Shown here: positions 1-64,000 of the stretch, one piece after another
Numbering within the stretch: position 1 is the first letter of the stretch
Layout: each line of letters begins with the position of its first letter
Assembly (NCBI GenBank): GCA_024400835.1
Contig: JAKSMC010000011.1
Span: 572-64,571 of the forward strand
Source of the DNA: Bacteroidales bacterium
Lineage (GTDB): Bacteria; Bacteroidota; Bacteroidia; Bacteroidales; WCHB1-69
DNA: 64,000 nt
Direction: 5' to 3'
Made by a program: the position numbers and the translations under genes
Notes under the pieces: generated by a model
The model's database searches: none
The model's input: only the letters and a program-made list of their open reading frames with translations
What the model was told of the DNA's origin: nothing

Positions 1-2538
1 TCCGACTACTGCGTGACGGACACTGCGTACGGCACGCTGACCATTACCAAGGCGGATGCGATCGCCCTGACCTGTCCGAGCGGCAACGACATCACGAAGA
101 CATACGACGGCACAGTCCTCAGTCCTGAGGCAACGGCCGAGGGCATCGGCGGCGACGCCATCACAGTCGAATACAGCACCGACGGCACGTCCTGGAACAC
201 GGCGGCCCCGGGCATCACGCACGCGGGCACGCAGCACGTCTACGTACGCGCAGGCAACAGCAACTACGACACGGCAAGATGCGAGTACACGCTGGCAGTG
301 ACCTGCCGCGAGATCAAGCTGGCATCCTCTTCCGCCTCCAAGGCATATGACGGCACGTCCCTCGGTAACGACACGGTTACCGTCGGCGGCGAGGGCATGG
401 CACTTGGTGACAGCCTGACGTTCTCCGGCTTCGCAACGATCACGAACGCCGGCACACAGGCCAACACGTTTTCATATGCGTTCGCAGCAGGCACGCACTC
501 CACGGACTACTGCGTGACGGACACTACGTACGGAACGCTGACAATTAATCCGTATTCATCCTTGATTGTTGTGAATATTACTGGACATTCTGACACAGTG
601 GAATTTGATGGAAATATTCATTCGATCTCAGGCTACGATGCTACTACCACTAATACATTGTATGATGTGAACAATAATGTTGATTGCAGCAATCTTGCTT
701 CTATCATAGGCAGTGCCGTGGGCTCTTATTCTATGAACTTGTCTGGTGGAGATTTCTCTAACAACAATTCGAACTTCTCTAATGTTGTCTTCAATATCGT
801 CAACGATGGCTATTTGGTGATTGAAGATCATGAAAAACCGACATTCATAACGGGTTGTTCTGCTATTGGCGATCAAACTCCGATGTCAAATGATGTAAGT
901 GGCACCTACACGCATAGTGGTACTGCATGGGATTTGACGGCAACGGATAATGATGCTCTGCAATCGCTGACATATACATTGTCTGGTGCAACATCGATTC
1001 TGACAGCCTCTAACACGTCATTGGACGGACAGATCTTCAACCTCGGTACTACTACTGTTGTATGGACGGCTGTTGATAGAAGCGGCAATGATACAGTCTG
1101 CTCATACGATGTGATAGTGACTGCTGTTTCCAATCCGATTGTAATGTGTGCGTTGGCTCAGGATACCGTGGTTTATATGTCAGCAGATATGTGCGGATAC
1201 ACACATGGTGGTGTGGCTTTGGATGCAACGGCAACGGGTGCATCTTATCTGACGTATACTCTGAGTGGAGCCACTGTAGGTACTGGAACAACTCTTGACG
1301 GTGTGATTTTCAATAAAGATACAACTTTGGTTACATGGCATGCGGAAGGTTCCTTCGGTACCTCTGATGAATGTTCTTTCAAAGTGATTGTCAAAGATAC
1401 TATCAAACCTTCCTTTACAGTTCCGAGTAATTTGACAATCTGCCGCAATAGTGCAGGTGAAATCGAGGCTCCGATTAGTGTTACGGGCGATGTTTCCGAC
1501 GAATCAGACAACTGCAGCACCAGCTTGGAAGCTACATGGCACGACATTGATACAACGGGTACGGACAATACTGACCGCGTGATTATGAGAGTATGGACAC
1601 TTGTCGACAACAGCGGCAATGTTACTGTCCACAACCAAGAAATCACTGTCCGCCCGAGTATCTTGACGGGAGATTTTGCTTTGAACTGTCCTGCTGATAT
1701 TGACATCACTATGGCTTATAATGCTTGTGATACGGCTCTGAATATCGGAACTCCTAATGTGGTGAACAATACGACAGCTGTCGTCTCTCTCAGTAGTAAT
1801 GCTCCTGCTAACGGACGCTATGCCGAAGGCACTACAATTGTGACATGGACCGCTGAAGATGGGTGCGGAGCTCAGATTACTTGCGACCAAACCATCATTG
1901 TTCGCTATCCGGCTTGTGGTACGGATTTGGATTCAGTGGCTGACTACGATGGAAACACGTATAGCTCTGTTCGTATTGGCTGCCAATGTTGGATGGGAGA
2001 GAATTTGCGTAGCACACGTTATAGCGACGGCTCTGTAATTGCCAACTACAGCAATTACGACAATGATCCGTCTAATGACGAAGCGTATGGCAAACTTTAT
2101 AGTTGGTATTCCGCTAACAACGTCCCCGAAGGTGACAACAATACTCCGGCAAATTCCTCTGCTGGCTTCTTCGGACCTTACGTCCAAGGTGTATGTCCTG
2201 ACGGATGGGCATTGCCAAGCGATGCAGACTTCATGACATTATTTAACACGGCTGGCGTTGCTGACCAACTCAAAGAAGCTAACTCCCAGTACTGGTTGCC
2301 TGGTCATGACGGTACCCTCCCGAATACTGGATTCAATGCTCGAGGCGCTGGCTTCTATGACAACAACCTCGACCGTTATTTGAACCTGCTGGGTGAAACC
2401 TATTTCTGGACAGGTGATGTCTCTACGACATCGGTGAAAGGCCACTGCGCTGTGATCAACTATTATTGTCCAGAAAGCTTGTTGCAAGAGCAGGATAAGG
2501 GTAGGGGACAGAGCGTACGTTGCCTGAGAATGTACTAA
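1..2538 (+). CDS. Giant cell-surface/adhesin-like protein, 5' end outside the window. It has MBG-like YDG repeats, HYR/Ig-like repeats and a C-terminal FISUMP (Fibrobacter succinogenes major paralogous, TIGR02145-type) domain.
   Basis: The frame is open from base 1. SDYCVTDTAYGTLTI at bases 1-45 recurs as STDYCVTDTTYGTLTI near base 505. Several ~90-aa modules end in GTTxVxWTAxDxSGNxxxCSxxVxV. The C-terminus reads YDGNTYSSVRIGCQCWMGENLR...YGKLYSWYSA...CPDGWALPSDADF...GETYFWT...VRCLR. Confidence 0.8.
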   Translation, partial: SDYCVTDTAYGTLTITKADAIALTCPSGNDITKTYDGTVLSPEATAEGIGGDAITVEYSTDGTSWNTAAPGITHAGTQHVYVRAGNSNYDTARCEYTLAVTCREIKLASSSASKAYDGTSLGNDTVTVGGEGMALGDSLTFSGFATITNAGTQANTFSYAFAAGTHSTDYCVTDTTYGTLTINPYSSLIVVNITGHSDTVEFDGNIHSISGYDATTTNTLYDVNNNVDCSNLASIIGSAVGSYSMNLSGGDFSNNNSNFSNVVFNIVNDGYLVIEDHEKPTFITGCSAIGDQTPMSNDVSGTYTHSGTAWDLTATDNDALQSLTYTLSGATSILTASNTSLDGQIFNLGTTTVVWTAVDRSGNDTVCSYDVIVTAVSNPIVMCALAQDTVVYMSADMCGYTHGGVALDATATGASYLTYTLSGATVGTGTTLDGVIFNKDTTLVTWHAEGSFGTSDECSFKVIVKDTIKPSFTVPSNLTICRNSAGEIEAPISVTGDVSDESDNCSTSLEATWHDIDTTGTDNTDRVIMRVWTLVDNSGNVTVHNQEITVRPSILTGDFALNCPADIDITMAYNACDTALNIGTPNVVNNTTAVVSLSSNAPANGRYAEGTTIVTWTAEDGCGAQITCDQTIIVRYPACGTDLDSVADYDGNTYSSVRIGCQCWMGENLRSTRYSDGSVIANYSNYDNDPSNDEAYGKLYSWYSANNVPEGDNNTPANSSAGFFGPYVQGVCPDGWALPSDADFMTLFNTAGVADQLKEANSQYWLPGHDGTLPNTGFNARGAGFYDNNLDRYLNLLGETYFWTGDVSTTSVKGHCAVINYYCPESLLQEQDKGRGQSVRCLRMY

Positions 2539-2551
2539 TGAAATTTTTGAA

Positions 2552-2583
2552 GGACCGCATAGCAATGTGCGGCCCTTTTTTTT
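2552..2583 (+). terminator. Rho-independent terminator after the FISUMP adhesin gene
   Basis: Imperfect hairpin ggaCCGCAtagcaaTGCGGccc followed by a T-run (tttttttt a ttttt). Confidence 0.65.
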
Positions 2584-2610
2584 ATTTTTGCACCTCTAAA
2601 TTTTTACAAG

Positions 2611-4755
2611 ATGAAAAAACTTTTTATTCTTTCTACAATGCTGATATTCAGCTTGTGTACGCTTTCTGTTTTTGCCCAAAAAGCCTCTCCTGAACAGGCT
2701 GAGGTAGTGTGCAAAAACTTCATCCTTGAAAACTATCCCGGTGCAGTTGACAAGATGCCCGAATTCGTTCTTCAAGAGACGATTTCTGAAAATGGAATGG
2801 ACTGCTTGTATAGATTCAGCGTGTCTCCTGTCGGATTTGTCATCGTTTCCGCATCGCAGTCCGTTATGCCTGTTATGGCCTATTCTTTTGACAATGAATT
2901 TGAAATGATTCCGCCTGTGCGCGATCTTTTCCATTTGTATAGTCAAGTGGTTGAATTTACGGAAAAAGGTGACGCCCCTGTCTCACAGAAATCGGTGGCA
3001 GACTGGAAACGCTATCTCGCAGATGATTTCACACCCAAAGCAGGTAAATCGACTGGTAAAGGACCGTTGTTGACAACACAATGGAATCAGAGCAAATATT
3101 ACAATACGTATTGTCCTTGGGATGTACAAGCGGGCTCTTACTACGATTATCGTGTTCCTAATGGTTGTGTGGCTTTGGCTTCTTCCCAAATCATGAATTA
3201 CCATAGATATCCAGAACATGGTGTTGGCGGTTCTACTTATGTCCCACAAGGCTATCCTCGCCAAACAGTCAACTTTACGCAGCACAAATACCATTGGGAT
3301 GCGATGTGCAACGTCCCGCACAGCTATGCCTGTGAAATTGCAAAGTTGGCTTACCATTTCGGCGTGGCTATACAAATGAACTATAATTATGATGGATCTG
3401 GCGCTCAAACGGCTGAGGCTCGTGACCAGCTGGCCAATAGATTCCAATATGACCAGAGCATCGCCTCTTATTACCGCGGCTTTTATGTTGATTCTGCTGA
3501 TTTGATTACTTATATCAACATCTTGAAGGGAGAAATCGATGCTCGTCGGCCGGTCTATTATTCAGGCTGCAACCAGCAGATGAACTCTTGTCACGCATAC
3601 GTTCTGGATGGCTATGACAGTGATGACAAATTCTCTTTGAATTACGGTTGGGGTGGCGCTTCTAACGGCTGGTATGCCATCGACCAATTTGTCGCCGGTT
3701 CTTCTCATTTCGATTTCAACAGCGAGGCTATTGTGCATATTTTCCCATCCGGTGCTTATCCAGACACTTATTGCCAGGGCCACCAACGTAATACGGCTTC
3801 TTTCGGTTATGTCGCTGATGGCTCTCCAACAGCCAAACCTTATCAAGCAAATCCTGACTGCTCATGGATGATTGCCGTTCCGGAAGCCACAAGCTATTCT
3901 TTTTCGTTTGATCGTCTGGATTTGAACCCTGACGTGGATTTCGTCACTATCTATAACGGCCCGACTGTAGAAAGCGGAGTGAAAGCAACACTTACGGGAA
4001 CGACCGTTCCTACTCAAGTCTATACGGTTACAGCTGACAGTGTTCTGATTACGTTTACTTCCAATGGCAGCGTCGAAACCAACACGGATTACTATGGTTT
4101 CCTGATCAGCTACTCGAGCACCGTGCCCGCACAACAGTGTCCTGTCGCTCCTCAAGTTGTAACCGATTGGACATCTATTCTCTCTGATGGAAGTGATGAC
4201 GGTGTGAATTATCGTCCTCAATCGAACTGCACTTGGAATGTCTCTTTGAACTATATTTCCGGTTATTCCATTGCTTTCCCGAAATTCGATCTCGGTTATG
4301 GCGATTTCGTCGATGTTTACAATAACACAACAACACCTCCAACACTTTACAAGCGTTTTGACATCTACGAACCCCCAACAGGCGAGGTTTACAATGTTAA
4401 TTTTAAGAAAATGAAGGTCAATTTCGTTTCTGATAACTGGGATCAGAAAGACGGCTTTAGATTGGAATATTTCGCATTGGCAAGCATTGACGACCACAGC
4501 GACTTGGAAGATCTGACGGTGTATCCTAATCCCGCAAATGATAATATCTTTGTGGAATTCTCTCTGCAAGATGCTGCCAAGGTGACTTGCCGTTTGTTGG
4601 ATGCTGCCGGCAAACTTGTTCAAACTGAAAGTGTAGAAGCCTATATGGGCCAGAACAAGCATACGATGAATGTCTCTTCTTTGTCCAACGGATTCTATAT
4701 GCTGGAAATCAGTACTCCTACAGGCAAGGCTATCAGAAAGGTTATGGTTCAGTAA
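2611..4755 (+). CDS. Secreted C10-family (streptopain/PrtT-like) cysteine peptidase with two CUB-like domains and a T9SS C-terminal sorting domain
   Basis: Signal peptide MKKLFILSTMLIFSLCTLSVFAQ. Catalytic Cys context QWNQSKYYNTYCP...NGCVALASSQIMNYH. His region CHAYVLDGYD...NYGWGGASNGWY. CUB-like CSWMIAVPE...VDFVTIYNG and CTWNVSL...DFVDVYNN. Tail VYPNPANDNIFVEF...NGFYMLEI. Confidence 0.85.
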   Translation: MKKLFILSTMLIFSLCTLSVFAQKASPEQAEVVCKNFILENYPGAVDKMPEFVLQETISENGMDCLYRFSVSPVGFVIVSASQSVMPVMAYSFDNEFEMIPPVRDLFHLYSQVVEFTEKGDAPVSQKSVADWKRYLADDFTPKAGKSTGKGPLLTTQWNQSKYYNTYCPWDVQAGSYYDYRVPNGCVALASSQIMNYHRYPEHGVGGSTYVPQGYPRQTVNFTQHKYHWDAMCNVPHSYACEIAKLAYHFGVAIQMNYNYDGSGAQTAEARDQLANRFQYDQSIASYYRGFYVDSADLITYINILKGEIDARRPVYYSGCNQQMNSCHAYVLDGYDSDDKFSLNYGWGGASNGWYAIDQFVAGSSHFDFNSEAIVHIFPSGAYPDTYCQGHQRNTASFGYVADGSPTAKPYQANPDCSWMIAVPEATSYSFSFDRLDLNPDVDFVTIYNGPTVESGVKATLTGTTVPTQVYTVTADSVLITFTSNGSVETNTDYYGFLISYSSTVPAQQCPVAPQVVTDWTSILSDGSDDGVNYRPQSNCTWNVSLNYISGYSIAFPKFDLGYGDFVDVYNNTTTPPTLYKRFDIYEPPTGEVYNVNFKKMKVNFVSDNWDQKDGFRLEYFALASIDDHSDLEDLTVYPNPANDNIFVEFSLQDAAKVTCRLLDAAGKLVQTESVEAYMGQNKHTMNVSSLSNGFYMLEISTPTGKAIRKVMVQ

Positions 4756-4776
4756 TCTCGTTTGACTATTATATAT

Positions 4777-5601
4777 ATGGAACAATTCATTGTAGCTGCT
4801 AAGAAATTCGTAACGGACGTCGTTTTCACGCATGTTCCCAAAGTCATTGTAGCACTTTTGGTGCTGTGGATCGGTTGGAAGCTTATCAAGTTGCTGAACC
4901 GATTTATGAACAAGGTGTACCAACGCCATACGGTTGACAAGTCGTTACAGCAATTTCTGAACTCCCTGATAGATGTAATACTCAAAGTCCTGCTGTTCCT
5001 TACGGTGATGGGCATTGTTGGTATCAAGACCACCTCTTTTGTGGCCATCGTGGGTGCTGCCGGTTTGGCTATCGGTATGGCACTGCAAGGCACTCTTCAG
5101 AACTTTGCCGGTGGTGTGATGATTTTGCTGCTCAAACCTTTCAAGGTTGGTGATTTCATTGAACAAGGAACTTATTCTGGCTTTGTGGAGAAAATTCAGA
5201 TTTTCTGCACTTCTTTGAGAACTTATGACAACCGTATAATTGTGGTCCCAAATACGGAACTGGCCACAAAGTCCTTAGTTAACCACTTCAGTGAACCGAT
5301 GCGCCGTGTCCATATTAAAGTCGGCATCGCCTATGGAGAATCTGTGGAAAAAGCACGTGAGGTTCTGCTGCGCGTGGCCAATTCCAATGAATTGATTCTC
5401 CAAGAACCGAAAGCCCCGAATGCTGTCGTCGAAGACCTTGGGGAGAGTTCTGTGAATATGAGCCTTTACGCTTGGACACTGCCACAGAACTACTGGACAG
5501 CCTATTACGGCTTAAACCAGCAGGTTTATGAAGCGTTCCTCAATGCGAATATTGAAATTCCGTTCAATCAGATGGATGTCCATTTGAAAAAAGAAGAATA
5601 A
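4777..5601 (+). CDS. mscS: Small-conductance mechanosensitive channel (MscS family)
   Basis: Three TM helices followed by GVMILLLKPFKVGDFIE...IFCTSLRTYDNRIIVVPN. The ORF track start at 4762 is TTG; the first ATG is at 4777. Confidence 0.85.
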   Translation: MEQFIVAAKKFVTDVVFTHVPKVIVALLVLWIGWKLIKLLNRFMNKVYQRHTVDKSLQQFLNSLIDVILKVLLFLTVMGIVGIKTTSFVAIVGAAGLAIGMALQGTLQNFAGGVMILLLKPFKVGDFIEQGTYSGFVEKIQIFCTSLRTYDNRIIVVPNTELATKSLVNHFSEPMRRVHIKVGIAYGESVEKAREVLLRVANSNELILQEPKAPNAVVEDLGESSVNMSLYAWTLPQNYWTAYYGLNQQVYEAFLNANIEIPFNQMDVHLKKEE

Positions 5602-5603
5602 CA

Positions 5604-5634
5604 AAAAAGCCTCCTTTTCGGGAGGCTTTTTTTT
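5604..5634. terminator. Bidirectional rho-independent terminator between convergent genes
   Basis: aaaaaaGCCTCCttttcgGGAGGCtttttttt: a GC stem flanked by an A-run and a T-run. Confidence 0.75.
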
Positions 5635-6466
5635 ATTGTAAGATAACACCTTTCTTTAGGGCTTTTTGATAGAGCTCGTCCACGTGCTTTTGAATAAACT
5701 GCTGTTTGCGTTGGTTAAGCAGCATCATTTTGGCTGCGGCCAATTCATCTTCCGTTTCGTTCACGGAACGTTGGCTCTTGTAGTCCAAAACAACTAACAG
5801 AAAGTGATTGTCTCCTATCTCTTTTTCGATGCTCTTGTGATTGGTGATGGCATCCTTGGGGATTTCAAATGAGATTTCGTTTTGAATATCGTCTAAATAC
5901 AGCCAGGCTTCATCGTCAATGAGATATTCGATGGAGTCACCGAGCATTTTAGTCAAGGTCTCTTTTTCGGACAAACGTTTTTCATTATTGAAAAGGATGG
6001 CCTTTACGGGATCAATCAAATTTGAACCTTTGGACAGTTTGACGTAATTGACCTTTACAATCTCCTTGTCCACGGTATATCGCTTGTCAAAGGTCTTCAT
6101 GAACTCCTTGACGTCGTTTTGTGTGATTTTGAAGGTGTTTGTGTCAGAAATCAACTTTTCATAGTATTTGTTGATGAGCAGATTGTTGCGGTATTCTTCG
6201 ATTTGTCTGTCAAAATTCTGCTCTTTGAGAGTCAATTTCTTTTCGGCTTCATGAAGGAGAAGTTGCTCTTTTACCCAGTTGTCGATATAGTCGTTCACCA
6301 AGGCCATACTGTCAGTCGGGCTCATGCCGGTTGGCATGATGGCTGCGATTTCAGACTCGTAGAGCTTGTGGTAATAGACTTGCGCTACAACTTTGTCCTT
6401 CTGTTTGTTACAGGAGGAAAGAAGGGCGAGGGAGCAAAGTGCGAAAAGGATGAACTTCTTACTCAC
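5633..6466 (-). CDS. SurA-N/PpiD-like periplasmic chaperone lipoprotein with no obvious parvulin motif
   Basis: Lipobox LALLSSC. Helical, Lys/Glu-rich protein 4 nt downstream of the PPIase gene. Apparent GTG start. Confidence 0.45.
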   Translation of the reverse strand: MSKKFILFALCSLALLSSCNKQKDKVVAQVYYHKLYESEIAAIMPTGMSPTDSMALVNDYIDNWVKEQLLLHEAEKKLTLKEQNFDRQIEEYRNNLLINKYYEKLISDTNTFKITQNDVKEFMKTFDKRYTVDKEIVKVNYVKLSKGSNLIDPVKAILFNNEKRLSEKETLTKMLGDSIEYLIDDEAWLYLDDIQNEISFEIPKDAITNHKSIEKEIGDNHFLLVVLDYKSQRSVNETEDELAAAKMMLLNQRKQQFIQKHVDELYQKALKKGVILQ

Positions 6467-6470
6467 GATG

Positions 6471-8216
6471 TTATTTCAAAATGGTTTTGAATACTTTTTC
6501 GTCTACGACAACAGGATATTTTTCGTGGAGTTCCTTGAGCCAGGCCTGTTCGAGGCTGTCTTGGAAACGGCTGACGATGATAGCGCGGATTTCGCTAAGA
6601 GGTTTGTATTGGATGGAATCGCTGGGGTTCTCAGCTGGATATTCGGTTTTGACACTCTCATAGAATTTTTCCAGACCAATGCTGTCCTTGATAGCGGCAT
6701 TCCATACTTTTTCTGAGTTGATTTCGTAAAGAAGCATGCCGTCGTGGAATTCGGTGACGAGTTCTTTATATTCGGGATATTTCTCGGTAAGGTGACGGCG
6801 TTCGTAGCGTAACATCTGCTCGGACACGAAGTTCGGATAAAGGCTTTCGATGAATTGAATTGGTGATACGTTAAGAGGTGCCCCTTGATAGCGGGAGATG
6901 AATTTTGCAAACTCAATAGCACTTACTTCTTGGCCGGCAAAAGTGAATATCGGTTTGAGCTTCTCAATGCCTTTAATGGAGTCGATGGCTACTGCTGTGG
7001 ATTGGAAATAGGAAGCAGGGACGTTCTTTTTGAAGAACTTCATGGCTGCGGCTTTCCCACTTTCTTGGAAATTATATTCTTTTTTGAGTTTTTCCACTAA
7101 AGATTCCTTGCTCTTGCGGGAACGCGGGTCGCGTTGGAGTTTGCTTTTCAGCATGAACTTGGTTTCTTCGTTGGCGATAGCGTATTTGACAGAGTCTAAT
7201 TTCATGATATGCCAACCTATAGAGGAAGGAACCGGTTCTGTGATTTCGTCACCTTTGAGGTTGATGATGGCAGACACGTAGTTGCCAGGTCTGCGGTTGG
7301 GGGTAAATGCGGTCATTTGTCCGCCGTTGTCCTTGGTGGCTTTGTCTTCGGAGAATAATTTTGCCAGTTCGGCGAAAGATTTTCCGTTCTTGTATTCATT
7401 GATGATGTTGTTCAGCTTGTCTTGGATTTCCGGAGCCGGTTTGCTGTTCTTGAGAGCGTTGGTGTCAGCAATGAAGATTTGGGAAACATTGAGTTTCGCA
7501 ATTGCGGGGATCTTGTCCTGAACATACACCAAATGGTATCCGAATTGTGTGCGGAACGGTTGTGACACTTGTCCGACAGGATTAGTATAAGCAGCCACTT
7601 CAAATGGGTAAATCATTTCCAATACGGAGAAATAGCCGAGCTCGCCTTTGTTGCCATATTGCATTCTTTTGGATTGCGGGTTGACATGGTCTTGGGCAGA
7701 TTCGTCTTCTGAATAGAGATAAGCGGCTTCGTTGAAATCCAGTCCGTTGACGATTTTCTCTCTGATTTGTTGGATTTTATGTAGTGCTGCTAAGGTGTCT
7801 TTAGGTGAAGCGTTTGGGTTGCAGCGTATCAAAATGTGTGAAGCTCTGACTTGGTATTTGGAGCGGTCAAAAGCCTCTTCCAACAGCTGCTCGCTGACCT
7901 CGGTGTCGATGAGGTATTGTTGCGCAGACTGTCCTTCGTAGGAGGCAAGTTCTTTTTTGAAGGCAGTGGAAGTGTCCATCTGCAGTTTGATGGCCTCTTG
8001 CACTTTCATACGATAGTTGATGTAGAGGTCCAGGTATTCGCGTAAATCCTTTTCGGTAGACTCGCTCAGGAGATTGTTCTTCTGGTAGGCGGTGACGAAC
8101 TGGGATTTGGTGATTGTTTCGTTTCCAACTTTGATGAGGATGTCATTGGCATTTTGCGCAAATGCCATGCTTGACAATAAAAGCATTGACAACGGAAGGA
8201 TAAAGCGTTTCATCAT
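6471..8216 (-). CDS. Periplasmic peptidyl-prolyl cis-trans isomerase, parvulin (PpiC) type, SurA/PpiD-like
   Basis: Signal peptide MMKRFILPLSMLLLSSMAFAQ. Parvulin signature YQVRASHILI...GELGYF...FRTQFGYHLVYV and a second degenerate rotamase region ending GWHIMKL. Confidence 0.75.
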   Translation of the reverse strand: MMKRFILPLSMLLLSSMAFAQNANDILIKVGNETITKSQFVTAYQKNNLLSESTEKDLREYLDLYINYRMKVQEAIKLQMDTSTAFKKELASYEGQSAQQYLIDTEVSEQLLEEAFDRSKYQVRASHILIRCNPNASPKDTLAALHKIQQIREKIVNGLDFNEAAYLYSEDESAQDHVNPQSKRMQYGNKGELGYFSVLEMIYPFEVAAYTNPVGQVSQPFRTQFGYHLVYVQDKIPAIAKLNVSQIFIADTNALKNSKPAPEIQDKLNNIINEYKNGKSFAELAKLFSEDKATKDNGGQMTAFTPNRRPGNYVSAIINLKGDEITEPVPSSIGWHIMKLDSVKYAIANEETKFMLKSKLQRDPRSRKSKESLVEKLKKEYNFQESGKAAAMKFFKKNVPASYFQSTAVAIDSIKGIEKLKPIFTFAGQEVSAIEFAKFISRYQGAPLNVSPIQFIESLYPNFVSEQMLRYERRHLTEKYPEYKELVTEFHDGMLLYEINSEKVWNAAIKDSIGLEKFYESVKTEYPAENPSDSIQYKPLSEIRAIIVSRFQDSLEQAWLKELHEKYPVVVDEKVFKTILK

Positions 8217-8289
8217 TATTTATTCTTGAGGTTTATTTATTTGTTAATCAGTAGAATAATATTATATATTGCTTTTTTGCAAAAGTTTG

Positions 8290-8297
8290 CAAATATA
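8290..8297 (-). promoter_or_regulatory. Bacteroidota -7 box (TAnnTTTG) upstream of the PPIase operon
   Basis: The minus strand reads TATATTTG, ~74 nt upstream of the ATG at 8216. Confidence 0.4.
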
Positions 8298-8343
8298 CAA
8301 AAATGCAGTTACATTCGTATTTTGGAAATTAAGCCTTGCAAAT

Positions 8344-8373
8344 ATAAAAAAGGGATTGCCTATGGCAACCCCT
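8344..8373 (-). terminator. Rho-independent terminator after the fused oxidoreductase gene
   Basis: The minus strand reads GGGGTTGCCataGGCAATCCC followed by tttttt. Confidence 0.6.
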
Positions 8374-8401
8374 TGGTGTGTTTTCAGAAGAGGAACATCT
8401 G

Positions 8402-11400
8402 CTATTGGAAGGCGTTCTCGCTCAGTCCGTCGCCGGTGATGGTGAGGCGGCTCATGTAGTCCGGATATTCGCGGCCGAGGTACTTGTCAACGTAAATCTT
8501 GGCTAAGTACTGACCGAGCATGAAGCCGTGGCCGCGCATGCCGACGAGCAAACCGTTGTCCGGGTCGACGATGTAGCGAGGCTCTGTGTAGTAGCCGGCC
8601 CATGTGGCCTGGAAACTGACGTTCTTCAGCTGCGGTATCCAGTCAATGAACATCTCTGCGCAAACTTGTAAGAAGTCCTGGGTGTTGTATTTCAACTCTT
8701 TGCCGGCTTGCAGGTTCTCGCATGCCGGGGATGCGCAACCGATGATTTGGCCCGTTTCGGCGAACTGCTGTCCATAGACGGCGGAGAAACCTTTGTATTT
8801 CCTTCTGTCAATGAGCATGTCTAAGCAATCTCCGTTCTTACCCAGCATCGGCAGGCGATGGGTGATGAATGCCTGGTGCTTGATGGGGTAGAGGCCGAGA
8901 TATAGACCGAGTTGTTCGGCAAACTTGTTGGCGCTCGGTCCGAGGGCGTTGACGAAATGTTCGCAGTGATACTCCACATACTCCTTGTCGTGGTTGAGTA
9001 CCAAGGCCATGAACCCTTTGGCGGTTCTTTGCACTTCAATCAATCGACAGTCTTCTAACAGCACGCCGCCTTTTTCGATGGCGATGTTGCGGATGTAGTT
9101 GATGGTCGGTCCCGGGGTGGCCTGCCAGCAGGCGTTGGTGATACAGGCAGCCTGGTATGTGTTCAAGTTAGGATTGAAATAAGGAGATACCTCTTTTACA
9201 AAATCCTTTTTGTCAACCATATAACCGTCTGACCAGCCTAAAGATTTCTCTAAAGCTTTGTAGTTGGCTTCGTCATGTGCAAAACCAACGTAGCGAATAG
9301 GCTTGTAGTTGATATTGGTGACCTTTTGAATCTCTTCGAAGATTGCGCGGTTGTGTTCTGCAATGTCTGCGATTTCGGGGACGGAGAAGCTCGGACGGCC
9401 GCCACCGATGCAGCGCCAGGAGGAGCCGCGTTCGGCATTACAGAGAACGACTTTCTTGCCGGCTTCTGCGAAGTAGCGGAACAGGCCGCTGCCGGTGATA
9501 CCGCCACCAGCCACGAACACATCGCATTCTACTTTCTTGGTCGGTTGGCCGTTGACGTTGGTGATGAAAGTGGCATTTTCATTCTTGCCGACCAGTTCGC
9601 CGATGTTGAGTTGTGAGGAGAGCGGTCCGCGCGGGGTGGCGTCGCCCACCACGGTCACACCGTAGCCGGCCAGCAGTTGCTTGACACGCGGGATGCAGCG
9701 TTTGCCGCGGCACGGGCCCATACCGATACGGGTGATGTGCTTGAGCTCATCTACTGAAATGATGGTCTTGCCCTTGACTGCTTCGAGAATCTTGTCGATT
9801 TTCACGTCGTCGCAGTGACAGACGTAGGCAGGTGCTTCTTCGTTTTGGTCTAACTTCTGCCAGTCCAGCGGTTTCGGGAATCTGTCTTTGAGTACGAAGC
9901 CCGTTACTTCGGTGAGCGCTTCACCATTGATGGTCAAGGCTTTTACGCGGGCCACATTGGTCTTGTTCTCACCCTTGGTGATTTTTTCGATGATGCCTTC
10001 GCCGATGTTCTGGCCGTTATCATTGACCAAGAACACTTCTGCATTTTCCTCGGCTTCGTATTCGAACGGCAGGAAGAGCCAGTTCTTCGGGATGTTGTAT
10101 CCAAACAGAGCCAGGCCTGGGCAGTGGTTGACGCACTTCATACAGCCGATGCACTTGTTGTAGTCGATTTGCGGTACGCAATTGGTGGCCAGTTTGGTGA
10201 TGGCGCCTTGCGGACAGGAAAAAGAACACGGGTTGCAGGCGAATCCGTAAAGGCAGTCGGCCATGACGAATGGCTTTTGCAGTCGGTCGCCGGTCGGGCG
10301 GTTGGGTTTTTCGAGTACGCGAACAGGATGCTGCTGAGAGTCTGCATAGTCCTTCGTGACGGCGAGGTAGTCGTCGTAATTGAAGCGCACGCCCATGGCC
10401 TGAGCGATTTCCATGGCAGCCTGCTTGCCGCGTAAAACGGCGCACGTGCCTTCGCCCACGCGTGTGGCGTCGCCGATGCCGTAGGTGTTGAGTCCGAACG
10501 TGACTTTGCCCTTTTCAAGGATGAGGTTGTCGGGTTTCAGACCTGTGCAGATGTTGATCAAATCGATGTCTTTGATGACTTGTTCTGTGCCCGGTACGGG
10601 CTTGAAGTTTTTACATTCGGCAATCACTGCGCCGATAACGCCGGTGTGGTCTTCGTTTGGAATGGCCTTCAGCAAGGTGTGAGATGTGATGATGGGGATG
10701 CCGAGACGGCGTACGCGGTTGGCCTGAACGGGGAATCCGCCTTCATGGTCCATGGCTTCGACGATGGCGACAACCTGTGCGCCTGCCTGCATGGCCTGAT
10801 AGGAGGTCAGATATCCGATGTTGCCGGCACCTATGGTGAGTATGCGTTTGCCTAACAAGGTGTGCTGCAAGTTCATCATCTTTTGAACCACAGCGGCTGT
10901 GTAAACGCCGGGAAGGTCGTCATTTTCAAAAGTCGGCATGAATGGGAATGCACCAGTACCAACAACGAGATAGTTGGCGTCAACGTAGAATATGGAATTG
11001 TCTTCCATGTTCTTGGCGGCTACACGTTTGCCCTCCAAGATGTCCCACACGGTGCTGTTCAGCAAAATGCCTGAGTGGTCGTCTCCAGCCAATGTCTTGG
11101 CAATGTCGAAACCGCGCATGCCACCGTATTTCTGTTCTTTTTCAAAGAAGAAGAACTGGTGGGTCTGCATCGTGAACTGCCCGCCAATGCGGTCGTTGTT
11201 GTCGATGACGATGTTGGGGATGCCCATCTTGTTGAGTTGTTCGCGGCAGGCTAAGCCGGCAGGACCGGCCCCGATGATGACAACTTCAGTCTTGTAGATC
11301 TTGGTGCTGCCGTTGTCGGATTTCGCCGGAGCATTTTCCGGCATGAAGTTGTGGCTGATTTCTTCCACCTTCTGCACACCGTCGACTTTTGTGATGCAGA

Positions 11401-11635
11401 TACGTTTCACTTCGCCGTCCACCAACATTTCGCAGGCACCGCACTTGCCGATACCGCAGTCCATGCTTCGCTCACGACCGTTCAAACTGTGGCTGTGAAT
11501 AGGGAACCCTGCCTGGTGCAATGCGGCGGCAATGGTGTAGCCTTTCTTGGCCTGTACTTGTTTTCCGTTGAATTCAAATGTTACGATATCTCCTTCTGGA
11601 ATATCGAGAATCGGATGTTTGAGAATTGGATACAT
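8402..11635 (-). CDS. 1077-aa single-chain fusion oxidoreductase. Domain order: 2Fe-2S (HcnA/SoxA-N-like), pyridine-nucleotide-disulfide oxidoreductase, 2x[4Fe-4S], BFD-like [2Fe-2S], DAO-type FAD dehydrogenase.
   Basis: CGIGKCGACEMLVDG; VVIIGAGPAGLA and ILTIGAGNIGYL Rossmann motifs; CPQGAI...CIGCMKCVNHCPG; YVCHCDDV...GMGPCRGKRC; DVFVAGGGITGSG followed by a DAO-like C-terminal ~370 aa. Confidence 0.8.
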   Translation of the reverse strand: MYPILKHPILDIPEGDIVTFEFNGKQVQAKKGYTIAAALHQAGFPIHSHSLNGRERSMDCGIGKCGACEMLVDGEVKRICITKVDGVQKVEEISHNFMPENAPAKSDNGSTKIYKTEVVIIGAGPAGLACREQLNKMGIPNIVIDNNDRIGGQFTMQTHQFFFFEKEQKYGGMRGFDIAKTLAGDDHSGILLNSTVWDILEGKRVAAKNMEDNSIFYVDANYLVVGTGAFPFMPTFENDDLPGVYTAAVVQKMMNLQHTLLGKRILTIGAGNIGYLTSYQAMQAGAQVVAIVEAMDHEGGFPVQANRVRRLGIPIITSHTLLKAIPNEDHTGVIGAVIAECKNFKPVPGTEQVIKDIDLINICTGLKPDNLILEKGKVTFGLNTYGIGDATRVGEGTCAVLRGKQAAMEIAQAMGVRFNYDDYLAVTKDYADSQQHPVRVLEKPNRPTGDRLQKPFVMADCLYGFACNPCSFSCPQGAITKLATNCVPQIDYNKCIGCMKCVNHCPGLALFGYNIPKNWLFLPFEYEAEENAEVFLVNDNGQNIGEGIIEKITKGENKTNVARVKALTINGEALTEVTGFVLKDRFPKPLDWQKLDQNEEAPAYVCHCDDVKIDKILEAVKGKTIISVDELKHITRIGMGPCRGKRCIPRVKQLLAGYGVTVVGDATPRGPLSSQLNIGELVGKNENATFITNVNGQPTKKVECDVFVAGGGITGSGLFRYFAEAGKKVVLCNAERGSSWRCIGGGRPSFSVPEIADIAEHNRAIFEEIQKVTNINYKPIRYVGFAHDEANYKALEKSLGWSDGYMVDKKDFVKEVSPYFNPNLNTYQAACITNACWQATPGPTINYIRNIAIEKGGVLLEDCRLIEVQRTAKGFMALVLNHDKEYVEYHCEHFVNALGPSANKFAEQLGLYLGLYPIKHQAFITHRLPMLGKNGDCLDMLIDRRKYKGFSAVYGQQFAETGQIIGCASPACENLQAGKELKYNTQDFLQVCAEMFIDWIPQLKNVSFQATWAGYYTEPRYIVDPDNGLLVGMRGHGFMLGQYLAKIYVDKYLGREYPDYMSRLTITGDGLSENAFQ

Positions 11636-11700
11636 ATCACTTCATTTTATTGGTATATAATAATTTAGATAAATTTATTTTGCTTGATTAAAAGAGTTGG

Positions 11701-11708
11701 CAAATATA
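11701..11708 (-). promoter_or_regulatory. Bacteroidota -7 box upstream of the fused oxidoreductase
   Basis: The minus strand reads TATATTTG, ~66 nt upstream of the ATG at 11635. Confidence 0.4.
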
Positions 11709-11732
11709 CAAATCAATATGTAATAATAATCA

Positions 11733-11768
11733 ATAGGCACGCATTTTTTTTTAAAAACACGTGCCTAT
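11733..11768 (-). terminator. Possible terminator hairpin after folC
   Basis: 9-bp stem ataggcacg/cgtgcctat with an 18-nt A/T loop. The downstream U-run is weak. Confidence 0.3.
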
Positions 11769-11790
11769 CATATGCAAAATAAAGTGATGT

Positions 11791-13068
11791 TTACAAATTT
11801 TCTAACAGGTTTCCGACGACAAAGCAACTTCCACCGACGAAGATGATGTCTTCGGGAGAGGCGTCTGCTTCGGCAGTTTGAAAAGCATCGAGTACGTTGC
11901 CGCATATTTTGCAGCTCAGTCCATGTTGCGAAAGCATAGCTGCCAAGTCGGCTGCTGGGATGGCGCGTTCGATGTTGGCTTGGCAAACGTAGAACAGTGC
12001 TTCTTTCGGAAGCAGGGGGATGATATGCTCGATGTCTTTGTCAGATACCATGCCGAACACCATGCGCAGTTGCCGGCACGGTATCTCGGCCAGCTGCTTC
12101 ATGGTAATGGACAAGCCTCCGACGTTGTGTCCGACGTCGCAAATAGTGAGCGGCTGGCGGCGGAGCACTTGCCAGCGGCCTTGGAATCCTGTGTTGCTGA
12201 TGACATGCTCGATGGCGGCCACAGTGACGTCCTTGTCAGATGGCATCAGTTGATGCAGCACGTCGGTGGCCTGCAGGAAAGTTGCGAGGTTCTTGCGCTG
12301 GTATTCGCCGCTGAGCGGCATGTTGACATGCTCGTATTTCACATTGCCGAACACGTCGATGATGTTGCAGTCGTAGAGCTCTCCGCTTATGGTGTAGTTG
12401 TCGGCGGCTAAAAACAGCGGGGCGTTCTTCTGATTGGCAATGTCGGTGAACACTGGAAAACTCTCAGGGTGGAATTCTCCGATGACAACGGGCGTGTCCT
12501 GTTTGATGATGCCGGCCTTCTCAAAGGCTATTTTCGCGATGGTATCGCCCAACATCTGGGTGTGCTCCAAAGTGATGTTCGTGATGATGGAGAGTAGTGG
12601 ACGCAACACATTGGTGCAGTCTAATCTGCCGCCCAATCCGACTTCTATAACTGCGATGTCCACTTTCTGTTCTACAAAATAATAGAAAGCCAATGCCGTG
12701 GTCATTTCAAAGAATGACGGTTCTAACTTGTCGAATTCGGATTTGTATTTTTTGAAGAAATCCAATATGAAATCTTCAGGAATCATTTCACCGTCGATGC
12801 GTATGCGCTCACGAAAATCTACTAAGTGAGGGGAGGTGAAAAGCCCGGTTTTGAGATGCTGTTCCTGACAATAGGATGCCATGAGGTGAGCCACAGAACC
12901 TTTGCCGTTGGTGCCGGCGATATGGATAGCTTTGAGTTTGCGTTCGGGATTGCCGACGATGTTGAGGAGTGCTTCTATGTTTTCCAATCCTTCTTTGTAG
13001 GCCGCGCTCCCGATTTTGTGATACATCGGATAAGCGTGAAATATTTCGTCAAGAATTTCTTTATACAT
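11791..13068 (-). CDS. folC: Folylpolyglutamate synthase / dihydrofolate synthase
   Basis: HIAGTNGKGS P-loop, FTSPHL, EVGLGGRLD, and Mur-ligase middle and C-terminal domain layout. Confidence 0.9.
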   Translation of the reverse strand: MYKEILDEIFHAYPMYHKIGSAAYKEGLENIEALLNIVGNPERKLKAIHIAGTNGKGSVAHLMASYCQEQHLKTGLFTSPHLVDFRERIRIDGEMIPEDFILDFFKKYKSEFDKLEPSFFEMTTALAFYYFVEQKVDIAVIEVGLGGRLDCTNVLRPLLSIITNITLEHTQMLGDTIAKIAFEKAGIIKQDTPVVIGEFHPESFPVFTDIANQKNAPLFLAADNYTISGELYDCNIIDVFGNVKYEHVNMPLSGEYQRKNLATFLQATDVLHQLMPSDKDVTVAAIEHVISNTGFQGRWQVLRRQPLTICDVGHNVGGLSITMKQLAEIPCRQLRMVFGMVSDKDIEHIIPLLPKEALFYVCQANIERAIPAADLAAMLSQHGLSCKICGNVLDAFQTAEADASPEDIIFVGGSCFVVGNLLENL

Positions 13069-13185
13069 AATGTGTTAGTTTTACCGCAAAGGCGCGAAGG
13101 ATTATTGTTGCGTTATCAGACGCGATGCTTTTGAGATATAAGGAATGTGTTAAATCAGAAAATGCGTTGGGAAATCTGAAGGCAG

Positions 13186-13884
13186 CTATTTGAAGATAAT
13201 CACGCGCAGTTCCTCTTTTCCGGATTTGTATCTGGCGCGTTTGGCTTCATTAACACATTGGTTTTGCACCATGCGGTTCGTAATCGTGGTTTGGTACTTT
13301 TTGTTGTTGATCACGTGAGCTTCGGAAACGGAGCCGTCAGCCATGACGTGTACTTCAACGCAAACCTGTCCTTCTTCATAGACCGTAGTGTTGATGTTGT
13401 TGATAAGGCCTCTGGAACCGGTTCCGTAGCCGATGCCGCCGCCGGAGCCTGAGCCGGTGCCGGGGCCAAGGCCTGAGCCTGTGCCAGTGCCGATGCCTGA
13501 GCCGCTGCCACCACCGGAACCACTGCCGCCGTGACCGCCCTTGTACATGGCGGTCGGGTCAACCTTGGGTGCGGCAGGTGTGGGGTTGGTGCTGGTTTTA
13601 GGAGCCTTGGACACGGAAGGTGCGTCATGTTGCGCATTCTGTGTGGCATAGTTTTGTGCCGTGGGAACGTTCGAGGTCTTGGGGCTGGGCACTTCCGCGC
13701 CACCGCCACCTCCTCCACCGGCAATCTGCTCTATGTCCACATAGAAAGTCTTCTTGGGCGGCGGAGGAGGAATCTGAGATTTCAGTCCAAATGTGATCAG
13801 CAGCACGATGATGAGAATCATCGCGCTTACTGATACACCTGTTGAAATCAGATTATCTTTTCTATTCTCGTTCGTTTCTTTCAT
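13186..13884 (-). CDS. tonB: TonB-family energy transducer with Pro-rich and long Gly/Ser-rich linker
   Basis: N-terminal TM anchor, PPPPPKK, a GGGGGGG run, a GSGSGGGSGSGIGTGTGSGLGPGTGSGSGGGIGYGTGS tract, and a TonB-C-like end. It lies directly downstream of exbB-exbD. Confidence 0.7.
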   Translation of the reverse strand: MKETNENRKDNLISTGVSVSAMILIIVLLITFGLKSQIPPPPPKKTFYVDIEQIAGGGGGGGAEVPSPKTSNVPTAQNYATQNAQHDAPSVSKAPKTSTNPTPAAPKVDPTAMYKGGHGGSGSGGGSGSGIGTGTGSGLGPGTGSGSGGGIGYGTGSRGLINNINTTVYEEGQVCVEVHVMADGSVSEAHVINNKKYQTTITNRMVQNQCVNEAKRARYKSGKEELRVIIFK

Positions 13885-14321
13885 TTGGCTTCGGTGGCAA
13901 GCACCATTTTATATCTTTCCTCTTCAGGATAGGATTCGTTCAATTGGTTCAGCACGTCCATCAGGGCCACGACGTTCTCGACGGGTACACTTTTGTCGGC
14001 GCGCAGTATGATGGATTTCATCTCGGAGTTGTCCTGCGCGGCGGCCTCTTCCAATGCGGACAGCAATGACTCGTACGGGATGGCTTGGGCGTTGGAACCT
14101 TCCGGGTTGACGAAATATTCGAGGTCTTTGTTGATGTATACTTCTATATTTTTAGCAACCAACTGCTTGTCGGCTGTGCTCTTCGGCAGCACCAAGTTGA
14201 TGGCGTTGGGTGACACCATGGTCGATGTCAGCATGAAGAAGATCAACAACAGAAACACCAAGTCCGACATGGAGGTGGCACTGAAGGTGGTGTCAACCTT
14301 GTTTTGCATTTTTATTGCCAT
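13881..14321 (-). CDS. exbD: Biopolymer transport protein ExbD/TolR
   Basis: SDLVFLLLIFFMLTSTM TM helix followed by a periplasmic domain. Overlaps the tonB start by 4 nt. Confidence 0.85.
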   Translation of the reverse strand: MAIKMQNKVDTTFSATSMSDLVFLLLIFFMLTSTMVSPNAINLVLPKSTADKQLVAKNIEVYINKDLEYFVNPEGSNAQAIPYESLLSALEEAAAQDNSEMKSIILRADKSVPVENVVALMDVLNQLNESYPEEERYKMVLATEAK

Positions 14322-14340
14322 AACGCTGTGCTTTTAGTCG

Positions 14341-15042
14341 TTATACGTTTTCGTGAAGAAGGTCCATGAACTCTGTCGTGCGGATTTCCAGCATGTATAC
14401 GACGTTGGAAATCTTGGAAACAATCATGTTGTGGAATACCAATGCCAGGACGCCGACAATCAAACCGGCGACAGTGGTGATCATAGCCGTGTAGATGCCG
14501 GAGGACAGCGTTCCGATGTTGAAGTTGTTGGGATCTGCTGCCATGTTGTGGAATGCGGACACCATACCGACGACCGTACCCAGGAAGCCGAGCATCGGGG
14601 CGATGGCGGCAATCGTTGCCAAAGCGGATACACCTTTTTCCAAGCGGCCGACCTCAATGTTGCCTTCGTTCTCCACAGCTGTGCGGATGTCATCCAACGG
14701 GCGGCCGATACGTGACAGGCCTTTTTCAATCAGACGGGCGGAAGGATTGTCATTGCCTTTGCACAGGGCGACGGCTGATTCCAACTTGCCATCGTGGATG
14801 AAATCACGGATGTTGTTCATGAAATTATATTCTTCTGTAGATGCTCTGTTGAGCACAAGCAGTTTCTTTACGAACAGATAAATGGCAAATCCCAACATTA
14901 AAAACAGCGGAATCATAATCCACAAACTGTTGAGCGCGAACACCAATTTGAAGTAGGATGTCTCCTGAACTTGGGCGGCCTCGTTGGCTGCGACGGCAAT
15001 CGTTTCGGCATTTGCTGCCTGTAATAACAATAAATGATTCAT
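14341..15042 (-). CDS. exbB: MotA/TolQ/ExbB proton channel protein
   Basis: Conserved LATIAAIAPMLGFLGTVVGMVSAF and TAMITTVAGLIVGV helices. Confidence 0.85.
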   Translation of the reverse strand: MNHLLLLQAANAETIAVAANEAAQVQETSYFKLVFALNSLWIMIPLFLMLGFAIYLFVKKLLVLNRASTEEYNFMNNIRDFIHDGKLESAVALCKGNDNPSARLIEKGLSRIGRPLDDIRTAVENEGNIEVGRLEKGVSALATIAAIAPMLGFLGTVVGMVSAFHNMAADPNNFNIGTLSSGIYTAMITTVAGLIVGVLALVFHNMIVSKISNVVYMLEIRTTEFMDLLHENV

Positions 15043-15220
15043 AATCGAAAAAATTTCAGCAAAAATACTATCTACATCAAGTTGACGAGAATATAAACGT
15101 TTTTTTTTCTAACATGGTATTGTTTATATTCTTTTGCGGTTAACGCAAGGCCCCCATAAAAATTGTATATTTTTGTCCATTATTGCATAAAATCCCCTTT
15201 TCAATAATCAGCAAACAAGC

Positions 15221-17866
15221 ATGAAAGTTTCAAATTACCGAGTATCAACCAACTCTAGAAAACAGTCTGGCACCTCTACACTGACCCGCCATGCCAAGGC
15301 TCAGCGTAAGGCCGCCGCTCCGAAAGCCGCAAAAACTACCAAAAAAAAGAAGACCTCTTCTGAAGGGTCTTTCGGTAAGTCTATGTCCAGCCCTCATGCC
15401 ATTCAGGTCTATGGCATCATTCTTATGGCTTTCGCCCTGCTGCTGGCTGTCTCTATTTTCTCATTCTATTTCCATGCCCATAACAACATTACATATGTTG
15501 ACGGCCATCGTGCGATAGTCTCTGAAAATATTGCGCGCTCTGTCGGGGCTTATCTGGCCTATTTCTTTGTCAATGAGATTTTCGGAGTCTTCTCCATCGG
15601 CTTCCCGTTTTTGATTTTCCTTTATGGCATGAAACTCACTTTCAACAAGGCACCGCTGTCCTTAGGAACAACTACGCTCAACACCTTCCTGACGATGGCC
15701 TGGTTCTCTATCTGCTTCGGCCTGTTTTTCTATAACGGTGACAACTCTTTCGTGTCAGGCCTTTTCGGTAATTTTGTGGCTGACACGTTGTTGAACGGCG
15801 TAGGCAAGTTGGTGACGGGATTGATTGTGGCAGTGCTCTTCTTCGTGATTCTAATTCTTTGCTATAAATTCCCAATCAATGCGGCTTTCGACCAGCTGCA
15901 GCAATCTATCGTGAACCTTCCTGAAAAAGATATGGAACGCGAATCTGCCAAAAAGCAGAAACGTGGCAAACGCAGTCGTAAGGACGACGATGACGAGGAG
16001 GACGAAAACGATTCCGTCACTCAGCGCGAGGATTTAGACGATCTATACATCTCTGATCATGGTTGCCTGACGAAAGAGTACGGATCCAATACAACCAGCT
16101 GGGATATCGAACAGCCGTCTCATCCAAAGCCTGAACCGATTGCGGATGAACCCGTTTACAAGCCGGCTGCCCGTGAGACGGAGGAAGTTCCGTTTGAGTG
16201 GGTGAGCAATAAGGAAGCCGCTTCCGAGGAAGAATCCGCTGAAATCTCTGCCGCAGAAGAACAGCCGGCTGACGATACTGCAGAAAAGCAAGTCGCCATG
16301 ACGGCTGAGGAGGTACGCAATCTTCCGCCGTACGATCCCCGTGCTGATCTGTCAACCTATGAATTCCCGCCGATTGACCTGCTGAACGAATATCCGGCAA
16401 AGGAGGCTACAGAGGAACTGATGAAACGTGAGCTGTTGGATAACAAGAAACGCATCGAGGCCACGCTGAACAGCTTCAATGTGCCAATCAAGAAAATTTC
16501 CGCCACCGTTGGCCCGACCGTGACCTTGTATGAGATTGTGCCTGCTGATGGCGTGCGTATCAGCAAAATCAAGAATCTTGAAGATGATATAGCCTTGAGC
16601 TTGGCGGCGTTAGGTGTCCGTATCATTGCACCGATTCCGGGTCGTGGCACCATCGGCATCGAGGTGCCGAACAAGAACGCCAACATCGTTTCCATGAAGG
16701 AAATCATTGCTTCTGATAAGTTCCAAAACAACAGCTATGCGCTGCCTATCGGTTTGGGACGTACTATTAACAACGAACCTTTTGTGGTGGACTTGGCCAA
16801 GATGCCGCACTTGCTGGTGGCTGGTGCAACCGGACAGGGTAAGTCTGTCGGTTTGAATGCCATCATCACTTCTTTGCTTTATACCAAGCATCCTACGGAG
16901 TTGAAGTTTGTGTTGGTGGATCCGAAGAAGGTTGAATTCACGCTTTATGCTGCTATTGAAAATTACTATTTGGCTAAATTGCCGGACAACGGTGATGCTA
17001 TCATCACGGATACGAAAAAGGTGGTGAGAACGCTGAATTCCCTCTGCAAAGAGATGGACGACCGCTATGATTTGCTGAAGTTGGCCAAGATGCGTAATAT
17101 TAAGGAATACAATGCCAAGTTCTGTGCCCGTGAGTTGTCTCCTGCAGCCGGCCACCGTTATCTGCCCTATATTGTGTTGATTGTCGATGAGTTCGGTGAT
17201 TTGATCATGACGGCGGGCAGGGAGGTGGAACAGCCGTTGGCCCGTCTGGCCCAGTTGGCCCGCGCTATCGGCATCCACTTGGTAATTGCTACGCAACGTC
17301 CTTCCGTAAACATCATCACCGGTAGTATCAAGGCTAACTTCCCGGCACGTATCGCCTTCCGTGTGCAATCTGGTGTCGACTCGAAGACCATTCTCGATGC
17401 CACGGGCGCTAATCAGTTGATTGGCAAGGGTGACATGTTGATATCCACGGGCAGCGACATCGTCCGTCTGCAGTGTGCGTTTGTCGACACTCCCGAAGTG
17501 GAGAAGATTGCTGACTATATTGAGGAGAAGTCGCAACTCAGCCCGTTGATGAACCCATACGAGCTGCCTGATGTTCCGGAGCCCGGCAGCGAGCCTTCGG
17601 AAACCAACTTCGATGACGAGCCTGCCTCCGGCGAAATCGACCCTCTGTTTGTGGATGCCGCCGTCTTGACTGTCCAAACGCAAATAGGCTCTACGTCCAA
17701 CATCCAGCGTAGAATGCGCCTCGGCTACAACCGTGCCGGACGTATTATGGATCAATTGGAGGAATTCGGCGTCGTGGGCCCTGCCAACGGCAGCAAACCT
17801 CGTGAAGTGCTGATGAAGACCAATGCGCAGCTTCAGGAAATGCTGGCCAGCAAAGGTCTTCTATAA
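15221..17866 (+). CDS. ftsK: DNA translocase FtsK/SpoIIIE
   Basis: N-terminal TM helices and an acidic linker. Motor domain has PHLLVAGATGQGKSV (Walker A), IVLIVDEFGDL (Walker B), IGIHLVIATQRPS, and a gamma domain SNIQRRMRLGYNRAGRIMDQLE. Confidence 0.93.
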   Translation: MKVSNYRVSTNSRKQSGTSTLTRHAKAQRKAAAPKAAKTTKKKKTSSEGSFGKSMSSPHAIQVYGIILMAFALLLAVSIFSFYFHAHNNITYVDGHRAIVSENIARSVGAYLAYFFVNEIFGVFSIGFPFLIFLYGMKLTFNKAPLSLGTTTLNTFLTMAWFSICFGLFFYNGDNSFVSGLFGNFVADTLLNGVGKLVTGLIVAVLFFVILILCYKFPINAAFDQLQQSIVNLPEKDMERESAKKQKRGKRSRKDDDDEEDENDSVTQREDLDDLYISDHGCLTKEYGSNTTSWDIEQPSHPKPEPIADEPVYKPAARETEEVPFEWVSNKEAASEEESAEISAAEEQPADDTAEKQVAMTAEEVRNLPPYDPRADLSTYEFPPIDLLNEYPAKEATEELMKRELLDNKKRIEATLNSFNVPIKKISATVGPTVTLYEIVPADGVRISKIKNLEDDIALSLAALGVRIIAPIPGRGTIGIEVPNKNANIVSMKEIIASDKFQNNSYALPIGLGRTINNEPFVVDLAKMPHLLVAGATGQGKSVGLNAIITSLLYTKHPTELKFVLVDPKKVEFTLYAAIENYYLAKLPDNGDAIITDTKKVVRTLNSLCKEMDDRYDLLKLAKMRNIKEYNAKFCARELSPAAGHRYLPYIVLIVDEFGDLIMTAGREVEQPLARLAQLARAIGIHLVIATQRPSVNIITGSIKANFPARIAFRVQSGVDSKTILDATGANQLIGKGDMLISTGSDIVRLQCAFVDTPEVEKIADYIEEKSQLSPLMNPYELPDVPEPGSEPSETNFDDEPASGEIDPLFVDAAVLTVQTQIGSTSNIQRRMRLGYNRAGRIMDQLEEFGVVGPANGSKPREVLMKTNAQLQEMLASKGLL

Positions 17867-17939
17867 TATAATTCCCCCATTCGTTAAACTTTGAGAAGAT
17901 ATCTGCATCTCTCACTCGTTTTTTTTATTTTTTAGAAAG

Positions 17940-18590
17940 ATGAATAAGAAACAATTTTTCACAGTGATTTTATGCCTCTTGTTTGCTGTGGCAGGCAGCG
18001 CGCAAAATGTTGACGGCGGTGCGACCGAGTTGATGAAAAAGGTCTCTGCGAAGTATCAAGCCTATACTTCTATGCAGTTCCACTATACTTTGAAGGTTAC
18101 CAAAGATAGCAAGACGCTGAATACCTATCAAGGAGATTTCGCTTTGAAAGGTAACAAATACAGAATGACTTACAATGGCCAAACCTATTTCTGCAACGGT
18201 GTGACCAGTTGGAACTATCAGAAGTCAACCAATGAAGTTTCCATTTACGAATATGATCCGGAGGATGATGACAATATGATGAATCCTCAGCGCATCATGA
18301 AAAACTGGGACAAGCATTTCCGTGCAAAATATATTCGAGACGAGAACATCAACAATGTTTCGATGGCCTTAGTTGACCTTACCCCTAAAGTCTCACAATC
18401 TTATTACCGTATTCGTTTATATATAAATAAAGGTAATAATAATATAGTAAGGATTGCACTTTACGAGAAGGACAACACAACTTACACCTATTACATTGAA
18501 CAATTTAAATCAAATGTTACCCTTTCCGACAGTTATTTTGTATTCGACAAGAGCAAATATCCTGGCGTTGAGGTTAACGACATGCGATAA
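17940..18590 (+). CDS. lolA: LolA-like outer-membrane lipoprotein carrier protein
   Basis: Signal peptide, ~215 aa beta-rich protein, and the usual position immediately after ftsK in Bacteroidota. Confidence 0.65.
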   Translation: MNKKQFFTVILCLLFAVAGSAQNVDGGATELMKKVSAKYQAYTSMQFHYTLKVTKDSKTLNTYQGDFALKGNKYRMTYNGQTYFCNGVTSWNYQKSTNEVSIYEYDPEDDDNMMNPQRIMKNWDKHFRAKYIRDENINNVSMALVDLTPKVSQSYYRIRLYINKGNNNIVRIALYEKDNTTYTYYIEQFKSNVTLSDSYFVFDKSKYPGVEVNDMR

Positions 18591-18615
18591 TAATTGTTAT
18601 TTAGAGTTTTAATGT

Positions 18616-18652
18616 AAAAATCCCGCACATCAATGATATGCGGGATTTTTTA
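18616..18652 (+). terminator. Rho-independent terminator after lolA
   Basis: aaaaATCCCGCAcatcaatgataTGCGGGATtttttt. Confidence 0.75.
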
Positions 18653-18658
18653 TTCTCA

Positions 18659-18686
18659 GTAGAGAAGTTGCGCGCAACGTCTCTAC
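18659..18686. other. 28-nt near-perfect palindrome, possibly a terminator for the decarboxylase operon or a protein-binding site
   Basis: GTAGAGAaGTTGCGCGCAACgTCTCTAC. There is no flanking U-run on either strand. Confidence 0.35.
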
Positions 18687-18701
18687 AATGATTATCGAAT
18701 A

Positions 18702-19847
18702 TTAGTACAGGAAGCTTAAGAGGATACCTGCAGCGACGGCACTACCGATGACGCCGGCCACGTTCGGGCCCATAGCGTGCATCAAGAGGAAGTTGGTGCG
18801 GTCGTACTTGAGGCCTTCCACGTAGGAAACGCGGGCAGCATCAGGAACGGCGGATACACCAGCGTTACCGATAAGCGGGTTGATCTTGTTGCCTTCTTTC
18901 AGGAAGAGGTTGAGGAACTTCACGAAGAGCACACCACAAGCTGTTGCGACCACGAATGAGAATGCACCCAGAACGAAGATGAGGATGGACTTCGGAGTCA
19001 GGAAGTTGGTGGCTTGTGTGGAAGCACCCACGGTAAGACCGATGAGGATGGTCACGATGTCGATGAGCGGACCGGAAGCGGTGTTGGCCAGACGTTTGGT
19101 CACGCCGCATTCTTTCAGCAGGTTACCGAAGAACAGCATACCGAGCAGTGGCAGGCCGGACGGAACGAGGAAGGCGGTCAGCAGGATACAGAACAACGGG
19201 AAGAGCACTTTTTCTCTCTTGGAGACAGCTCTTGGCGGACGCATGCGGATGAGACGGTCTTTGTCGTTGGTGAAGAGACGCATGATAGGCGGTTGGATAA
19301 CCGGAACCAAAGCCATGTAAGAGTAGGCAGACACAGCGATGGCACCCATCAAACTCGGAGCCAACTTAGAGGAAAGGAAGATGGCGGTCGGGCCGTCAGC
19401 ACCACCGATGATGCCGATAGCACCGGCTTCTTGTGGGGTGAAGCCCAACAGCAATGCGCACATATACGCGGCGAAGATACCGGCCTGTGCGGCAGCGCCA
19501 ATCAAAATCAGTTTAGGGTTGGATATCAATGCCGAGAAATCCGTCATGGCACCGATACCAAGGAAGATCAGTGGCGGGTAGAAACCCTTGATGACGCCGA
19601 AGTAGAGGTAGTTCAGCACGGCGCCGTTCTCGTACACACCGATTTGCAGACCGTCGGTAAACGGGATGTTACCGATAATCATACCAAACCCGATAGGCAC
19701 GAGCAGCATCGGTTCGAATTCTTTAATCACACCCAAGGCGATAAAGAACAAGCCGACACAAATCATTATAATATGGCCCCACGTGCAGTTTCCGAAACCG
19801 GAGTATCCGAAAAACTGGATGATGCCTTCTTTAAAAAATTCAAACAT
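18702..19847 (-). CDS. mmdB: Na+-translocating decarboxylase beta subunit (OadB/MmdB/GcdB family)
   Basis: Polytopic membrane protein with LIFLGIGAMTDF, GAAAQAGIF, GIIGGADGPTAI and NAGVSAVP motifs typical of the family. Confidence 0.9.
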   Translation of the reverse strand: MFEFFKEGIIQFFGYSGFGNCTWGHIIMICVGLFFIALGVIKEFEPMLLVPIGFGMIIGNIPFTDGLQIGVYENGAVLNYLYFGVIKGFYPPLIFLGIGAMTDFSALISNPKLILIGAAAQAGIFAAYMCALLLGFTPQEAGAIGIIGGADGPTAIFLSSKLAPSLMGAIAVSAYSYMALVPVIQPPIMRLFTNDKDRLIRMRPPRAVSKREKVLFPLFCILLTAFLVPSGLPLLGMLFFGNLLKECGVTKRLANTASGPLIDIVTILIGLTVGASTQATNFLTPKSILIFVLGAFSFVVATACGVLFVKFLNLFLKEGNKINPLIGNAGVSAVPDAARVSYVEGLKYDRTNFLLMHAMGPNVAGVIGSAVAAGILLSFLY

Positions 19848-19889
19848 GTCTTAATAATTTAGTTATTGAACTTGTTGATTGGGTTGTGA

Positions 19890-20345
19890 TTATTCAAAAA
19901 CAACGAGGACATCGCCTTCCATAACGGAATCGCTGCGGTGAACTCTTACTTCCTTGATCACGCCGTCCTTTTCAGCATCGATGTTGTTTTCCATCTTCAT
20001 AGCTTCGAGGAGGAAGAGGCGTTGGCCGGCCTTCACAGCGTCACCTTCTTTGCAGAAGATGTCGAGGATGGTGCCAGGCAGCGGTGATTTGAGGGTGGCG
20101 CCGGAAGCGGTAGCTGCGGCGGGAGCGCTCTTCACGTTTGCGGTGGCAGCGGCAGGAGCGGCAGCCTTGTTGGTGTTGGCGCTAACCTTTACAACGGGTT
20201 TCACCTTCACCGGCTGTTTGATCTCCATGTCCATTTCCACATTGTAGGGAGTGCCGTTGACTTCTACATTCACGGCGTTGTTTTCGAGGTCTCCCACTTC
20301 TACGGAATATTTGTTTCCGTTTATCGTAAATTTATAGTTTTTCAT
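19890..20345 (-). CDS. mmdC: Biotin carboxyl carrier subunit of the decarboxylase
   Basis: Ala/Pro-rich linker followed by a biotinyl domain with EAMKMEN. Confidence 0.85.
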   Translation of the reverse strand: MKNYKFTINGNKYSVEVGDLENNAVNVEVNGTPYNVEMDMEIKQPVKVKPVVKVSANTNKAAAPAAATANVKSAPAAATASGATLKSPLPGTILDIFCKEGDAVKAGQRLFLLEAMKMENNIDAEKDGVIKEVRVHRSDSVMEGDVLVVFE

Positions 20346-20367
20346 ACTTCAAAATCTTTTTAATGAA

Positions 20368-21330
20368 TTATTTTCTTAATCTCGGAGTCTTCTTCATCGT
20401 GAGTTCCTTCTGAGCCCAAGGAGAATAGTGGGCGGAAGGCATGTCAATGGTGATGATTTCACTCTCTTCGTCGTGCATGCTGTTGAAATGCATGTGCAGA
20501 GCCATTGCGATGGCAGCAGCCTCTTCGCCGGTGATTTGGTCGTCATCCTTTGCTTCAGTTGATGTAGCAGCAACTGCGGCTTTTGTTTCTTCTGCCGGAG
20601 TACTCTTAGCGGCGTTGCGCGCAGCAATCTTCTTGGTGGCATAGCCGAAGAGTTTCAGCATCAGGTAAATGACAATCAGGGCGACAAACACTACGGAAAT
20701 GGAAATAACAGCCAAACCAATGCCATAAGGGTCATCTCTCTTCAGTTTTTCCTGTTTGGAAATGGTCACTTTGGTTTCGTTGGTGGAACCTGGCGTAAAT
20801 TGGTCCATCATTTCAGCCTCTTCCACGATGCCGTCGTGAGCAAGACCGTAAGACATAGCAGTATCCATCAATTGCTGCTTAGGATAAACCATCAAGTCGA
20901 TAAGATCCTTACCGTCTGAGGAAATCAAAGCAATGTAGCTGGATTTGGAAGTACGAGGGTCGAAATTGACGTGGAAAGTACCATAGAGCGGTTGCGCATC
21001 CATATAGAACACAGCGAAGGAACGTTGCTGCATAGCGGTGTTCACATCCGTTTTTGGGATACGATACCAATGCTCGGGGATACCGTTTTTCTTAACGGAA
21101 GCCAAACCAGTGGTGTCATCGGTGAGATAGCAGCCGGCAAGGTTTACCGTGTTGTATGCGGTATTGAAAATTTCCACCCAAGGCACATGACGACCGTATT
21201 CATCGTCAAAGTTGTCTGTATTTTTAATAAAGATTTCGTTGAAGCGTAAGTCGCGGACGGACTGACCGAAGGTCGAACCCGTGACGAGCAGTGCCACCAA
21301 CAAAACCAGTATCTTGTTTAAATATTTCAT
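20368..21330 (-). CDS. Lamin-tail-domain / OadG-type (delta-like) decarboxylase subunit fusion
   Basis: Signal peptide. LTD-like RFNEIFIKN...VPWVEIFNTAYNTVNLAGCYLTDD. Single TM helix IGLAVISISVVFVALIVIYLMLKLFG. Ala/Thr/Glu-rich linker, then ITGEEAAAIAMALHMHF. It sits between the alpha and biotin-carrier genes. Confidence 0.6.
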   Translation of the reverse strand: MKYLNKILVLLVALLVTGSTFGQSVRDLRFNEIFIKNTDNFDDEYGRHVPWVEIFNTAYNTVNLAGCYLTDDTTGLASVKKNGIPEHWYRIPKTDVNTAMQQRSFAVFYMDAQPLYGTFHVNFDPRTSKSSYIALISSDGKDLIDLMVYPKQQLMDTAMSYGLAHDGIVEEAEMMDQFTPGSTNETKVTISKQEKLKRDDPYGIGLAVISISVVFVALIVIYLMLKLFGYATKKIAARNAAKSTPAEETKAAVAATSTEAKDDDQITGEEAAAIAMALHMHFNSMHDEESEIITIDMPSAHYSPWAQKELTMKKTPRLRK

Positions 21331-21359
21331 AATTCTCTATCAGTTTTGTAGATAATAGA

Positions 21360-22919
21360 TTATAATGGGAGATTGTCGTGTTTCTTAGCGGGGTTCTCCA
21401 GGCGTTTGTTCTTGAGGGATTCAAGGGCGCGGATGACTCTGAAACGGGTGTTGCGCGGTTCGATGACGTCGTCGATGTAGCCGTATTGGGCAGCCACATA
21501 CGGGTTGGAGAACTTGTTGCGGTAATCTTCGACCTTTTCGTTGAGGAAGGCAGCCTTTTCTTCCGGATTTTCGATTTTCTTCATCTGTGAACCGTAGAGG
21601 ATTTCAGCTGCGCCGCTGCCGCCCATAACTGCGATTTCTGCGGTCGGCCAAGCGTAGTTGATATCGCCGCGGAGATGTTTGGAGCTCATCACGCAGTAAG
21701 CGCCACCGTAGTCCTTACGAAGGATGACGGTAACCTTAGGAACGGTGCATTCGCCGTAAGCATAGAGCAATTTAGCGCCGTGGAGGATGATGCCGCCGTA
21801 TTCTTGGCCAGTGCCAGGTAAGAAACCGGGAACGTCAACCAACGTCACCAATGGGATGTTGAAAGCGTCGCAGAAGCGGACGAAACGAGCACCCTTGCGG
21901 GAAGCGTTGATGTCGAGCACGCCGGCGAGATATTTCGGCTGGTTGGCCACGATACCTACGGACATACCGTTGAAACGAGCGAAACCGATAACAATGTTCG
22001 GGGCGTAAAGCGGTTGGATTTCGAGGAACTTGCCGTCATCGACAATGCCGTTGATAACGTCTTTCACGTCGTATGGCATGTTCGGATTGTCCGGAATGAT
22101 GGAGTTCAAAGCGTCTTCCAGACGGTTGATAGGATCTTCGGTTGCTTCGAAAGGCGGTTCTTCCATGTTGTTGGAAGGAAGGTAGCTGATGAGTTCGCGG
22201 AGCATTGCGATACCCTCTTCTTCGTTTTCAACTGCGAAGTGAGCCACACCGGATTTCTTGGAATGGACGGATGCACCACCGAGGTCTTCGGTCGTTACGT
22301 CTTCGTTGGTCACAGTCTTTACGACTTTCGGACCGGTCACGAACATATAGCTCGTGTTCTTGGTCATCATGATGAAGTCGGTAAGAGCGGGGGAGTAGAC
22401 AGCACCGCCGGCGCAAGGTCCGAAAATAGCGGAGATTTGCGGGATAACACCGGAAGCGAGGATGTTGCGTTGGAAAATTTCAGCGTAACCTGCCAAGCTG
22501 TTCACGCCTTCTTGGATACGTGCCCCACCGGAATCGTTGAAACCGATGACAGGAGCGCCGACCTTCATGGCCTGGTCCATCACTTTGCATATTTTTTGAG
22601 CAAATGTCTCAGAAAGAGAACCGCCGAAAACTGTGAAATCTTGGGAGAAAACATAAACCAGACGGCCGTTGACTGTACCATAACCGGTAACGACACCGTC
22701 GGAGAGGAATTTCTTGTTTTCCAAACCGAAATTCTGGCAGCGGTGTTGTACGAACATGTCAAATTCTTCGAAGCTACCTTCGTCGAGGAACATCAGGATG
22801 CGTTCGCGAGCCGAGTATTTGCCCTTGGCATGCTGCTTGTCAATACTCTCCTGACCTCCGCCTAAACGAGCTTTCTCACGCAGGGAGAGCAACTCGTTGA
22901 TTTTATCTTGCATTGTCAT
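21360..22919 (-). CDS. mmdA: Methylmalonyl-CoA decarboxylase alpha subunit (carboxyltransferase)
   Basis: Carboxyl_trans family along its full length, with [12 protein letters not shown] and [16 protein letters not shown]. It is the first gene of an operon with OadG-like, BCCP and Na+-pump beta genes. Confidence 0.88.
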
Positions 22920-23125
22920 AAATAATTGATATTTAAAGATTTGTAATTAATTTTACGTGATAATACACCTATTGTTTGAAAGCGCGAAAGTACAAAAAAA
23001 ACGAATAGCCTTACCTGATTATTTATCAACGTTTTGCACGTAGTTTTTAACATTTCGGAAACTTTTTCTCGATATTGCGTCTCTTCCTTATCGCATAATA
23101 GTGCTCTACAAATTGACCTTTTTGA

Positions 23126-23133
23126 TATCTTTG
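23126..23133 (+). promoter_or_regulatory. Bacteroidota -7 box
   Basis: TATCTTTG, 20 nt upstream of the ATG at 23153. Confidence 0.5.
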
Positions 23134-23152
23134 CACTTCTTTTTGTTTGGTT

Positions 23153-24550
23153 ATGAAAAAGACTTTTTTTACTTCATTGTTCGCTTTTTTGTTCTGCTGG
23201 ATGTCCGCTCAAACGATCATGACGGGCGATGCGTTGCAGGACAGTGCTTTGGCTGTGGCCATTAGGACGATTGACCGCAATACGGAGGGCAGGTTGCTCA
23301 AGGCCGGTGCCGACTACGGCGGCGAATGGACGCGCGATATTTCTATGAATTCCTGGAATGCCGTGTCCCTGCTGCGTCCTGATATCGCGGAATTCTCGCT
23401 TTGGAGCGTTACCAATGACCATGCCTCTATCGGCCATCAGTATTGGGATAAAATCATCTGGACCATCGCAGCCTGGAACCATTTCCGGATAACAGGCGAT
23501 GAGGCTTTTTTGAAAGAGGCATATGTGTGCTGCCAGAGGACGATGCGCGAATTGGAAGATTCCTGTTTTGATAGGAAATACGGACTTTTTATGGGACCGG
23601 CTGTTTTCCAAGATGGCATTGCCGCCTATGAGGAGCCTATCTATGATGTTCGCTGGGATACGATATATTCGGGAGTCGTGAACTATCCGAACTCCCGTAC
23701 TATCAAATGCTTGTCAACAAATGCTGTCTATTACGAATCTTATGTCTGTTTGGCTGAGATGGCCGGAATTCTTCAGCCGAAGATGGCGAAGGTGTATTTG
23801 AAAAAGGCCGAGATACTGAAGCGGAATTTTCGGAAGCATCTATACAATTCGGAAGAAGCGAAACTGTACTATCTCATTGACCATACGGGCAAAAAGCATG
23901 AATTTCAGGAGGCCCTGGGTATTGCGTACGCCATCATGTTCGGGCTGGTGTCCGAATCGGAGGCGCGGGATATACTGTCGAAAGTGTATGTGTCGCCATT
24001 CGGCATTCCTGCGGTGTGGCCGCACTTTCAGCGCTATAATGACGAGATGCCCGGCCGGCACAATGTGATGGTATGGCCGCATGTCAATATGTATTTCGCC
24101 TCAGCCTGCGCGCAGGTGGGTGACTATGAGAAGTGCTATTTCGAGATGGATAACCTCACGCGCCTGGCCACGCAGCATGACCCAGACGGTGAGGTTAACT
24201 TCCATGAAATCTATACCACGCAGGGCGTCCCTTCTGGCGGATGGCAGGGCAGCTGGCAGTGGCCTCCGCTTAATCACCAGACCTGGTGCGCTACGGGCTA
24301 TCTTCGCAATTATCTGTACGTTGTAGCAGGCATGGACTTTCAAGTGGATGGACTTCATTTTCATCCCGTCGGAATCCCTTCCGGTGAGGTGGTCCTGAAA
24401 GATATCCATTATCGGAATGCCACGCTGAACATCGTGGTCAGAGGTTGCGGCACCCAATTGGCAAGTTGCACCATAAACGGGAAGCGCTCGGTGCCTTTTG
24501 TGCCAAGCGATGCCGAAGGCCTCTATGAGATAGTGCTGGAGGTGAAGTAG
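23153..24550 (+). CDS. Secreted (alpha/alpha)6-barrel glycoside-hydrolase-like protein; family not resolved
   Basis: Signal peptide MKKTFFTSLFAFLFCWMSAQ. Motifs DYGGEWTRDISMNSWN, repeated helical hairpins and WPHVNMYF resemble GDE_C/GH15/GH63-type six-hairpin enzymes. The ORF-track start at 23147 is TTG. Confidence 0.45.
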   Translation: MKKTFFTSLFAFLFCWMSAQTIMTGDALQDSALAVAIRTIDRNTEGRLLKAGADYGGEWTRDISMNSWNAVSLLRPDIAEFSLWSVTNDHASIGHQYWDKIIWTIAAWNHFRITGDEAFLKEAYVCCQRTMRELEDSCFDRKYGLFMGPAVFQDGIAAYEEPIYDVRWDTIYSGVVNYPNSRTIKCLSTNAVYYESYVCLAEMAGILQPKMAKVYLKKAEILKRNFRKHLYNSEEAKLYYLIDHTGKKHEFQEALGIAYAIMFGLVSESEARDILSKVYVSPFGIPAVWPHFQRYNDEMPGRHNVMVWPHVNMYFASACAQVGDYEKCYFEMDNLTRLATQHDPDGEVNFHEIYTTQGVPSGGWQGSWQWPPLNHQTWCATGYLRNYLYVVAGMDFQVDGLHFHPVGIPSGEVVLKDIHYRNATLNIVVRGCGTQLASCTINGKRSVPFVPSDAEGLYEIVLEVK

Positions 24551-24557
24551 ATAACTT

Positions 24558-25649
24558 CTAATTTTTGAAAACTATCCCGCCGGGGTTCAGGCCAGCGCTG
24601 AATGAGAATTTTTTCTTGCCTTCTTTGCTGAAGCAGACAATGTCACCGTTGACGGTGTAGTCGCCGGCGTCTGAAATGTAAACGTCGCCGTTCAGCGGGT
24701 TGGTGGCGATGGCGTACGGGTTGGCAATCGTTGTGCCGTCAGTGATGAAGTTCTCGCGCACTAACTGGTCTGTGCGGAGGTCCATGACCTTTATCCAAGA
24801 AGATGCCGTGCTGTAATCGTAACTGTACAGGTAGGCGAAGTGGTCCTCGATGGTGAAATTCAAAACCTCTAAGTTGTAGTTCTTGACTACCTGGTCGGTT
24901 TGCGCGTCGATTTTTTGGAATGCATACGGTATGTCGGCGTAATTGCCTCTGGATTCAACATATACGTATTGATCGTTGTAACTGCTCATGACCGTTGGAT
25001 TGTCAGTCACCGTGAGTGTCTTGACAACGGAGAAACTGTTAAGGTCGATGACAGAAACGGTGTTCCCGTAGTTGGGATAATTGAGTCCGCCGGAGTTGGC
25101 CACGTATAGTTTGCCGTTGCACACGCAGAGTCCGTCGGGATTGTCGCCGGAGTGTGTGGCAGCTTCTACTTCCAAGGTCGTGGTGTCGATGCGCAGAATG
25201 TCGCCGTCGTAGCAGGAGACGTAGGCTTTTCCGTGATGGAAGGCGATTTTGCGGGGCTGCTTGCCAGTTAAGTCAATGGCTTTGAGCGAGGTCGCGTCAG
25301 ACAATTTCATAATCTCCAATCGGTTGGAATTGTTGACAATACAGTAGAGTTTGGAGCCGTATGACTTCAAGTCACTGCCGGTGTCACCCAGGCCGCGGTG
25401 GTTCCTTTCCAAGAAGATGTCGTCGGTTAGGGTGTTTGTTTTGAAATCGTAGTAGGAGAGGGTGGAGTTGTTCATCTGGAACAGCCCTTCGTTGAGGATG
25501 TAAACGCCGTCCGCGCAGGCGTCGACTGGACCGTCAGGGTCAGTTCCTGGCGTGGGCTTACATGATACGGCCATGAAGGCCAATGCGGCAAAAAGGGTTA
25601 CTGCAGACAGCAGTCTGTGTTTTTGAAAGTTGTGTTGTTTGAAATGCAT
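24558..25649 (-). CDS. YncE-like beta-propeller lipoprotein under cobalamin-riboswitch control; candidate corrinoid-binding surface protein
   Basis: Lipobox FMAVSC. Repeated blade motifs LYCIVNNSN, AYVSCYDG, LYVANSGG, VYVESRGN, VYISDAGD. The riboswitch is immediately upstream. Confidence 0.6.
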   Translation of the reverse strand: MHFKQHNFQKHRLLSAVTLFAALAFMAVSCKPTPGTDPDGPVDACADGVYILNEGLFQMNNSTLSYYDFKTNTLTDDIFLERNHRGLGDTGSDLKSYGSKLYCIVNNSNRLEIMKLSDATSLKAIDLTGKQPRKIAFHHGKAYVSCYDGDILRIDTTTLEVEAATHSGDNPDGLCVCNGKLYVANSGGLNYPNYGNTVSVIDLNSFSVVKTLTVTDNPTVMSSYNDQYVYVESRGNYADIPYAFQKIDAQTDQVVKNYNLEVLNFTIEDHFAYLYSYDYSTASSWIKVMDLRTDQLVRENFITDGTTIANPYAIATNPLNGDVYISDAGDYTVNGDIVCFSKEGKKKFSFSAGLNPGGIVFKN

Positions 25650-25744
25650 ATCCTCGGCATTTTGAAATTAATATTATGCTTCGGAAAAAAATGTCTGACA
25701 AGGTTCGTTTGAAATTTGTACCTGCCTACCTCCCGAAGCGGTTA

Positions 25745-25918
25745 ACAACTCGTCAAGTGGCAGGTCTTCTGACTTGTCTCTTCCAAAACGCCTTCCCATC
25801 GTGTGACAGTGACATGTTGTTCTGGAAACTGCGGAGACTCACAGCAGCGGGCACTGTACAGGATTTGCACCTGTTTCCCTTTCAGAATTTCACATGGAAT
25901 TTCTTCACCATTTGAACG
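25745..25918 (-). promoter_or_regulatory. Cobalamin (B12) riboswitch aptamer
   Basis: The minus strand reads AAGGGAAacaGGTGcaAAtCCtgtaCaGtGCCCGCtGCTGTgag...CACTGtcacacgatGGGAAGGC...AGTCAGAAGACCTGCC (B12 box). A P1 candidate is TCAAATG/CACTTGA. Confidence 0.85.
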
Positions 25919-25922
25919 GCGG

Positions 25923-25930
25923 CAAAAATA
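25923..25930 (-). promoter_or_regulatory. Bacteroidota -7 box driving the riboswitch-lipoprotein transcript
   Basis: The minus strand reads TATTTTTG, just upstream of the aptamer. Confidence 0.5.
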
Positions 25931-25957
25931 CAAATAATTTTGAATTCGGAATCCGTT

Positions 25958-28441
25958 TTACCAGTCAACCGCGAATTTGAGGTTGATGAGTCTGCCCGTC
26001 AGGTAGTTGGGGACGGCGTGCTGAATGTTGTCGATGTCGGTGATCCAAAAATAGGAGGAAATATTGTAGGTGCCGAGGAGGTTGAAGACTTCGATATAGA
26101 TGCCGGCGTTTTTGATGCTTCGGATGAAGGCGGACTTGTTGCGCATACGGTCGCGGCTCTGTTCGAGCAGCATGAAGGAGAAACCGATGTCGGCGCGACG
26201 ATACCACGTAGTGCGGAATACGCGGTTGTATGCCGGGGCGTTGGGCGCGCCAAAAGGTGTGCCGGAGGCAAATACGAAATTGAGATGTACGCGGAACTGC
26301 GGATAACCAGGAATGTGGTCTTGGAAGAAGAGGTTGAAGGCCACGCGCTGGTCGGTGGGGCGCGGAATAAATCCCGGCTCGATAGTGTTGCCCTCGTTAT
26401 CTACGTAGGAGTCGTTGAGCAGGTCTTCTTCGGTTTTCATCAAAGACACGGAGAACCAGGATTCCAGTCCCTTGATGAACTCGCCGCTGATTTTCAAATC
26501 CAGCCCGGCTGCATAACCTACTGCGTCGTTTTCACCGCTGTAGATGATGCGTACGTTGTCAACATTGTAGGAAATCAGTCTGTCGAGATACTTGTAGTAG
26601 GCTTCGGCGGTGAACTTGAAGGGGCGGCGCCACAACTTGAAGTTGTATTCTGCACCCGCCACGACTTGGGCAGAGCGCTGTGACTTGATGTCGTGGTTCA
26701 AGGTGCCGTCGGGTCGGCGCATTTCACGATAGAATGCAGGCTGATAATAAAGCCCGGTTCGTAAGGAGAAAATCCAGTCGTGCTCCCAACGCGGGTTGTA
26801 GATGAATGCTAAGCGTGGGGAAACCGTGACTTCTTTTGGTGTGAATGTCCAGTAGTGCAGGCGCAATCCGGCATTGAGCATGTAGTGCGGAAGGCTGTCG
26901 CCGTCTATCTTCCATAAGTCTTGGATGAATGCGGTGAAACGGAACGTGTTGAGGTCGTTGGTGGTCCGCAGGATGTCGTTGTCGTCGAAAGCCAAAATAC
27001 GAGATGGGTCGTCCCAGCTCACCGTCTCGCCGGGGGTGGTGGGGTAGTAGGGCATGGTGTAACCCGAGGAGTCTCGCATGGTCCATTCGCTAATCTTGTC
27101 GTTGATGATTTCGCTCTGTGCTTTCAAGCCCCAACTCAGCGTGTTGGCGAAGGGCAGCTTGTGCTCACCCAGGAGGTTTGCGGCGGAGACTATGTAGGAA
27201 AGGGAGTTGCGGGCATGCTCCAAGTAGGTGCCGTAACCGCGAAGGTCTCCCACTTGGGCTTCGCCGGCGGAGACGAATTGGATTTCGTTCAGCCAGTATT
27301 GCCCTTGGATATCGTAATTCTCGCTCTCTTGGGCGTAGTAGGATGAGACGATGAACTTGAGCAGGGACTTGTCAGAAGGTTTGTAAGCGAAAGTCAAACC
27401 GCCCAGGTAGTTTTCATATTTATCGACTTCCTGGCCGTCGAAAAAGACTTCCAGTTGTTCGGCATCTGAGGTGGACCCGTTGCGCTGCACGTGATATACG
27501 GGCTGGTACTTGTAACTGTTGATGGAAAAGTTTCCTAAAAGGCTGATGCTGAATTTTTTCGTTACGTCCCACTTGAGCAGCATTTGCGCATCGAAAAAGC
27601 GTGGCTTGAAGTCGGCAGCGGAGTCCATCGTCTTCAAAAGGAAGGAGTTGTCTTTGAAACGGAGTCCTACTAAGAAGGAGAAGCAGCTATCAACGCGGCC
27701 CTCGGCATGGGCGGAGGCGCCGAGCAGGCTGGCGGATATGGAACCGCCGTATTGCGTGGGTTCCTTGTACTGCACGTCCAGCACGGAGGACATCTTGTCA
27801 CCGTACTTGGCCTCGAAACCGCCGGCAGAGAAGACGACGTTGCCGGCAAGGTCGGTATTGACAAAGCTCATGCCTTCCTGTTGCGCGCTGCGAATGAGGA
27901 ACGGACGGTAAATCTGGATGTTGTTGACAAAGACGAGGTTCTCGTCATAGTTGCCGCCGCGGACGTTGTACTGCGAACTGAGCTCGTTGGCGGATGACGC
28001 ACCCGGCAGCATCTTGATGAGGGACTCCATGCCGCCTCCGGGTGACGGCATCTGGAAACTCAACTTCGGATTGATCTGGACGTAACCGTTGTCGGCCGTG
28101 CTGTGAATGTTGACCTGATCCAATCGGTTGCCGATGGTCTTCAAGACTATGGTTACGTTTTTTGTCTCTTTGGCACCCAGACGGAAGTTGATGACGGTGT
28201 CTTGATGGCTGATTTGTTGGAAGTAGACTCGCAAATCGGTGTGCTCGGGAACGTTGAGCACGAATTGGCCGTAATCGTTGGAAATGGTCTGGATGTTGTG
28301 GTCGAGCACCTGGATGACAACATTTTCGATGGGATAGCCCTCTTCGTCTTGCAGTGTCCCTTTAATAACAGCCTTCTGCCCATAGGAAATGTGTATGAGC
28401 AATACGGTGAGAAGGATGGATAAAAATATGGACTTTTTCAA
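25958..28441 (-). CDS. TonB-dependent outer-membrane receptor with N-terminal carboxypeptidase-regulatory-like domain
   Basis: Signal peptide. IKGTLQDEEGYPIENVVIQV. Plug motifs YNVRGGNYDENLVFVNNIQIY and FSAGGFEAKYGDKMSSVLDV. Long beta-barrel ending LKFAVDW. Confidence 0.85.
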   Translation of the reverse strand: MKKSIFLSILLTVLLIHISYGQKAVIKGTLQDEEGYPIENVVIQVLDHNIQTISNDYGQFVLNVPEHTDLRVYFQQISHQDTVINFRLGAKETKNVTIVLKTIGNRLDQVNIHSTADNGYVQINPKLSFQMPSPGGGMESLIKMLPGASSANELSSQYNVRGGNYDENLVFVNNIQIYRPFLIRSAQQEGMSFVNTDLAGNVVFSAGGFEAKYGDKMSSVLDVQYKEPTQYGGSISASLLGASAHAEGRVDSCFSFLVGLRFKDNSFLLKTMDSAADFKPRFFDAQMLLKWDVTKKFSISLLGNFSINSYKYQPVYHVQRNGSTSDAEQLEVFFDGQEVDKYENYLGGLTFAYKPSDKSLLKFIVSSYYAQESENYDIQGQYWLNEIQFVSAGEAQVGDLRGYGTYLEHARNSLSYIVSAANLLGEHKLPFANTLSWGLKAQSEIINDKISEWTMRDSSGYTMPYYPTTPGETVSWDDPSRILAFDDNDILRTTNDLNTFRFTAFIQDLWKIDGDSLPHYMLNAGLRLHYWTFTPKEVTVSPRLAFIYNPRWEHDWIFSLRTGLYYQPAFYREMRRPDGTLNHDIKSQRSAQVVAGAEYNFKLWRRPFKFTAEAYYKYLDRLISYNVDNVRIIYSGENDAVGYAAGLDLKISGEFIKGLESWFSVSLMKTEEDLLNDSYVDNEGNTIEPGFIPRPTDQRVAFNLFFQDHIPGYPQFRVHLNFVFASGTPFGAPNAPAYNRVFRTTWYRRADIGFSFMLLEQSRDRMRNKSAFIRSIKNAGIYIEVFNLLGTYNISSYFWITDIDNIQHAVPNYLTGRLINLKFAVDW

Positions 28442-28498
28442 AATACCGGTAAAAAACGAAAATACTATACGGAAAAGTTGCCAGTTTATTGTGTCAGT

Positions 28499-28540
28499 TC
28501 AAAAAAAAAGCTGCTGTAAAACAAAATGGCTACAGCAGCT
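28499..28540 (-). terminator. Rho-independent terminator after rpmB
   Basis: The minus strand reads AGCTGCTGTAgccattttgtttTACAGCAGCT followed by ttttttttt. Confidence 0.75.
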
Positions 28541-28563
28541 TTTAGATCGTGGAAATGAAAATA

Positions 28564-28797
28564 CTACAGGATGCCCTTTTCGGATGCTTCAACGAGGCTG
28601 TTGTAGATGCCTTTCTTGTTGATGATGCGCATACCATGAGCGGATACTTTGAGGTAAATCCATTCGTCTAATTCAGGAACATAGAATTTCTTGGTATGTA
28701 AGTTCGGACTGAATTTTCTTTTGGTCTTGTTGTTAGCGTGGGAAACATTATTACCAACCACTGCTTTCTTACCTGTGATTTGACAAACTCTTGACAT
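28564..28797 (-). CDS. rpmB: 50S ribosomal protein L28
   Basis: [33 protein letters not shown]... Confidence 0.95.
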
Positions 28798-28844
28798 TTT
28801 CTCTATCGTTTTTAATGATTAATAATCTATTTTTAATTGGGCGG

Positions 28845-28852
28845 CAAAAGTA
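28845..28852 (-). promoter_or_regulatory. Bacteroidota -7 box upstream of rpmB
   Basis: The minus strand reads TACTTTTG, ~48 nt upstream of the ATG. Confidence 0.5.
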
Positions 28853-28905
28853 CATTTTTTTTTCTAATTCCACAACTGCTTGTTAGTAAAAAAAATAATA
28901 TTTTG

Positions 28906-31900
28906 TTATTCCTCTAAAATACAGCGGATAGAGTGGCCATTTTCCTTGCTGGAAATAGATTTTATGTCTTTGTCACAATGCCTGTTGATAATAAAAGTGG
29001 GAGAAAAAAGGGTGGATGATGCCGCAGAATTGTACCAAAAACGGGTTTCACCGAGCAGATTTTCGAATCGGTTGTTCTGTCCGTTGAAGAAACCGGCAGG
29101 CAAAGCACTGAAACCGGTGGCGTTGTTTCCTCCTCCTGTGAGCCAGTAATTGGGAGATCGCAATTCGCTGATGTCGTGCATGCCGAGCCGCACGTATTGC
29201 GCTTCTTCCGGAAGGTACCACCCTGTAGGACATATTCCCTGGATGTGCCCCTGTGGCGTAAGTTGCCCGGCACGTCCGGTGTCTGTGGCTGCCTCAAAAG
29301 TGTATAGCTGCCCGAAGATTTCTACATTTTCCGCTGTGTTCGGAAATAGGTCTGAGTAATAGGACATCACGTCGTCGATTGCCCTGCCATCGCTATAATG
29401 TTCAGACCGTAGGTTGCTCTGCGTCCAGCAAAGATGATCTATGCGTACGGCGTGGTAGATGTTTCCGTCATAGTCGATGGCGTCAGGACACGGAGCTTCA
29501 GGAATGATGCTCAGAATGAATGTCACCGTGCTGTCGCATCCGTGTGCTCGGCCAAATGTCAGCGTCGTGCTGTCAGGCTCGTAGTAAAGTTCTCCATTCC
29601 ACCAATAGGGCAGCTCTTCTTCGTGTACAGCCTGCCGTATCGTTGTGTCCACACGTCGGTTTTCATGCACAACTACAACTGCGGTTCGTAGAAGAGAGTC
29701 TTGCTCTATTCTACTAGGTCGGTATGGACATCGAAATGCGGATTCAGCCACCACGTACAACAATGTGTCTCTGGATAGTGTTTCGAAATAGTAGCGGGAC
29801 ACCTCGTCCTTGTCAAAGATGGTGTCGCGTCGGAGAACTTCGGACCCCGTCTGCCAGCGCAGCACGTACGGTGCGACCGAAGTTGACTTAGCCGTCAACA
29901 CGCTTGCTTCGCCCTTGCAGATGGTGTCGTTGGTGCAGATTAGCTCGGCTCTTTCTTCGGCACTGATAAAGGAGACGCGAACGGTGTCTTCGGGAATGAG
30001 GAAAGAGCAACGCTCATCTCGTATTTCCGTGACGTAGAAGATCGTTGGGTCGTGCATGATCAAACTGTGGGTACTGTCGGTGACCCCTGACGGCCTGTTG
30101 GAGAGCACGCGGATGGGAACGGCCGCACTGTCTGCCCGCATGATGGTGTAGGTTATGAGCCCGGTTCCATACGCTGTGGACTGCAGCGTCATTTCGGTGC
30201 CGGGGCATACGGTGGTGTCTTGTGCCAAATGCACGGAAGGTGCTCCTATGACGTCCAACTGGATGCTGTCAGAAAGCGGAGTGCACCCGGTGCCGAGCAA
30301 CTCCACATGGTAGATACCTGCCGTTTCGCTACCTCTTGGGATGAAAATTTCTGGATTCTGGTCGTTTCGTTCGAAGCCGTTCGGCCCAGTCCAATGATAG
30401 GTGACGCCACCGAGCGATATGCCGTAGAAATGGCAGGTGGCCCCTTCGCAAATGCTGACTTCGTTGAGGTCGTTTTCTGCCCATCCTTTCCGAATGCGCG
30501 ACATGTCGCTGACGGTGAAGTTTGTGAGGAAATGTGCCCCGCAGGCATCGCTCATCTCTATGGAAAGAGCTTGCCCATAGTGAATGGGTAGATTGTCAAA
30601 GTCGCCTACTGTGTTTTGGGCCATGACGTCACCTTCCCCATTGATTGAGCCGTATATGGTGTATGTGTATGGAAGAAGCCCGTTTTTCCCTCGGGCACGA
30701 ACAAAGCCGATGCTGTCTTCACTGTTGCATACATGAGAATATAAATAGTCTGCTTGAATGGTGCCTCCATCCCATTGTATGATGGTGTCTTTGATGTAAC
30801 ACGGGTTTTGATTGATTAAGCCTTCGTCATCTTTGGGTAGGGCATACATACTGAGTGTGTAGGTGCCGGGCAGTCCGATAAATAAAGATTCTCCCTTCTT
30901 TTTGGAGTTGACGGAATGTATAATCGTGTCTTCTTGATGTATTAGAAAAAAGGTCTCAATATTCGTTCCTTCGAGTTGGAACTGTCCAGCAATAGGCTTG
31001 ATTTCCAAGCTGGAACAGTGTTTTGTGAATTGGTAAGAGGGCTCCTCGGCCAATACGGGGTCTTCAGTGAATGTGACCCATTGCTCAATGGTGTCGTTCG
31101 GCAATTCACATGCGTGATGGATGACCCACTTGTACTTGCCGGATGGCAGGCCGTAGTCTTGCATGATCATGCCTGCGAATGTGTCGTAAATAGATTTTTT
31201 GTATGATTTGAAAAGCAATTCCGCTTGGTTTGCATTGTTGTATTTCTCTACGTGATAATGCTCAGTTCTGTCTATGTATGCTTTGAGATTGTAGAAATTG
31301 TCCCGTGGTGATTCTATTAGGAATAATGTGTCTCCACTGTATATGTATTTGTTTTCGAGTGTCTTGGAATGGAAGGGCGCATGGTTCATCATCATTCCTA
31401 AGGTGTGCATCTCGCTTGAGCACATCCCTTGCGGTTCTACGGTTTCCCAGTTGTAGTAGGTGTCGATAGCATTATGGTGCTCATATCTTGTCGGATAGAA
31501 GAAATATTTGCAGTCCGAAAGTAAAGGACATCCGTTGTCATCTATGACCTCAAAAACAATACTGTCACCGAATAAAGTGGTGTCTGATAGGCAAATGAAG
31601 GCCCAACAATAGTCTAGAGAGGAATCTGTGGTAATTAAAATTATACTGTCTCGTGTGAGGTCTATTACTTTGAGATGGATAGGGTAGGTGATGTAAGAAT
31701 GCTTGAGCATACCATTGCTGATGGAAGTTATATCTCCACTATAAGAGTAGTTTCTGGCATTTGCGCATGCGGTGCTGTCGGGTGTCGTGGTGCAAGCTGT
31801 GCAATTGTGAGACAAATGTGCACCTGTGAACGTAAATGCCGATGTCTCTTCACCAATGTGATATTCGCAAAAATCATAGTAAGTTTCTTCCTTTGTAACA

Positions 31901-33078
31901 TATCTGTGGGAAATTCTTGTTGCAAAACTGTTATTCCCTTGCGGATAAATGGTGAAGTCGTAACTCCATATTGTGTCTTCGCAGAGCTTTGCCCTGAACT
32001 GAAGCTGGATGCTCTTGAACCAGATTTCTCCATAGTTGCTTAGACTCGCAACAGTGTCGTACAAAAATGCCATGTTGTTGTGCTGCAGAGGGAGGTCGTA
32101 CCATTGCGTCGTGTCGCGCTCGTCGCCTAAGGTTGGGTTGACAAAACGGTATTCGAACATAGAGATGCTGTCTTGCAAATAATAATAGTATTCGTCATTG
32201 TGATCCTCCCAATGATGGATGTTGTAAACCTCTTTGAAAGTGATGACGTTGTAACTGGTCGGGTCACCGGAACTGTTGCGGAGCAGATGGTGCTCTTTGC
32301 TGAGGTCGTGCTTGACCGTCGGCACAGTGGCAAATAAAGAAGGCATGTAGTAGCCGCAGCCGTCATGGCAGAGGAATTTGTAATTGCCGGCGGGCAGACT
32401 GTCTATGGTGAAATACTGCCTGTAATCGAAGCGCGAAGCATTGTTTCCGAAATGTTGCAAAGTGTCAAAAGTGACTGTCCGTAAGAATGCCGTGTCGCCA
32501 GGATCGCACGACCAAATGTCAATGGTATATGGGAAATTCCCATGCTGGATGCTGATTTGGACTTGCCCCGATGGATAACATTTCAAGGATGGCACAATCC
32601 CATACGGCTCCTGGAATGTGAAGATGTTGTGGAGCAGTCCACATTCGGGAATGTGGTAATCGCTGCCGACAGTTACTTCTACTGAATCAGAAACAATGGC
32701 ATACGCATCCGCTTGCCCGAGACCGGTCCTGCAAAGCGCATTCACGGTCACTCTATAGGTGCCCGGACGGAAGTGCCGCACTACGGGGTCGGAAGTCTCT
32801 ATAATAGAATCTGTTCCTGACAATGGTATGTAACTGAATCTGATTTGCTCTAACTGCGACCCGCTGGTGTCTGATAATGAGCAATGTATCTCTCCGTCAT
32901 ACTGGCAGCGCGCTGATACTGTGCTTGCCGCTAATTTGATGGAACAGCCTGACTGAGCGTATGTTGTCTTGCCTCCCATTATAAATAAAGAAATAATTGT
33001 TAAATGGTAATAAAATAAAAAAGAGAGCCCTGGAGCTCTCTTTTTTAATGTCTTCGTCTTGTGATAACTTCGATTCAT
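28906..33078 (-). CDS. Giant (~1390 aa) Cys-rich surface protein with C-terminal FISUMP domain
   Basis: Probable start MNRSYHKT... followed by a hydrophobic signal/anchor LSFLFYYHLTIISLFIMGG. C-terminus DYDGNIYHAVRIDHLCWTQSNLR...GQLYTFEAA...CPTGWYLPEEAQY...GETRFWY...IRCI. The ORF-track start at 33171 lies upstream of the promoter box. Confidence 0.75.
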   Translation of the reverse strand: MNRSYHKTKTLKKRAPGLSFLFYYHLTIISLFIMGGKTTYAQSGCSIKLAASTVSARCQYDGEIHCSLSDTSGSQLEQIRFSYIPLSGTDSIIETSDPVVRHFRPGTYRVTVNALCRTGLGQADAYAIVSDSVEVTVGSDYHIPECGLLHNIFTFQEPYGIVPSLKCYPSGQVQISIQHGNFPYTIDIWSCDPGDTAFLRTVTFDTLQHFGNNASRFDYRQYFTIDSLPAGNYKFLCHDGCGYYMPSLFATVPTVKHDLSKEHHLLRNSSGDPTSYNVITFKEVYNIHHWEDHNDEYYYYLQDSISMFEYRFVNPTLGDERDTTQWYDLPLQHNNMAFLYDTVASLSNYGEIWFKSIQLQFRAKLCEDTIWSYDFTIYPQGNNSFATRISHRYVTKEETYYDFCEYHIGEETSAFTFTGAHLSHNCTACTTTPDSTACANARNYSYSGDITSISNGMLKHSYITYPIHLKVIDLTRDSIILITTDSSLDYCWAFICLSDTTLFGDSIVFEVIDDNGCPLLSDCKYFFYPTRYEHHNAIDTYYNWETVEPQGMCSSEMHTLGMMMNHAPFHSKTLENKYIYSGDTLFLIESPRDNFYNLKAYIDRTEHYHVEKYNNANQAELLFKSYKKSIYDTFAGMIMQDYGLPSGKYKWVIHHACELPNDTIEQWVTFTEDPVLAEEPSYQFTKHCSSLEIKPIAGQFQLEGTNIETFFLIHQEDTIIHSVNSKKKGESLFIGLPGTYTLSMYALPKDDEGLINQNPCYIKDTIIQWDGGTIQADYLYSHVCNSEDSIGFVRARGKNGLLPYTYTIYGSINGEGDVMAQNTVGDFDNLPIHYGQALSIEMSDACGAHFLTNFTVSDMSRIRKGWAENDLNEVSICEGATCHFYGISLGGVTYHWTGPNGFERNDQNPEIFIPRGSETAGIYHVELLGTGCTPLSDSIQLDVIGAPSVHLAQDTTVCPGTEMTLQSTAYGTGLITYTIMRADSAAVPIRVLSNRPSGVTDSTHSLIMHDPTIFYVTEIRDERCSFLIPEDTVRVSFISAEERAELICTNDTICKGEASVLTAKSTSVAPYVLRWQTGSEVLRRDTIFDKDEVSRYYFETLSRDTLLYVVAESAFRCPYRPSRIEQDSLLRTAVVVVHENRRVDTTIRQAVHEEELPYWWNGELYYEPDSTTLTFGRAHGCDSTVTFILSIIPEAPCPDAIDYDGNIYHAVRIDHLCWTQSNLRSEHYSDGRAIDDVMSYYSDLFPNTAENVEIFGQLYTFEAATDTGRAGQLTPQGHIQGICPTGWYLPEEAQYVRLGMHDISELRSPNYWLTGGGNNATGFSALPAGFFNGQNNRFENLLGETRFWYNSAASSTLFSPTFIINRHCDKDIKSISSKENGHSIRCILEE

Positions 33079-33160
33079 TTGGGGTAAATATTTGATTTGT
33101 ATTATAGTGTGATAAAATAGTGTCTCGCCGAATCGTATCTTTCTTATATTAATTCGGCGG

Positions 33161-33168
33161 CAAAAATA
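33161..33168 (-). promoter_or_regulatory. Bacteroidota -7 box upstream of the second FISUMP gene
   Basis: The minus strand reads TATTTTTG, ~83 nt upstream of the ATG at 33078. Confidence 0.4.
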
Positions 33169-33239
33169 CAAAAAATATTTAATAATAAATCGAATTTGTA
33201 GAAAATATTAACTAATATTTAATCTTTAACATTTGTTTG

Positions 33240-34505
33240 TTAAATCTTATTCCCGGGTCTTGCGGCATTGATGAAGAACAAGGCGTTGAAAAGTGCGATA
33301 AAGTCTACTCCTGCGCGGACTTTCAACATACATTCCACAGCAATGTTCAAAATAACCATGAGGGAAAATGAGACGTAGAGTAGGTCTTTTTTCCGAATAC
33401 TATAATATAGAGGATAAAGGCAGAATGCGACCAGTGCGATAAGTCCCAAGATACCTGTTTCCAATGTGGTTTGCAGGTATTGGCAATGTGCGTTGTAACG
33501 ATGTCCGATAATGTTGGAGTAGTTTTTCTTCAAAGCGTGAAGGCGGATTTCCTGGTCGGCGTCGCCGGTGCCCACGCCCCAAGGCATGTTTTGGCGGATC
33601 AGTTCGGAAGTGGTTTTCCAAAGGGTGAGCCTCATCTCACTGCTGTCGGTGCCGTAGGGGTCCTCCTTGTGGTTTCGAATCTGCTCGACACTTTCCATCA
33701 GTCTGTTTTTTTGAATCCAACCGGATTTGTAGATGATGATGGAACCTCCGATGAGAACTGACAATATGATGATACCCGGGAGTATTCTTCTTTTTTTAAT
33801 AAAGTAGTAGATTATCCAGATGAATAGCAGCATGAAAAAGCAGATGAGTCCGGCTTTGGACTGTAGGAGTATGACGGCCGTGAAAAGCAGGGCTGCCAAG
33901 GCGATGACACCGGCCCGTTTGAGGGTGGCCATCTCTTTCCCGAATTTGTTGAGCATCTGCAGAAGGAAGAAGAATGCCAAAGTGGCGTACATGGCCACAT
34001 AGGATGGATGTAGGAGCTTTGACAGGGAGCTATAGTAGAAATAGTGAGTGTTCCCGGTGACCGTGAATTTCCGACAGGCCATAAACAGGATGATGACTAT
34101 GTGTAAGCCGATGCCTAAGGAAAATAGACCTAAAGCGCTGTTGAAGTGTTTGTCGGTGAACTTTTGCGGGCTGATTGTCAGCATCAGCAGCGGAGCAGCC
34201 AACAGCCAGGTGCCGCAGTCAAACGCGGCATAGGCCTCGGTCTTGTTGCAGGACATAAGCAATCCCGGAATAAGCATTAGGTAGATGGCCGTCAGACATA
34301 TCAGAGCAGGGACGGCTTTCCGTTGGCGGATGTTTTGCCATTTCTCTTTCCAGTCCCATTTGACAATCCAAAGGAGAAACATCAGAATGGCTATGGGCAG
34401 CATAAGCCAGTTGCTCAGTGGCAGGGTTGCCATGGCAATCAGCAACAGCCCGTAGAAGGTGTTGAAATACCAGTCGCCGTTGAAAAGTTCCTTTATCTTA
34501 TTCAT
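33240..34505 (-). CDS. O-antigen ligase/polymerase (Wzy_C/WaaL-like) family membrane protein
   Basis: ~11 TM helices and a large loop with the SKAGLICFF...LWK...PWGVGTGD pattern typical of the O-antigen ligase family. Confidence 0.65.
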   Translation of the reverse strand: MNKIKELFNGDWYFNTFYGLLLIAMATLPLSNWLMLPIAILMFLLWIVKWDWKEKWQNIRQRKAVPALICLTAIYLMLIPGLLMSCNKTEAYAAFDCGTWLLAAPLLMLTISPQKFTDKHFNSALGLFSLGIGLHIVIILFMACRKFTVTGNTHYFYYSSLSKLLHPSYVAMYATLAFFFLLQMLNKFGKEMATLKRAGVIALAALLFTAVILLQSKAGLICFFMLLFIWIIYYFIKKRRILPGIIILSVLIGGSIIIYKSGWIQKNRLMESVEQIRNHKEDPYGTDSSEMRLTLWKTTSELIRQNMPWGVGTGDADQEIRLHALKKNYSNIIGHRYNAHCQYLQTTLETGILGLIALVAFCLYPLYYSIRKKDLLYVSFSLMVILNIAVECMLKVRAGVDFIALFNALFFINAARPGNKI

Positions 34506-35409
34506 TGGTAAAAAGGTTCAAGATTTTCATACCCAGGTCTTCGTAAAACTTCTGGGTTCCGTAGGGCTTGTATCCGCCGGCCGGGGTAAATGTCATCTCG
34601 CCGAAGACGGGCCTGCCGTCAATTTCGTAATAGTCCACGCGGACAAAAGGGAATGGCTGTGACAGTTTTTCTGCCGCAGCTATGATTTCATCCAAAGATG
34701 CTGGCTTCTGCGGGGCCTCGTCGGTGTGGATGGCGCGCGGGTTGTATTCAGGAATTACGTTCCATTTCGTGTCCAGCAAGGTTTTAATGGCTTTCTCGTG
34801 CACGCGGTCCTGACAGTGCAGAATGACTTGGGCAGTTCCTCCTATACAATATATTTTATAGTCAATAAGAGAAGGCTCTTGATGTAGGAATTTCTCAGCG
34901 ATGATCTTGGGCGGAATGGGCAGATAATGGAACTCGGCCGATTCCAAGCCGAAAGGCTTTTCCATCCATTTCAGGAATTGCTTTGTCACATCTTCCTTGT
35001 TCGTGACTTTTTTGTCACGGATGGGCATGACGCTGTGGCAGCCGTTGTTGAGTTTCAGTACGAAGCTGTCGGGCAGCGCGCTCCAGTTGATGTCTTGAGG
35101 CTGCTCCCAGTATCCGTAAAGTTCGTTGAGGTGGTTCTCTAAGCCACAATCTCTAACGTACTCGCGCACGGCGTATTTGTCTGCTAACTCGGGCCATCGG
35201 GAGGTGTCGCTGCGGAGTTTCAGCCACTGGATGGCTTCCGGTAGGGTGGTGGGATGGTCGAGATTGAGCTTTCTCTTGCAGGTGTGCTGGTAGCATAGAC
35301 GTACGGCAGCTTCGCGGTTGGTCAGCGCGAGCTTGCGGCGATAACTTCGGCTGGCGAACCGAATGTCGTCACAGATTTTCTCAGCAAAGGTGTAGCGTGC
35401 CGTGCCCAT
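34498..35409 (-). CDS. ATP-grasp fold amidoligase family protein (TupA-like)
   Basis: LNLDHPTTLPEAIQWLKL...DKYAVREYV...FVLKLNNGC...DYKIYCIGG...RVDYYEIDGRPVFGEMTFTP. The start is taken at M27 (35409) to avoid a 64-nt overlap with trmD. Confidence 0.6.
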   Translation of the reverse strand: MGTARYTFAEKICDDIRFASRSYRRKLALTNREAAVRLCYQHTCKRKLNLDHPTTLPEAIQWLKLRSDTSRWPELADKYAVREYVRDCGLENHLNELYGYWEQPQDINWSALPDSFVLKLNNGCHSVMPIRDKKVTNKEDVTKQFLKWMEKPFGLESAEFHYLPIPPKIIAEKFLHQEPSLIDYKIYCIGGTAQVILHCQDRVHEKAIKTLLDTKWNVIPEYNPRAIHTDEAPQKPASLDEIIAAAEKLSQPFPFVRVDYYEIDGRPVFGEMTFTPAGGYKPYGTQKFYEDLGMKILNLFTNE

Positions 35410-35423
35410 GTCCAGAGGTGCTA

Positions 35424-36101
35424 TTACTTGTTCAACAAATCGGGTCTGCGCTCTTTGGTGCGTTGCAGCTGTTGCTCCATTTTCCATTCGTTGATGAGTT
35501 TTTCATTGCCGGAAAGGAGCACGTCGGGGACGCGGTGGCCTCTGAAGTCCGCGGGGCGCGTGTACACGGGGGCGGAAAGCAGGCCGTCTTGGAAGGAGTC
35601 TGACAATGCGGAGGTGCCGTCGCTGATGACACCGGGGATGATGCGGGCCAGCGCGTCAGTGATGACCATGGCGGCAAGTTCTCCTCCGGAGAGCACGTAG
35701 TCGCCGATGCTGATGTCCTCGGTGATGTACATTTCGCGAACTCTTTCGTCAACGCCTTTGTAGTGGCCGCAGAGCAGGATGATGTTGTTGAGCATGGACA
35801 TGCCGTTGGCCATCTGCTGGTTGAACTGCTTGCCGTCGGGCGCCATCAGGTAGATGCCGTCGTAGGTGCGCTCACTTTGGAGCTGCTCGATACAGCGGGC
35901 AATCGGTTCTATCATCATGACCATGCCGGCTTCGCCGCCGAAGGGATAGTCGTCGGCTTTGTGGTGCTTGTCCGTGGTGTATGCCCGGATGTCGTGCGTG
36001 TGGAGCTCCAGAAGCTGCTTGTCAACAGCCCGTTTCAAGATGGAGTTTCCGAATACGCCCGTGAACATGTCGGGGAAGAGTGTGAGTATGTCTATGCGCA
36101 T
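35424..36101 (-). CDS. trmD: tRNA (guanine37-N1)-methyltransferase
   Basis: [13 protein letters not shown]..., [29 protein letters not shown]. Confidence 0.95.
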
Positions 36102-36104
36102 AGT

Positions 36105-36755
36105 TTATAGTTTTTCAATCATCATAATGCCGTCGCGGAAGGGCAGGAGTAGGTTCCGGACGCGCGGGTCATGCTGTACGAAGTCGTTGAATGCCAATAT
36201 GGCCTTGGTGTCTCTGTCGTTGTGGGCTACTTCGTGCGTGACTTTTCCGTTCCACAAGGTGTTGTCCACTAAGATGAAACCGCCAGGTCTGACCTTTGGC
36301 AGTATGATGTCGTAATAGTCTTGGTAATCTTCTTTCTCTGCATCGATGAAGACCAGGTCCCAGCAGTAGTCCAGAGTGGCGGCTACCTCTTTGGCATCTC
36401 CAATGTGCAGGATGATGCGCTCGCAGAGAGGCGACTGCCCCACGTATTCGCGGATGCGGTCTTCGAATTCGATGTTGTTTTCGATGGTGTGCAACTCTCC
36501 GTCAGCAGGCAGGCCTTCGGCGAGGCACAAGGCGGAATAGCCTGTGAATGTGCCAACTTCTAAGATGCGATTAGGATGCACCATCTTGGCAATGAAGGTG
36601 AGAAACTGCCCTTGCAATTGCCCGGAAAGCATCCGTGGATTGATGGTCTCCAGATGCGTTTGGCGGTTCAGACGGTAGAGCAGGTCGCTTTCGGGAGTGG
36701 TGTGCTGCTCGCAGTAGGCCTCGATGTCGTGGTCTATCAAATCGAACGTGGACAT
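36105..36755 (-). CDS. Class I SAM-dependent O-methyltransferase (caffeoyl-CoA OMT / YrrM-like)
   Basis: ILEVGTFTGYSALCLAEGL, DLVFIDAEKEDY, GGFILVDNTLWNGKV. Confidence 0.8.
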   Translation of the reverse strand: MSTFDLIDHDIEAYCEQHTTPESDLLYRLNRQTHLETINPRMLSGQLQGQFLTFIAKMVHPNRILEVGTFTGYSALCLAEGLPADGELHTIENNIEFEDRIREYVGQSPLCERIILHIGDAKEVAATLDYCWDLVFIDAEKEDYQDYYDIILPKVRPGGFILVDNTLWNGKVTHEVAHNDRDTKAILAFNDFVQHDPRVRNLLLPFRDGIMMIEKL

Positions 36756-36756
36756 G

Positions 36757-36951
36757 CTATGAAAGTTCGGAAATGGTTTTGTTAACTTCTTCTTCTGTCT
36801 TGGTGAGTTTGTCTTTGCAGATCTTTATCAGCTTGGTGGCTGTCTTGATGTTGTCGGAAAGGTCGTCGACGGAGATGTCGGCGTTTTCCATCTGCTTGAC
36901 AATCTGCTGCAGTTGTTCGAAAGCCTCTGTGTATGTGATTTCTTCTTTCAT
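36757..36951 (-). CDS. xseB: Exodeoxyribonuclease VII small subunit
   Basis: 64-aa helical protein: TYTEAFEQLQQIVKQMENADISVDDL...C...L. Confidence 0.75.
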   Translation of the reverse strand: MKEEITYTEAFEQLQQIVKQMENADISVDDLSDNIKTATKLIKICKDKLTKTEEEVNKTISELS

Positions 36952-36964
36952 GATACAAGTCGTA

Positions 36965-37648
36965 TTAGTAGATGATGCCGACTTTCACGCCGCCGAAATG
37001 GTAGAATGCCGGTTGGATGCTGTTGGTGAGGTTTGCGGAGAAGTCGTCTTCGCCATCGCGGACGATGGAGTATCTGATTTTAGAATACTGCAGTTTGTAG
37101 GTGCCGGCGATGAGCAGTGAAACCTTGTCGGACAGTTGGATGCGCAAGCCGAGGCCGGCTTCACCCATGGGGCCTTGGTTTGTGCCGTGAATCACGCGTG
37201 TGGCCACTTCCGGACGAGATGAGATGTACCATTTGAAACCCCAACCCAAGTTGAGGAAGGCGGTAGGCGCAACTCTCGTCTGCATCATGTTGACACTGAG
37301 GTTCAAATAGAGGGGCACGAACGCGGTGTGCTGCCAGAAGTCAATGCCGGTACCAACGCCCATGTAGAAATAGTTGTTGAACTGATAGCCAATCAGCTGC
37401 TCGACGTTGACGTTGAAATTCTTGTTTCTGACTGTTTTCAGAACTTGTGATGCGTCCAAAGTGGGCGGAAGAAGTGCCTCGTGGCAGTCGAAGTTGGCCA
37501 ACTGTATGTCGCCAGCGCCTGTAGCGTATGCCAGTGAGGTCATAAATACGAATTTGCTCTCTTGCGGGATTCTGTTGCGCTGTGCTTGGACGTCCGTGAT
37601 GGAGGCAAATAGGATGATGGCGAGGAATAAGGTGAGTGTTCTTTTCAT
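36965..37648 (-). CDS. Outer-membrane beta-barrel (porin-family) protein
   Basis: Signal peptide, alternating beta-strand pattern, C-terminal ...GGVKVGIIY. Confidence 0.5.
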   Translation of the reverse strand: MKRTLTLFLAIILFASITDVQAQRNRIPQESKFVFMTSLAYATGAGDIQLANFDCHEALLPPTLDASQVLKTVRNKNFNVNVEQLIGYQFNNYFYMGVGTGIDFWQHTAFVPLYLNLSVNMMQTRVAPTAFLNLGWGFKWYISSRPEVATRVIHGTNQGPMGEAGLGLRIQLSDKVSLLIAGTYKLQYSKIRYSIVRDGEDDFSANLTNSIQPAFYHFGGVKVGIIY

Positions 37649-37660
37649 ATCAGTGTGTTT

Positions 37661-39340
37661 TTATTTCCTTGAATGAGTTTTCTTGTCGTTTAAAAGTTCG
37701 CGTGCGGTGGCGCGTGCGGACTCGGTGATTTCGCTGCCGCCGAGGATGCCGGCGATGGCGTCGATACGCTCTTCGTCGTTCAGCGAACGCAGGTTGGTGA
37801 CGGCTTTGCCGTCGACATTGTTCTTGTACACTAAGAAATGCTGGTCGCCGCGGGCCGCAATCTGCGGAAGGTGCGTGATGGCGATTACTTGGTGCTGCTC
37901 GGAAAGCAGACCCATGACGGCAGCCACTTTGTTGGCCGTGTCTCCCGAAATACCCGTGTCGATTTCGTCGAAGATGACTGTCGGCAGAAGGGTGGTGTCG
38001 GAGATGATGGACTTCAGCGCCAACATGATACGCGACATTTCACCGCCGGAGGCTATCTTGCTCAAGTCGGCGGGCACTATCCCGCGGTTGGCGGAAAACA
38101 TGAACTGGGCGTCGTCAGTGCCCGATTGCTGCATCTCATCGCGGTGCGTGAGGACTATCTCGAAACTGCTGTCTGGCATGCCTAACTGGTGGAGGCGCTC
38201 TTCCACTTCCTTCTGGAACTTGGAGATGGCACCCTTGCGGCTGGCGGATAACTTCTCAGCGGCCAACTGCGCCTTGTCGTGAAGAACTTGGCGCTGCTTT
38301 TCCAACTGCTCGAGCAATTCCTGGTTGTCGGTGTACTGGCCGAGCTCTTTTTTCAGTCGGTCGGACAAATTCAACAGGTCTTGGATTGTATCGACTTGGT
38401 ATTTATGTTGTAAAGAGTAGATGAGGTCGATGCGCTCGTTTAGTCGCTCTAACTCTTTGGGGTTGACTTCTATTTCATTTTCCTTGCGTACGATTTCGTA
38501 GGCGAGGTCTTTCAACTCAACGATGACGGCGTCTAGGCGGCTGGCGATGTCCTGAAATTCGGGACCCATCTGCTGCACTGCGTGGCATTCGCTCTGTACG
38601 GATTTGAGTTGCTGGATGATGGTGTTGTCCTCCTGCTCGGAAAGTTGCTGCGCCGCACTATAAAGATGCGATTTGATATCTTCGGCGTGGCTGAGCAGCT
38701 GGATGCTCTGCTCGGTGGCCTCCTGCTCGTCGGCTTGCAACTGGGCGTTGTCCAACTCCTGCACGGTGTAGTTGTTGAATTCCTGTTGCAGCGCGGCTTG
38801 CGCACACTGTTCTTTGACTTGCAGGTACTGTTGGCTGACCTGCTTGAGTTGTGCGAGGGCGTTGCGATAGTTCGTGCGCTGCTGCTGGTTTTGCGCATAT
38901 TGGTCGAGGATGTCGAGCCGGAATTGCGAATTTTGCAGCAGCAGGTTCTGATGCTGGGAGTGGATGTCGATGAGGGTGGAGGTGAGCTCTTTGAGCGTGG
39001 CGAGGGTGACAGGCGTGTCGTTGATGAAGGCCCGTGACTTGCCATGCTCGTTGATTTCACGACGTATGGTGGTCAGGACGTTGTAGTCCAAATCGTTTTG
39101 TTCGAAAAAAGGTTCCAAAGGCAGCCCTGTGGTGTCGAATGTGCCTTCAACAATGCACTTCCTGCTTTTGTCGTACAAGACGTCGGTTTCCGCGCGACTG
39201 CCTAAGATGAGGGATAGAGCCCCCATCAGTATGGACTTGCCCGCACCCGTCTCACCGGTGATGACCGTGAACCCCTCGTCGAACTGTATGTCGAGCGAGC
39301 GGATTAAGGCGTAGTTCTCGATTTGCAGGGCGCGTAACAT
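37661..39340 (-). CDS. recN: DNA repair protein RecN
   Basis: N-terminal ITGETGAGKSILMGAL, long coiled coil, C-terminal ASGGEMSRIMLALK and VIFDEIDTGISG. Confidence 0.92.
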   Translation of the reverse strand: MLRALQIENYALIRSLDIQFDEGFTVITGETGAGKSILMGALSLILGSRAETDVLYDKSRKCIVEGTFDTTGLPLEPFFEQNDLDYNVLTTIRREINEHGKSRAFINDTPVTLATLKELTSTLIDIHSQHQNLLLQNSQFRLDILDQYAQNQQQRTNYRNALAQLKQVSQQYLQVKEQCAQAALQQEFNNYTVQELDNAQLQADEQEATEQSIQLLSHAEDIKSHLYSAAQQLSEQEDNTIIQQLKSVQSECHAVQQMGPEFQDIASRLDAVIVELKDLAYEIVRKENEIEVNPKELERLNERIDLIYSLQHKYQVDTIQDLLNLSDRLKKELGQYTDNQELLEQLEKQRQVLHDKAQLAAEKLSASRKGAISKFQKEVEERLHQLGMPDSSFEIVLTHRDEMQQSGTDDAQFMFSANRGIVPADLSKIASGGEMSRIMLALKSIISDTTLLPTVIFDEIDTGISGDTANKVAAVMGLLSEQHQVIAITHLPQIAARGDQHFLVYKNNVDGKAVTNLRSLNDEERIDAIAGILGGSEITESARATARELLNDKKTHSRK

Positions 39341-39349
39341 AAACCTTTG

Positions 39350-40255
39350 TTATTTAGATGCTGTGTTGATGGCGTCGTAACGGGAAGAGTTCGTCGGGTC
39401 TATTTGCTTCATGATGTTGATGACCTGGGTCTTCTCGCTGGGCATGCCTTCTTTGAAGATGTTGACGATTTCGTCGCATTTCGTGGAGGCGATGATTTTC
39501 ACCAATGCGAGGCCGGATTTCTGGGCATTGACCTGCTGGAGCAGTCTGAGACTTTCCAAGATGACGGCGCGGCCGGCATCAGGTGTCTCGTTCATGACGT
39601 CCAAACCCAATCTGTGATATTGGTAGAAGAAATCGTGAAGTTTGCTGTAGGTGCTGTTGGTGAGGTTCTCGGAAATCCAGTAACGGTTGCTTTGCCCGTT
39701 GTCGGCCACGCTCCAGCCTTTTTCCCTGGCTGATTGGTTGAAGTTGACGATGGACTGCATGTTGGAGTAATAGGGCGCGCCACCGTTCATGGAGAAACTG
39801 TCGAACTCGACAGCTAAGAACAGGTTCAGATAATAGGCAATCAGCGCGGTGAATTGTGACAGGTTCTGGTTGTCAGCATATTCCAACGGGTCGCCTTCCG
39901 CGTAGGTGAACTGGATGTTCTTGTCTTGGAAGTTCAACAAAGTGGTCTTGTAACTGGCCTTGTAAACAGGACGTTGCAACAAGATGGTCATTGTGCCCTT
40001 CATGACATCACCAGATACTTCGGTGAGGTTGATTTGGAGGGCGCATTCGATACGCTCGTTTGTCTTCAGATTGTACTGGCACCATTTGCGGTCATGGATG
40101 AACTGATACAGTTTCTGCTGTAAGTCGTTGTACCGTTGCTGGTTGACGCCGCCCGTAACTTGGTTGGCGTTGATGGAAACCTGGCATTGGAAGTCCTGTG
40201 CGGCCAGACAGCCACAGAGGAGCAAAAGGCATATCAGAGTGCAAAGACGTTTCAT
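39350..40255 (-). CDS. Conserved Bacteroidota protein of unknown function (DUF4835-like by position)
   Basis: Signal peptide. It occupies the recN/coaBC intergenic position. Assigned from remembered synteny, not from motifs. Confidence 0.45.
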   Translation of the reverse strand: MKRLCTLICLLLLCGCLAAQDFQCQVSINANQVTGGVNQQRYNDLQQKLYQFIHDRKWCQYNLKTNERIECALQINLTEVSGDVMKGTMTILLQRPVYKASYKTTLLNFQDKNIQFTYAEGDPLEYADNQNLSQFTALIAYYLNLFLAVEFDSFSMNGGAPYYSNMQSIVNFNQSAREKGWSVADNGQSNRYWISENLTNSTYSKLHDFFYQYHRLGLDVMNETPDAGRAVILESLRLLQQVNAQKSGLALVKIIASTKCDEIVNIFKEGMPSEKTQVINIMKQIDPTNSSRYDAINTASK

Positions 40256-40256
40256 G

Positions 40257-41459
40257 TTACTGTTGTTTGTTCGTTAACTGATCAATGAGGTTGAGGATGT
40301 CGACAGCAATTTCCCGTTTGTCCTTCAACTCGCTTTCGAAGGTCTGTTCGTCGCGGGTAATCATGAGGACCTTGTTGGTTTGCGTTCGGAATCCGGCCCC
40401 TTTTGTACGCAGGGAGTTCAAAACGATGAGGTCTGCGTTTTTAGTATGCAGTTTTTTCAGCGCGTTCACTTTTTCGTTTTCGGTTTCCAAAGCGAAGCCT
40501 ACGAGGAATTGGTCGTCGCGCTTTTGTTTGCCGATGGTGGCCAGGATGTCCTTGGTCTTTACCAGTCGGATGTTGAGTTCGTCGCAAGTTTTTTTGATTT
40601 TCTGGGGAGCGGTTTCGGCGGGGGTGAAGTCGGCCACGGCTGCGGACATGATCATGATGTCCTGTTGGTCGGCGATGGCCATGCACTGTTGGAACATCTG
40701 TTCGGCGGAGGTCACGTCCACGCGGTGAATGAGCGGGTTGGACGTGCTGAGGCTGGTCGGCCCGGTGACCAAGGTGACGTCGGCGCCGCGTTCGGCGGCT
40801 GCCTCTGCCAATGAGAATCCCATGAGGCCGGAGGAGTGGTTGCCGATGAAACGCACCGGATCGATGGGCTCGTAGGTGGGGCCGGCGGTGATCATGACTT
40901 TCTTACCTGAGAAAATTTGTTTTGATTGGAGATGTTGATTTACTATGGTGTATATTTTCTCGGGTTCTTCCATGCGTCCGTTGCCGGTGGTCCCGCAGGC
41001 TAAGAAGCCGCTCTGCGGTTCGATGATGTGGCAGCCTTTCTGCTTCAGCAGGTCGATGTTGTGCTGGACGGTGGGTTCGTTGAACATGTTCTCGTTCATA
41101 GCCGGGGCTATGAATATGGGCTTGCGGGTGGCCAGCAGCATGGTGGAGAGCGCGTCGTCGGCGATGCCGCAGGCATATTTGCCGATGATGTTGGCGGTGG
41201 CGGGAGCCACTACCACGCAGTCTGCCCATTCTGCTGTGCTGATGTGCTGCACGTCGCGGTGCTCCGTGGGGTCAAACAAATCCGAATAGAGCTTGTTCTG
41301 CGACAGCGTCTCGATGGTCAGCGGAGTCACGAACTCTAAGGCATGTTTCGTGGCCACAACGCGGACTTCGTACCCGTTGCTCTTGAACAGGCGGATGAGA
41401 AACAGCGACTTGTAGGCCGCAATGCCTCCCGTGATGCCGATGACGATGTGTCTGCCCAT
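40257..41459 (-). CDS. coaBC: Bifunctional phosphopantothenoylcysteine decarboxylase / phosphopantothenate-cysteine ligase
   Basis: [42 protein letters not shown]. Confidence 0.92.
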
Positions 41460-41470
41460 TGCTCTGCGGA

Positions 41471-41800
41471 TTATTCGGTGTCAGCGTCCTTGAAATAAAC
41501 CTGGTCGTGTTCGAACTCGTAAAGTGCCAGTTGCGTGGGCTTCGGGAGTTGCTCGTAGAACTTGGAGAGCTCTATCTGCTCGCGGTTCTCGAAAACCTCT
41601 TCCAAAGTCTCTGCGTTGGTGGAATATTGTTGTGAACTTTCCTGGAATTCCTGTTTCAGGTCAGCGGCAATTTGGTCAGCACGTTTGGACATGACGACGA
41701 TGCTCTTGTAGTAGTTGCCCGTCTGCTTGTCGAATTGTCTGATGTCTTTGGTCTTTGCGAAAAGGTCAGTTTTCAGTTTCTTGTAATCTGCAGCTTTCAT
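41471..41800 (-). CDS. rpoZ: Probable RNA polymerase omega subunit (Bacteroidota long form)
   Basis: NYYKSIVVMSKRADQIA core. Position between bamD and coaBC. Confidence 0.5.
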   Translation of the reverse strand: MKAADYKKLKTDLFAKTKDIRQFDKQTGNYYKSIVVMSKRADQIAADLKQEFQESSQQYSTNAETLEEVFENREQIELSKFYEQLPKPTQLALYEFEHDQVYFKDADTE

Positions 41801-41815
41801 AAATTATTGTGATTA

Positions 41816-42742
41816 TTATTTTTGATTGTATTTATTCAGGATCTTCTGCACGTCTTGTGCTATCTTGTTTGTCTCTTTGAAATACTTGGAGTCCGGGTGG
41901 TTGAGTTCCATGCGTTTGCAGGCATCCAAGCAGGCTTTGTATCGTTCTTCCTTCTTCTTTTCCACACTCTTCTTGGCATACTCGTAGTTGTTAAGTACCA
42001 GATAATACACGGCTTCCGGCATGAGCGGGGAGTAGGAGTAGGTGTTGAAGAAGTTCTTGGCCGCTATTTGGCAGGCTTCGAAACGGTCTGTGTTATAGTA
42101 GAGTTTGAGGATTTCCAAATCTTTGCGTGCCAGTTTCACGCGGAGGTCGTCCAGCATCGTGTTGCATTCCTCGATGTGGTCGTTGTTGGGATAGGCCTGT
42201 ATGAAGGCCTTGATTTCCTCGATGGCATATTCCGTGCTTGACTGGTCCAGACTATAGTCAGGAGATGTCTTATAGATGGCAGACACGCAGTAGTAGAAGG
42301 CCTCCTCAGTGCGCTTCGTGCTCGGATAGCGGCGCACGTAGTCGCGGAAGTGAAAGGCTGCCATGTTGTAGTCGCCGTTCATATAGTAGCAGTGCGCGAA
42401 GAGGAAGAGGATGGTGTCGGCGCGGGGCGTGCCCAGGGAGAGCGGGTAGAGTTCTTCAAACAGCCCGGCAGCGGACAGGAAGAGCTGGTTGTTGTAATAT
42501 TTCATGGCACGGGCGTAACTCTGGTCGAAGTTCTCGAACGTCACTTTCTTGTTACCCCATGAGCGCTCCTTCTTGACCGATTTCGTGCCGGTTTTCTTGA
42601 CAGTGTCCTGCTTGGAAGTGTCCAAAACAGAAAAAACTGTTTCAGAATTGGGAACAATCGGGGCTGCGAAATCCGCGGCACAAAGGTCCACGGAAGAAGC
42701 TAATAATGTTATTATCAATAAATTAAATATCTTCTTCACCAT
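41816..42742 (-). CDS. bamD: Outer-membrane protein assembly factor BamD (TPR lipoprotein-like)
   Basis: Signal sequence. TPR-like helical repeats (YARAMKYYNNQLFLSAAGLFEELY, AAFHFRDYVRRYPS, IKAFIQAYPNN). Conserved synteny. Confidence 0.72.
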   Translation of the reverse strand: MVKKIFNLLIITLLASSVDLCAADFAAPIVPNSETVFSVLDTSKQDTVKKTGTKSVKKERSWGNKKVTFENFDQSYARAMKYYNNQLFLSAAGLFEELYPLSLGTPRADTILFLFAHCYYMNGDYNMAAFHFRDYVRRYPSTKRTEEAFYYCVSAIYKTSPDYSLDQSSTEYAIEEIKAFIQAYPNNDHIEECNTMLDDLRVKLARKDLEILKLYYNTDRFEACQIAAKNFFNTYSYSPLMPEAVYYLVLNNYEYAKKSVEKKKEERYKACLDACKRMELNHPDSKYFKETNKIAQDVQKILNKYNQK

Positions 42743-42861
42743 AGTAAATCAAAACGGGCAAAGATAGTAAAAAAATCCAATTCTGGGAAATGGAATAAAA
42801 TTGCCCACGTTACAATGGTTCTATTTCACGTGTGATAGAAAATTCATAAGTATTAGAGCTA

Positions 42862-42992
42862 TTGTTGTCAATTGGATTTTGGAACTTGGAGTTTGGATTT
42901 TCTTTACTGTTTATTCTCAATTCGGTAAGCGGGTGCGAAGATAGGATTTTATTGGACAGGGGGGCTGCCAGAATTGCGGGGACATATACCAA
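42862..42992 (-). repeat. Cassette leader repeat L1, a cassette-less terminal copy abutting bamD
   Basis: The minus strand reads ...aaaatCCTATCTTCGCACCCGCTTaCCGAATTGAGAATAAACAGTAAAGAAAAtCCAAACtCCAAGTTCCAAAATCCAATTGACAAC..., then diverges. No RHS core follows. Confidence 0.8.
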
Positions 42993-42993
42993 A

Positions 42994-43461
42994 TCATTCG
43001 GAACAAGTCTTTTTTAAAACTTGATAATATGTATTAGTCATTCCTACTATTAAAAAATTATAATCTCCACCATAAAAAGGAGGAGGTGTCTTTAAGCAAA
43101 TAAAACTCGAAGAACCTGGAATAATAGTTAGAATTTTGTCAGGAACATTTTTAGGGAAAAGATAATATTTCCCATTAATTTTTTTATAACATCCGATATT
43201 TTGAATTATTTCATCATCAATAATAAGCGGTTTTATTTCTATGAAAAAATTATTTTTAGAAAAATCTGATAGAAACATATCAACTATAAAGAATTCATAT
43301 GGCGCATTTTTGAAACAATTATTTGTTGAAATCCCATATATGATTTTTTCAAGTTTACGGTCAATAAAATTCATTTCTGGAAGTACTGTGTACTTTTTTT
43401 CTTGTGCCATAGTATTTCCAATAGAAAGAATAAACAAAATAAAAAAATAGATTTTCTTCAT
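42994..43461 (-). CDS. Putative secreted immunity protein of cassette m4
   Basis: Overlaps the toxin stop by 4 nt. Signal peptide MKKIYFFILFILSIGNTMAQ. No recognisable domain. Confidence 0.55.
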   Translation of the reverse strand: MKKIYFFILFILSIGNTMAQEKKYTVLPEMNFIDRKLEKIIYGISTNNCFKNAPYEFFIVDMFLSDFSKNNFFIEIKPLIIDDEIIQNIGCYKKINGKYYLFPKNVPDKILTIIPGSSSFICLKTPPPFYGGDYNFLIVGMTNTYYQVLKKTCSE

Positions 43462-44360
43462 TGTTTTTTACTTATTATAACACTCCTACACATAAAATAT
43501 GAAAAATCACTTGGTAATGAATTCTGATTGTATTTAATATATTTCCCGTTTTTGGGAGTGTATATTTTAAAGAATGGCTGCCCTCCTCCATTTTTATTCG
43601 ATATTTTACAAAGATATTTGGCGACTGCAATATCTCCTCCAGGACTGGTAAGACCAGAAGGATACGGTGTATTGTTGGGGTGATTATGGATGCTGCCTCT
43701 AATAGTGTAACCGTACTTATATTTATTCTCTATCAGAAAGGTTGCGGCTTGATTCCGATCAATCTCATGAGAGGTAGAAATAACATTTAATCCATTTTCT
43801 CCAGATTCCCCTAAAAGTAATTGTGCCCACTCCACATTCGTGTTGTCAGAAAGAAATTCAAACAATTCCGATGCATTATTATCTCCTCGAACATTATACC
43901 AATCAAATTTTTTGTGGGCATTATCGGAATACTGGGACTTGAATTGTTCTATAGTCTGATATTTAAATGACAATTCTTTACCTTCTATTCTATTCCCATT
44001 TTTATCGACAATATAAAAAGCATCATGTTGATCTGTTTGAATATGATTTACAACTTTTCCCCAACGATTGATTTCCCACTCATCCTCCCCATTGGGATCA
44101 ACCACCATTATCGGATTATTACTACAATAAACATAGTTCGACTCATGGGGGCATTTGTCACTCATGGGATCCACACTAAGCCAAATGCTCAGGTCGCTGC
44201 TATAATACCTTGCGCCAAAATAGCTTAGCCCGGTTTCCGTGTCGCGCTCTTTTGCCGAAAAGGAGTAATTTAGGGTATAGGTAACAGGTAATAGGGAATA
44301 GGTGGCGGCGGAGGGCGCTGCTACGGAGGTGGGGCGATATGTACAGGCTGTTATTCTCAA
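43458..44360 (-). CDS. Orphan RHS-core-tail + JAB/JAMM-like metallopeptidase toxin module (m4)
   Basis: FSAKERDTETGLSYFGARYYSSDLSIWLSVDPMSDK...NNPIMVVDPNG followed by a tail with TSHE...GSIHNHPNNTPYPSGLTSPGGD (E, HxH, S, D). There is no in-frame ATG before the core; the ORF-track start is TTG. Confidence 0.6.
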   Translation of the reverse strand: MRITACTYRPTSVAAPSAATYSLLPVTYTLNYSFSAKERDTETGLSYFGARYYSSDLSIWLSVDPMSDKCPHESNYVYCSNNPIMVVDPNGEDEWEINRWGKVVNHIQTDQHDAFYIVDKNGNRIEGKELSFKYQTIEQFKSQYSDNAHKKFDWYNVRGDNNASELFEFLSDNTNVEWAQLLLGESGENGLNVISTSHEIDRNQAATFLIENKYKYGYTIRGSIHNHPNNTPYPSGLTSPGGDIAVAKYLCKISNKNGGGQPFFKIYTPKNGKYIKYNQNSLPSDFSYFMCRSVIISKKQ

Positions 44361-44425
44361 TTGTCAATTATCAATTCGGGAAGCGGGTGCGAAGAAAGGA
44401 AATTATTGGTAATAGTCTCCAATAT
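44341..44425 (-). repeat. Cassette leader repeat L2 (short subtype)
   Basis: The minus strand reads ccaataatttCCTtTCTTCGCACCCGCTTcCCGAATTGAtAATTGAcAATTGAGAATAACAG. It lacks the ~57-bp CCAAACCCCAAG...GACAACGAC block. Confidence 0.75.
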
Positions 44426-44440
44426 TTGAATTTCAAGAAA

Positions 44441-45073
44441 TCACCATGCTACGCACCAAAAAATGACATATTCATTGTTGGGATTAATAGCAACTCCAGA
44501 CCGATATCCGTGCCGTAAATGTGCTGGAAGCCATTGACGCTCGCAATTCCATTTGTCATTTAGCACCAGAGTGTTCCCCGATTTGATAACATAGATTGTA
44601 TAATCCGAGGACAAGCCTGTATTCGTCGTTGAATCAACAAACACACTATCTGATTTATTATCATCTAGTCTGTGGAATATTTTGAAATCGGGTATTATTG
44701 TGTTGATTTGTGCGTTAATATAACTGGAATCCAATTGAAATCTTTTATCAAAATCTCGGTCTTTCAAAATCACAAGTTCTGAAGAATCGTTCAATATTTG
44801 GATGGCATTATTTTCAGAAAATGTTTTTATGAATTCCACATCAAAATATTTTTTTGAGACGACTTTAATATATCTACAACAATTTGTGGGATTAGTGCAT
44901 CGTTCCGAGAGGTCAGACGGTATTAGCATAAAAGCACCTACTTCATTTGTCGGAAAAAAATAACAAATACTATCAGGAATCGGGTTTACATCAAAATGCA
45001 GTAAACACCTATTGTGAGATTGCGAACTGGCTGTAAGATTTACTAAAATAAGAAGCAAACAAGAAAATTTCAT
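44441..45073 (-). CDS. Extra orphan immunity-like secreted protein with no cognate toxin ORF
   Basis: Signal peptide MKFSCLLLILVNLTASSQS. It lies between the m3 immunity gene and leader L2. No domain recognised. Confidence 0.45.
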   Translation of the reverse strand: MKFSCLLLILVNLTASSQSHNRCLLHFDVNPIPDSICYFFPTNEVGAFMLIPSDLSERCTNPTNCCRYIKVVSKKYFDVEFIKTFSENNAIQILNDSSELVILKDRDFDKRFQLDSSYINAQINTIIPDFKIFHRLDDNKSDSVFVDSTTNTGLSSDYTIYVIKSGNTLVLNDKWNCERQWLPAHLRHGYRSGVAINPNNEYVIFWCVAW

Positions 45074-45264
45074 AATAACAAAACTACAATTAATACATCA
45101 GTTTAAGCGATTAGAGCATTTTACTAATAGTTTCTATTATATTAGGCATAGTCTGCTTCATTATATTCCTAAATTTCGCAGAGTTACTATTAGAGTATTC
45201 ATATTGTCTTATTTCATTCCATGTTGTTTTTCTAATAAGAGATTAAGAACAAGACATCATTGTT

Positions 45265-45726
45265 CTATTGGAAAATTTTACATAATTGTCCGATAGGGTC
45301 TTGCCCATTTTCTGATATAGTATCGGATGCAATAATTTCAGAGGATTGCAAATGGCCTTTTTTGGCCGCAATTAACAAATATTTTATAGCCAACTGTGCT
45401 GTCATAGAGTCTATTTGTCTAATGTCTGACAAATACGGAACGGTTAAACAGTCAAAAACATCAAAGTATGCTTGTGCGTAATCATACTTGTTGGCCATTA
45501 TCCATGCATATGATAATAATTCTTCATCACCGTATTCATAGTCCATTAGCAGAATTGAAAGGTCATCATAGGCGGAAGTGTCACCTGTCTCTACTATTTG
45601 CCGCTTTAGTTGAGATATGCTTTTTGTGGAACATTCCATAGGGTAGATCGTTTTGTCATCATACTTACAAGAATAAAACAAAATTGAAGTAGATATGATG
45701 ATACTGAAATAGATGTATTTTTTCAT
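45265..45726 (-). CDS. Putative immunity lipoprotein of cassette m3, helical and possibly Sel1/TPR-like
   Basis: 20 nt after the toxin stop. Lipobox ILFYSC. Helical repeat-like LAIKYLLIAAKKGHLQS. Confidence 0.5.
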   Translation of the reverse strand: MKKYIYFSIIISTSILFYSCKYDDKTIYPMECSTKSISQLKRQIVETGDTSAYDDLSILLMDYEYGDEELLSYAWIMANKYDYAQAYFDVFDCLTVPYLSDIRQIDSMTAQLAIKYLLIAAKKGHLQSSEIIASDTISENGQDPIGQLCKIFQ

Positions 45727-45745
45727 ATAACAATATTAAAATTAA

Positions 45746-46570
45746 TTAGTACAATAGTCTATCTAATACTGTAGGCTTTTCTTTGGGGCTCCAGTTCCCC
45801 TTAAAAGATTTCACTTCTTTCCCATTACGAAAAACCTTCCAATTCCCTGTGACGTTTGATCTCTCTTTGCTTTTAATATTACCATTATCATCTCTTTTAT
45901 ACTCATTGTCGCTGTCAGCATATTTAGCTTTATAGGTCCCTACTTGCCCCTCCTCATTAAAATACACTCTTTGGTCAGGTGCGACAACAGTAACATTTAA
46001 CTCTTTTGATACTTTTTCTGCAAAAGAATTGTCTCCTTCGCCAGTTCTACAAGAATGCAAGATGATAGTTGTTGCATCGTTTTCCTGTCTATTCTTCCAT
46101 ACATTGCTATATTTTGACAATAATTTTTCTAACTGCTGGGCTGTTCTCACTTGTTGCTTCCTACCATCAATGGTTACGATTAAACCTTTTGAAGATCCAT
46201 GCGCGAATATATGAATAGCACCGTCATCATTGTATTTTTCAGCTCCTGAAATAATTGCTTTGTCTTTATTCTTATCTAACCATATTAGTTTTTCTTCACC
46301 ATTGGGATCAATGAACTTCACCGGGTTGTCCGCGCAATAAACATACGCACACATCGACGGGTACTTGTCACTCATCGGGTCCACGCTCAACCAGATGCTC
46401 AGGTCACTGCTGTAATATCTTGCTCCAAAGTACGATAGCCCGGTTTCCGCGTCGCGTTCCTTGGCCGAAAAGGCGTAATTTAGGGAATAGGTAACAGGGT
46501 ATAGGGAATAGGTGGCGGCGGCGGGCGCTGCTGAGACGGTGGGGCGATATGTGCGGACTGTTATTCTCAA
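45746..46570 (-). CDS. Orphan RHS-core-tail + toxin with candidate His/Cys dyad (m3)
   Basis: Core FSAKERDAETGLSYFGARYYSSDLSIWLSVDPMSDKYPS...FIDPNG. Tail with AIHIFAHGS (46192-46217) and IILHSCRTG (46041-46066). No in-frame ATG before the core. Confidence 0.55.
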   Translation of the reverse strand: MRITVRTYRPTVSAAPAAATYSLYPVTYSLNYAFSAKERDAETGLSYFGARYYSSDLSIWLSVDPMSDKYPSMCAYVYCADNPVKFIDPNGEEKLIWLDKNKDKAIISGAEKYNDDGAIHIFAHGSSKGLIVTIDGRKQQVRTAQQLEKLLSKYSNVWKNRQENDATTIILHSCRTGEGDNSFAEKVSKELNVTVVAPDQRVYFNEEGQVGTYKAKYADSDNEYKRDDNGNIKSKERSNVTGNWKVFRNGKEVKSFKGNWSPKEKPTVLDRLLY

Positions 46571-46655
46571 TTCTCAATTCGGAAAAGCGGGTGCGAAGAT
46601 AGGAAATTATTAGATAGGGTTACTGTTCGAATTATGGGGACCATTGTAATAAATA
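46561..46655 (-). repeat. Cassette leader repeat L3 (short subtype)
   Basis: The minus strand reads aatggtccccataattcgaacag...taataatttCCTATCTTCGCACCCGCTTTTCCGAATTGAGAATTGAGAATAACAG. Confidence 0.8.
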
Positions 46656-46689
46656 TGTACTACATAACATAGTGTTTTAATCTGAAAAT

Positions 46690-47292
46690 TTATGGAAAGA
46701 ATGTTTTATATTTTACAATCTTATTGAATTTGTTTTTCTTGACCGGCATCTCTAATTTGAGTGCAGAATCTATAAGGCTATTCAACACGTTTGTGTCTCC
46801 TGGAGCTGCGTGTGTATATCCTACAACAAGATATTCAAACCCCCAAAAGCCAGCTCCTGTCACTGGATCCGGTTTCTCCAGATCATACCTCATACAATAT
46901 TTCCACAACGATGTATCACCACCTTTTTCATATATTCGGCCTTGCTTGTGAGATGAGATCGGCATTCCTTTTTTCAAGGAATCCTGTGCCTTTAATAGAT
47001 TGTTGTAAACTGGTCCAAAACAACAAACCGAGTCCCCATAGGCAGGACTCTCATCACTTATGTAAAAATAAGCATTGTTGTATGAAAAATAATAACTCGT
47101 AGAGCTTCCAATTATTAAATATTCTAATTTGCAATGTGGAGGTAACTTTACAAGATAAACAGGCGAAAAATATTCGGGCTTGTATAAAAAAGAGTCAAAT
47201 GCTCGATTTGTAGTGAGTCTCTTGATATGGCAACCATTTAGAATTACCATACAGCTAATTAGAACAATCAATAAGACCTTGTTAGAACTCAT
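46690..47292 (-). CDS. Putative immunity lipoprotein of cassette m2
   Basis: The ATG at 47292 overlaps the toxin stop by 11 nt. MSSNKVLLIVLISCMVILNGC lipobox. Confidence 0.55.
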   Translation of the reverse strand: MSSNKVLLIVLISCMVILNGCHIKRLTTNRAFDSFLYKPEYFSPVYLVKLPPHCKLEYLIIGSSTSYYFSYNNAYFYISDESPAYGDSVCCFGPVYNNLLKAQDSLKKGMPISSHKQGRIYEKGGDTSLWKYCMRYDLEKPDPVTGAGFWGFEYLVVGYTHAAPGDTNVLNSLIDSALKLEMPVKKNKFNKIVKYKTFFP

Positions 47293-48181
47293 AACTTTTG
47301 ATGTTAAAAGGTAAATACGGAACTCCATTTTGCAGCAAGGAAGAGGAACCTCCTCCCAAGAAATGCCCTTCTGAGGATGTCTGAAGCGAATAGTATGTCC
47401 GATATGGTAGTCCTAGCTCTTTTCTTATAAGGTTCTCTCTATAACAAGCAACCCATTCGCTTTTTTTAAGACCACCGTTCCATGTTGATTGATCCGTCCA
47501 TCCCCGTTCATCATCAAAAGCATGCGATAGCTCATGAGCTAAATCAATTGTCCCATTTGCTTCGCCAAAGGGTGATCCGGCAACTGGTAATCTTGTTCCA
47601 AATCTATTCCAAGTGATGGTGTTAGGTTCTTTTCTTTCGTAGCCACTTGCTCCTGCTCTGATCGTATATTGGGTTTCGGAATCTTGCAGATTGGTAATCA
47701 TTCGTTTTCCTTCTGTTGTTTTATTTATTTTATTCAACGATTTTCGAGCTCTCTCTACAAAACGATTCCGTTGACGATCACTAAGTGGATTCCCGTTCAC
47801 TAATGTTAAAGAGCCGTTTGGTTCGTATCTATATACGGAATTTTTCCACTCAATCAAGATCTCTTCCCCGTTAGGATCCACCAACTTCACCGGGTTGTTC
47901 GCGCAGTAAACATACGGACTCAGCGAAGGGTATTTGTCACTCATCGGGTCCACACTCAGCCAGATGCTCAGGTCGCTGCTGTAGTACCTTGCGCCAAAGT
48001 AGCTTAGCCCGGTTTCCACGTCGCGCTCTTTAGCCGAAAAGGCGAAATTCTCTGCAAAGTGAAGAGCGAAGAGGGAATAGTGAATAGTGGCTGGTGATGG
48101 CATGGCGTTAGGGGTTATGTTTTGGGGTGTGGTCTGCGGAGGCACATGATAGGAAAATTTCACATTATCATCTTCTCTCAA
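47282..48181 (-). CDS. Orphan RHS-core-tail + HExxH zinc-metallopeptidase toxin module (m2)
   Basis: Core FSAKERDVETGLSYFGARYYSSDLSIWLSVDPMSDKYPSLSPYVYCANNPVKLVDPNG. Tail with DLAHELSHAFD (47521-47545). An in-frame ATG exists at 48103; the ORF-track start at 48181 is TTG. Confidence 0.65.
   Translation of the reverse strand: MREDDNVKFSYHVPPQTTPQNITPNAMPSPATIHYSLFALHFAENFAFSAKERDVETGLSYFGARYYSSDLSIWLSVDPMSDKYPSLSPYVYCANNPVKLVDPNGEEILIEWKNSVYRYEPNGSLTLVNGNPLSDRQRNRFVERARKSLNKINKTTEGKRMITNLQDSETQYTIRAGASGYERKEPNTITWNRFGTRLPVAGSPFGEANGTIDLAHELSHAFDDERGWTDQSTWNGGLKKSEWVACYRENLIRKELGLPYRTYYSLQTSSEGHFLGGGSSSLLQNGVPYLPFNIKSYEF
48120..48181 (-). repeat. Cassette leader repeat L4, a variant that resembles L8
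   Basis: The minus strand reads aaAATTGAGAGAagatgataatGTGAAaTTTTCCTATCatgtGCCTCCGCA. Compare L8: AATTGAGAGAg...GTGAAtTTTTCCTATCTTCGCCTCCGCA. Confidence 0.6.
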
Positions 48182-48696
48182 TTTTGGACATCATATATTG
48201 ATTTGATTCTTTTTAATGCTTTACGACGGTTACCCATAGATTTATCATATTGAATCATTTTTACTACACCATTTCCACTCCAATCCACGTAGTAGTTCGT
48301 TTTTGATTTGTTAAATGTAGTGATATTGATTAGAACATCACCACTTAATAGAACATATTTCCAAAGGCTGATGTCAAAATAATATGTGGTTTTATAGAGG
48401 TTCCGTTGAGAATCTCTTTTAGAATCAGAATGGAATACGGTGTATCCAAGGCATATGTGTATAACTGCTGTGTCTGGTAATTCTATTAATGTGTTCATAC
48501 AGAAGTTTTCTATTCTAAAAGCACCTCTCAAATATGTGAACTCCAGAGTGTCTATGCCCGACACTGTTGCGGTCACGCTCAATTGTCGCGGTAGTGTTCC
48601 GTCAATCGCTATTATTGCTGGAATCACAGTTTGAGCACCAAGTATATTACAGAATAGCAATATTGGGAATATTAGCATCTTCCTTATAATTTTCAT
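48178..48696 (-). CDS. Putative secreted immunity protein of cassette m1
   Basis: 20 nt after the toxin stop. Signal peptide MKIIRKMLIFPILLFCNILGAQ. Confidence 0.55.
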   Translation of the reverse strand: MKIIRKMLIFPILLFCNILGAQTVIPAIIAIDGTLPRQLSVTATVSGIDTLEFTYLRGAFRIENFCMNTLIELPDTAVIHICLGYTVFHSDSKRDSQRNLYKTTYYFDISLWKYVLLSGDVLINITTFNKSKTNYYVDWSGNGVVKMIQYDKSMGNRRKALKRIKSIYDVQN

Positions 48697-48715
48697 TTCT
48701 CGCTATATGATAGGT

Positions 48716-49552
48716 TTACTTAATTATTCGACTAATATTTCTTAATTCATCAATTTTAATAGAACCTTTAATATTAGATTTTGAATCATAAAAAACAGCA
48801 TATGGAGTTCGTTCAATTGTGCCATCTTTTCCTACAATAACATTGATGAAATAATTTTTAAAAAGTGCTTCGTCGTATATTGATTGTTTATCAGGAACCT
48901 GATAACATTTTCTTCCTTCATCATCAGGACATTCAAACATATCTAATCTATGAGAATGAATACTGATATAGCCTTTTGAATCAATATCAATTGTTCCATC
49001 TTCGAAACCTGTAGGGTATCTTTTAAACAACAATGGGCGTCCTTTTTCTGAAAAAGTTGAAGCTTCTTCTCTACTGCCACCATTTAAAACAGTTCTATCA
49101 TAAACATTTACGATTTCACCCAATTGAAACTTATTTGTACTCCAATCTACCGTTACATCCGATAAGTTTGTTTGTTTTCCGTTGTTTCTCTCCAGTTTCT
49201 TTATACTTTCTTCATCAGAAACGAAATATACATTCCAATCATCATTTCCATCATCGCCTAACAATTTGCCATCCCAATCGTGAAATTCTCCAATTTCCAT
49301 CCCCTCAGGATCCACCAACTTCACCGGGTTATCCGCGCAATACGTGTACGGGCTCAAACTCGGATATTTGTCACTCATCGGATCGACACTCATCCAAATA
49401 CTCAAATCCGAGGAGTAATATCTTGCCCCAAAATATGATAGCCCTGTTTCCGCATCGCGCTCTTTTGCCGAAAAGGCGAAAGTTAGGGTATAGGGATTAG
49501 GGTATAGGGGATAGGAATCAGAGGGGCAATATGTTGGTTTGGTCGTTGTCAA
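48716..49552 (-). CDS. Orphan RHS-core-tail + C-terminal toxin of unassigned family (m1)
   Basis: (TTG)TTTKPTYCP... FSAKERDAETGLSYFGARYYSSDLSIWMSVDPMSDKYPSLSPYTYCADNPVKLVDPEG, then a ~195-aa tail. No in-frame ATG before the core. Confidence 0.55.
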   Translation of the reverse strand: MTTTKPTYCPSDSYPLYPNPYTLTFAFSAKERDAETGLSYFGARYYSSDLSIWMSVDPMSDKYPSLSPYTYCADNPVKLVDPEGMEIGEFHDWDGKLLGDDGNDDWNVYFVSDEESIKKLERNNGKQTNLSDVTVDWSTNKFQLGEIVNVYDRTVLNGGSREEASTFSEKGRPLLFKRYPTGFEDGTIDIDSKGYISIHSHRLDMFECPDDEGRKCYQVPDKQSIYDEALFKNYFINVIVGKDGTIERTPYAVFYDSKSNIKGSIKIDELRNISRIIK

Positions 49553-49690
49553 TTGGATTTTGGAACTTGGGGTTTGGAATTTCTTTACTGTTTATTCTCA
49601 ATTCGGAAAAGCGGGTGCGAAGATAGGATTTTTTTGGATAGCGGTGCTGTCGGAATTTTTGGGACCATTATAGTATAAATAGGATGAAAA
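49541..49690 (-). repeat. Cassette leader repeat L5 (long subtype), first unit of the minus array
   Basis: The minus strand reads aatggtcccaaaaattccgacagcaccgctatccaaaaaaatCCTATCTTCGCACCCGCTTTTCCGAATTGAGAATAAACAGTAAAGAAATTCCAAACCCCAAGTTCCAAAATCCAATTGACAACGACcAAACC. Confidence 0.8.
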
Positions 49691-49838
49691 AGCATCAAAA
49701 ACGGTCATTAGCTGCGGTCGTGTTCCATTTCCGGCACGCCAAACACCTTTCAAGCGGTTGATTTTATGTGGTTTGCAAAATAAAACAAAAAAATGCTGGC
49801 GCAGTAATGGCGCGACAGCAGAGATAAAAATAATTGTC

Positions 49839-49846
49839 TATCTTTG
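49839..49846 (+). promoter_or_regulatory. Consensus -7 box inside leader-like sequence L6, ahead of cassette p1
   Basis: tcTATCTTTGccccgc, 20 nt upstream of the ATG at 49866. It is related to the CCTATCTTCGCACCCGC leader block. Confidence 0.55.
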
Positions 49847-49865
49847 CCCCGCAAAACAAACAGGT

Positions 49866-50708
49866 ATGAATCAAGGTTTTACGCTCACATCTTCCACAAC
49901 ATTTTTCTCTTTTGCAGAGATTTACGCCTTCTCGGCCAAGGAGCGCGACGTGGAGACCGGGCTAAGCTACTTTGGCGCAAGGTATTATAGTAGTGATTTG
50001 AGCATCTGGCTGAGCGTGGACCCAATGAGTGACAAGTATCCGAGTATGAGTCCGTATGTGTATTGCGCGGACAACCCGGTGAAGTTGGTGGATCCTAACG
50101 GGGAAGACTATGAAGTTGTAGTGGATTACAAGACAATGACAATAACAATTCACGCAAATTTCTATACGTTGAAAAATGAGAAATGTTTTTTAGAAGAGGG
50201 ACTTAAACATTGGACTAATGAAGATGGGCACTTTGTTTATACGATTGGAAACGGAGAAAACACCCAAACTTACGACATAAAATTTGAATTTGACATTATT
50301 TCATGTAGTACCATAACCGAGATGTATGGTAAAGCAGAAGCAGACAAATGTGGGAATTCTTTTCTTATTAAAGATGGTGTTTACAATAACGGAACGGTTC
50401 CCATAAGAGGCGGATATGACTCAGGCAAAATTGAGATCAACAGCGATATGACTCTTTACTGCATAGACGACATGCTTCACGCCTCTGCTCACGAGCCTGG
50501 CCATTCGATGGGCATAGGAGAATTTGGGAAAGGATTAATGGAGTCAGGAGGATGGTGCTATGACATTTATGAAACACAAATTGCTTCTTCATTAAAATAT
50601 GCAGGATTCAATTGTATAAATGACAATATGACTTTCCCTGATAGACCATGCAATGTTTCCGTTAAAGGTAAGATGCCACAAGGAGAAGGTGTGGTGAAGA
50701 AAAAATAA
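49866..50708 (+). CDS. Orphan RHS-core-tail + HExxH zinc-metallopeptidase toxin module (p1)
   Basis: MNQGFTLTSSTTFFSFAEIYAFSAKERDVETGLSYFGARYYSSDLSIWLSVDPMSDKYPSMSPYVYCADNPVKLVDPNG. Tail with SAHEPGHSMG (50481-50513). Canonical ATG start. Confidence 0.7.
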   Translation: MNQGFTLTSSTTFFSFAEIYAFSAKERDVETGLSYFGARYYSSDLSIWLSVDPMSDKYPSMSPYVYCADNPVKLVDPNGEDYEVVVDYKTMTITIHANFYTLKNEKCFLEEGLKHWTNEDGHFVYTIGNGENTQTYDIKFEFDIISCSTITEMYGKAEADKCGNSFLIKDGVYNNGTVPIRGGYDSGKIEINSDMTLYCIDDMLHASAHEPGHSMGIGEFGKGLMESGGWCYDIYETQIASSLKYAGFNCINDNMTFPDRPCNVSVKGKMPQGEGVVKKK

Positions 50709-50750
50709 GATCGAAGATTGTTTTTTTGAGTTTTTAAATATCCATATTCT

Positions 50751-51386
50751 ATGAAACGATTTCTTTTGACTTTTTTATTGTTGTTTTCAACATCGTTCCT
50801 AATACAGGGACAGTCGTTAGCTCCCAACGACGGTGAAAGAATTTTTGTTTATGGAATCCGATATTTCACGGATCCCATTTTCGTAGGCCCATATCGTTGT
50901 CCCAGAAGATGTGTTATGGAAAAACAATATTTGGCGGACCAAGAAACAGACAAAGACTGTGATTACTATTTGAATTTGTGGGCATATCAGCCTGAGCAGT
51001 ATGGTATATTGGAAAATGGTCCTTTCATAAAAAATGTTTTGTTGCCTCAAATTTCAGATTCAACAATAATTAAAATCCTTTGGGAACAATTTGATTCGAC
51101 TGGCAAATTGAAATACGAAATCAACGACTTTCTTTTAAAACCCGATAAACCGTATAAAAATCTTTATTATTGTGATGTGTCCTGCCATCGTTTTTTGGCA
51201 ATTTTAGTTCCTGAAGAAGTCTTAATTAAGAATAGTCGATGGCAGGAAGATTCATCTCCTCAAAAAGAACGATTAAAACATTGGGGACTATATCTAAAAT
51301 GCCTTATTCCATTGCCTTATGGAGAGATAATTGATACTGAGTCTAGTACACAAAAAAACACCACTCCAACTAATAAATACAACTAA
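50751..51386 (+). CDS. Putative secreted immunity protein of cassette p1
   Basis: 43 nt after the toxin stop. Signal peptide MKRFLLTFLLLFSTSFLIQGQ. Confidence 0.55.
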   Translation: MKRFLLTFLLLFSTSFLIQGQSLAPNDGERIFVYGIRYFTDPIFVGPYRCPRRCVMEKQYLADQETDKDCDYYLNLWAYQPEQYGILENGPFIKNVLLPQISDSTIIKILWEQFDSTGKLKYEINDFLLKPDKPYKNLYYCDVSCHRFLAILVPEEVLIKNSRWQEDSSPQKERLKHWGLYLKCLIPLPYGEIIDTESSTQKNTTPTNKYN

Positions 51387-51404
51387 ACTCTTTCTTTAAT
51401 ACTC

Positions 51405-51482
51405 ACCCACAACCTTACCTATCACCCTAATAAAGAAATTCCAAAATCCAAATTGACAACGACTAAACCAACATATTGCCCC
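51405..51482 (+). repeat. Cassette leader repeat L7, degenerate on its 5' side
   Basis: ccttaCCTATCaCCCtaaTAAAGAAATTCCAAAATCCAAATTGACAACGACTAAACCAACATATTGCCCC. Confidence 0.7.
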
Positions 51483-52304
51483 GCCGCCACCTATTCCTTA
51501 AATTTCGCCTTTTCGGCAAAGGAGCGCGACGCGGAAACCGGGTTATCGTATTTTGGTTCAAGATATTATTCTTCTGAACTGAGTGTATGGTTGAGCGTGG
51601 ACCCGATGAGTGGGAAATATCCGTCAACTTCACCTTACGCATATTGCAGAAATAACCCAATAATCCTTTACGATCCTAATGGAATGTGTGACGATTGGAT
51701 CGAAAATCTGGAAACCGGAGGGATTGAGTGGAGACAAGATGTGCACAACGCTGAACAAACCCCAGATGGATATAAATATATTGGTCCAACCTATGAGTTG
51801 CCTAATGGGGCAGGATCTTTAATAAATGTCAAATATGATACTGGAGGGAACAGACAATTACCACCGAATCAACAAGAGTCCGCATCACCTGAGATTAACA
51901 TAGAGTTTGCCCCTAATTCGTCTGAAAATTATCAATGGTTACAAACGTACTCCACCAATTTTTTTTGTCATACTGGTAATGCAACAAATTTTGATTTAGT
52001 CGAAGACACATATACGGAACATGTTGATTGTGGCACACAAAGTACAAATCCTATTGAAGCATGTTATTTTAACCCGAATAATCCGCTTGTGCTATCAGAT
52101 ATTCCATTACGATACGCAGGAGTTGACAAAACAGTAGGAATGCATTTCACATCATCCGTAGTGAACCCTGAGACTCACACATCGATTGTTTCTATATCTT
52201 GGGGATTTTCCATTAATCCTTCAGGTTATGTTACTTTTGATAATTTACAAATAACAACAATTCCAAGCGAATTTCATAACAAAGCAATACAGAATGCCCA
52301 ATAA
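51453..52304 (+). CDS. Orphan RHS-core-tail + C-terminal toxin of unknown family (p2)
   Basis: (TTG)TTTKPTYCPAATYSLNFAFSAKERDAETGLSYFGSRYYSSELSVWLSVDPMSGKYPS...LYDPNG, then DDWIENLETGGIEW and a ~200-aa tail. No in-frame ATG before the core. Confidence 0.55.
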   Translation: MTTTKPTYCPAATYSLNFAFSAKERDAETGLSYFGSRYYSSELSVWLSVDPMSGKYPSTSPYAYCRNNPIILYDPNGMCDDWIENLETGGIEWRQDVHNAEQTPDGYKYIGPTYELPNGAGSLINVKYDTGGNRQLPPNQQESASPEINIEFAPNSSENYQWLQTYSTNFFCHTGNATNFDLVEDTYTEHVDCGTQSTNPIEACYFNPNNPLVLSDIPLRYAGVDKTVGMHFTSSVVNPETHTSIVSISWGFSINPSGYVTFDNLQITTIPSEFHNKAIQNAQ

Positions 52305-52806
52305 TACGTATAGATTTATTTTCTTGATTATTTGTAGTATATTTATTGTCAACACAACATATGCACAAAATAGGACAATCTATTTCGGCTATCCATATCA
52401 TATTTCTGAATTTGCCGATTCTTCTAAATTAATAATAGACAAACTACCATGGCACCCCAATGGCAGACTAGATGTGAACATGTCTATGATATATTTCAAT
52501 CAGTTAAAAGATTTTTTAGAAGACAAACGAGAGTATAAATGTACTATTCATGTATATTCGTGGATAGGACAAGATATCGAACGAAACTACCGTTTCTCGT
52601 GTTTTCAAGCAAGCGCCATAAAGGAGTTTTTTTTAGAGTGGGATTCTCTATTTTTCAATCAATACGTACTGAATATTATTCCACATGGCAGTGGTTTCTC
52701 GTTGTTTTCAAATATATGCCAATCAAAGAATCTAACAATCTCAGACTGTCTTGCAATGAAAGAATGCGTTATCATTGAACTTATCAAGTCTGAATATAGT
52801 TATTGA
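52294..52806 (+). CDS. Putative secreted immunity protein of cassette p2
   Basis: Overlaps the toxin stop by 11 nt. Signal peptide MPNNTYRFIFLIICSIFIVNTTYAQ. Confidence 0.55.
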   Translation: MPNNTYRFIFLIICSIFIVNTTYAQNRTIYFGYPYHISEFADSSKLIIDKLPWHPNGRLDVNMSMIYFNQLKDFLEDKREYKCTIHVYSWIGQDIERNYRFSCFQASAIKEFFLEWDSLFFNQYVLNIIPHGSGFSLFSNICQSKNLTISDCLAMKECVIIELIKSEYSY

Positions 52807-52860
52807 TTCCTCTATATGTAATGTGCCAAACAATTGAGAGAGAAAAAAACATTTGTGTGA

Positions 52861-52953
52861 ATTTTTCCTATCTTCGCCTCCGCATCACAAACGAAATCCA
52901 AAGTTCAAAATTCAAAATCCAAATTGACAACGACTAAACCAACATATTACCCA
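52861..52953 (+). repeat. Cassette leader repeat L8
   Basis: atttttCCTATCTTCGCCTCCGCAtcacaaacgaAATCCAAAGTTCAAAATTCAAAATCCAAATTGACAACGACTAAACCAACATATTaCCC. Confidence 0.75.
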
Positions 52954-53784
52954 AACACTGTCCGTTCACTGTTCACAGCTCACAGTTCACTGGCCGCCCG
53001 TTTCGCCTTTTCGGCTAAAGAGCGCGACACGGAGACAGGGCTAAGCTACTTTGGCGCAAGGTACTACAGCAGCGACCTGAGCATCTGGCTGGCTGTTGAC
53101 CCGATGAGTGGGAAATATCCGTCTTTGAGTCCGTATGTGTATTGCGCGGATAACCCGGTGAAGTTGGTGGATCCTAACGGGGAAGATTGGTTCGAGAATG
53201 AGTTAACTGGTGATGTCTATTATTGCAAAGATTACAGGAAAGGTGATGAAAAAGAGTTGAGCGGTAAAGGATGGAAATGGCTTGGCGAGAACAATATGTT
53301 TGGAAAGTCGGCAGATAATGTGATTGCCGCCAATATAAACAAAGCGGATGTATATACAGAAGATAATTCCTATGGCAGAGTTGGGTTTAGTGGCGCAAAT
53401 GCTAAGGAATTCATGTCAAAGATGGGGTATAAAAATGTTCCGACTCAAGTAATAGAATATGAGAAATCAAACATGCAAAGGACATGGACACCTGCAGGAA
53501 CACTATCTGTTGACATTGGCGGTTCATTTCAAATTATTGAAAAGGTTGGATATGTGAATAAGGATTTCAATGAGGTAAGTCGTAAACAAGTTGGCAGTAG
53601 TGTTCATTCAACAAGAAATGAATGCATTGAATCAGTTTCCAGACAAAGAATAGAATATGGAAAATCTTATTCCAAAATTGGTGATTTCTTAAATACTGTA
53701 TTTGGTGGTAATGTTAGTATGAAGAAAGCTGGGCCATGCACTCCTAATTGGAGATTAATTAACGAGTTTAAAAAAAGGAAGTAA
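52924..53784 (+). CDS. Orphan RHS-core-tail + C-terminal toxin of unknown family (p3)
   Basis: (TTG)TTTKPTYYP...FAFSAKERDTETGLSYFGARYYSSDLSIWLAVDPMSGKYPSLSPYVYCADNPVKLVDPNG, then EDWFENELTGDVYY and a ~200-aa tail. No in-frame ATG before the core. Confidence 0.55.
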   Translation: MTTTKPTYYPNTVRSLFTAHSSLAARFAFSAKERDTETGLSYFGARYYSSDLSIWLAVDPMSGKYPSLSPYVYCADNPVKLVDPNGEDWFENELTGDVYYCKDYRKGDEKELSGKGWKWLGENNMFGKSADNVIAANINKADVYTEDNSYGRVGFSGANAKEFMSKMGYKNVPTQVIEYEKSNMQRTWTPAGTLSVDIGGSFQIIEKVGYVNKDFNEVSRKQVGSSVHSTRNECIESVSRQRIEYGKSYSKIGDFLNTVFGGNVSMKKAGPCTPNWRLINEFKKRK

Positions 53785-53787
53785 AAA

Positions 53788-54024
53788 ATGGCAAAAGAAT
53801 ATAAAGGTGGGCATTATGTGTTTTTTGAATATATCGGTCTTTATATTCGATATTTTCTTTGTAAACTATTTAGACATGATAAAACATTGTCAGAATTATC
53901 AGGAGAGAAAGATTATCCGAATATAGATAAACGAGAGCGAATCATTTGCCTTCTTGTCGGAATATTCGCAATAGCCTTTCTGCTTTTGCTTGTTGTTGGA
54001 ATTGGCCATTACTATTCATATTAA
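53788..54024 (+). CDS. Putative small membrane immunity protein of cassette p3
   Basis: Starts 4 nt after the toxin stop. 78 aa with a C-terminal TM helix IICLLVGIFAIAFLLLLVVGIG. Confidence 0.45.
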   Translation: MAKEYKGGHYVFFEYIGLYIRYFLCKLFRHDKTLSELSGEKDYPNIDKRERIICLLVGIFAIAFLLLLVVGIGHYYSY

Positions 54025-54045
54025 TTAGTAATTCTTTTGAACTTC

Positions 54046-54188
54046 AATATTTTTCCTATCTTCGCACCCGCTTTTTCGAATTGAGAATTGAATAATTGAC
54101 AATTGAGAATAACAGCCCGTAAAGAAAATTCCAAACCCCAAGTTCCAAAATCCAATTGACAACGACTAAACCAACATATTGCCCCCAA
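54046..54188 (+). repeat. Cassette leader repeat L9, a cassette-less terminal copy abutting the MBOAT gene
   Basis: atttttCCTATCTTCGCACCCGCTTTTTCGAATTGAGAATTGAATAATTGACAATTGAGAATAACAGCCCGTAAAGAAAATTCCAAACCCCAAGTTCCAAAATCCAATTGACAACGACTAAACCAACATATTGCCCCC. No RHS core follows. Confidence 0.8.
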
Positions 54189-54255
54189 AGCTCTTCACTC
54201 TTAGCTCTTAACTCTTCGTTCGAGAGTTTTTTACCTATAGGAACAAGGAACGCGA

Positions 54256-56115
54256 TTAGAACTGGAAGTAGATGAAAGGCTGGAGGTCGGCGGTGACGAA
54301 TTGGTAGAGCACGAAGATGGTGGCCACAACGACAATGCCCATAAGCCAAATCGGCATCAAGGCGAAATTGACGCGGTACCAGCGCTTGAAATGTTCAGGC
54401 AGCCAGTGGATGATCATGCCCACCACGAAGAGGGTGAACACTGGCCAGTAGTTGCTCAGGATTTCGGGAATGGCGGCGGTGTTCCAGTGCCCGCCGATAC
54501 TGTTGACCATGGCTTTGGCCGTGTTCCAGGCCGTCTCGTTGGCAATGGCCGGGTCTAAGTTGGAACCCGAACGGAAGAACAAACGGGTGAAGGATATGAA
54601 CACGAAGGTCATGAATATGTTCCAACTGTTGTTGAGCCAGGGAATGTCGCGATTGGGCCAGATGGCGGAGTAGAGGCAGCGCACAAGCGCGCCGAAGAAG
54701 AATACGCCGGACCAAACCGTGAAAATCATCAGCACGGGACTCGGCCAGAAGTAGTTGCAGGCAAAGAATGCTGCAAAGATGAGCCCTGAGACGAGGCTGC
54801 GCAACCACTGCTTGAAGTGACGCCAGATCTTGAATCCCAAAATACCTACGCCGTTAAGCCCGCCCCAAATCATGAAGTTCCAGGAAGCACCGTGCCACAA
54901 GCCTCCCAGTAACATCGTGTTCAGCATATTGATGTTGGTGCTGATCTTAAGCCGCGCACGCTTGCTGGCCAGAGAGACTATCGTCAGGATGACGGCCAAA
55001 GCGGCAATCACACTGGCCACAACCACACTCTTGGAGAGCATAATGATGACGAATGCGATGAACAGAATGCAGAAGTAGGTGCCGAAGGTGGCATTGCGGT
55101 TGCCGCCTAACGGAATGTACAGATAGTCCTGCAGCCATTTGGAGAGGGAGATGTGCCATCTCTTCCAGAAGTTGCTCGGAGAGTCGGCCTTGTACGGGGA
55201 GTTGAAGTTCTTGGGCAGGTAGAAACCCATCAACATGGCCACGCCGATGGCGATGTCCGTGTAGCCCGAGAAGTCGGCATAGACTTGCAGTGAATAGATG
55301 AACAGCGCGGATAGGTTCTCGAATGCCGTGTATAACGACGGGTTGTTGAACACGCGGTCCACGAAGTTGACGGCTAAATAGTCGCTCATTATGAGTTTCT
55401 TGGCCAAGCCGTTCAGGATCCAGAAGACGGCGATGCCGAACTGTCGGCGGCTGAGGAAGAACTTCTTGTAGAGTTGCGGCACGAACTGGTCGGCGCGGAT
55501 AATCGGACCTGCCACGAGCTGTGGGAAGAAGCTGACGTAGAAGCCGAAGTCGAGCACATTGGAGACGTGCTTGATCTTCTTTTTGTAAACATCTACCAAA
55601 TAACTGATGTTCTGGAAGGTGTAGAACGAGATGCCGACGGGAAGCAGGATTTTGGATGCGTCGAAGTAGTTCTTGCCGGTGAGGTCGTTGGTCCACTGGG
55701 CCAGCCAGTTGATGACCTCGTATTTGCTGCCTACAATAGTATTATAGGCGTCGGTGAAGAAGTAGGCGTATTTGAAATAGAAGAGAACCAGCAGGTTGAC
55801 GACGACACCGAATATCATGTGGAATTTGCGGGCGCCCTGCCGTTTGGAATGGTCCATGAAGCAGCCGAGCAGGTAGTCTAAGATGGTGTCGAAGATGAGG
55901 ATGAGGACGAAGAGGCCGGAAGTCTTGTAGTAGAAGAAAATGCTGGCGAAGAACAGGAAGCCGTTGCGGAGCAGACGCTTGCTGTGGAAGAGGGAGAACA
56001 CGGCGAACACGAGGGCGAAGAATGCCCAGAAGTTGAACTGCGTGAACAGCAGGGGATATTGCTCGTTGAACGAGAATATGCTGGTTAGGAAAATCTTAAT
56101 GTTATCTAATGTCAT
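54256..56115 (-). CDS. MBOAT-family membrane O-acyltransferase (AlgI/PatA/DltB-like) with extended C-terminus
   Basis: Polytopic. FYTFQNISYLVDVY, FFPQLVAGPI, DFSGYTDIAIG, FWKRWHISLSKWLQDYLYIPLGGNR (conserved His). Confidence 0.85.
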   Translation of the reverse strand: MTLDNIKIFLTSIFSFNEQYPLLFTQFNFWAFFALVFAVFSLFHSKRLLRNGFLFFASIFFYYKTSGLFVLILIFDTILDYLLGCFMDHSKRQGARKFHMIFGVVVNLLVLFYFKYAYFFTDAYNTIVGSKYEVINWLAQWTNDLTGKNYFDASKILLPVGISFYTFQNISYLVDVYKKKIKHVSNVLDFGFYVSFFPQLVAGPIIRADQFVPQLYKKFFLSRRQFGIAVFWILNGLAKKLIMSDYLAVNFVDRVFNNPSLYTAFENLSALFIYSLQVYADFSGYTDIAIGVAMLMGFYLPKNFNSPYKADSPSNFWKRWHISLSKWLQDYLYIPLGGNRNATFGTYFCILFIAFVIIMLSKSVVVASVIAALAVILTIVSLASKRARLKISTNINMLNTMLLGGLWHGASWNFMIWGGLNGVGILGFKIWRHFKQWLRSLVSGLIFAAFFACNYFWPSPVLMIFTVWSGVFFFGALVRCLYSAIWPNRDIPWLNNSWNIFMTFVFISFTRLFFRSGSNLDPAIANETAWNTAKAMVNSIGGHWNTAAIPEILSNYWPVFTLFVVGMIIHWLPEHFKRWYRVNFALMPIWLMGIVVVATIFVLYQFVTADLQPFIYFQF

Positions 56116-57445
56116 CCGTATTCTGTTTTATTTCTCTGATAAATGCATCGTAGAATAGGTCTCCGATGAGGTTGTATCCCGATGCGGTGAAGTGCACGCG
56201 GTCTTTCTGGGCCAGTCCTTTTTTGCGCCAGGTCTCCATTGACTTCAGCCCGCCCATAATGTGGAACTGGTCCCAGACGGCGCCACCGGTGAGGTCGGCG
56301 AGGCGGTACATCACGTCGGCCACGTCAGGCCCGGTGGGGTTGACGTAGTAGTGGTTTTTGCGGCCGCGTTTCCAGGTGTCGTTGTTGGAGAAGAATATGA
56401 AGGCGCAGTCGGGATTGGCTTCCCGAATCTGCCGTACTAATTTCAAGTAGTTGTTTTTGAACGTCACGGAGTCGAAACTGCTGCCATAGGCGTCATTCAC
56501 GCCGATGCCGAAGATGACGAGGTCCGGTTGGAGCAGTTTCATGTCGCGGGCGAAGTTTTGGCAGCGCAGGTAGGAACCTGTTTGGGCGCCGTTCACACCG
56601 ATGGACGACAGGGTGATGCCGGGGCGTTCGTTTTTCAGCAGGATGCCGTTTACGACGAAGGTGTCGCCCTTGCTGCAGGGGAAATATAGCGTGAAGTCTT
56701 TGATTTTCTTGTCGAAGTAGAAGAAGTATCTGCCGTTGTCTAAGTCAATGCTGTCGGGAAAGTGGTAGATGGTGTCCTCTTTGAGGATGGGGTCGATGGG
56801 CCAGCCGTGGGCACTGCCGAGCAGGATGACGGTGTCGGCCACAAAGTCGTAGCCTTCGGCGTTCATCTTCACAGTTATGGAATTTAGGACGTCGGCGTTC
56901 CAGACTGCGATGCCGCTGCCGCCGAGCGGGAAGGTATGGTTTTGATAGACGTTACGGATGAGGTTGAACTGCTGGTCTTTGGAAATGCGGTAGTCGTGCG
57001 GGTTGTTGCAGTTGGCCGCGGCGGAGTAGGGGAAGATGAGCCCTCGGGAGGCGGGTGGCTCCCCGAATTCGTCCAACAGGTGCTTGCGAATGCGGTGCGT
57101 CATCGTGCCGGCCTGCACGTGCGAGCCGCCGATGTGCAGGATGTTGAGGTTGCCCTGCTTGGTCTTCAGCAACTGGTCTAACCTTTCGTAGAAGTGCACC
57201 AAGGTCATGCTGTCACGGCCCCAGTATAGGGTGTCTTCGTCCAAATGGATGTAGGTTTCCTCTTCGGCGGAGTCGAGTTCGCCATTCGACACAGTGTCTG
57301 TGACAATGGTATCAACGGCCACGGTGTCCGTGAACGTAGGGATTTCCGGGATGGAATCAGGCTGCGTCAAGTCCACTTGGGCGAAGGAGGAGAGAGCTCC
57401 GAACAGAAATAATGCGAGGGTGATTATTTGGCGGAGGCGTTCCAT
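56102..57445 (-). CDS. Secreted SGNH/GDSL-type hydrolase or acyltransferase
   Basis: Signal peptide. NILHIGGSHVQAG (block I-like), VIFGIGVNDA (block III), DRVHFTASGY (block V). Confidence 0.65.
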   Translation of the reverse strand: MERLRQIITLALFLFGALSSFAQVDLTQPDSIPEIPTFTDTVAVDTIVTDTVSNGELDSAEEETYIHLDEDTLYWGRDSMTLVHFYERLDQLLKTKQGNLNILHIGGSHVQAGTMTHRIRKHLLDEFGEPPASRGLIFPYSAAANCNNPHDYRISKDQQFNLIRNVYQNHTFPLGGSGIAVWNADVLNSITVKMNAEGYDFVADTVILLGSAHGWPIDPILKEDTIYHFPDSIDLDNGRYFFYFDKKIKDFTLYFPCSKGDTFVVNGILLKNERPGITLSSIGVNGAQTGSYLRCQNFARDMKLLQPDLVIFGIGVNDAYGSSFDSVTFKNNYLKLVRQIREANPDCAFIFFSNNDTWKRGRKNHYYVNPTGPDVADVMYRLADLTGGAVWDQFHIMGGLKSMETWRKKGLAQKDRVHFTASGYNLIGDLFYDAFIREIKQNTDDIR

Positions 57446-58854
57446 AGGGTGTCGAATTGTTGTTTAGGCATGTTTTTACGCGTACGGTAGAATTCGTACA
57501 TAGTGGCGAAGTTGTTGGCGAGGATTTTGCCAACCTTGCGTGCGCCGGCAGGAGTGAAGTGCACATAGTCGGGCCCTGCGAGGCCGTTCTGCACCCAGGC
57601 CACCATCGAGTTCTGACCGCCCATCACCTCGTAGAGGTCCCAGTAGGCGGCGTGGTTGCGCAGGGATATGGTCCGCAGGCTGTCGATAAGCTGCGGCAGC
57701 ATCGGATAGGTGCGGAGGGTGCCGCCCTTGCGGGTGCTCATATCGGAAGGGCCGATGAAGAGCAGCGTCGCTGCGGGATAGCAGCGCTTGATGCGCTTAA
57801 TCTGCTTGTCGATGCTGGTGCAGTAGTTGTCCAGTGACTTTTGGTTGTAGATGGAAGGCACGGAGTTGCCGCCGAATTGCAGGATGATCATGCCGACGTT
57901 GGCCTGCTGGTAGCTGGTGCGCAGCAGGGTGTCGGTAATCATAGTGAACTGGTTGCCGGATGAGCCACGGAGCGGGATGTTATCGACAGCGACGCCGTAG
58001 CCGTTGTCCAGCATGATGCCGTAGATGTCGGCCGTGCCCTGCATAGAGATTTGCAGCGAGGTGGTGGCTGTGTCGAGCATCCAGTGACAGGTGTGCACGC
58101 CGGCCTGGCCGTTGGTTTGCGTCTCGTGATAGCCTCGGATTCGGTCTTTGAGCGTGGCCGAGAAGTTGCCGTTATGGTCGTTGTAGAGCAGCGTGATGTT
58201 GGAGAACTTCTTCACCCGAGGGTCGGTGTCTTTGTGCCTGGAGGCGTTGGCCCCGAAGGTCGCGCTGCCGGTGAGTCGGTAGCACTTGGCCATGAGACCG
58301 TAGTTGCCTTTGCAGCGGGCACCGTCGCCGTATGAGGAGTACAACGTGAGCGCACCGGAGGCGTATTGGCTGACGGCAAAGGACGGGATGGTCTGGATAA
58401 CAGGCACCATTCCAGGACCGCCGCCGCCGAAAGTAGATTGGAAGAATGTACGGATGTTGTTGGAAATACGGTCCATCTCGATTTGCGAGTCACCGTAGTG
58501 CAGGATGCGCACAACTTCCTCATTGCCCTTGGCCTGTGCCATGCGGGCGAACATCTTGTCGAAAAAGGTGACGTCGTTGTTGGGCAGGTAGAAATGACCG
58601 GTCTGTTCGGTCAAAACGGCCTTATACTGTTCCAACGTGTCCTTCAGGTCGTTGAGGTGCTTCAGCTCCACGGAGTCGAGCTCTTCTTTGATTTCGACTT
58701 TCGGGGTGGAATGGCTGACGAGGACTTCTTCCATAGAAGGGAAGCGAATCTCTGTTTTTCCGAGTGTGATGCCATCTTTGGGATAAAAGTAGCAAATAGC
58801 ACCTAAAGCGCTGATAACGAGTATGATGAAAATTAATATTTTATATGGTTTCAT
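57424..58854 (-). CDS. Membrane-anchored SGNH/GDSL-type hydrolase or acyltransferase
   Basis: Start at MKPYKILIFIILVISALG (58854), 30 nt downstream of a TACCTTTG box. RILHYGDSQIEMD, IILQFGGNS, DYVHFTPAGA. Confidence 0.65.
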   Translation of the reverse strand: MKPYKILIFIILVISALGAICYFYPKDGITLGKTEIRFPSMEEVLVSHSTPKVEIKEELDSVELKHLNDLKDTLEQYKAVLTEQTGHFYLPNNDVTFFDKMFARMAQAKGNEEVVRILHYGDSQIEMDRISNNIRTFFQSTFGGGGPGMVPVIQTIPSFAVSQYASGALTLYSSYGDGARCKGNYGLMAKCYRLTGSATFGANASRHKDTDPRVKKFSNITLLYNDHNGNFSATLKDRIRGYHETQTNGQAGVHTCHWMLDTATTSLQISMQGTADIYGIMLDNGYGVAVDNIPLRGSSGNQFTMITDTLLRTSYQQANVGMIILQFGGNSVPSIYNQKSLDNYCTSIDKQIKRIKRCYPAATLLFIGPSDMSTRKGGTLRTYPMLPQLIDSLRTISLRNHAAYWDLYEVMGGQNSMVAWVQNGLAGPDYVHFTPAGARKVGKILANNFATMYEFYRTRKNMPKQQFDTLWNASAK

Positions 58855-58883
58855 TCCTTTTGGAGGCCGATTTTTAAGGGGCG

Positions 58884-58891
58884 CAAAGGTA
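58884..58891 (-). promoter_or_regulatory. Bacteroidota -7 box for the SGNH-SGNH-MBOAT operon
   Basis: The minus strand reads TACCTTTG, 30 nt upstream of the ATG at 58854. Confidence 0.5.
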
Positions 58892-58932
58892 ATGTTTTTG
58901 AGTATAGATTTTTTATAAAAAAGCATTTTTTG

Positions 58933-58940
58933 TATTTTTG
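58933..58940 (+). promoter_or_regulatory. Bacteroidota -7 box for the large MscS-family gene
   Basis: TATTTTTG, 29 nt upstream of the ATG at 58969. Confidence 0.5.
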
Positions 58941-58968
58941 CGCCCTCAATTTTGTTAATCGTTTCTAT

Positions 58969-61614
58969 ATGAAAAAGATACTTGTTTTCGCACTGCTGTG
59001 CTTGTTTACTGTTTTCCAGGCTCATGCCGTCTTGAAAGAGAAAGACCTATCGCAGACTTTGGGCGTTTTGCGTGCCGAATTGGAACGTACGTATAGCGAA
59101 CAGAAGTCTATGATGGCCATGTTTGAAAAGAAAAACATGGAGCAGCACGCCAGCCTTATTCAGATGATGCAGAAAAGCAACCAGATAGCCTTGATGCTCT
59201 ATTCCCAGAATTCGGATTTCACGTTTGACATGACCTATGCCTGTCAGGCCGCCACCGAGCAGTATCGTTCGTTGAAGACGCACCACATGCCCTATGATAA
59301 GATGAAGGAGCGTATCAACGCTGAAATTGACAGATACGAAAGCCTTATCCAGGCCTTGCAGGACCTGCCGCCGCGCCTGCTGCCCAATGGCGAAATTGCC
59401 AAAGTGCCGGACTCTATCAAGGCCCTGTTGCCGAAAATGGTGCTCGACACTTCCAAGATGGCTCCATTCCTCTTGGACAAACAGGGACAGGAAGATCGCG
59501 ATGCCTGCTTGGATTATGCCAATGAAATTTTACAGAATTATCAGAAACTGCTTTTGGATATCACTCGTGACGAGGAACATTACGAACGCGTGATCAATAG
59601 GGTGGGAGAACTCAACACCTACGCGATGTCCAAGTACGAGAAAATCCAGAAAAGCATATTCGTAAACGGTAATGGCAACTATTTCAACACGATAAAGCGG
59701 TTGAAAATGCATATTATGCAGGCCAAACGCGATGCTGATGACAAGTACAAACCGTTGAAAAAGCGTTCGCAATGGCGCGGGCCCGTCATTATGGGTGTGA
59801 GCATTTTTATGCTCTTCTACATCTTGGTTGCCAGCCTGCTCAGTTATGTCATCGTACGTTGGCTGTTGCCTAAACGTGTTCGTGAAAAACTCGTTTCAAA
59901 GAAAAAACGCCCCTATCTGACATTGGCCTTCGGCGTTGCCATCTTTGCCATATCCATTATGGTTGCCAGTCGGTTTATGAAGCAGAACTTCGTGTTGATG
60001 GCCATTGATCTGATGATTATGTTCGCCTGGCTGCTCGAAGTGATCCTTATCTCACTGCTCATCCGACTGAATGACAAACAGATCCGTTCGGGCATCAGAG
60101 CATATGCCCCATTCCTGCTGATGGCCTTCCTGGTGATTGTCTTCCGTATCATCTTGATCCCCAACAATGTCGTAAACCTTATCTATCCTCCGATTTTGCT
60201 GCTGTTTACAATCTGGCAGATTGCCATCTTGAGGGGCAGACTCGAGAAACTGCCCGACAGCGATATGATCTACACGGTCATCTCCTTAATTGCGATGATA
60301 GTGGCTTGCGTGGCCTCTTGGCTCGGTTATGTCTTGATGGCTGTCGAGATTATGGTGTGGTGGACCATCCAGTTGGCTGCCATTCAGACCATCACCTGTT
60401 TCTATGATTTGGCGAAGATGTATGAATCCAAACATCTGGTGCGGAAAATTGCCGAGGAGAAGGATATTCCTGTTGCCAATAAGAGTGAATACGATAAACT
60501 CTATAAGAAAATCCAACCGAAGATGGCCAAAGGCGAATATATCGGACAGACTTGGTTCTATGACTTCCTGTTCAAGGCAGCTCTGCCGGTGGCTGCTGTG
60601 CTTTCCGTGCTGCTCAGTATCTATTGGGCTGCCAGCATTTTCGAAATGACCTCGTTCTGCCGCAAGATCTTCCTTTTTGTGTTCTTGAACAAACCGGGCG
60701 TCATCCAGCTCTCCTTGTACAAGATATGTTTGGTCGTGGCACTGTTCTTCATATTCAAATATATAAATTATGCATTAAAGGCATTCTACCAACTCTTCAA
60801 GAAACGCAGAATGAAGGATATTCACTCGCCGAACAATCTGACGTTGGCCAACAACATCATTTCCATTTTGGTGTGGGGCATCTACGTGGTTTGTGCCTTG
60901 ATTCTGCTACAGGTGCCGAGAGGCGGCATCTCCATCGTGATGGCTGGTTTGGCTACCGGTCTCGGTTTCGCTATGAAGGACCTGCTTGAGAACTTCATCT
61001 ACGGACTTTCCCTGATGTCCGGACGTGTGCGTGTCGGCGACTACATCGAATGTGACGGCGTGCAGGGCAAAGTCGAAAGCATCAACTATCAGAGTACGCA
61101 GATTGTGACTTTGGACGGCTGCGTGATTGCCTTCTTGAACACATCGTTGTTCAACAAGAACTTCAAGAACCTGACGCGCAATCATGGCTATGTCCTGGCG
61201 AAGATTCCAGTGGGCGTGGCGTACGGCGTGAATGTCGACAAAGTACGTGCCATGTTGCTCAAGGCCATCCAACCGCTGTTGGTGAAGAACTCCGTGGGCA
61301 AGAACATCGTCGATATGAAGCAGGGCGTGAGCGTGACATTCTCAGATTTCGGAGAAAGCAGCGTGGACCTCTTCGTGGTCTGCTGGGTTTTGGTGGAAGA
61401 GAAAATCTCCTTCGTGGCCAAGGTCAATGAGGTGATTTACAACACACTCAACAGAAACAATGTCGAAATCCCGTTCCCGCAGCACGATGTGTACGTCAGA
61501 CATATTGAAATGCCCAAAAACAAGGCCGTACAACCCGCCGAACCTGCTGAGAGAAATGAACACAGAAGAAGACGGAATGCCGATAAACAGGGCGAAACTG
61601 ATGTTGAAAAATAA
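58969..61614 (+). CDS. Large MscS-family mechanosensitive channel (MscK/KefA-like)
   Basis: Signal peptide, coiled-coil periplasmic domain, ~10 TM helices, and an MscS core GLGFAMKDLLENFIYGLSLMSGRVRVGDYIECDGVQGKVESINYQSTQIVTLDG. Confidence 0.85.
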   Translation: MKKILVFALLCLFTVFQAHAVLKEKDLSQTLGVLRAELERTYSEQKSMMAMFEKKNMEQHASLIQMMQKSNQIALMLYSQNSDFTFDMTYACQAATEQYRSLKTHHMPYDKMKERINAEIDRYESLIQALQDLPPRLLPNGEIAKVPDSIKALLPKMVLDTSKMAPFLLDKQGQEDRDACLDYANEILQNYQKLLLDITRDEEHYERVINRVGELNTYAMSKYEKIQKSIFVNGNGNYFNTIKRLKMHIMQAKRDADDKYKPLKKRSQWRGPVIMGVSIFMLFYILVASLLSYVIVRWLLPKRVREKLVSKKKRPYLTLAFGVAIFAISIMVASRFMKQNFVLMAIDLMIMFAWLLEVILISLLIRLNDKQIRSGIRAYAPFLLMAFLVIVFRIILIPNNVVNLIYPPILLLFTIWQIAILRGRLEKLPDSDMIYTVISLIAMIVACVASWLGYVLMAVEIMVWWTIQLAAIQTITCFYDLAKMYESKHLVRKIAEEKDIPVANKSEYDKLYKKIQPKMAKGEYIGQTWFYDFLFKAALPVAAVLSVLLSIYWAASIFEMTSFCRKIFLFVFLNKPGVIQLSLYKICLVVALFFIFKYINYALKAFYQLFKKRRMKDIHSPNNLTLANNIISILVWGIYVVCALILLQVPRGGISIVMAGLATGLGFAMKDLLENFIYGLSLMSGRVRVGDYIECDGVQGKVESINYQSTQIVTLDGCVIAFLNTSLFNKNFKNLTRNHGYVLAKIPVGVAYGVNVDKVRAMLLKAIQPLLVKNSVGKNIVDMKQGVSVTFSDFGESSVDLFVVCWVLVEEKISFVAKVNEVIYNTLNRNNVEIPFPQHDVYVRHIEMPKNKAVQPAEPAERNEHRRRRNADKQGETDVEK

Positions 61615-61650
61615 AATTGTACAGGCACTTGAACATTTCCAAAAAAAGTG

Positions 61651-61658
61651 TACTTTTG
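61651..61658 (+). promoter_or_regulatory. Bacteroidota -7 box upstream of rpsT
   Basis: TACTTTTG, followed by a purine-rich leader to the ATG at 61712. Confidence 0.5.
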
Positions 61659-61711
61659 CCGCCCGAAAAAAAAGAAAGTAAAAAAATAATAAATCAAAGA
61701 AAGAGAAAGAA

Positions 61712-61963
61712 ATGGCAAACCACAAGTCATCTATCAAAAGAATTAGAGCAAACGAAAAGAAGAGATTAGAAAACCGTTATTATTCCAAGACCATGCGCAA
61801 CGCTCTTCGCGACATCCGCGCTATCGAAGATAAGAACGAAGCTATGCAGAAGTTGTCCTCTATGACAGCTATGATCGACAAACTCGCTAAGAGAGGTATG
61901 ATCCACAAAAACAAAGCTGCCAACCTCAAATCTGGTCTCGCTAAGAAAATCAACGCTCTCTAA
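61712..61963 (+). CDS. rpsT: 30S ribosomal protein S20
   Basis: [33 protein letters not shown]... Confidence 0.95.
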
Positions 61964-61993
61964 TAGATTGAGATTTTTCTGAAAACAACATAC

Positions 61994-62018
61994 GGAGGCC
62001 CTCAACAAGCCTCCTTTT
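61994..62018 (+). terminator. Rho-independent terminator after rpsT
   Basis: GGAGGCcctcaacaaGCCTCCtttt. Confidence 0.7.
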
Positions 62019-62024
62019 CTACTT

Positions 62025-62459
62025 ATGAATATCCCAAACGAGTCATACAAGTTCTCCGTGCCCATTCAGGTTCGCATGAGTGATCTGGACCCGTTTGCCC
62101 ACGTGAACAACGGCGCGCAATGCAACTATTTCGACTTCGGCCGGAGTAGCTATTTCGAGCACGTCTTCAATGAGCCCGTCAATTGGCATACGATGGATAT
62201 GGTGCTCGTTCACGTGGAACTGGATTTCAAAGAGGGCATAGAATTCCATGACCAGATTGTCTGCGAATCCAAAGTGCTCTCCCTTGGTCAAAAAAGCGTT
62301 AAAATGATGCAGCAACTGCGGGACACGCGTACGGGCGTCGTCAAGACCACCTGCTACAGTGTCCTCGCCGGTTTTGACCGTGTGACTCATCTGTCTATCC
62401 CCATCCGCGATGAGTACAAACGCCTTTTCCGTGAATTCGAACAACTTCCTGATGATTAG
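62025..62459 (+). CDS. Acyl-CoA thioesterase, hotdog fold (4HBT/YbgC-like)
   Basis: FSVPIQVRMSDLDPFAHVNNGAQCNYFDFGRSSYFEHV. Confidence 0.72.
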   Translation: MNIPNESYKFSVPIQVRMSDLDPFAHVNNGAQCNYFDFGRSSYFEHVFNEPVNWHTMDMVLVHVELDFKEGIEFHDQIVCESKVLSLGQKSVKMMQQLRDTRTGVVKTTCYSVLAGFDRVTHLSIPIRDEYKRLFREFEQLPDD

Positions 62460-63198
62460 CAAAGGTAGGATTTCTGAAATTCGAAAGTTGCACTTGAAAA
62501 AGTTCCGCGACCAGGAAAAACTGTTTCTCGTCGAGGGCCGCAAGAGTGTGGAAATGCTTCTGGAATCGGATTTCCAAATCTGTGACATCTATGCCACGGA
62601 GAACTTCTATCAAGAACATCAGGGCATGTTCGGTAAGATGGCCGTCACGATGGTGAGCCTGCCGGAAATGGAGCGCATTAGCACGCTCAGCACGCCCCCG
62701 GAGTTGTTGGCTGTGGTCCGCCAGCGGCAGAATGCCCAGCCGATAGGGGAGCACGAGCCCGTGTTGGTGCTCGACCGTATCGCTGATCCCGGCAACCTCG
62801 GCACTATGGTGCGCACCGCCGACTGGTTCGGCATCCGCCACGTGGTCTGCTCGCCCGACTGTGTGGAGTTTTACAATCCCAAAACTATACAGTCCACAAT
62901 GGGCTCCTTCTGCCACGTGCAGGTACACGTTCGAGACTTGGTCGATTTCCTGAAAGCCAACAACGATCGTCGCGCTTTGGGCACTTTCTTGGGCGGTGAG
63001 TCAATTAACGAATTTGAATTTCATGATAATGATATAATCGTCATCGGTAGCGAGTCCAACGGCATTTCCGTCCCTGTTGCCGAATGCATCACGCACCGCA
63101 TTACCATCCCGCGCGGCCGTACGAACGGTCCTTCCGCTGAGTCGCTGAATGCCGCCGTGGCCGCCGCCATCGTGATGGAACGCTGGTCTGACCGTTGA
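62452..63198 (+). CDS. SpoU/TrmH-family RNA 2'-O-methyltransferase
   Basis: VLDRIADPGNLGTMVRTADWFG, IVIGSESNGIS, ESLNAAVAAAIVM. The ATG at 62452 overlaps the preceding stop by 8 nt. Confidence 0.8.
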   Translation: MISKGRISEIRKLHLKKFRDQEKLFLVEGRKSVEMLLESDFQICDIYATENFYQEHQGMFGKMAVTMVSLPEMERISTLSTPPELLAVVRQRQNAQPIGEHEPVLVLDRIADPGNLGTMVRTADWFGIRHVVCSPDCVEFYNPKTIQSTMGSFCHVQVHVRDLVDFLKANNDRRALGTFLGGESINEFEFHDNDIIVIGSESNGISVPVAECITHRITIPRGRTNGPSAESLNAAVAAAIVMERWSDR

Positions 63199-63277
63199 TT
63201 CCACAATGTTACCTCATTGAACATTGATATTGATTTTTTGATGCTACAGATATTGAAGTCCTACGGACTTCGGGGTG

Positions 63278-63305
63278 CTTGAAACCTGAAACTTGAAACT
63301 TGAAA
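63278..63305 (+). repeat. Four tandem 7-nt units (CTTGAAA/CCTGAAA) just upstream of nadE
   Basis: cttgaaa cctgaaa cttgaaa cttgaaa, ending 8 nt before the ATG at 63313. Confidence 0.6.
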
Positions 63306-63312
63306 CCACATT

Positions 63313-64000
63313 ATGTACACATTTAACGCTTTAGAAACAAAGAACAAACTCGTGGCTTGGATCCGCGATTGGTTTGAAAAAAACGGTAACGGCTGCAATG
63401 CAGTTGTTGGACTTTCCGGTGGCAAAGATTCCACCATTATGGCCGCACTTTGTGTGGAGGCCCTCGGCAAGGACCGCGTTATTGGCGTGGGCATGCCCGA
63501 CAAAGGACAGGACTTGCACGGTGCCGACCGTATCGCTGCCTATTTCGGCATTCGCTTCATCGAAGCCAACATCGGCGGTATGACGACTGCGCTGAAACAG
63601 ATGTTCGCCGATGGCAAGAATCAGACGGAAAATCCCTGGGGCTTCGACATGTCCGTGCAGGCAGAGCAGAACATGCCGCCGCGCCTGCGTATGGTGACGC
63701 TGTACGCTATCAGCCAGTCTAACAATGGCCGTGTGATGGGAACCTGCAACCTGAGCGAGAACTACATCGGCTATCTCACCAAGTTCGGTGATGGTGCTTC
63801 CGATGTGGAGCCTATGGCTAACCTCACAGTGACCGAATTGCTCCAAATCGGTGATCTGATGGGTATTCCTGCAGAATGGGTGCACAAAATCCCGACCGAT
63901 GACCTACCTCATTCCAAAACCGATGAGGAAAAGTTCGGTTTCACTTATGCCACGTTGGACAAATATATCCGTGGCTTGGAAACTCCGGAACCGGAAATCA
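63313..64000 (+). CDS. nadE: NH3-dependent NAD+ synthetase, 3' end outside the window
   Basis: Hand translation: MYTFNALETKNKLVAWIRDWFEKNGNGCNAVVGLSGGKDSTIMAAL (SGGxDS PP-loop)...PPRLRMVTLYAISQ...GTCNLSENYIGYLTKFGDGASDVEP. It is not in the ORF track because it has no stop in the window. Confidence 0.9.
   Translation, partial: MYTFNALETKNKLVAWIRDWFEKNGNGCNAVVGLSGGKDSTIMAALCVEALGKDRVIGVGMPDKGQDLHGADRIAAYFGIRFIEANIGGMTTALKQMFADGKNQTENPWGFDMSVQAEQNMPPRLRMVTLYAISQSNNGRVMGTCNLSENYIGYLTKFGDGASDVEPMANLTVTELLQIGDLMGIPAEWVHKIPTDDLPHSKTDEEKFGFTYATLDKYIRGLETPEPEI

Follow-up and report, generated by a model that had tools for sequence, protein, structure and literature searches.

In Enterobacteriaceae, orphan (displaced) rhs-CT/rhsI modules lie downstream of full-length rhs genes (Poole et al. 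2011, PMC3150448; Koskiniemi et al. 2014, PMC3967940). The locus described here shares with them a 5'-truncated core, a polymorphic C-terminal toxin, an adjacent immunity gene and an arrangement in arrays, and in both the core offers homology for the recombination that places an orphan toxin on a full-length gene. It differs in that its arrays are double and divergent, with no full-length gene in the 64,000 nucleotides that we analysed (termed the window herein); that its cassettes bear a conserved leader that is not part of the shell and includes a Bacteroidetes promoter-like box, and, in the orphans examined here, break from shell homology at one position; that its parent locus adds a tyrosine recombinase and a T9SS-tailed accessory protein; and that no T6SS genes were found here, the parent RHS being a ∼3,000-aa protein of the SpvB/TcdB type.

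[quoted passage not shown] However, rAID-1 arrays are made of orphan immunity genes, whereas each unit here retains an intact RHS-core toxin. Compared by layout, the rAID-1 recombinase lies 5' of, and co-directional with, its array, whereas the one in the window's relatives heads a full-length-RHS operon divergent from the head array and is absent from the window. With the BC components of Tc toxins and the SpvB-TcdB-RHS cocoon proteins, the locus shares the domains of the relatives' full-length proteins, which end in a core of the window's type; no part of such a shell is in the window, and the targets here are presumably bacterial envelopes. The island, which lies in a rumen-type Bacteroidales genome, is a variant of a known system rather than a new one, because it is probably the remnant of a recombinase-plus-giant-Rhs locus that is still present in relatives and in a conspecific strain. 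Its features are as follows (C, core-toxin cassette; I, small downstream ORF).

Island, 42797-54255, no strand: strain-variable region between bamD and an MBOAT gene
Lrem, 42864-42990, minus strand: leader/promoter-like element and first cassette codons with no gene behind; left array terminus
I1, 42994-43461, minus strand: 155 aa, signal-peptide-like N-terminus
C1, 43458-44360, minus strand: TTG, "LRIT..TYRPT" leader; core 44095-44268; JAB-like toxin tail; TIGR03696 62 bits
I1b, 44441-45073, minus strand: 210 aa, signal peptide; own toxin absent from the window
I2, 45265-45726, minus strand: 153 aa, lipoprotein-like N-terminus
C2, 45746-46570, minus strand: TTG leader; core 46305-46478; tail weakly DUF4347-like
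C2 upstream element, 46571-46660, minus strand: -7-box-like TATCTTCG; repeat families D5 and D7
I3, 46690-47328, minus strand: 212 aa, lipoprotein-like signal
C3, 47282-48181, minus strand: leader; core 47867-48047; Peptidase_M91 toxin tail with HELSH motif
I4, 48178-48696, minus strand: 172 aa, signal peptide
C4, 48716-49552, minus strand: TTG, "LTTTKPTYCP" leader; core 49301-49481; JAMM/MPN-like toxin tail
C4 upstream element, 49553-49668, minus strand: box TATCTTCG at 49625-49618; A-rich, unstructured
Type-A head spacer and promoter, 49669-49865, plus strand: kept in relatives, upstream of C5
C5, 49866-50708, plus strand: type-A head; ATG, "MNQGFTLTSS..AEIYAFSAKERD"; core 49922-50102; tail with HExxH
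I5, 50751-51386, plus strand: 211 aa, signal peptide
C6, 51453-52304, plus strand: TTG, "LTTTKPTYCP" leader; core 51503-51680; tail without assigned fold
I6, 52294-52806, plus strand: 170 aa, signal peptide
C7, 52924-53784, plus strand: TTG, "LTTTKPTYYP" leader; core 53001-53181; tail without assigned fold
I7, 53788-54024, plus strand: 78 aa, C-terminal transmembrane segment
Rrem, 54040-54250, plus strand: upstream element, "LTTTKPTYCP" leader and degenerate core start; right array terminus at the MBOAT stop

The left edge of the island lies just past 42796, where the match to two conspecific contigs that lack the island (L146 and L154) ends, and the right edge at the MBOAT stop codon (54256). 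The original prediction of an AT-rich block inserted beside bamD agrees with a GC content of 0.371, compared with 0.503 and 0.511 in the two flanks; GC is at most 41% across most of the island, with 0.44 to 0.55 in the cores, 0.31 to 0.40 in the tails and 0.25 to 0.36 in the small ORFs. The claim that the block interrupts two conserved operons held on one side: the order bamD-rpoZ-coaBC-x-recN is kept in five relatives, but in none of the five does an MBOAT gene lie within 10 kb upstream of bamD. Nothing supports the suggested affiliation with Prevotella; the close relatives are all rumen or horse-gut "Bacteroidales bacterium" metagenome-assembled genomes. The predicted lack of a shell, a PAAR/VgrG domain and a recombinase was borne out: tblastn with two RHS shells gave only noise in the 64 kb at an E value of ≤10, the 64-kb window held no tyrosine recombinase match and no PAAR/VgrG domain, and no FSAKERD core was found in it beyond the seven cassettes. 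Those other large ORFs that were scanned directly, or that carry an annotation in conspecific contigs, proved to be housekeeping or T9SS-cargo genes.

The seven cassette ORFs, four on the minus and three on the plus strand, each contain the last ∼60 aa of an RHS core, followed by an unrelated tail of ∼190 aa. All seven match the Rhs_assc_core profile TIGR03696 above its cut-off (62 to 67 bits; cut-off, 32.5), in agreement with the RHS-core block predicted for them, and the matches span only profile positions 13/16 to 75/76 of 76, so the core is 5' truncated. The block FSAKERD..ETGLSYFG.RYYSS.LS.W..VDPMS.K.P...Y.YC..NP....DP.G is invariant in the alignment, and the tails beyond it cannot be aligned; core DNA is 67 to 91% identical among the cassettes, with exact runs of ≤54 nt. 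The predicted coordinates stand, and three details required correction: six of the ORFs as given start with TTG and C5 alone with ATG (49866); the small downstream ORFs number eight rather than seven, the extra one being I1b; and the island has a gene-less leader remnant at each edge (Lrem and Rrem). C3 has an in-frame ATG 21 codons ahead of its core, and TTG is the sole start in five of the seven.

All seven toxin ORFs are intact. The tail of C1 matches Pfam Toxin-JAB1 (E value, 6e-25) and that of C3 matches M91 (1.8e-13), while the matches of C2 to DUF4347 (3.6e-4, below the cut-off) and of C5 to Peptidase_M57 (0.015) are weak. In a family alignment of the C4 tail, residues E162, H199, H201 and D227 are invariant; its AF2 model has a pLDDT of ∼90 in the tail and below 50 (41 to 50) in the leader and core, and the best Foldseek matches were MPN domains and were not significant. 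The C7 tail, the only one for which selection could be measured, is, judged from its comparison with L163 (15 synonymous and 5 nonsynonymous changes; dN/dS of 0.07), under purifying selection.

The N-termini of I1 to I6 are signal-peptide-like and I7 has a transmembrane segment, whereas the toxin ORFs show neither; these export signals of the small, immunity-type ORFs point to toxins that act on the envelope. I1 has no Pfam match. Several of the others have homologues in the same position elsewhere: that of I1b (59% identical) follows a toxin cassette in L013, those of I3 come after T3-like toxins (T, toxin tail of the cassette of the same number) in L005 and L065, that of I5 (51% identical) follows a T5 homologue in L028, I4 travels with T4 in L004, L005, L009 and L068, and a protein identical to I7 adjoins C7 on 23 contigs.

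Upstream of C5, an exact Bacteroidetes -7 box (TATCTTTG) lies at 49839-49846, 19 nt ahead of the ATG. In the promoter alignment, 16 of 18 type-A heads have an exact TAnnTTTG box ∼20 nt before the ATG, and of 134 orphan cores, 52 have such a box in the 300 nt that precede them, compared with 10.6% of random 300-nt segments. The five cassettes whose sole start is TTG carry the -7 box TATCTTCG, one base off the consensus. Given these starts and boxes, transcription and translation of the five TTG-only toxin ORFs are putative, which counts against the explanation that we favour below. As single-stranded DNA, the C4 upstream element folded no better than shuffled sequences (z, +0.96).

The conserved promoter and ATG of the type-A heads, the intact toxin ORFs with purifying selection on T7, and 3,718 proteins of similar length found in a database search (E value, ≤1e-10) would fit self-sufficient weapons or addiction modules, in which a ∼280-aa leader-core-toxin protein made from its own promoter serves as a secreted effector or in a type II TA-like pair; an orphan Rhs of Salmonella is reported to work as a TA module (PMC7043789). 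We consider this improbable. None of the toxin ORFs encodes a signal peptide, a T9SS tail or any other domain for delivery, and the partner proteins are predicted to be exported, which would keep them from neutralising a toxin in the cytoplasm. The leader and core are predicted to be disordered on their own, and in a conspecific strain the T4 module sits on a shell (see below). Of 134 orphan leaders, 109 contain an in-frame ATG, but a median leader of 68 codons yields one by chance in ∼66% of cases, making the observed 81% a weak enrichment.

Relatives carry full-length RHS genes with the same core (3,055 aa in L066 and 3,112 aa in L067), whose products contain SpvB, TcdB_toxin_midN, FG-GAP and RHS_repeat domains and end in the core of the window's cassettes; the orphans part from this homology 3 to 5 aa before FSAKERD. 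In the canonical layout, a head cassette diverges from an operon of recombinase, DUF8202/Por_Secre_tail gene and RHS (∼3,000 aa, SpvB/TcB-like), followed by orphans. It is intact in L019, L039/L090 and L175, and in L017 as far as the contig runs; the operon alone occurs in L008/L085, L172 to L174, L102, L133 and L105. L052, L004 and L068 have a visibly decayed operon where their arrays diverge, the recombinase being cut to aa 1-157, 1-230 or 1-237 and the shell partial or absent. The window retains the head C5 and the spacer, which in relatives parts the head cassette from the divergent recombinase and is 85% identical to L019 (8150-8347) and 89 to 92% identical to L175 and L176. Homology ends at 49667-49669, which in L019 is 85 nt short of the recombinase ATG; nothing else of the operon remains. 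The mirror-image layout had been called unusual; in fact all five mixed-orientation arrays observed are divergent (L004, "--+++"; L052, "---++++"; L068, "--++++"; L038, "-+"; and the window), four of them, L038 being the exception, with remains of the operon at the divergence point, and most arrays in this clade lack a shell.

The arrays had also been described as free-standing, a view that a related genome with these ORFs next to a YD-repeat shell at this locus was to refute. A conspecific metagenome contig (L145; BamD 100% and flank DNA 98.8% identical) is such a case: at this locus it carries a YD-repeat shell (...CYWYHPDHLGSSSWIT...HLHYLPWGEDFVDQR...) joined in frame to the C4 toxin and followed by I4. 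L147 likewise has the shell-linked T4 form here, judged from its core allele. Window and L145 form a mosaic: 49326-48048 is ∼99.5% identical, with one substitution in I4, but core4 (dS of ∼0.93) and core3 are only ∼83% identical, and past core3 the toxins are unrelated. Because T4-I4 is nearly identical between cores that are not, this alignment shows that toxin-immunity modules swap through recombination in the cores. Strains also vary in the cassettes upstream of C7, the breakpoints lying at 52894 or 53001-53006.

The shell-linked T4 in L145 and L147 raises the question of an assembly artefact, in which the true locus would hold the recombinase-DUF8202-RHS shell and the window a false join at repeated cores or leaders or a mixture of strains. 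Short-read contigs of this population do break at cores, and the central junction (49481-49930) is spanned by no independent contig, the window being its sole source; this also counts against our favoured explanation. Nevertheless, we regard an artefact as quite improbable. The core4 of the window and the core linked to the shell in L145 and L147 are different alleles, which means that the leader-core4-T4 join did not arise by splicing L145-type sequence, and the fusion of an "LTTTxPTY" leader to a core recurs in the unrelated assemblies L028, L033, L045 and L077. Repeat copies are just 67 to 95% identical over at most ∼200 nt, leaving little for a graph collapse, and independent assemblies of other species (L004, L052 and L068) have a divergence point that has decayed in a similar way. 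Other assemblies contain both outer junctions again and again, and the right one (Rrem/MBOAT) occurs in at least seven independent ones.

The island is thus probably a shell-less, recombinase-less allele of a clade-conserved locus, serving as an immunity bank and toxin reservoir. The original alternatives of a toxin/immunity reservoir or a defence island remain the best functional reading of cassettes that pair an RHS-core toxin with an immunity-type protein. The locus type is conserved in a clade of herbivore-gut Bacteroidales and, when intact, has two arms. The first runs from the tyrosine recombinase through a DUF8202 protein that bears a T9SS sorting tail to the ∼3,000-aa SpvB/TcB-like RHS and then to orphan cassettes; the second diverges from a spacer of ∼200 nt, and in it a type-A head with an ATG and a Bacteroidetes promoter to itself precedes more cassettes. 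A cassette is made up of a promoter-like leader, the final ∼60 aa of the RHS core, a toxin domain and a putative immunity protein with an export signal. The cores, each of ∼180 bp, act as portable homology: as the strain mosaic shows, recombination in them swaps modules from strain to strain, and between the orphan arrays and the expression site that is linked to the shell. A role of the recombinase in exchange might leave the "plain homologous recombination" part of this account incomplete. With recombinase, DUF8202 gene and shell apparently lost, the seven toxin tips could presumably not be mounted on a shell from this site. The leader promoters may instead express the eight exported immunity proteins, shielding the cell from the envelope-acting toxins of relatives, and the island may donate modules to a full-length rhs with a matching core in the same genome or population.

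A related reading, a rAID-1-type acquired-defence island whose array only expresses orphan immunity genes, its toxin parts being inert, decaying baggage, appears very improbable, although the island's low GC content, co-oriented short genes and repetitive intergenic sequence are criteria of bioRxiv 10.1101/471110, homologous arrays in relatives adjoin a tyrosine recombinase, and I1b has no toxin. None of the seven toxin ORFs is disrupted, and T7, the only tail that was measurable, is under purifying selection; the T4-I4 module has moved onto a shell; no recombinase is present here, and that of the relatives runs with the full-length RHS and is divergent from the head array; and what defines rAID-1 is immunity genes rather than toxin-immunity pairs.

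Gene-less remnants of cassette leaders were observed at both island edges (42864-42990 and 54040-54250). Lrem is 95% identical to 49545-49609 (repeat family D8) and is kept beside bamD in L145, L147 and L149 and partly in L150 and L151; Rrem has repeat matches of 98% in each of two repeat families (I12 and I17).

The seven short ORFs that had been predicted to join a leader, an RHS core block and an unrelated tail are all present, four on the minus strand and three on the plus strand. We refer to them as cassettes C1 to C7 and to their tails as T1 to T7. They lie in an AT-rich island (42797-54255) between bamD and an MBOAT gene, and copies of their upstream element that lack a gene stand at its two ends:

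42864-42990: Lrem, upstream element without a gene, one island end
43458-44360, minus strand: C1, Toxin-JAB1 tail (Pfam E 6e-25)
45746-46570, minus strand: C2
47282-48181, minus strand: C3, Peptidase_M91 tail (Pfam E 2e-13)
48716-49552, minus strand: C4, tail with a JAMM-like E..HxH..D motif
49866-50708, plus strand: C5, HExxH in the tail, weak M57 match
51453-52304, plus strand: C6, no family assigned to the tail
52924-53784, plus strand: C7, no family assigned to the tail
54040-54250: Rrem, upstream element without a gene, other island end

A profile search bore out the RHS assignment: all seven ORFs match NCBIfam TIGR03696 (Rhs_assc_core) with 62-67 bits at a cut-off of 32.5, the matches spanning only profile positions 13/16 to 75/76. 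In the protein alignment, the VDPMS...DP(N/E)G end of the core is conserved throughout, a block of ∼58 amino acids is invariant, and the tails beyond it are unalignable, as had been claimed. Nucleotide identity among the seven cores ranges from 67 to 91%, and the longest exact run is 54 nt. The open frame 5' of the cores comprises 34-82 codons; only C5 has an ATG start, an in-frame ATG lies 21 codons 5' of the core in C3, and the other five have TTG only. In an alignment of 37 sequences of the C4 family, E162, H199, H201 and D227 are invariant and form a JAMM-like E..HxH..D signature. The AlphaFold model of C4 is confident in the tail (pLDDT ∼90), and its best Foldseek matches in the PDB were MPN/JAMM domains, at nonsignificant values (E≥0.07), so that the putative JAMM-like assignment is based on the motif, with weak support from these matches.

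Behind every toxin there is a small ORF, as the original prediction had it, but their number is eight rather than seven (I1 to I7 and I1b). None of them matched a known immunity family in a Pfam search. Six or seven of the eight open with K/R and a hydrophobic stretch resembling a signal peptide or lipoprotein start, and I7 carries a membrane segment at its C terminus; neither a signal-peptide-like start nor a membrane segment was found in the toxin ORFs. These features indicate that the putative immunity proteins are exported and, consequently, that the most likely target of the toxins is the cell envelope. The pairs T3/I3, T4/I4, T5/I5 and T7/I7 recur together in other genomes. We regard it as distinctly unlikely that the short toxins are self-sufficient or form toxin-antitoxin-like pairs with these neighbors, and the piece consisting of leader and core alone is disordered in the predicted structure. 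The eighth ORF, I1b (44441-45073, minus strand, 210 amino acids, with a signal peptide), is flanked by I2 and the C1 leader and has no toxin of its own. A homologue in a related locus (L013, 7269-7901; 59% identical) sits behind a toxin cassette, and I1b therefore looks like a cassette remnant whose toxin was deleted.

The island stands out in composition as had been noted, with a GC content of 37.1% versus 50-51% in the flanks; the cores have 44-55%, and the GC fraction is 0.31-0.40 in the tails and 0.25-0.36 in the small ORFs. What the window had been said to lack is indeed missing: tblastn with RHS shells, the YD-repeat bodies of full-length RHS proteins, returned only noise across the 64 kb at E≤10, the 64 kb yielded no recombinase homologue, and neither the cassettes nor those window ORFs that were scanned, or are annotated on contigs of the same species, contain a T6SS domain or gene. 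A PAAR/VgrG-linked N terminus was likewise absent from the cassettes and the window ORFs checked, and classification as a T6SS Rhs effector was rejected because neither PAAR/VgrG nor a T6SS gene was found in these. The remaining large ORFs, as scanned or annotated, encode housekeeping proteins or T9SS cargo. At 13-2538, 2611-4755 and 28906-33171 there are T9SS cargo (Peptidase_C10 plus Por_Secre_tail) and two large Fib_succ_major-domain proteins, which means that the organism possesses a T9SS; by these genes it resembles a fiber-associated gut member of the Bacteroidales. Neither Rfam (E≤1) nor tRNA scans matched anything in the island or window, so that a known RNA element and a tRNA integration site are both lacking.

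We scanned 185,579 species-representative genomes for the core and obtained 370 core-encoding stretches, nearly all from Bacteroidales MAGs of rumen, yak, sheep, buffalo and horse gut. Nothing identified the organism as a Prevotella, a genus that had been suggested as the source of related genomes for comparison, the carriers being nearly all herbivore-gut MAGs labeled "Bacteroidales bacterium." Such cassettes on short contigs binned to Betaproteobacteria, Clostridia, Lachnospiraceae and Butyrivibrio MAGs (L010, L036, L044 and L058) most likely reflect binning contamination rather than horizontal transfer. Protein database searches with core queries returned only matches near query length (≤151 amino acids for an 86-amino-acid query and ≤470 for a 278-amino-acid query) and missed existing 3,000-amino-acid proteins with the same core, which makes their length distributions unreliable for domain-fragment queries. 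The ratio of short to full-length forms was therefore taken from six-frame scans of 75 fetched loci with 163 cores. The upstream frame is closed in 141 of these, with a median leader of 68 codons, and few are full-length (3,055 amino acids in L066 and 3,112 in L067).

In the full-length RHS proteins, YD repeats are accompanied by an SpvB/TcdB-like region and by a signal or membrane anchor, and the one related full-length protein with Pfam annotation contains SpvB, TcdB_toxin_midN and DUF6443 and no PAAR. Their C-terminal end reads ...CYWYHPDHLGSSSWIT...HLHYLPWGE(D/E)FV(D/N)QR.......(Y/F)(T/A)FSAKERD. The orphans examined depart from shell homology 3-5 residues before FSAKERD, where a recurrent leader takes its place. 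In two relatives (L021 and L067), orphans lie downstream of a full-length rhs gene. All five arrays of mixed orientation (L004, L038, L052, L068 and the window) are divergent, minus then plus, with none convergent, and in each the first plus-arm cassette is an ATG-started cassette like C5, which we call a type-A head. The adjacency of MBOAT and bamD was absent in all five relatives examined.

The cassettes are preceded by a repeated A-rich noncoding element with the box TATCTT(C/T)G, followed by the leader. The −7 consensus of Bacteroidetes promoters is TAnnTTTG, and the box matches it exactly or with one base off. A scan for sigma-70 promoters and terminators performed no better than on shuffles, which is expected for Bacteroidetes, and TAnnTTTG was scanned for instead. 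The upstream element has no Rfam match, and the inter-cassette elements have no hairpin potential beyond shuffles on either strand (z +0.1 to +1.0). An integron, which comprises IntI, attI and cassettes each ending in a hairpin-forming attC site, was rejected as a model, since these elements are not attC-like by those z values and the window contains no integrase. The C5 leader follows the type-A pattern MNQ..T....AE..(Y/F)(T/A)FSAKE(R/K)D; 16 of 18 type-A heads carry an exact TAnnTTTG ∼20 nt 5' of the ATG, and their upstream region is conserved. Two such heads binned in one MAG (L032 versus L039/L090) resemble each other at the core level only. About 45 nt 5' of the type-A −7 box, a GC-rich motif, CTGGCGCAGTA(A/T)TGGCGC, is conserved (window 49795-49815; L019 8277-8297). 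Other heads have GATGGCGCAAA.AT(A/G)(A/G)CC, which on the opposite strand reads as a second TAnnTTTG-like box, and the motif could be a divergent recombinase promoter or a protein-binding site. Orphan leaders elsewhere often translate to recurring GC-rich strings, such as PHTYGVRVCPCAAFATEPCRPTAC, PPFRHTP..SRPRHTATVWRN and SYRALAPGGAGFCYRICTGTSES; these strings, which are missing from the window cassettes, appear to be conserved noncoding elements 5' of the cores.

The closest related MAG (L019; BamD 80% and CoaBC 89% identical to the window) points to the part that the window lacks. The window spacer at 49669-49865 is 85% identical to a spacer in L019, which there separates a type-A head from a divergently oriented 373-amino-acid tyrosine recombinase (Pfam Phage_integrase, E 1.8e-18) that is followed first by a T9SS-tailed protein of 526 amino acids and next by an RHS shell. 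A head facing an operon of recombinase, DUF8202/Por_Secre_tail protein and RHS is intact in L039/L090, L175 and L017 (in L017 up to the contig end), and the operon alone occurs in L008/L085, L172-174, L102, L133 and L105. Where the two arms of L004, L052 and L068 diverge, only the first 157-237 residues of the recombinase remain and the shell is partial or gone, and L063 has an internal deletion in the recombinase. The window can be aligned with L019, L175 and L176 as far as 49667-49669, in L019 a point 85 nt short of the recombinase start; immediately beyond it, the window has the C4 leader element. In this decay of the recombinase operon, the window represents the end state. The DUF8202 protein with its C-terminal T9SS sorting domain (520-543 amino acids; L019 5332-6912, L175 1536-3167, L172 1623-3185) stands between recombinase and full-length RHS wherever a contig covers the region, a position that hints at presentation or delivery of this RHS family by a T9SS-linked route and not by a T6SS. 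Our literature search, which was incomplete in coverage, found no description of a recombinase, T9SS-tailed protein and RHS combined with promoter-headed divergent arrays.

Conspecific contigs (identical BamD, flanking DNA 98.8-99.8% identical) showed three states of the locus, including the shell-less form of the window. The island is absent from two of them, L146 and L154, whose similarity to the window breaks off at 42796. In these (L146, 2-3064; L154, 1-2925), a T9SS-tailed protein of >1,000 amino acids ends ∼313 nt from bamD and the MBOAT gene is not there, so that the locus is also the breakpoint of a larger strain-level rearrangement. Contiguity of the ORFs with a YD-repeat shell at this locus, which the original prediction had set down as speaking against free-standing arrays, was found in L145 and, from another sample, L147, where a genuine RHS shell is joined in frame to the C4 toxin. 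The L145 shell is 53% identical to that of L066 over 417 amino acids and extends past the contig end. After the C4 toxin, both contigs continue with I4, a C3-type leader and core with a different M91-like toxin, a 153-amino-acid Sel1-like ORF, Lrem and bamD. A shell might also be missing from the window because the assembly skipped it. An exact look-up of C4 returned no record, C5 is on record in the source assembly alone, and I5 was found only on contigs of ≤1.4 kb that break at the cores, so that the window sequence is the only source for the central junction; given the decay series among the relatives, we consider such an error highly unlikely.

The comparison of the window with L145 is direct evidence that the cores are sites of module exchange. 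Between 49326 and 48048, a stretch covering the last 30 nt of core4 (the core of C4), T4, I4 and leader 3, the two are ∼99.5% identical (6 mismatches in 1,280 nt). Core4 is only ∼83% identical (dS ∼0.93), as is core3 (∼83%), beyond which the sequences are unrelated. A near-identical T4-I4-leader module thus lies between diverged cores, joined to a shell in L145 and preceded by an orphan leader in the window. The crossovers fall at the core4 and core3 edges, in the most conserved core runs, and no common motif was obvious by eye at the two sites, which favors homologous recombination over a site-specific mechanism, possibly with help from a recombinase. At the other end of the island, C7, I7, Rrem and MBOAT are the same in at least seven assemblies (95-98% identity), the cassettes 5' of C7 vary, and the breaks, at 52894 or 53001-53006, coincide with cassette edges. 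Compared with L163, the T7 tail has a dN/dS of 0.07, which shows that purifying selection continues to act on an orphan toxin.

Orphan Rhs cassettes have usually been described in Proteobacteria, as silent passengers behind a full-length gene. The island works like an orphan rhs-CT/rhsI array and largely is one (PMC3150448, PMC3967940): C-terminal RHS core, polymorphic tail and absence of a YD shell or N-terminal delivery domain all fit, the upstream full-length rhs that is missing here is present at the same locus in L145, and the L145 mosaic demonstrates a core similar enough for toxin replacement by recombination. The free-standing mirror-image array is therefore real in the window sequence but is not a self-contained system; the window represents a degenerate and decayed allele of a type of locus that recurs among relatives, and it belongs to a known kind of system. 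Building on the observed nature of the cassettes, their derivation from the operon, presence or absence among strains, exchange at the cores, exported partners and selection on one tail, we think it probable that these are orphan Rhs cassettes from a recombinase-DUF8202-RHS locus, with modules exchanged at cores, that function as an immunity bank or reservoir. Serving as promoters, the leader boxes would maintain transcription of the immunity genes and, as a side effect, of the toxin ORFs; the cell would be protected against relatives that fire the same toxins, and any full-length rhs whose core matches could receive a new toxin from the cassettes. The window's own toxins would not be deliverable from the shell-less locus.

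A further possibility, in our estimate an unlikely one, is that the Rhs locus of this clade is a recombinase-run cassette system between integron and shufflon, of which the window is a frozen fossil. A shufflon combines a recombinase with short inverted recombination sites and occurs in both orientations within a population; inverted cores exist in the window, and relatives have a recombinase between the two arms. The recombinase would catalyze or promote exchange, for example, by inversion between inverted cores, so that the shell carries a new toxin; the toxin-immunity pair pushed out of it would come to lie under the type-A promoter, where its immunity gene would stay expressed, and siblings would be immune to every toxin that the lineage can deploy. 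Loss of recombinase and shell would have frozen the switch in the window, and the T9SS-tailed DUF8202 protein would provide T6SS-independent, T9SS-linked presentation of a Tc-like RHS cocoon. A search for cassettes that occupy one arm in one strain and the opposite arm in another found none, the variable cassettes of the other strains being different toxins.

The window itself is modest, and its value lies in the clade-wide architecture and in a clean natural case of Rhs module exchange. Little-studied herbivore-gut Bacteroidales share a recurrent, ordered architecture of recombinase, T9SS-tailed accessory protein, 3,000-amino-acid Tc-like RHS and promoter-headed divergent cassette arrays, and across strains one locus has the module on a shell, the module behind an orphan leader, the shell lost or the island absent. 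This gives a population-level picture of how Rhs arsenals re-arm and decay into immunity banks. Parts open to testing are the promoter in the leaders, the recombinase and the immunity proteins, whose export implies JAB and metallopeptidase toxins acting in the periplasm.

Re-arming and decay may also be a route by which rAID-like defense arrays arise. The rAID-1 arrays are defined by at least two co-directional downstream genes, GC ≤41% and repetitive intergenic sequence (bioRxiv 10.1101/471110). The island resembles them in GC, gene size and repeats and, in relatives, in linkage to a recombinase (bioRxiv 10.1101/471110; PMC12247911). Its tails (0.31-0.40) and small ORFs (0.25-0.36) fall within that GC range, and co-directionality and repeats are present as well. 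It differs in that the recombinase is absent from the window and, in relatives, is a Phage_integrase protein placed differently. The arrays of orphan immunity genes in the rAID-1 study reportedly hold at most toxin remnants, whereas the window keeps seven intact toxin ORFs, the one measured being under purifying selection, and a pure rAID-like immunity island seems to us very improbable. In RUG125 (L083, 5043-5399), a lone 118-amino-acid ORF with no adjacent toxin, 36% identical to I6 including the signal peptide, lies ∼4.6 kb upstream of bamD and is a candidate for a scattered orphan immunity gene.

Follow-up and report, generated by a model that had tools for sequence, protein, structure and literature searches.

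A low-GC island in this Bacteroidales genome raises the question of why a series of toxin genes should each be preceded by a similar leader. The island lies at 43.0 to 54.2 kb of the window (the whole 64-kb stretch of DNA analyzed) and has a GC content of 30 to 41% versus roughly 50% in the flanks. An earlier note described the leaders as nine copies of a noncoding element bounding recombining cassettes. That observation was partly confirmed, being real but in need of the corrections given below, and its interpretation was partly supported.

Organization of the island

Two divergent arms contain seven cassettes and nine leader positions (Table 1). Each cassette is composed of an Rhs C-terminal tail, which aligns to positions 14 to 75 of TIGR03696 (15 to 75 for C2), a toxin and an immunity gene. 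As had been noted, the toxins differ between cassettes, with Pfam matches to Toxin-JAB1 or Peptidase_M91 and several without a match. Pfam searches with the immunity ORFs detected no match, and no terminators were found between cassettes.

Table 1. Features of the island, in window positions
Feature	Position	Strand	Remarks
L1, terminal leader of minus arm	42862..42983	-	No tail after; 5' element GTCCCC..AATTCTGGCAG; box TATCTTCG at 42936-42943; (AATTGAG)-type tract
Cassette C2	42994..44267	-	Rhs tail 44083-44267
C2 toxin ORF	43458-44360	-	Toxin-JAB1 C-terminal domain
C2 immunity-like ORF	42994-43461	-	155 aa
L2	44268..44440	-	Degenerate box (CCTTTCTTCGC); (AATTGAN)n; TTG start region ..ACATATCGCCCC; (CCTATNC)n heptamers
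Cassette C3	44441..46477	-	Tail 46293-46477; toxin ORF 45746-46570
C3 small downstream ORFs (two)	45265-45726, 44441-45073	-	
L3	46478..46689	-	5' element; box TATCTTCG at 46594-46601; 16 nt further, TTGAGAATAACAGTCCGCACATATCGCCCC (MRITVRTYRP); heptamer tract
Cassette C4	46690..48046	-	Tail 47862-48046
C4 toxin ORF	47282-48181	-	Peptidase_M91
C4 immunity-like ORF	46690-47328	-	212 aa
L4	48047..48177	-	Variant box TTTTCCTATCATGTGCCTCCGCAG; (CNCTNTT)n heptamers
Cassette C5, head of minus arm	48178..49480	-	Tail 49296-49480; toxin ORF 48716-49552
C5 immunity-like ORF	48178-48696	-	172 aa
L5, full leader	49481..49690	-	5' element; box 49618-49625; (AATTGAG); block B with TTGACAAC at 49545-49552; heptamers
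L6, head region	49691..49922	+	Box TATCTTTG at 49839-49846; ATG at 49866; TGGCGC at 49797-49802 and 49808-49813; A-run
Cassette C6	49923..51386	+	Tail 49923-50107; toxin ends 50708
C6 immunity-like ORF	50751-51386	+	211 aa
L7	51387..51503	+	Block B only, TTGACAAC at 51453
Cassette C7	51504..52806	+	Tail; toxin ORF 51453-52304
C7 immunity-like ORF	52294-52806	+	170 aa
L8	52807..53001	+	Variant box CCTATCTTCGCCTCCGC at 52867-52883; block B with TTGACAAC at 52924; (CNGTTCA)n heptamers
Cassette C8	53002..54024	+	Tail; toxin ORF 52924-53784
C8 immunity-like ORF, membrane type	53788-54024	+	78 aa
L9, terminal leader of plus arm	54025..54255	+	Box 54057-54064; (AATTGAN)n; block B; (NNCTCTT)n heptamers

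Structure of the leaders

The core 17-mer CCTATCTTCGCMYCCGC had six matches in the 64 kb with up to two mismatches, versus 0.07 expected by chance, and all six were inside leaders in the cassette orientation (L1, L2, L3, L5, L8 and L9). A 37-mer of block B had four matches (L5, L7, L8 and L9) versus none expected; block B of L1 is truncated after TTGACAAC (42864-42871), giving a count of four to five. The core is not, as had been claimed, present in every copy, since L7 lacks a box. Two further details of the earlier description held: L2 and L3 differ from L5 and L9 by a clean indel, which is the absence of block B, and L4 and L8 have in common a variant box, TTTTCCTATC(AT/TT)..CCTCCGCA. The leaders exhibit a strong 7-nt periodicity (z = 8.4). 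The heptamer units vary in each copy, and a heptamer tract is also found beyond the island, at 63261-63310.

The box at L6 is, as reported, a perfect match to the −7 consensus (TAnnTTTG), and the region includes the ATG and the peptide MNQGFTLTSSTTFFSFAEIY. This region, with its two TGGCGC direct repeats, is homologous to the region adjoining a divergent recombinase in related loci. L6 is a distinct head element of the array, conserved in other genomes, rather than another copy of the same leader; the count of nine applies to leader positions and not to copies.

The leaders had been considered noncoding. This is clearly so only for the box region, because an ORF reads through L4 in a frame differing from that in L8 and because in-frame stops follow the box in C2, C3 and C5. 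The 3' part of the leader is in frame with the contiguous Rhs tail in all seven cassettes. At the ends of the island, L1 is without a cassette, as stated, while L9 is followed by a decayed tail start of roughly 28 nt (to 54255) abutting the stop codon of an MBOAT gene (54256-54258). Five other arrays also terminate in a leader without a tail or cassette, indicating that the (leader-toxin-immunity)n-leader layout is systematic.

A leader plan common to related loci

The comparison set consisted of 78 metagenome loci with 196 tails, 40 on a true Rhs core and about 150 behind leaders. The latter, orphan cassettes have leaders of a common plan: a −7-like box, a start codon, a conserved peptide of the form M-x4-5-[TP]-Y-x-P, variable modules and a tract of heptamers. 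In all cases, the transition to the Rhs tail was sharp. Among 122 candidate starts scanned, 48 had a box in range (23 TTTG and 25 TTCG); in 47 of these the box ended 15 to 21 nt upstream of the ATG, versus 2.7% for control positions. This spacing suggests a promoter-like role for the box in the relatives, as the earlier note had proposed for the window.

Within the window, L3 is nearest to this canonical plan, and TTGACAACGACTAAACCAACATATTGCCCC and TTGAGAATAACAGTCCGCACATATCGCCCC are the counterpart of the ATG-using start region of the relatives. The internal leaders differ from the plan in having TTG rather than ATG and TTCG rather than TTTG. Unlike the plan, L1, L5 and L9 have 65 to 100 nt between box and start, due to block B and additional heptamers.

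Linkage to a recombinase and a full-length Rhs gene

The relatives encode an Xer-like tyrosine recombinase with a Phage_integrase domain (8e-23), located divergently about 200 to 300 nt from an L6-type head leader in loci L131, L153, L156, L177, L187 and L202; the same linkage was observed in loci L211 and L226 to L230. The order is conserved: orphan cassettes and head leader in one direction, recombinase in the other, a LytTR gene oriented like the head leader, an ORF of 149 to 163 aa, DUF8202 and an Rhs gene of 2,850 to 3,060 aa oriented like the recombinase. Co-occurrence of such arrays with a tyrosine recombinase and full-length rhs was thus seen in homologous metagenome arrays.

In the 64-kb window, tblastn did not detect the array-associated recombinase, Pfam searches of the neighboring genes found no recombinase, in agreement with the earlier note, and there was no full-length Rhs or Rhs core. 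As both are missing, the array here is either a remnant or acted on in trans. The window array itself exhibited no sign of activity.

Rearrangements at the leader/tail junction

Sister strains L119, L121 and L123 retain L1 beside bamD at 98.7% identity and carry different cassettes beyond position 42983. L119 has a fusion of a true Rhs core (..HYLPWGEDFVDQRLTSWSARYAFSAKERD) with the C5 tail and toxin, at 96% identity to the window; L5 occupies the place of this core. The common segment spans 47861-49481, from the end of one tail to the start of another, and homology ends at 49478-49481, the leader/tail junction.

Inversion of segments, which had been suggested for oppositely oriented leaders, occurs in the relatives. 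Positions 1 to 7286 of locus L131 correspond to 7286 to 1 of locus L135, inverted, at 100% identity, while 10000 to 20191 correspond directly to 8881 to 19073 (99.99%). The segment containing the Rhs core, recombinase and head leader is thus in opposite orientations in these two loci, so that the tail array, the same in both contigs, joins the head leader in one and the Rhs core in the other; loci L156 and L177 are similarly related. Loci L226, L227 and L228 have one identical leader and three different tails: the upstream sequence is identical at 400 of 400 positions and TACACCTTCTCCGC at 14 of 14, beyond which identity is 78 to 80%. A further 12 homology breakpoints fell between −11 and +3. 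The earlier reading of the cassettes as bounded by recombination junctions was supported. These rearrangements were seen in metagenome contigs only, where repeat misassembly is possible, though the k of 141 used for the contigs far exceeds 14 nt.

Sequence comparison places the exchange point not at the box but at the leader/tail boundary, in the initial ∼14 nt of the Rhs tail. The sequence T(A/T)C(A/G)CCTTYTC(C/G)GC at this position recurs in the full-length rhs gene, where core and tail meet. At precisely −10 relative to the Ser codon, information content increased from ∼0.4 to 1.3 to 2.0 bits. Neither a conserved left arm nor an inverted-repeat core site could be delimited, and third-position conservation at the tail start was not clearly above that in the rest of the tail.

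Origin of the island

On balance, the island is probably what remains of a Bacteroidales Rhs toxin-switching locus with an associated recombinase, reduced to two divergent arrays of silent cassettes. A cassette comprises a leader, a tail consisting of the final ∼62 Rhs core codons, a variable toxin and an immunity gene. The leader is modular and mostly noncoding, with a short 5' element, a −7-type box (TAnnTT(T/C)G), a short unstructured A/C-rich stretch, a start codon together with a short conserved peptide, degenerate 7-nt repeat tracts that may have a role, and a precise junction with the tail. In a recombination site it may supply the nonconserved flank, with the 14 nt described above as the conserved half. 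The Rhs core and recombinase would have been lost from the window, leaving L1 and L9 as terminal sites without cassettes.

Homologous recombination could instead account for the arrays, which we regard as unlikely. The ∼190-nt tail on the left and the next leader on the right would be homology arms by which RecA-dependent crossover or gene conversion, in some cases with DNA taken up from relatives, replaces, duplicates, deletes or inverts toxin/immunity modules; the adjoining tyrosine recombinase would be the uninvolved integrase of the island or a nearby element. More homology breakpoints cluster at the 3' end of the tail (+109 to +178), as expected for ordinary homologous recombination within the tail, so that both tail ends are represented, and the stretch common to the window and L119 runs from tail end to tail start. 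Terminal leaders would be expected if modules arrive with the right-hand arm, relatives of the recombinase at 44 to 48% identity are ordinary prophage integrases and the array of the window survives in the absence of a recombinase. Crossovers along a 190-nt arm would, however, leave shared leader-proximal tail stretches of variable length, whereas identity in L226, L227 and L228 falls within 14 nt of the junction. Tails diverging by 10 to 25% are also poor RecA substrates, and the recombinase sits inside the inverting segment and, across loci sharing only 60 to 100% identity, has a fixed placement and direction with respect to the head leader.

That the leaders are expression modules only is less probable still. 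They would be promoter, 5'-untranslated-region and start codon units keeping orphan immunity genes and truncated cytoplasmic addiction-module toxins expressed, and the precise junction would reflect descent from one ancestral leader-tail fusion with no ongoing recombination there. The fixed box-ATG spacing, synonymous differences in the [TP]-Y-x-P codons and the lack of intercassette terminators are in keeping with this, as are the G-poor, unstructured leaders, which fit Bacteroidota translation starts. The same leader 5' part is also fused to core fragments that are longer and begin elsewhere in the core, in loci L179 (248 aa), L191 (229 aa) and L136 (163 aa). Salmonella Rhs toxin/immunity pairs are reportedly driven by internal promoters as toxin-antitoxin modules. 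Left unexplained are identical leaders with different tails, a tail found behind a leader in one contig and the core in another, and terminal leaders without cassettes; furthermore, most window leaders have neither an ATG nor a perfect box.

We consider it very unlikely that the leaders are functionless debris, i.e., decaying core fragments or N termini with slippage-prone simple sequence, passively copied. One leader family of the relatives (MEYKHDSRKNCAS..) does resemble a decayed YxYDSWNRI core segment, and the dissimilar heptamer units and the tract outside the island would be consistent with decay. Against this, about 125 distinct leaders, otherwise unalignable between genomes, have the same order of elements at fixed spacings, and L1 is conserved across strains with differing neighbor cassettes.

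An integron, with leaders as attC-like sites folding as single-stranded DNA, an integron-type integrase and an attI near the head, is hardly credible despite the divergent recombinase, the head with direct repeats and a promoter, the co-oriented cassettes and the terminal site, as the attC reading has already failed on structure: none of the leaders surpassed its shuffled versions in folding (z-scores of −1.1 to +1.4), an Rfam search was empty, the leaders are G-poor direct-repeat tracts rather than imperfect palindromes, and the recombinase scored 33 bits on the integron-integrase model versus a cutoff of 265. Membership in rAID-1, the other likeness drawn previously, was not demonstrable; the arrays contain toxin genes, whereas polyimmunity loci, the class including rAID-1, are said to lack them (PMC3482391).

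For a toxin-switching locus, the leader would provide each parked cassette with its own transcription and translation start, and the immunity gene and an undeliverable truncated toxin would therefore be expressed while off the Rhs core. In complete loci, the Xer-like recombinase beside the head leader would swap tails between leaders and the ∼3,000-aa Rhs core, with inversion between sites in opposite arms and deletion or insertion between sites in the same arm. The outcome of such switching would be a different toxin on the Rhs protein.

Rhs cassettes of the window array

The island, at 43.0 to 54.2 kb, had a GC content of 30 to 41% compared to roughly 50% in the flanks and chromosome. It contained seven cassettes in two divergent arms, C2 to C5 on the minus strand and C6 to C8 on the plus strand, with the arms consisting of 9 and 6 co-oriented ORFs, respectively. 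The tail of a cassette (..(Y/F)AFSAKERDxETGLSYFGARYYSSDLSIWLSVDPMSDKYP..DPNGE) corresponds to the ~62 final codons of the RHS-associated core; the window tails matched positions 14 to 75 of the 76 in TIGR03696, and the motif ..VDPMSDKYP..DPNGE was present in 7/7 cassettes. The attached toxin domains were unrelated to each other, being Toxin-JAB1, Peptidase_M91 or without a hit. Every cassette had one or two small immunity-like ORFs, each following an Rhs-tail/toxin ORF and none with a hit in a Pfam search. Cassette C3 had two small downstream ORFs, of 153 and 210 aa, instead of one, and the extra ORF may be a second immunity gene or an immunity gene remaining from a lost toxin. No full-length Rhs gene or Rhs core was detected within the 64-kb window, and no recombinase was found in the 64 kb by tblastn or by Pfam analysis of the neighbouring genes. 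The window also encodes a protein with a C-terminal Fib_succ_major domain whose length is strain variable (1340 to 1390 aa in sister contigs). Assignment of the window to Bacteroidales rested on gene content, promoter type and the labels of homologues.

Coordinates of features in the window and in other loci (window positions unless a locus is named)
Feature	Coordinates	Strand	Remark
bamD/YfiO gene	41816-42742	minus	island neighbour, one side
MBOAT gene	54256-56115	minus	island neighbour, other side
Two small ORFs of cassette C3	44441-45726	minus
Retained part of recombinase/head intergenic region	49691-49866		roughly the last 170 nt
TGGCGC x2	49797-49813		direct repeats, 11 nt apart
Perfect -7 box of L6	49839-49846		19 nt ahead of ATG
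Fib_succ_major protein	28906-33171		1421 aa, 10 kb from island
Period-7 tract outside island	63261-63310		(CTTGAAA/TTGAAAC) x4-5, convergent intergenic region
Leader 5' module joined to longer core fragment	L179 from 9316; L191 from 519; L136/L143 from ~1600; L156 8534-10834
Conserved operon upstream of full-length rhs	L211 2580-6076; L226 11305-14761		divergent LytTR/HTH regulator, 149-163-aa protein, DUF8202 protein
Head leader and first tail of L226	9513-9709
T9SS-type/sorted protein gene in sister contigs	L120 1-3064; L128 1-2925		directly upstream of bamD, replacing island

Leaders of the window

The earlier note had described nine copies (L1 to L9) of a mosaic, non-coding leader heading the cassettes. 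The repeats were real: the 17-mer box CCTATCTTCGCMYCCGC had six matches, located only in leaders and always in the orientation of the cassette, compared to 0.07 expected, while a 37-mer of block B had four matches compared to 0 expected. The mosaic structure was also borne out, as block A occurred with or without block B (which in L1 ends after TTGACAAC) and a variant box was common to L4 and L8. L7 had no box. L6, counted in that note as a copy of the same leader, proved to be a distinct head-type element. The description as non-coding stood for the box region, for which the frame differed between L4 and L8 and in-frame stops were present after the box in C2, C3 and C5, but not for the 3' part, which is in frame with the tail and includes the TTG start region. 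Similarly, L9 had been termed cassette-less but runs into a decayed tail start of roughly 28 nt that ends at the stop codon of the MBOAT gene.

The primary-sigma promoter of Bacteroidota reportedly consists of a -7 element, TAnnTTTG, roughly 5 to 7 nt ahead of the transcription start, and a -33 element, TTTG. L6 had a perfect -7 box; leaders other than L6 carried TATCTTCG, with one mismatch in L1, L3, L5, L8 and L9. No clear -33 element was found in the leaders, and a scan for sigma-70 promoters and terminators detected nothing beyond the chance level. Self-matching of the leaders at a lag of 7 nt was 0.372 compared to 0.273 in shuffled sequences (z = 8.4), and periodicity was also detected at lags of 14 (z = 6.6) and 21 (z = 4.7). 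A resemblance to integron attC sites, raised in the earlier note, or to any otherwise structured element was ruled out by single-stranded DNA folding, with z scores of -1.1 to +1.4 for all nine leaders, and by an Rfam search with 0 hits at E values of up to 1.

A search with a 17-nt degenerate box pattern against 596 Gb of genomes produced 118 chance matches in unrelated phyla, 0 of which were associated with other leader motifs, the pattern being too short for a collection of this size. The exact pattern TCTTCGCACCCKCTTN{1,3}CGAATTGA had 0 matches in a metagenome scan. The leader sequence of the window is species-specific.

Sister strains

Sister-strain contigs were picked by possession of an identical BamD protein; the MBOAT protein was recorded only in GCA_024500545.1. 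In three of these contigs (L119, L121 and L123), the L1 leader adjoining bamD was kept at 98.7% identity, while the cassettes past its 5' edge (42983) differed. In L119, the C5 tail and toxin, 96% identical over 47861 to 49481, were continuous with a true Rhs core (..HYLPWGEDFVDQRLTSWSARYAFSAKERD; at least 668 aa), and homology to the window broke off at the leader/tail junction. These findings indicated that L5 occupies the place of the Rhs core in the sister strain. For the regions upstream of C6 and beyond L1, the only sister-strain context consisted of contigs breaking at tails or leaders. Two further contigs, L120 and L128, encode a T9SS-sorted protein of at least 1020 aa whose gene is absent from the window; homology stops at window position 42796.

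A common leader plan in relatives

When the N terminus of C5 was used as a protein query, hundreds of short Rhs-tail ORFs with recurrent N-terminal types were detected in Bacteroidales MAGs. Metagenome contigs were then scanned with the tail alignment, yielding 78 loci, mostly rumen or gut type judging by contig names, with 196 tails, of which 40 were on a true core and about 150 behind leaders. Information content rose from ~0.4 to 1.3 to 2.0 bits precisely 10 nt ahead of the SAKE Ser codon, a jump at a fixed position which indicated that the leader/tail junction is at the same nucleotide everywhere. Synonymous conservation at the tail start was not clearly different from that in the remaining tail and, hence, did not reveal a DNA-level site.

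The sequences of about 125 distinct leaders were mostly unalignable but followed one plan. A 5' element (..CCCCAAAATTTCGGACAGCA..) is followed by a box, (C/T)GTAnnTT(T/C)GC, and a short A-rich stretch; by an ATG beginning M-x4-5-[TP]-Y-x-P, with the DNA motif (A/C)CATAT(C/T)GCCC; and by variable modules and four to six degenerate heptamers of the type (A/C)A(C/T)TNNN, with AAYTGG at their end, after which the tail begins. The variable modules include small GC hairpins in GC-rich genomes. These hairpins are perfect (AATCCCCTCACGGGGATT, AGCCCCTGAAGGGGCT and TGTCCCTGCGGGACA in L131, L133, L146, L177, L188 and others), and a recurrent GATACGCGGAGAT motif also occurs inside the leaders of GC-rich relatives; both look REP-like in sequence, and such hairpins are absent from the AT-rich leaders of the window.

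The spacing of the box was examined for 122 candidate leader starts, 48 of which had a box ending 8 to 45 nt upstream. In 47/48 of these, the box ended 15 to 21 nt ahead of the ATG, compared to a control rate of 2.7% at random positions; 23 boxes were TTTG and 25 were TTCG variants. The box, at its fixed distance from the ATG, resembles a Bacteroidota promoter element in sequence, while the T-to-C variant would be unusual for an active promoter. The extended box also resembles the core-site motif of CTnDOT IntDOT, GTANNTTTGC. With their box, start codon and short conserved peptide, the leaders may be capable of autonomous expression.

A parked Rhs toxin/immunity cassette has such a leader at its head. 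An alternative origin, in which a leader is the 5' end of a full-length rhs gene and the orphans are internally deleted genes, was rejected since full-length genes, with 2800 to 2900 aa before the tail, have unrelated upstream regions and an unrelated signal-anchor start (MRQYFLMIIAG.. or MKQYLPTIIAV..). The leader 5' module (box, ATG and TYxP) was also found joined to Rhs core fragments of 163 to 506 aa, indicating that leader-core joints can form at other core positions. Five other arrays end in a cassette-less leader, as do both arms of the window array.

The heptamer tracts differ in unit sequence between copies but have a constant period, and in relatives they were also present after immunity stop codons and upstream of full-length rhs starts. 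A 7-nt repeat encodes the same peptide in all three frames; 7 bp is also the stagger of several tyrosine recombinases and the length of the shufflon overlap region. Only one other stringent period-7 tract, located outside the island, was detected in the 64 kb.

A linked tyrosine recombinase

Clustering of all ORFs of the 78 loci identified only one recurrent neighbour family, a tyrosine recombinase. This Xer-like protein has 373 to 374 aa and a Phage_integrase domain (8e-23), and scored 33 bits on the integron-integrase model TIGR02249, for which the cut-off is 265. In six loci (L131, L153, L156, L177, L187 and L202), the gene was divergent from, and ~200 to 300 nt from, a head leader of the MNQ type, which is the type of L6 in the window. 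The intergenic region between them is conserved, with ATTGTATATATA and two TGGCGCA repeats followed by an A-run, the -7 box and the ATG. Of this region, the end is retained in the window, including the TGGCGC repeats upstream of the head promoter, but the recombinase gene is missing. The TGGCGC(A) pair was kept in all head regions linked to a recombinase, which have a second pair further upstream; the recombinase or a regulator may bind at these repeats.

Homologues with 71 to 76% identity had the locus order [orphan cassettes <-][head leader <-][recombinase ->][LytTR regulator <-][149-163 aa ->][DUF8202/T9SS-tail protein ->][Rhs 2850-3060 aa ->]. The DUF8202 protein is roughly 520 aa with a T9SS C-terminal sorting domain, and the gene content of this operon hints at a bearing on the regulation or export of these Rhs proteins. 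Distant homologues of the recombinase (P0354, P0307 and P0328; 44 to 48% identity) did not provide a link to rAID-1 systems, as all were prophage integrases, indicating that the array-linked recombinase clade is narrow.

Compared to these loci, the window array is a remnant of the system: it lacks the core and recombinase, has TTG as start codon and boxes of the TTCG type, and its L1 and L9 leaders are truncated.

Apparent rearrangement at the leader/tail junction

Two metagenome loci, L131 and L135, differed in the orientation of one segment. Positions 1 to 7286 of L131 were identical (100%) to 7286 to 1 of L135, i.e., inverted, and corresponded to the initial 7 kb of the Rhs gene, while 10000 to 20191 of L131 matched 8881 to 19073 of L135 in direct orientation (99.99%). 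In L135, the Rhs core was joined to the shared tail array; in L131, the same core faced away and was followed by a DUF8202-type gene, the recombinase and the head leader, which was joined to the array. On sequence comparison, these would be the two states expected if the segment holding the core, recombinase and head leader had inverted, with the core/tail and leader/tail junctions as its end points. The same kind of difference relative to a common array and flank was observed between L156 and L177.

Loci L226, L227 (identical to L229) and L228 were from different samples and had 99.7 to 100% identity over the 11.6 kb from the recombinase to Rhs. Their head leader was the same, yet it was followed by three different tails and toxins: identity was 400/400 upstream and 14/14 in TACACCTTCTCCGC, and then fell to 78 to 80% over the next 46 nt. 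Twelve more inter-locus homology breakpoints were located from -11 to +3 relative to the Ser codon; at these, one and the same tail and toxin followed a core in one of the loci and a leader in the other, or else followed two different leaders. As a separate observation, the tail behind the head leader of L226 has an ORF of only 60 aa, the next (Toxin-JAB1) cassette tail being ~1.1 kb on, and this head cassette looks truncated.

In the proposed mechanism, the 3' end of the leader would be one flank of the recombination junction and the conserved half would be the first ~14 nt of the tail; this ~14-nt tail-start sequence was also present where core and tail meet in the full-length gene. Expression driven by the leader would keep immunity on for cassettes detached from the core. 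RecA-type recombination inside the tails, instead of site-specific exchange, is a live rival: breakpoints were also observed at the 3' end of the tail, no core site could be defined, and the evidence for rearrangement comes entirely from metagenome assemblies. Site-specific exchange at the leader/tail junction is favoured by the fixed linkage of recombinase and head leader, by the location of the recombinase within the segment that inverts and by a junction resolved to 14 nt. The arrangement is shufflon-like, with asymmetric sites of which the tail side alone is conserved.

Our full proposal, held tentatively and at somewhat under even confidence, is that gut and rumen Bacteroidales have a dedicated Xer-like tyrosine recombinase by which a ~3000-aa Rhs protein changes its C-terminal toxin, together with the linked immunity gene, through site-specific inversion and cassette exchange at a ~14-bp core/tail-boundary site; that silent cassettes are held behind purpose-built leaders keeping immunity expressed; and that 7-bp staggered strand exchange has left the heptanucleotide tracts flanking every junction as its footprints. 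Such a system would be a toxin shufflon and immunity bank, possibly a toxin-bearing sister of rAID systems.

Comparison with known systems

Shufflons such as R64 Rci/sfx have a tyrosine recombinase beside alternative 3' segments in both orientations, inversion of which joins a constant 5' gene body to varying C-terminal segments, and their sites are asymmetric with only one conserved arm (PMC11852207, PMC5430464). The relatives appear shufflon-like in their adjacent tyrosine recombinase, their two orientations (L131/L135 and L156/L177) and their alternative tails (L226 to L228), whereas the window has cassettes in both orientations but lacks the constant gene body and recombinase. Shufflon cargo is pilus tips, rather than toxin/immunity pairs on a ~3000-aa Rhs protein; moreover, unlike in shufflons, the parked segments have their own putative expression leaders and the recombinase is Xer-like, not Rci-like.

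The rAID-1 systems are low-GC (41% or less) Bacteroidales arrays of co-oriented short genes, specifically orphan immunity genes, with conserved repetitive intergenic sequences, an Xer-like tyrosine recombinase at the head and strain-variable content (Ross et al. 2019, 10.1101/471110; PMC12247911). The window array had at least two co-directional downstream genes at a GC content of 41% or less, and its leaders are repeated intergenic sequences; an Xer-like recombinase was absent from the window but present in relatives. In contrast to rAID-1, every immunity gene here is paired with an Rhs-tail/toxin gene, and complete loci adjoin a full-length rhs operon. A polyimmunity locus is an immunity-gene array in which no toxin genes or cassettes intervene (Zhang et al. 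2012, PMC3482391), whereas toxin cassettes are present in the window.

As in Rhs orphan arrays, the window cassettes consist of a C-terminal core piece with DPxG, a variable toxin and a small immunity gene; a position downstream of a full-length rhs gene was found not in the window but in L119 and relatives. In enterobacteria, rhs orphan modules are reportedly located downstream of main rhs genes and are said to share with the present cassettes a core fragment ending in a DPxG cleavage motif, a variable toxin and an immunity gene, as well as tandem modules recombinable onto the main gene. Switching of enterobacterial orphans is by RecA-type recombination in core homology, and they are not known to have a conserved upstream leader, a fixed 5' truncation point or a dedicated recombinase.

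The arrays are integron-like (IntI, attI, attC and Pc) in several respects: the recombinase is divergent, direct repeats and a promoter are located at the head site, the cassettes are co-oriented, and the last of them is followed by a further site. Unlike in integrons, the cassettes carry their own promoter-like boxes; no folded attC was found, IntI was absent from the window and the relatives' recombinase fell far below the cut-off.

Implications

A limited literature search found no description of recombinase-linked inversion of Rhs tails or of these leaders, which is not proof of novelty. The interest lies less in the degenerate copy of the window than in the mechanism to which it points, as the leader/tail junction provides a concrete candidate recombination site and the neighbouring gene a candidate enzyme. 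For annotation, the result identifies short ORFs labelled "RHS repeat-associated core domain", of which Bacteroidales MAGs contain hundreds, as parked cassettes with a defined architecture. Leaders acting as independent promoters would account for the protection of the cell by parked immunity genes. Should the recombinase flip or exchange tails, the identity of the Rhs toxin would be phase variable rather than fixed in these bacteria and, if true, phase-variable toxins would change how strain competition and immunity "banks" are modelled in gut and rumen communities.
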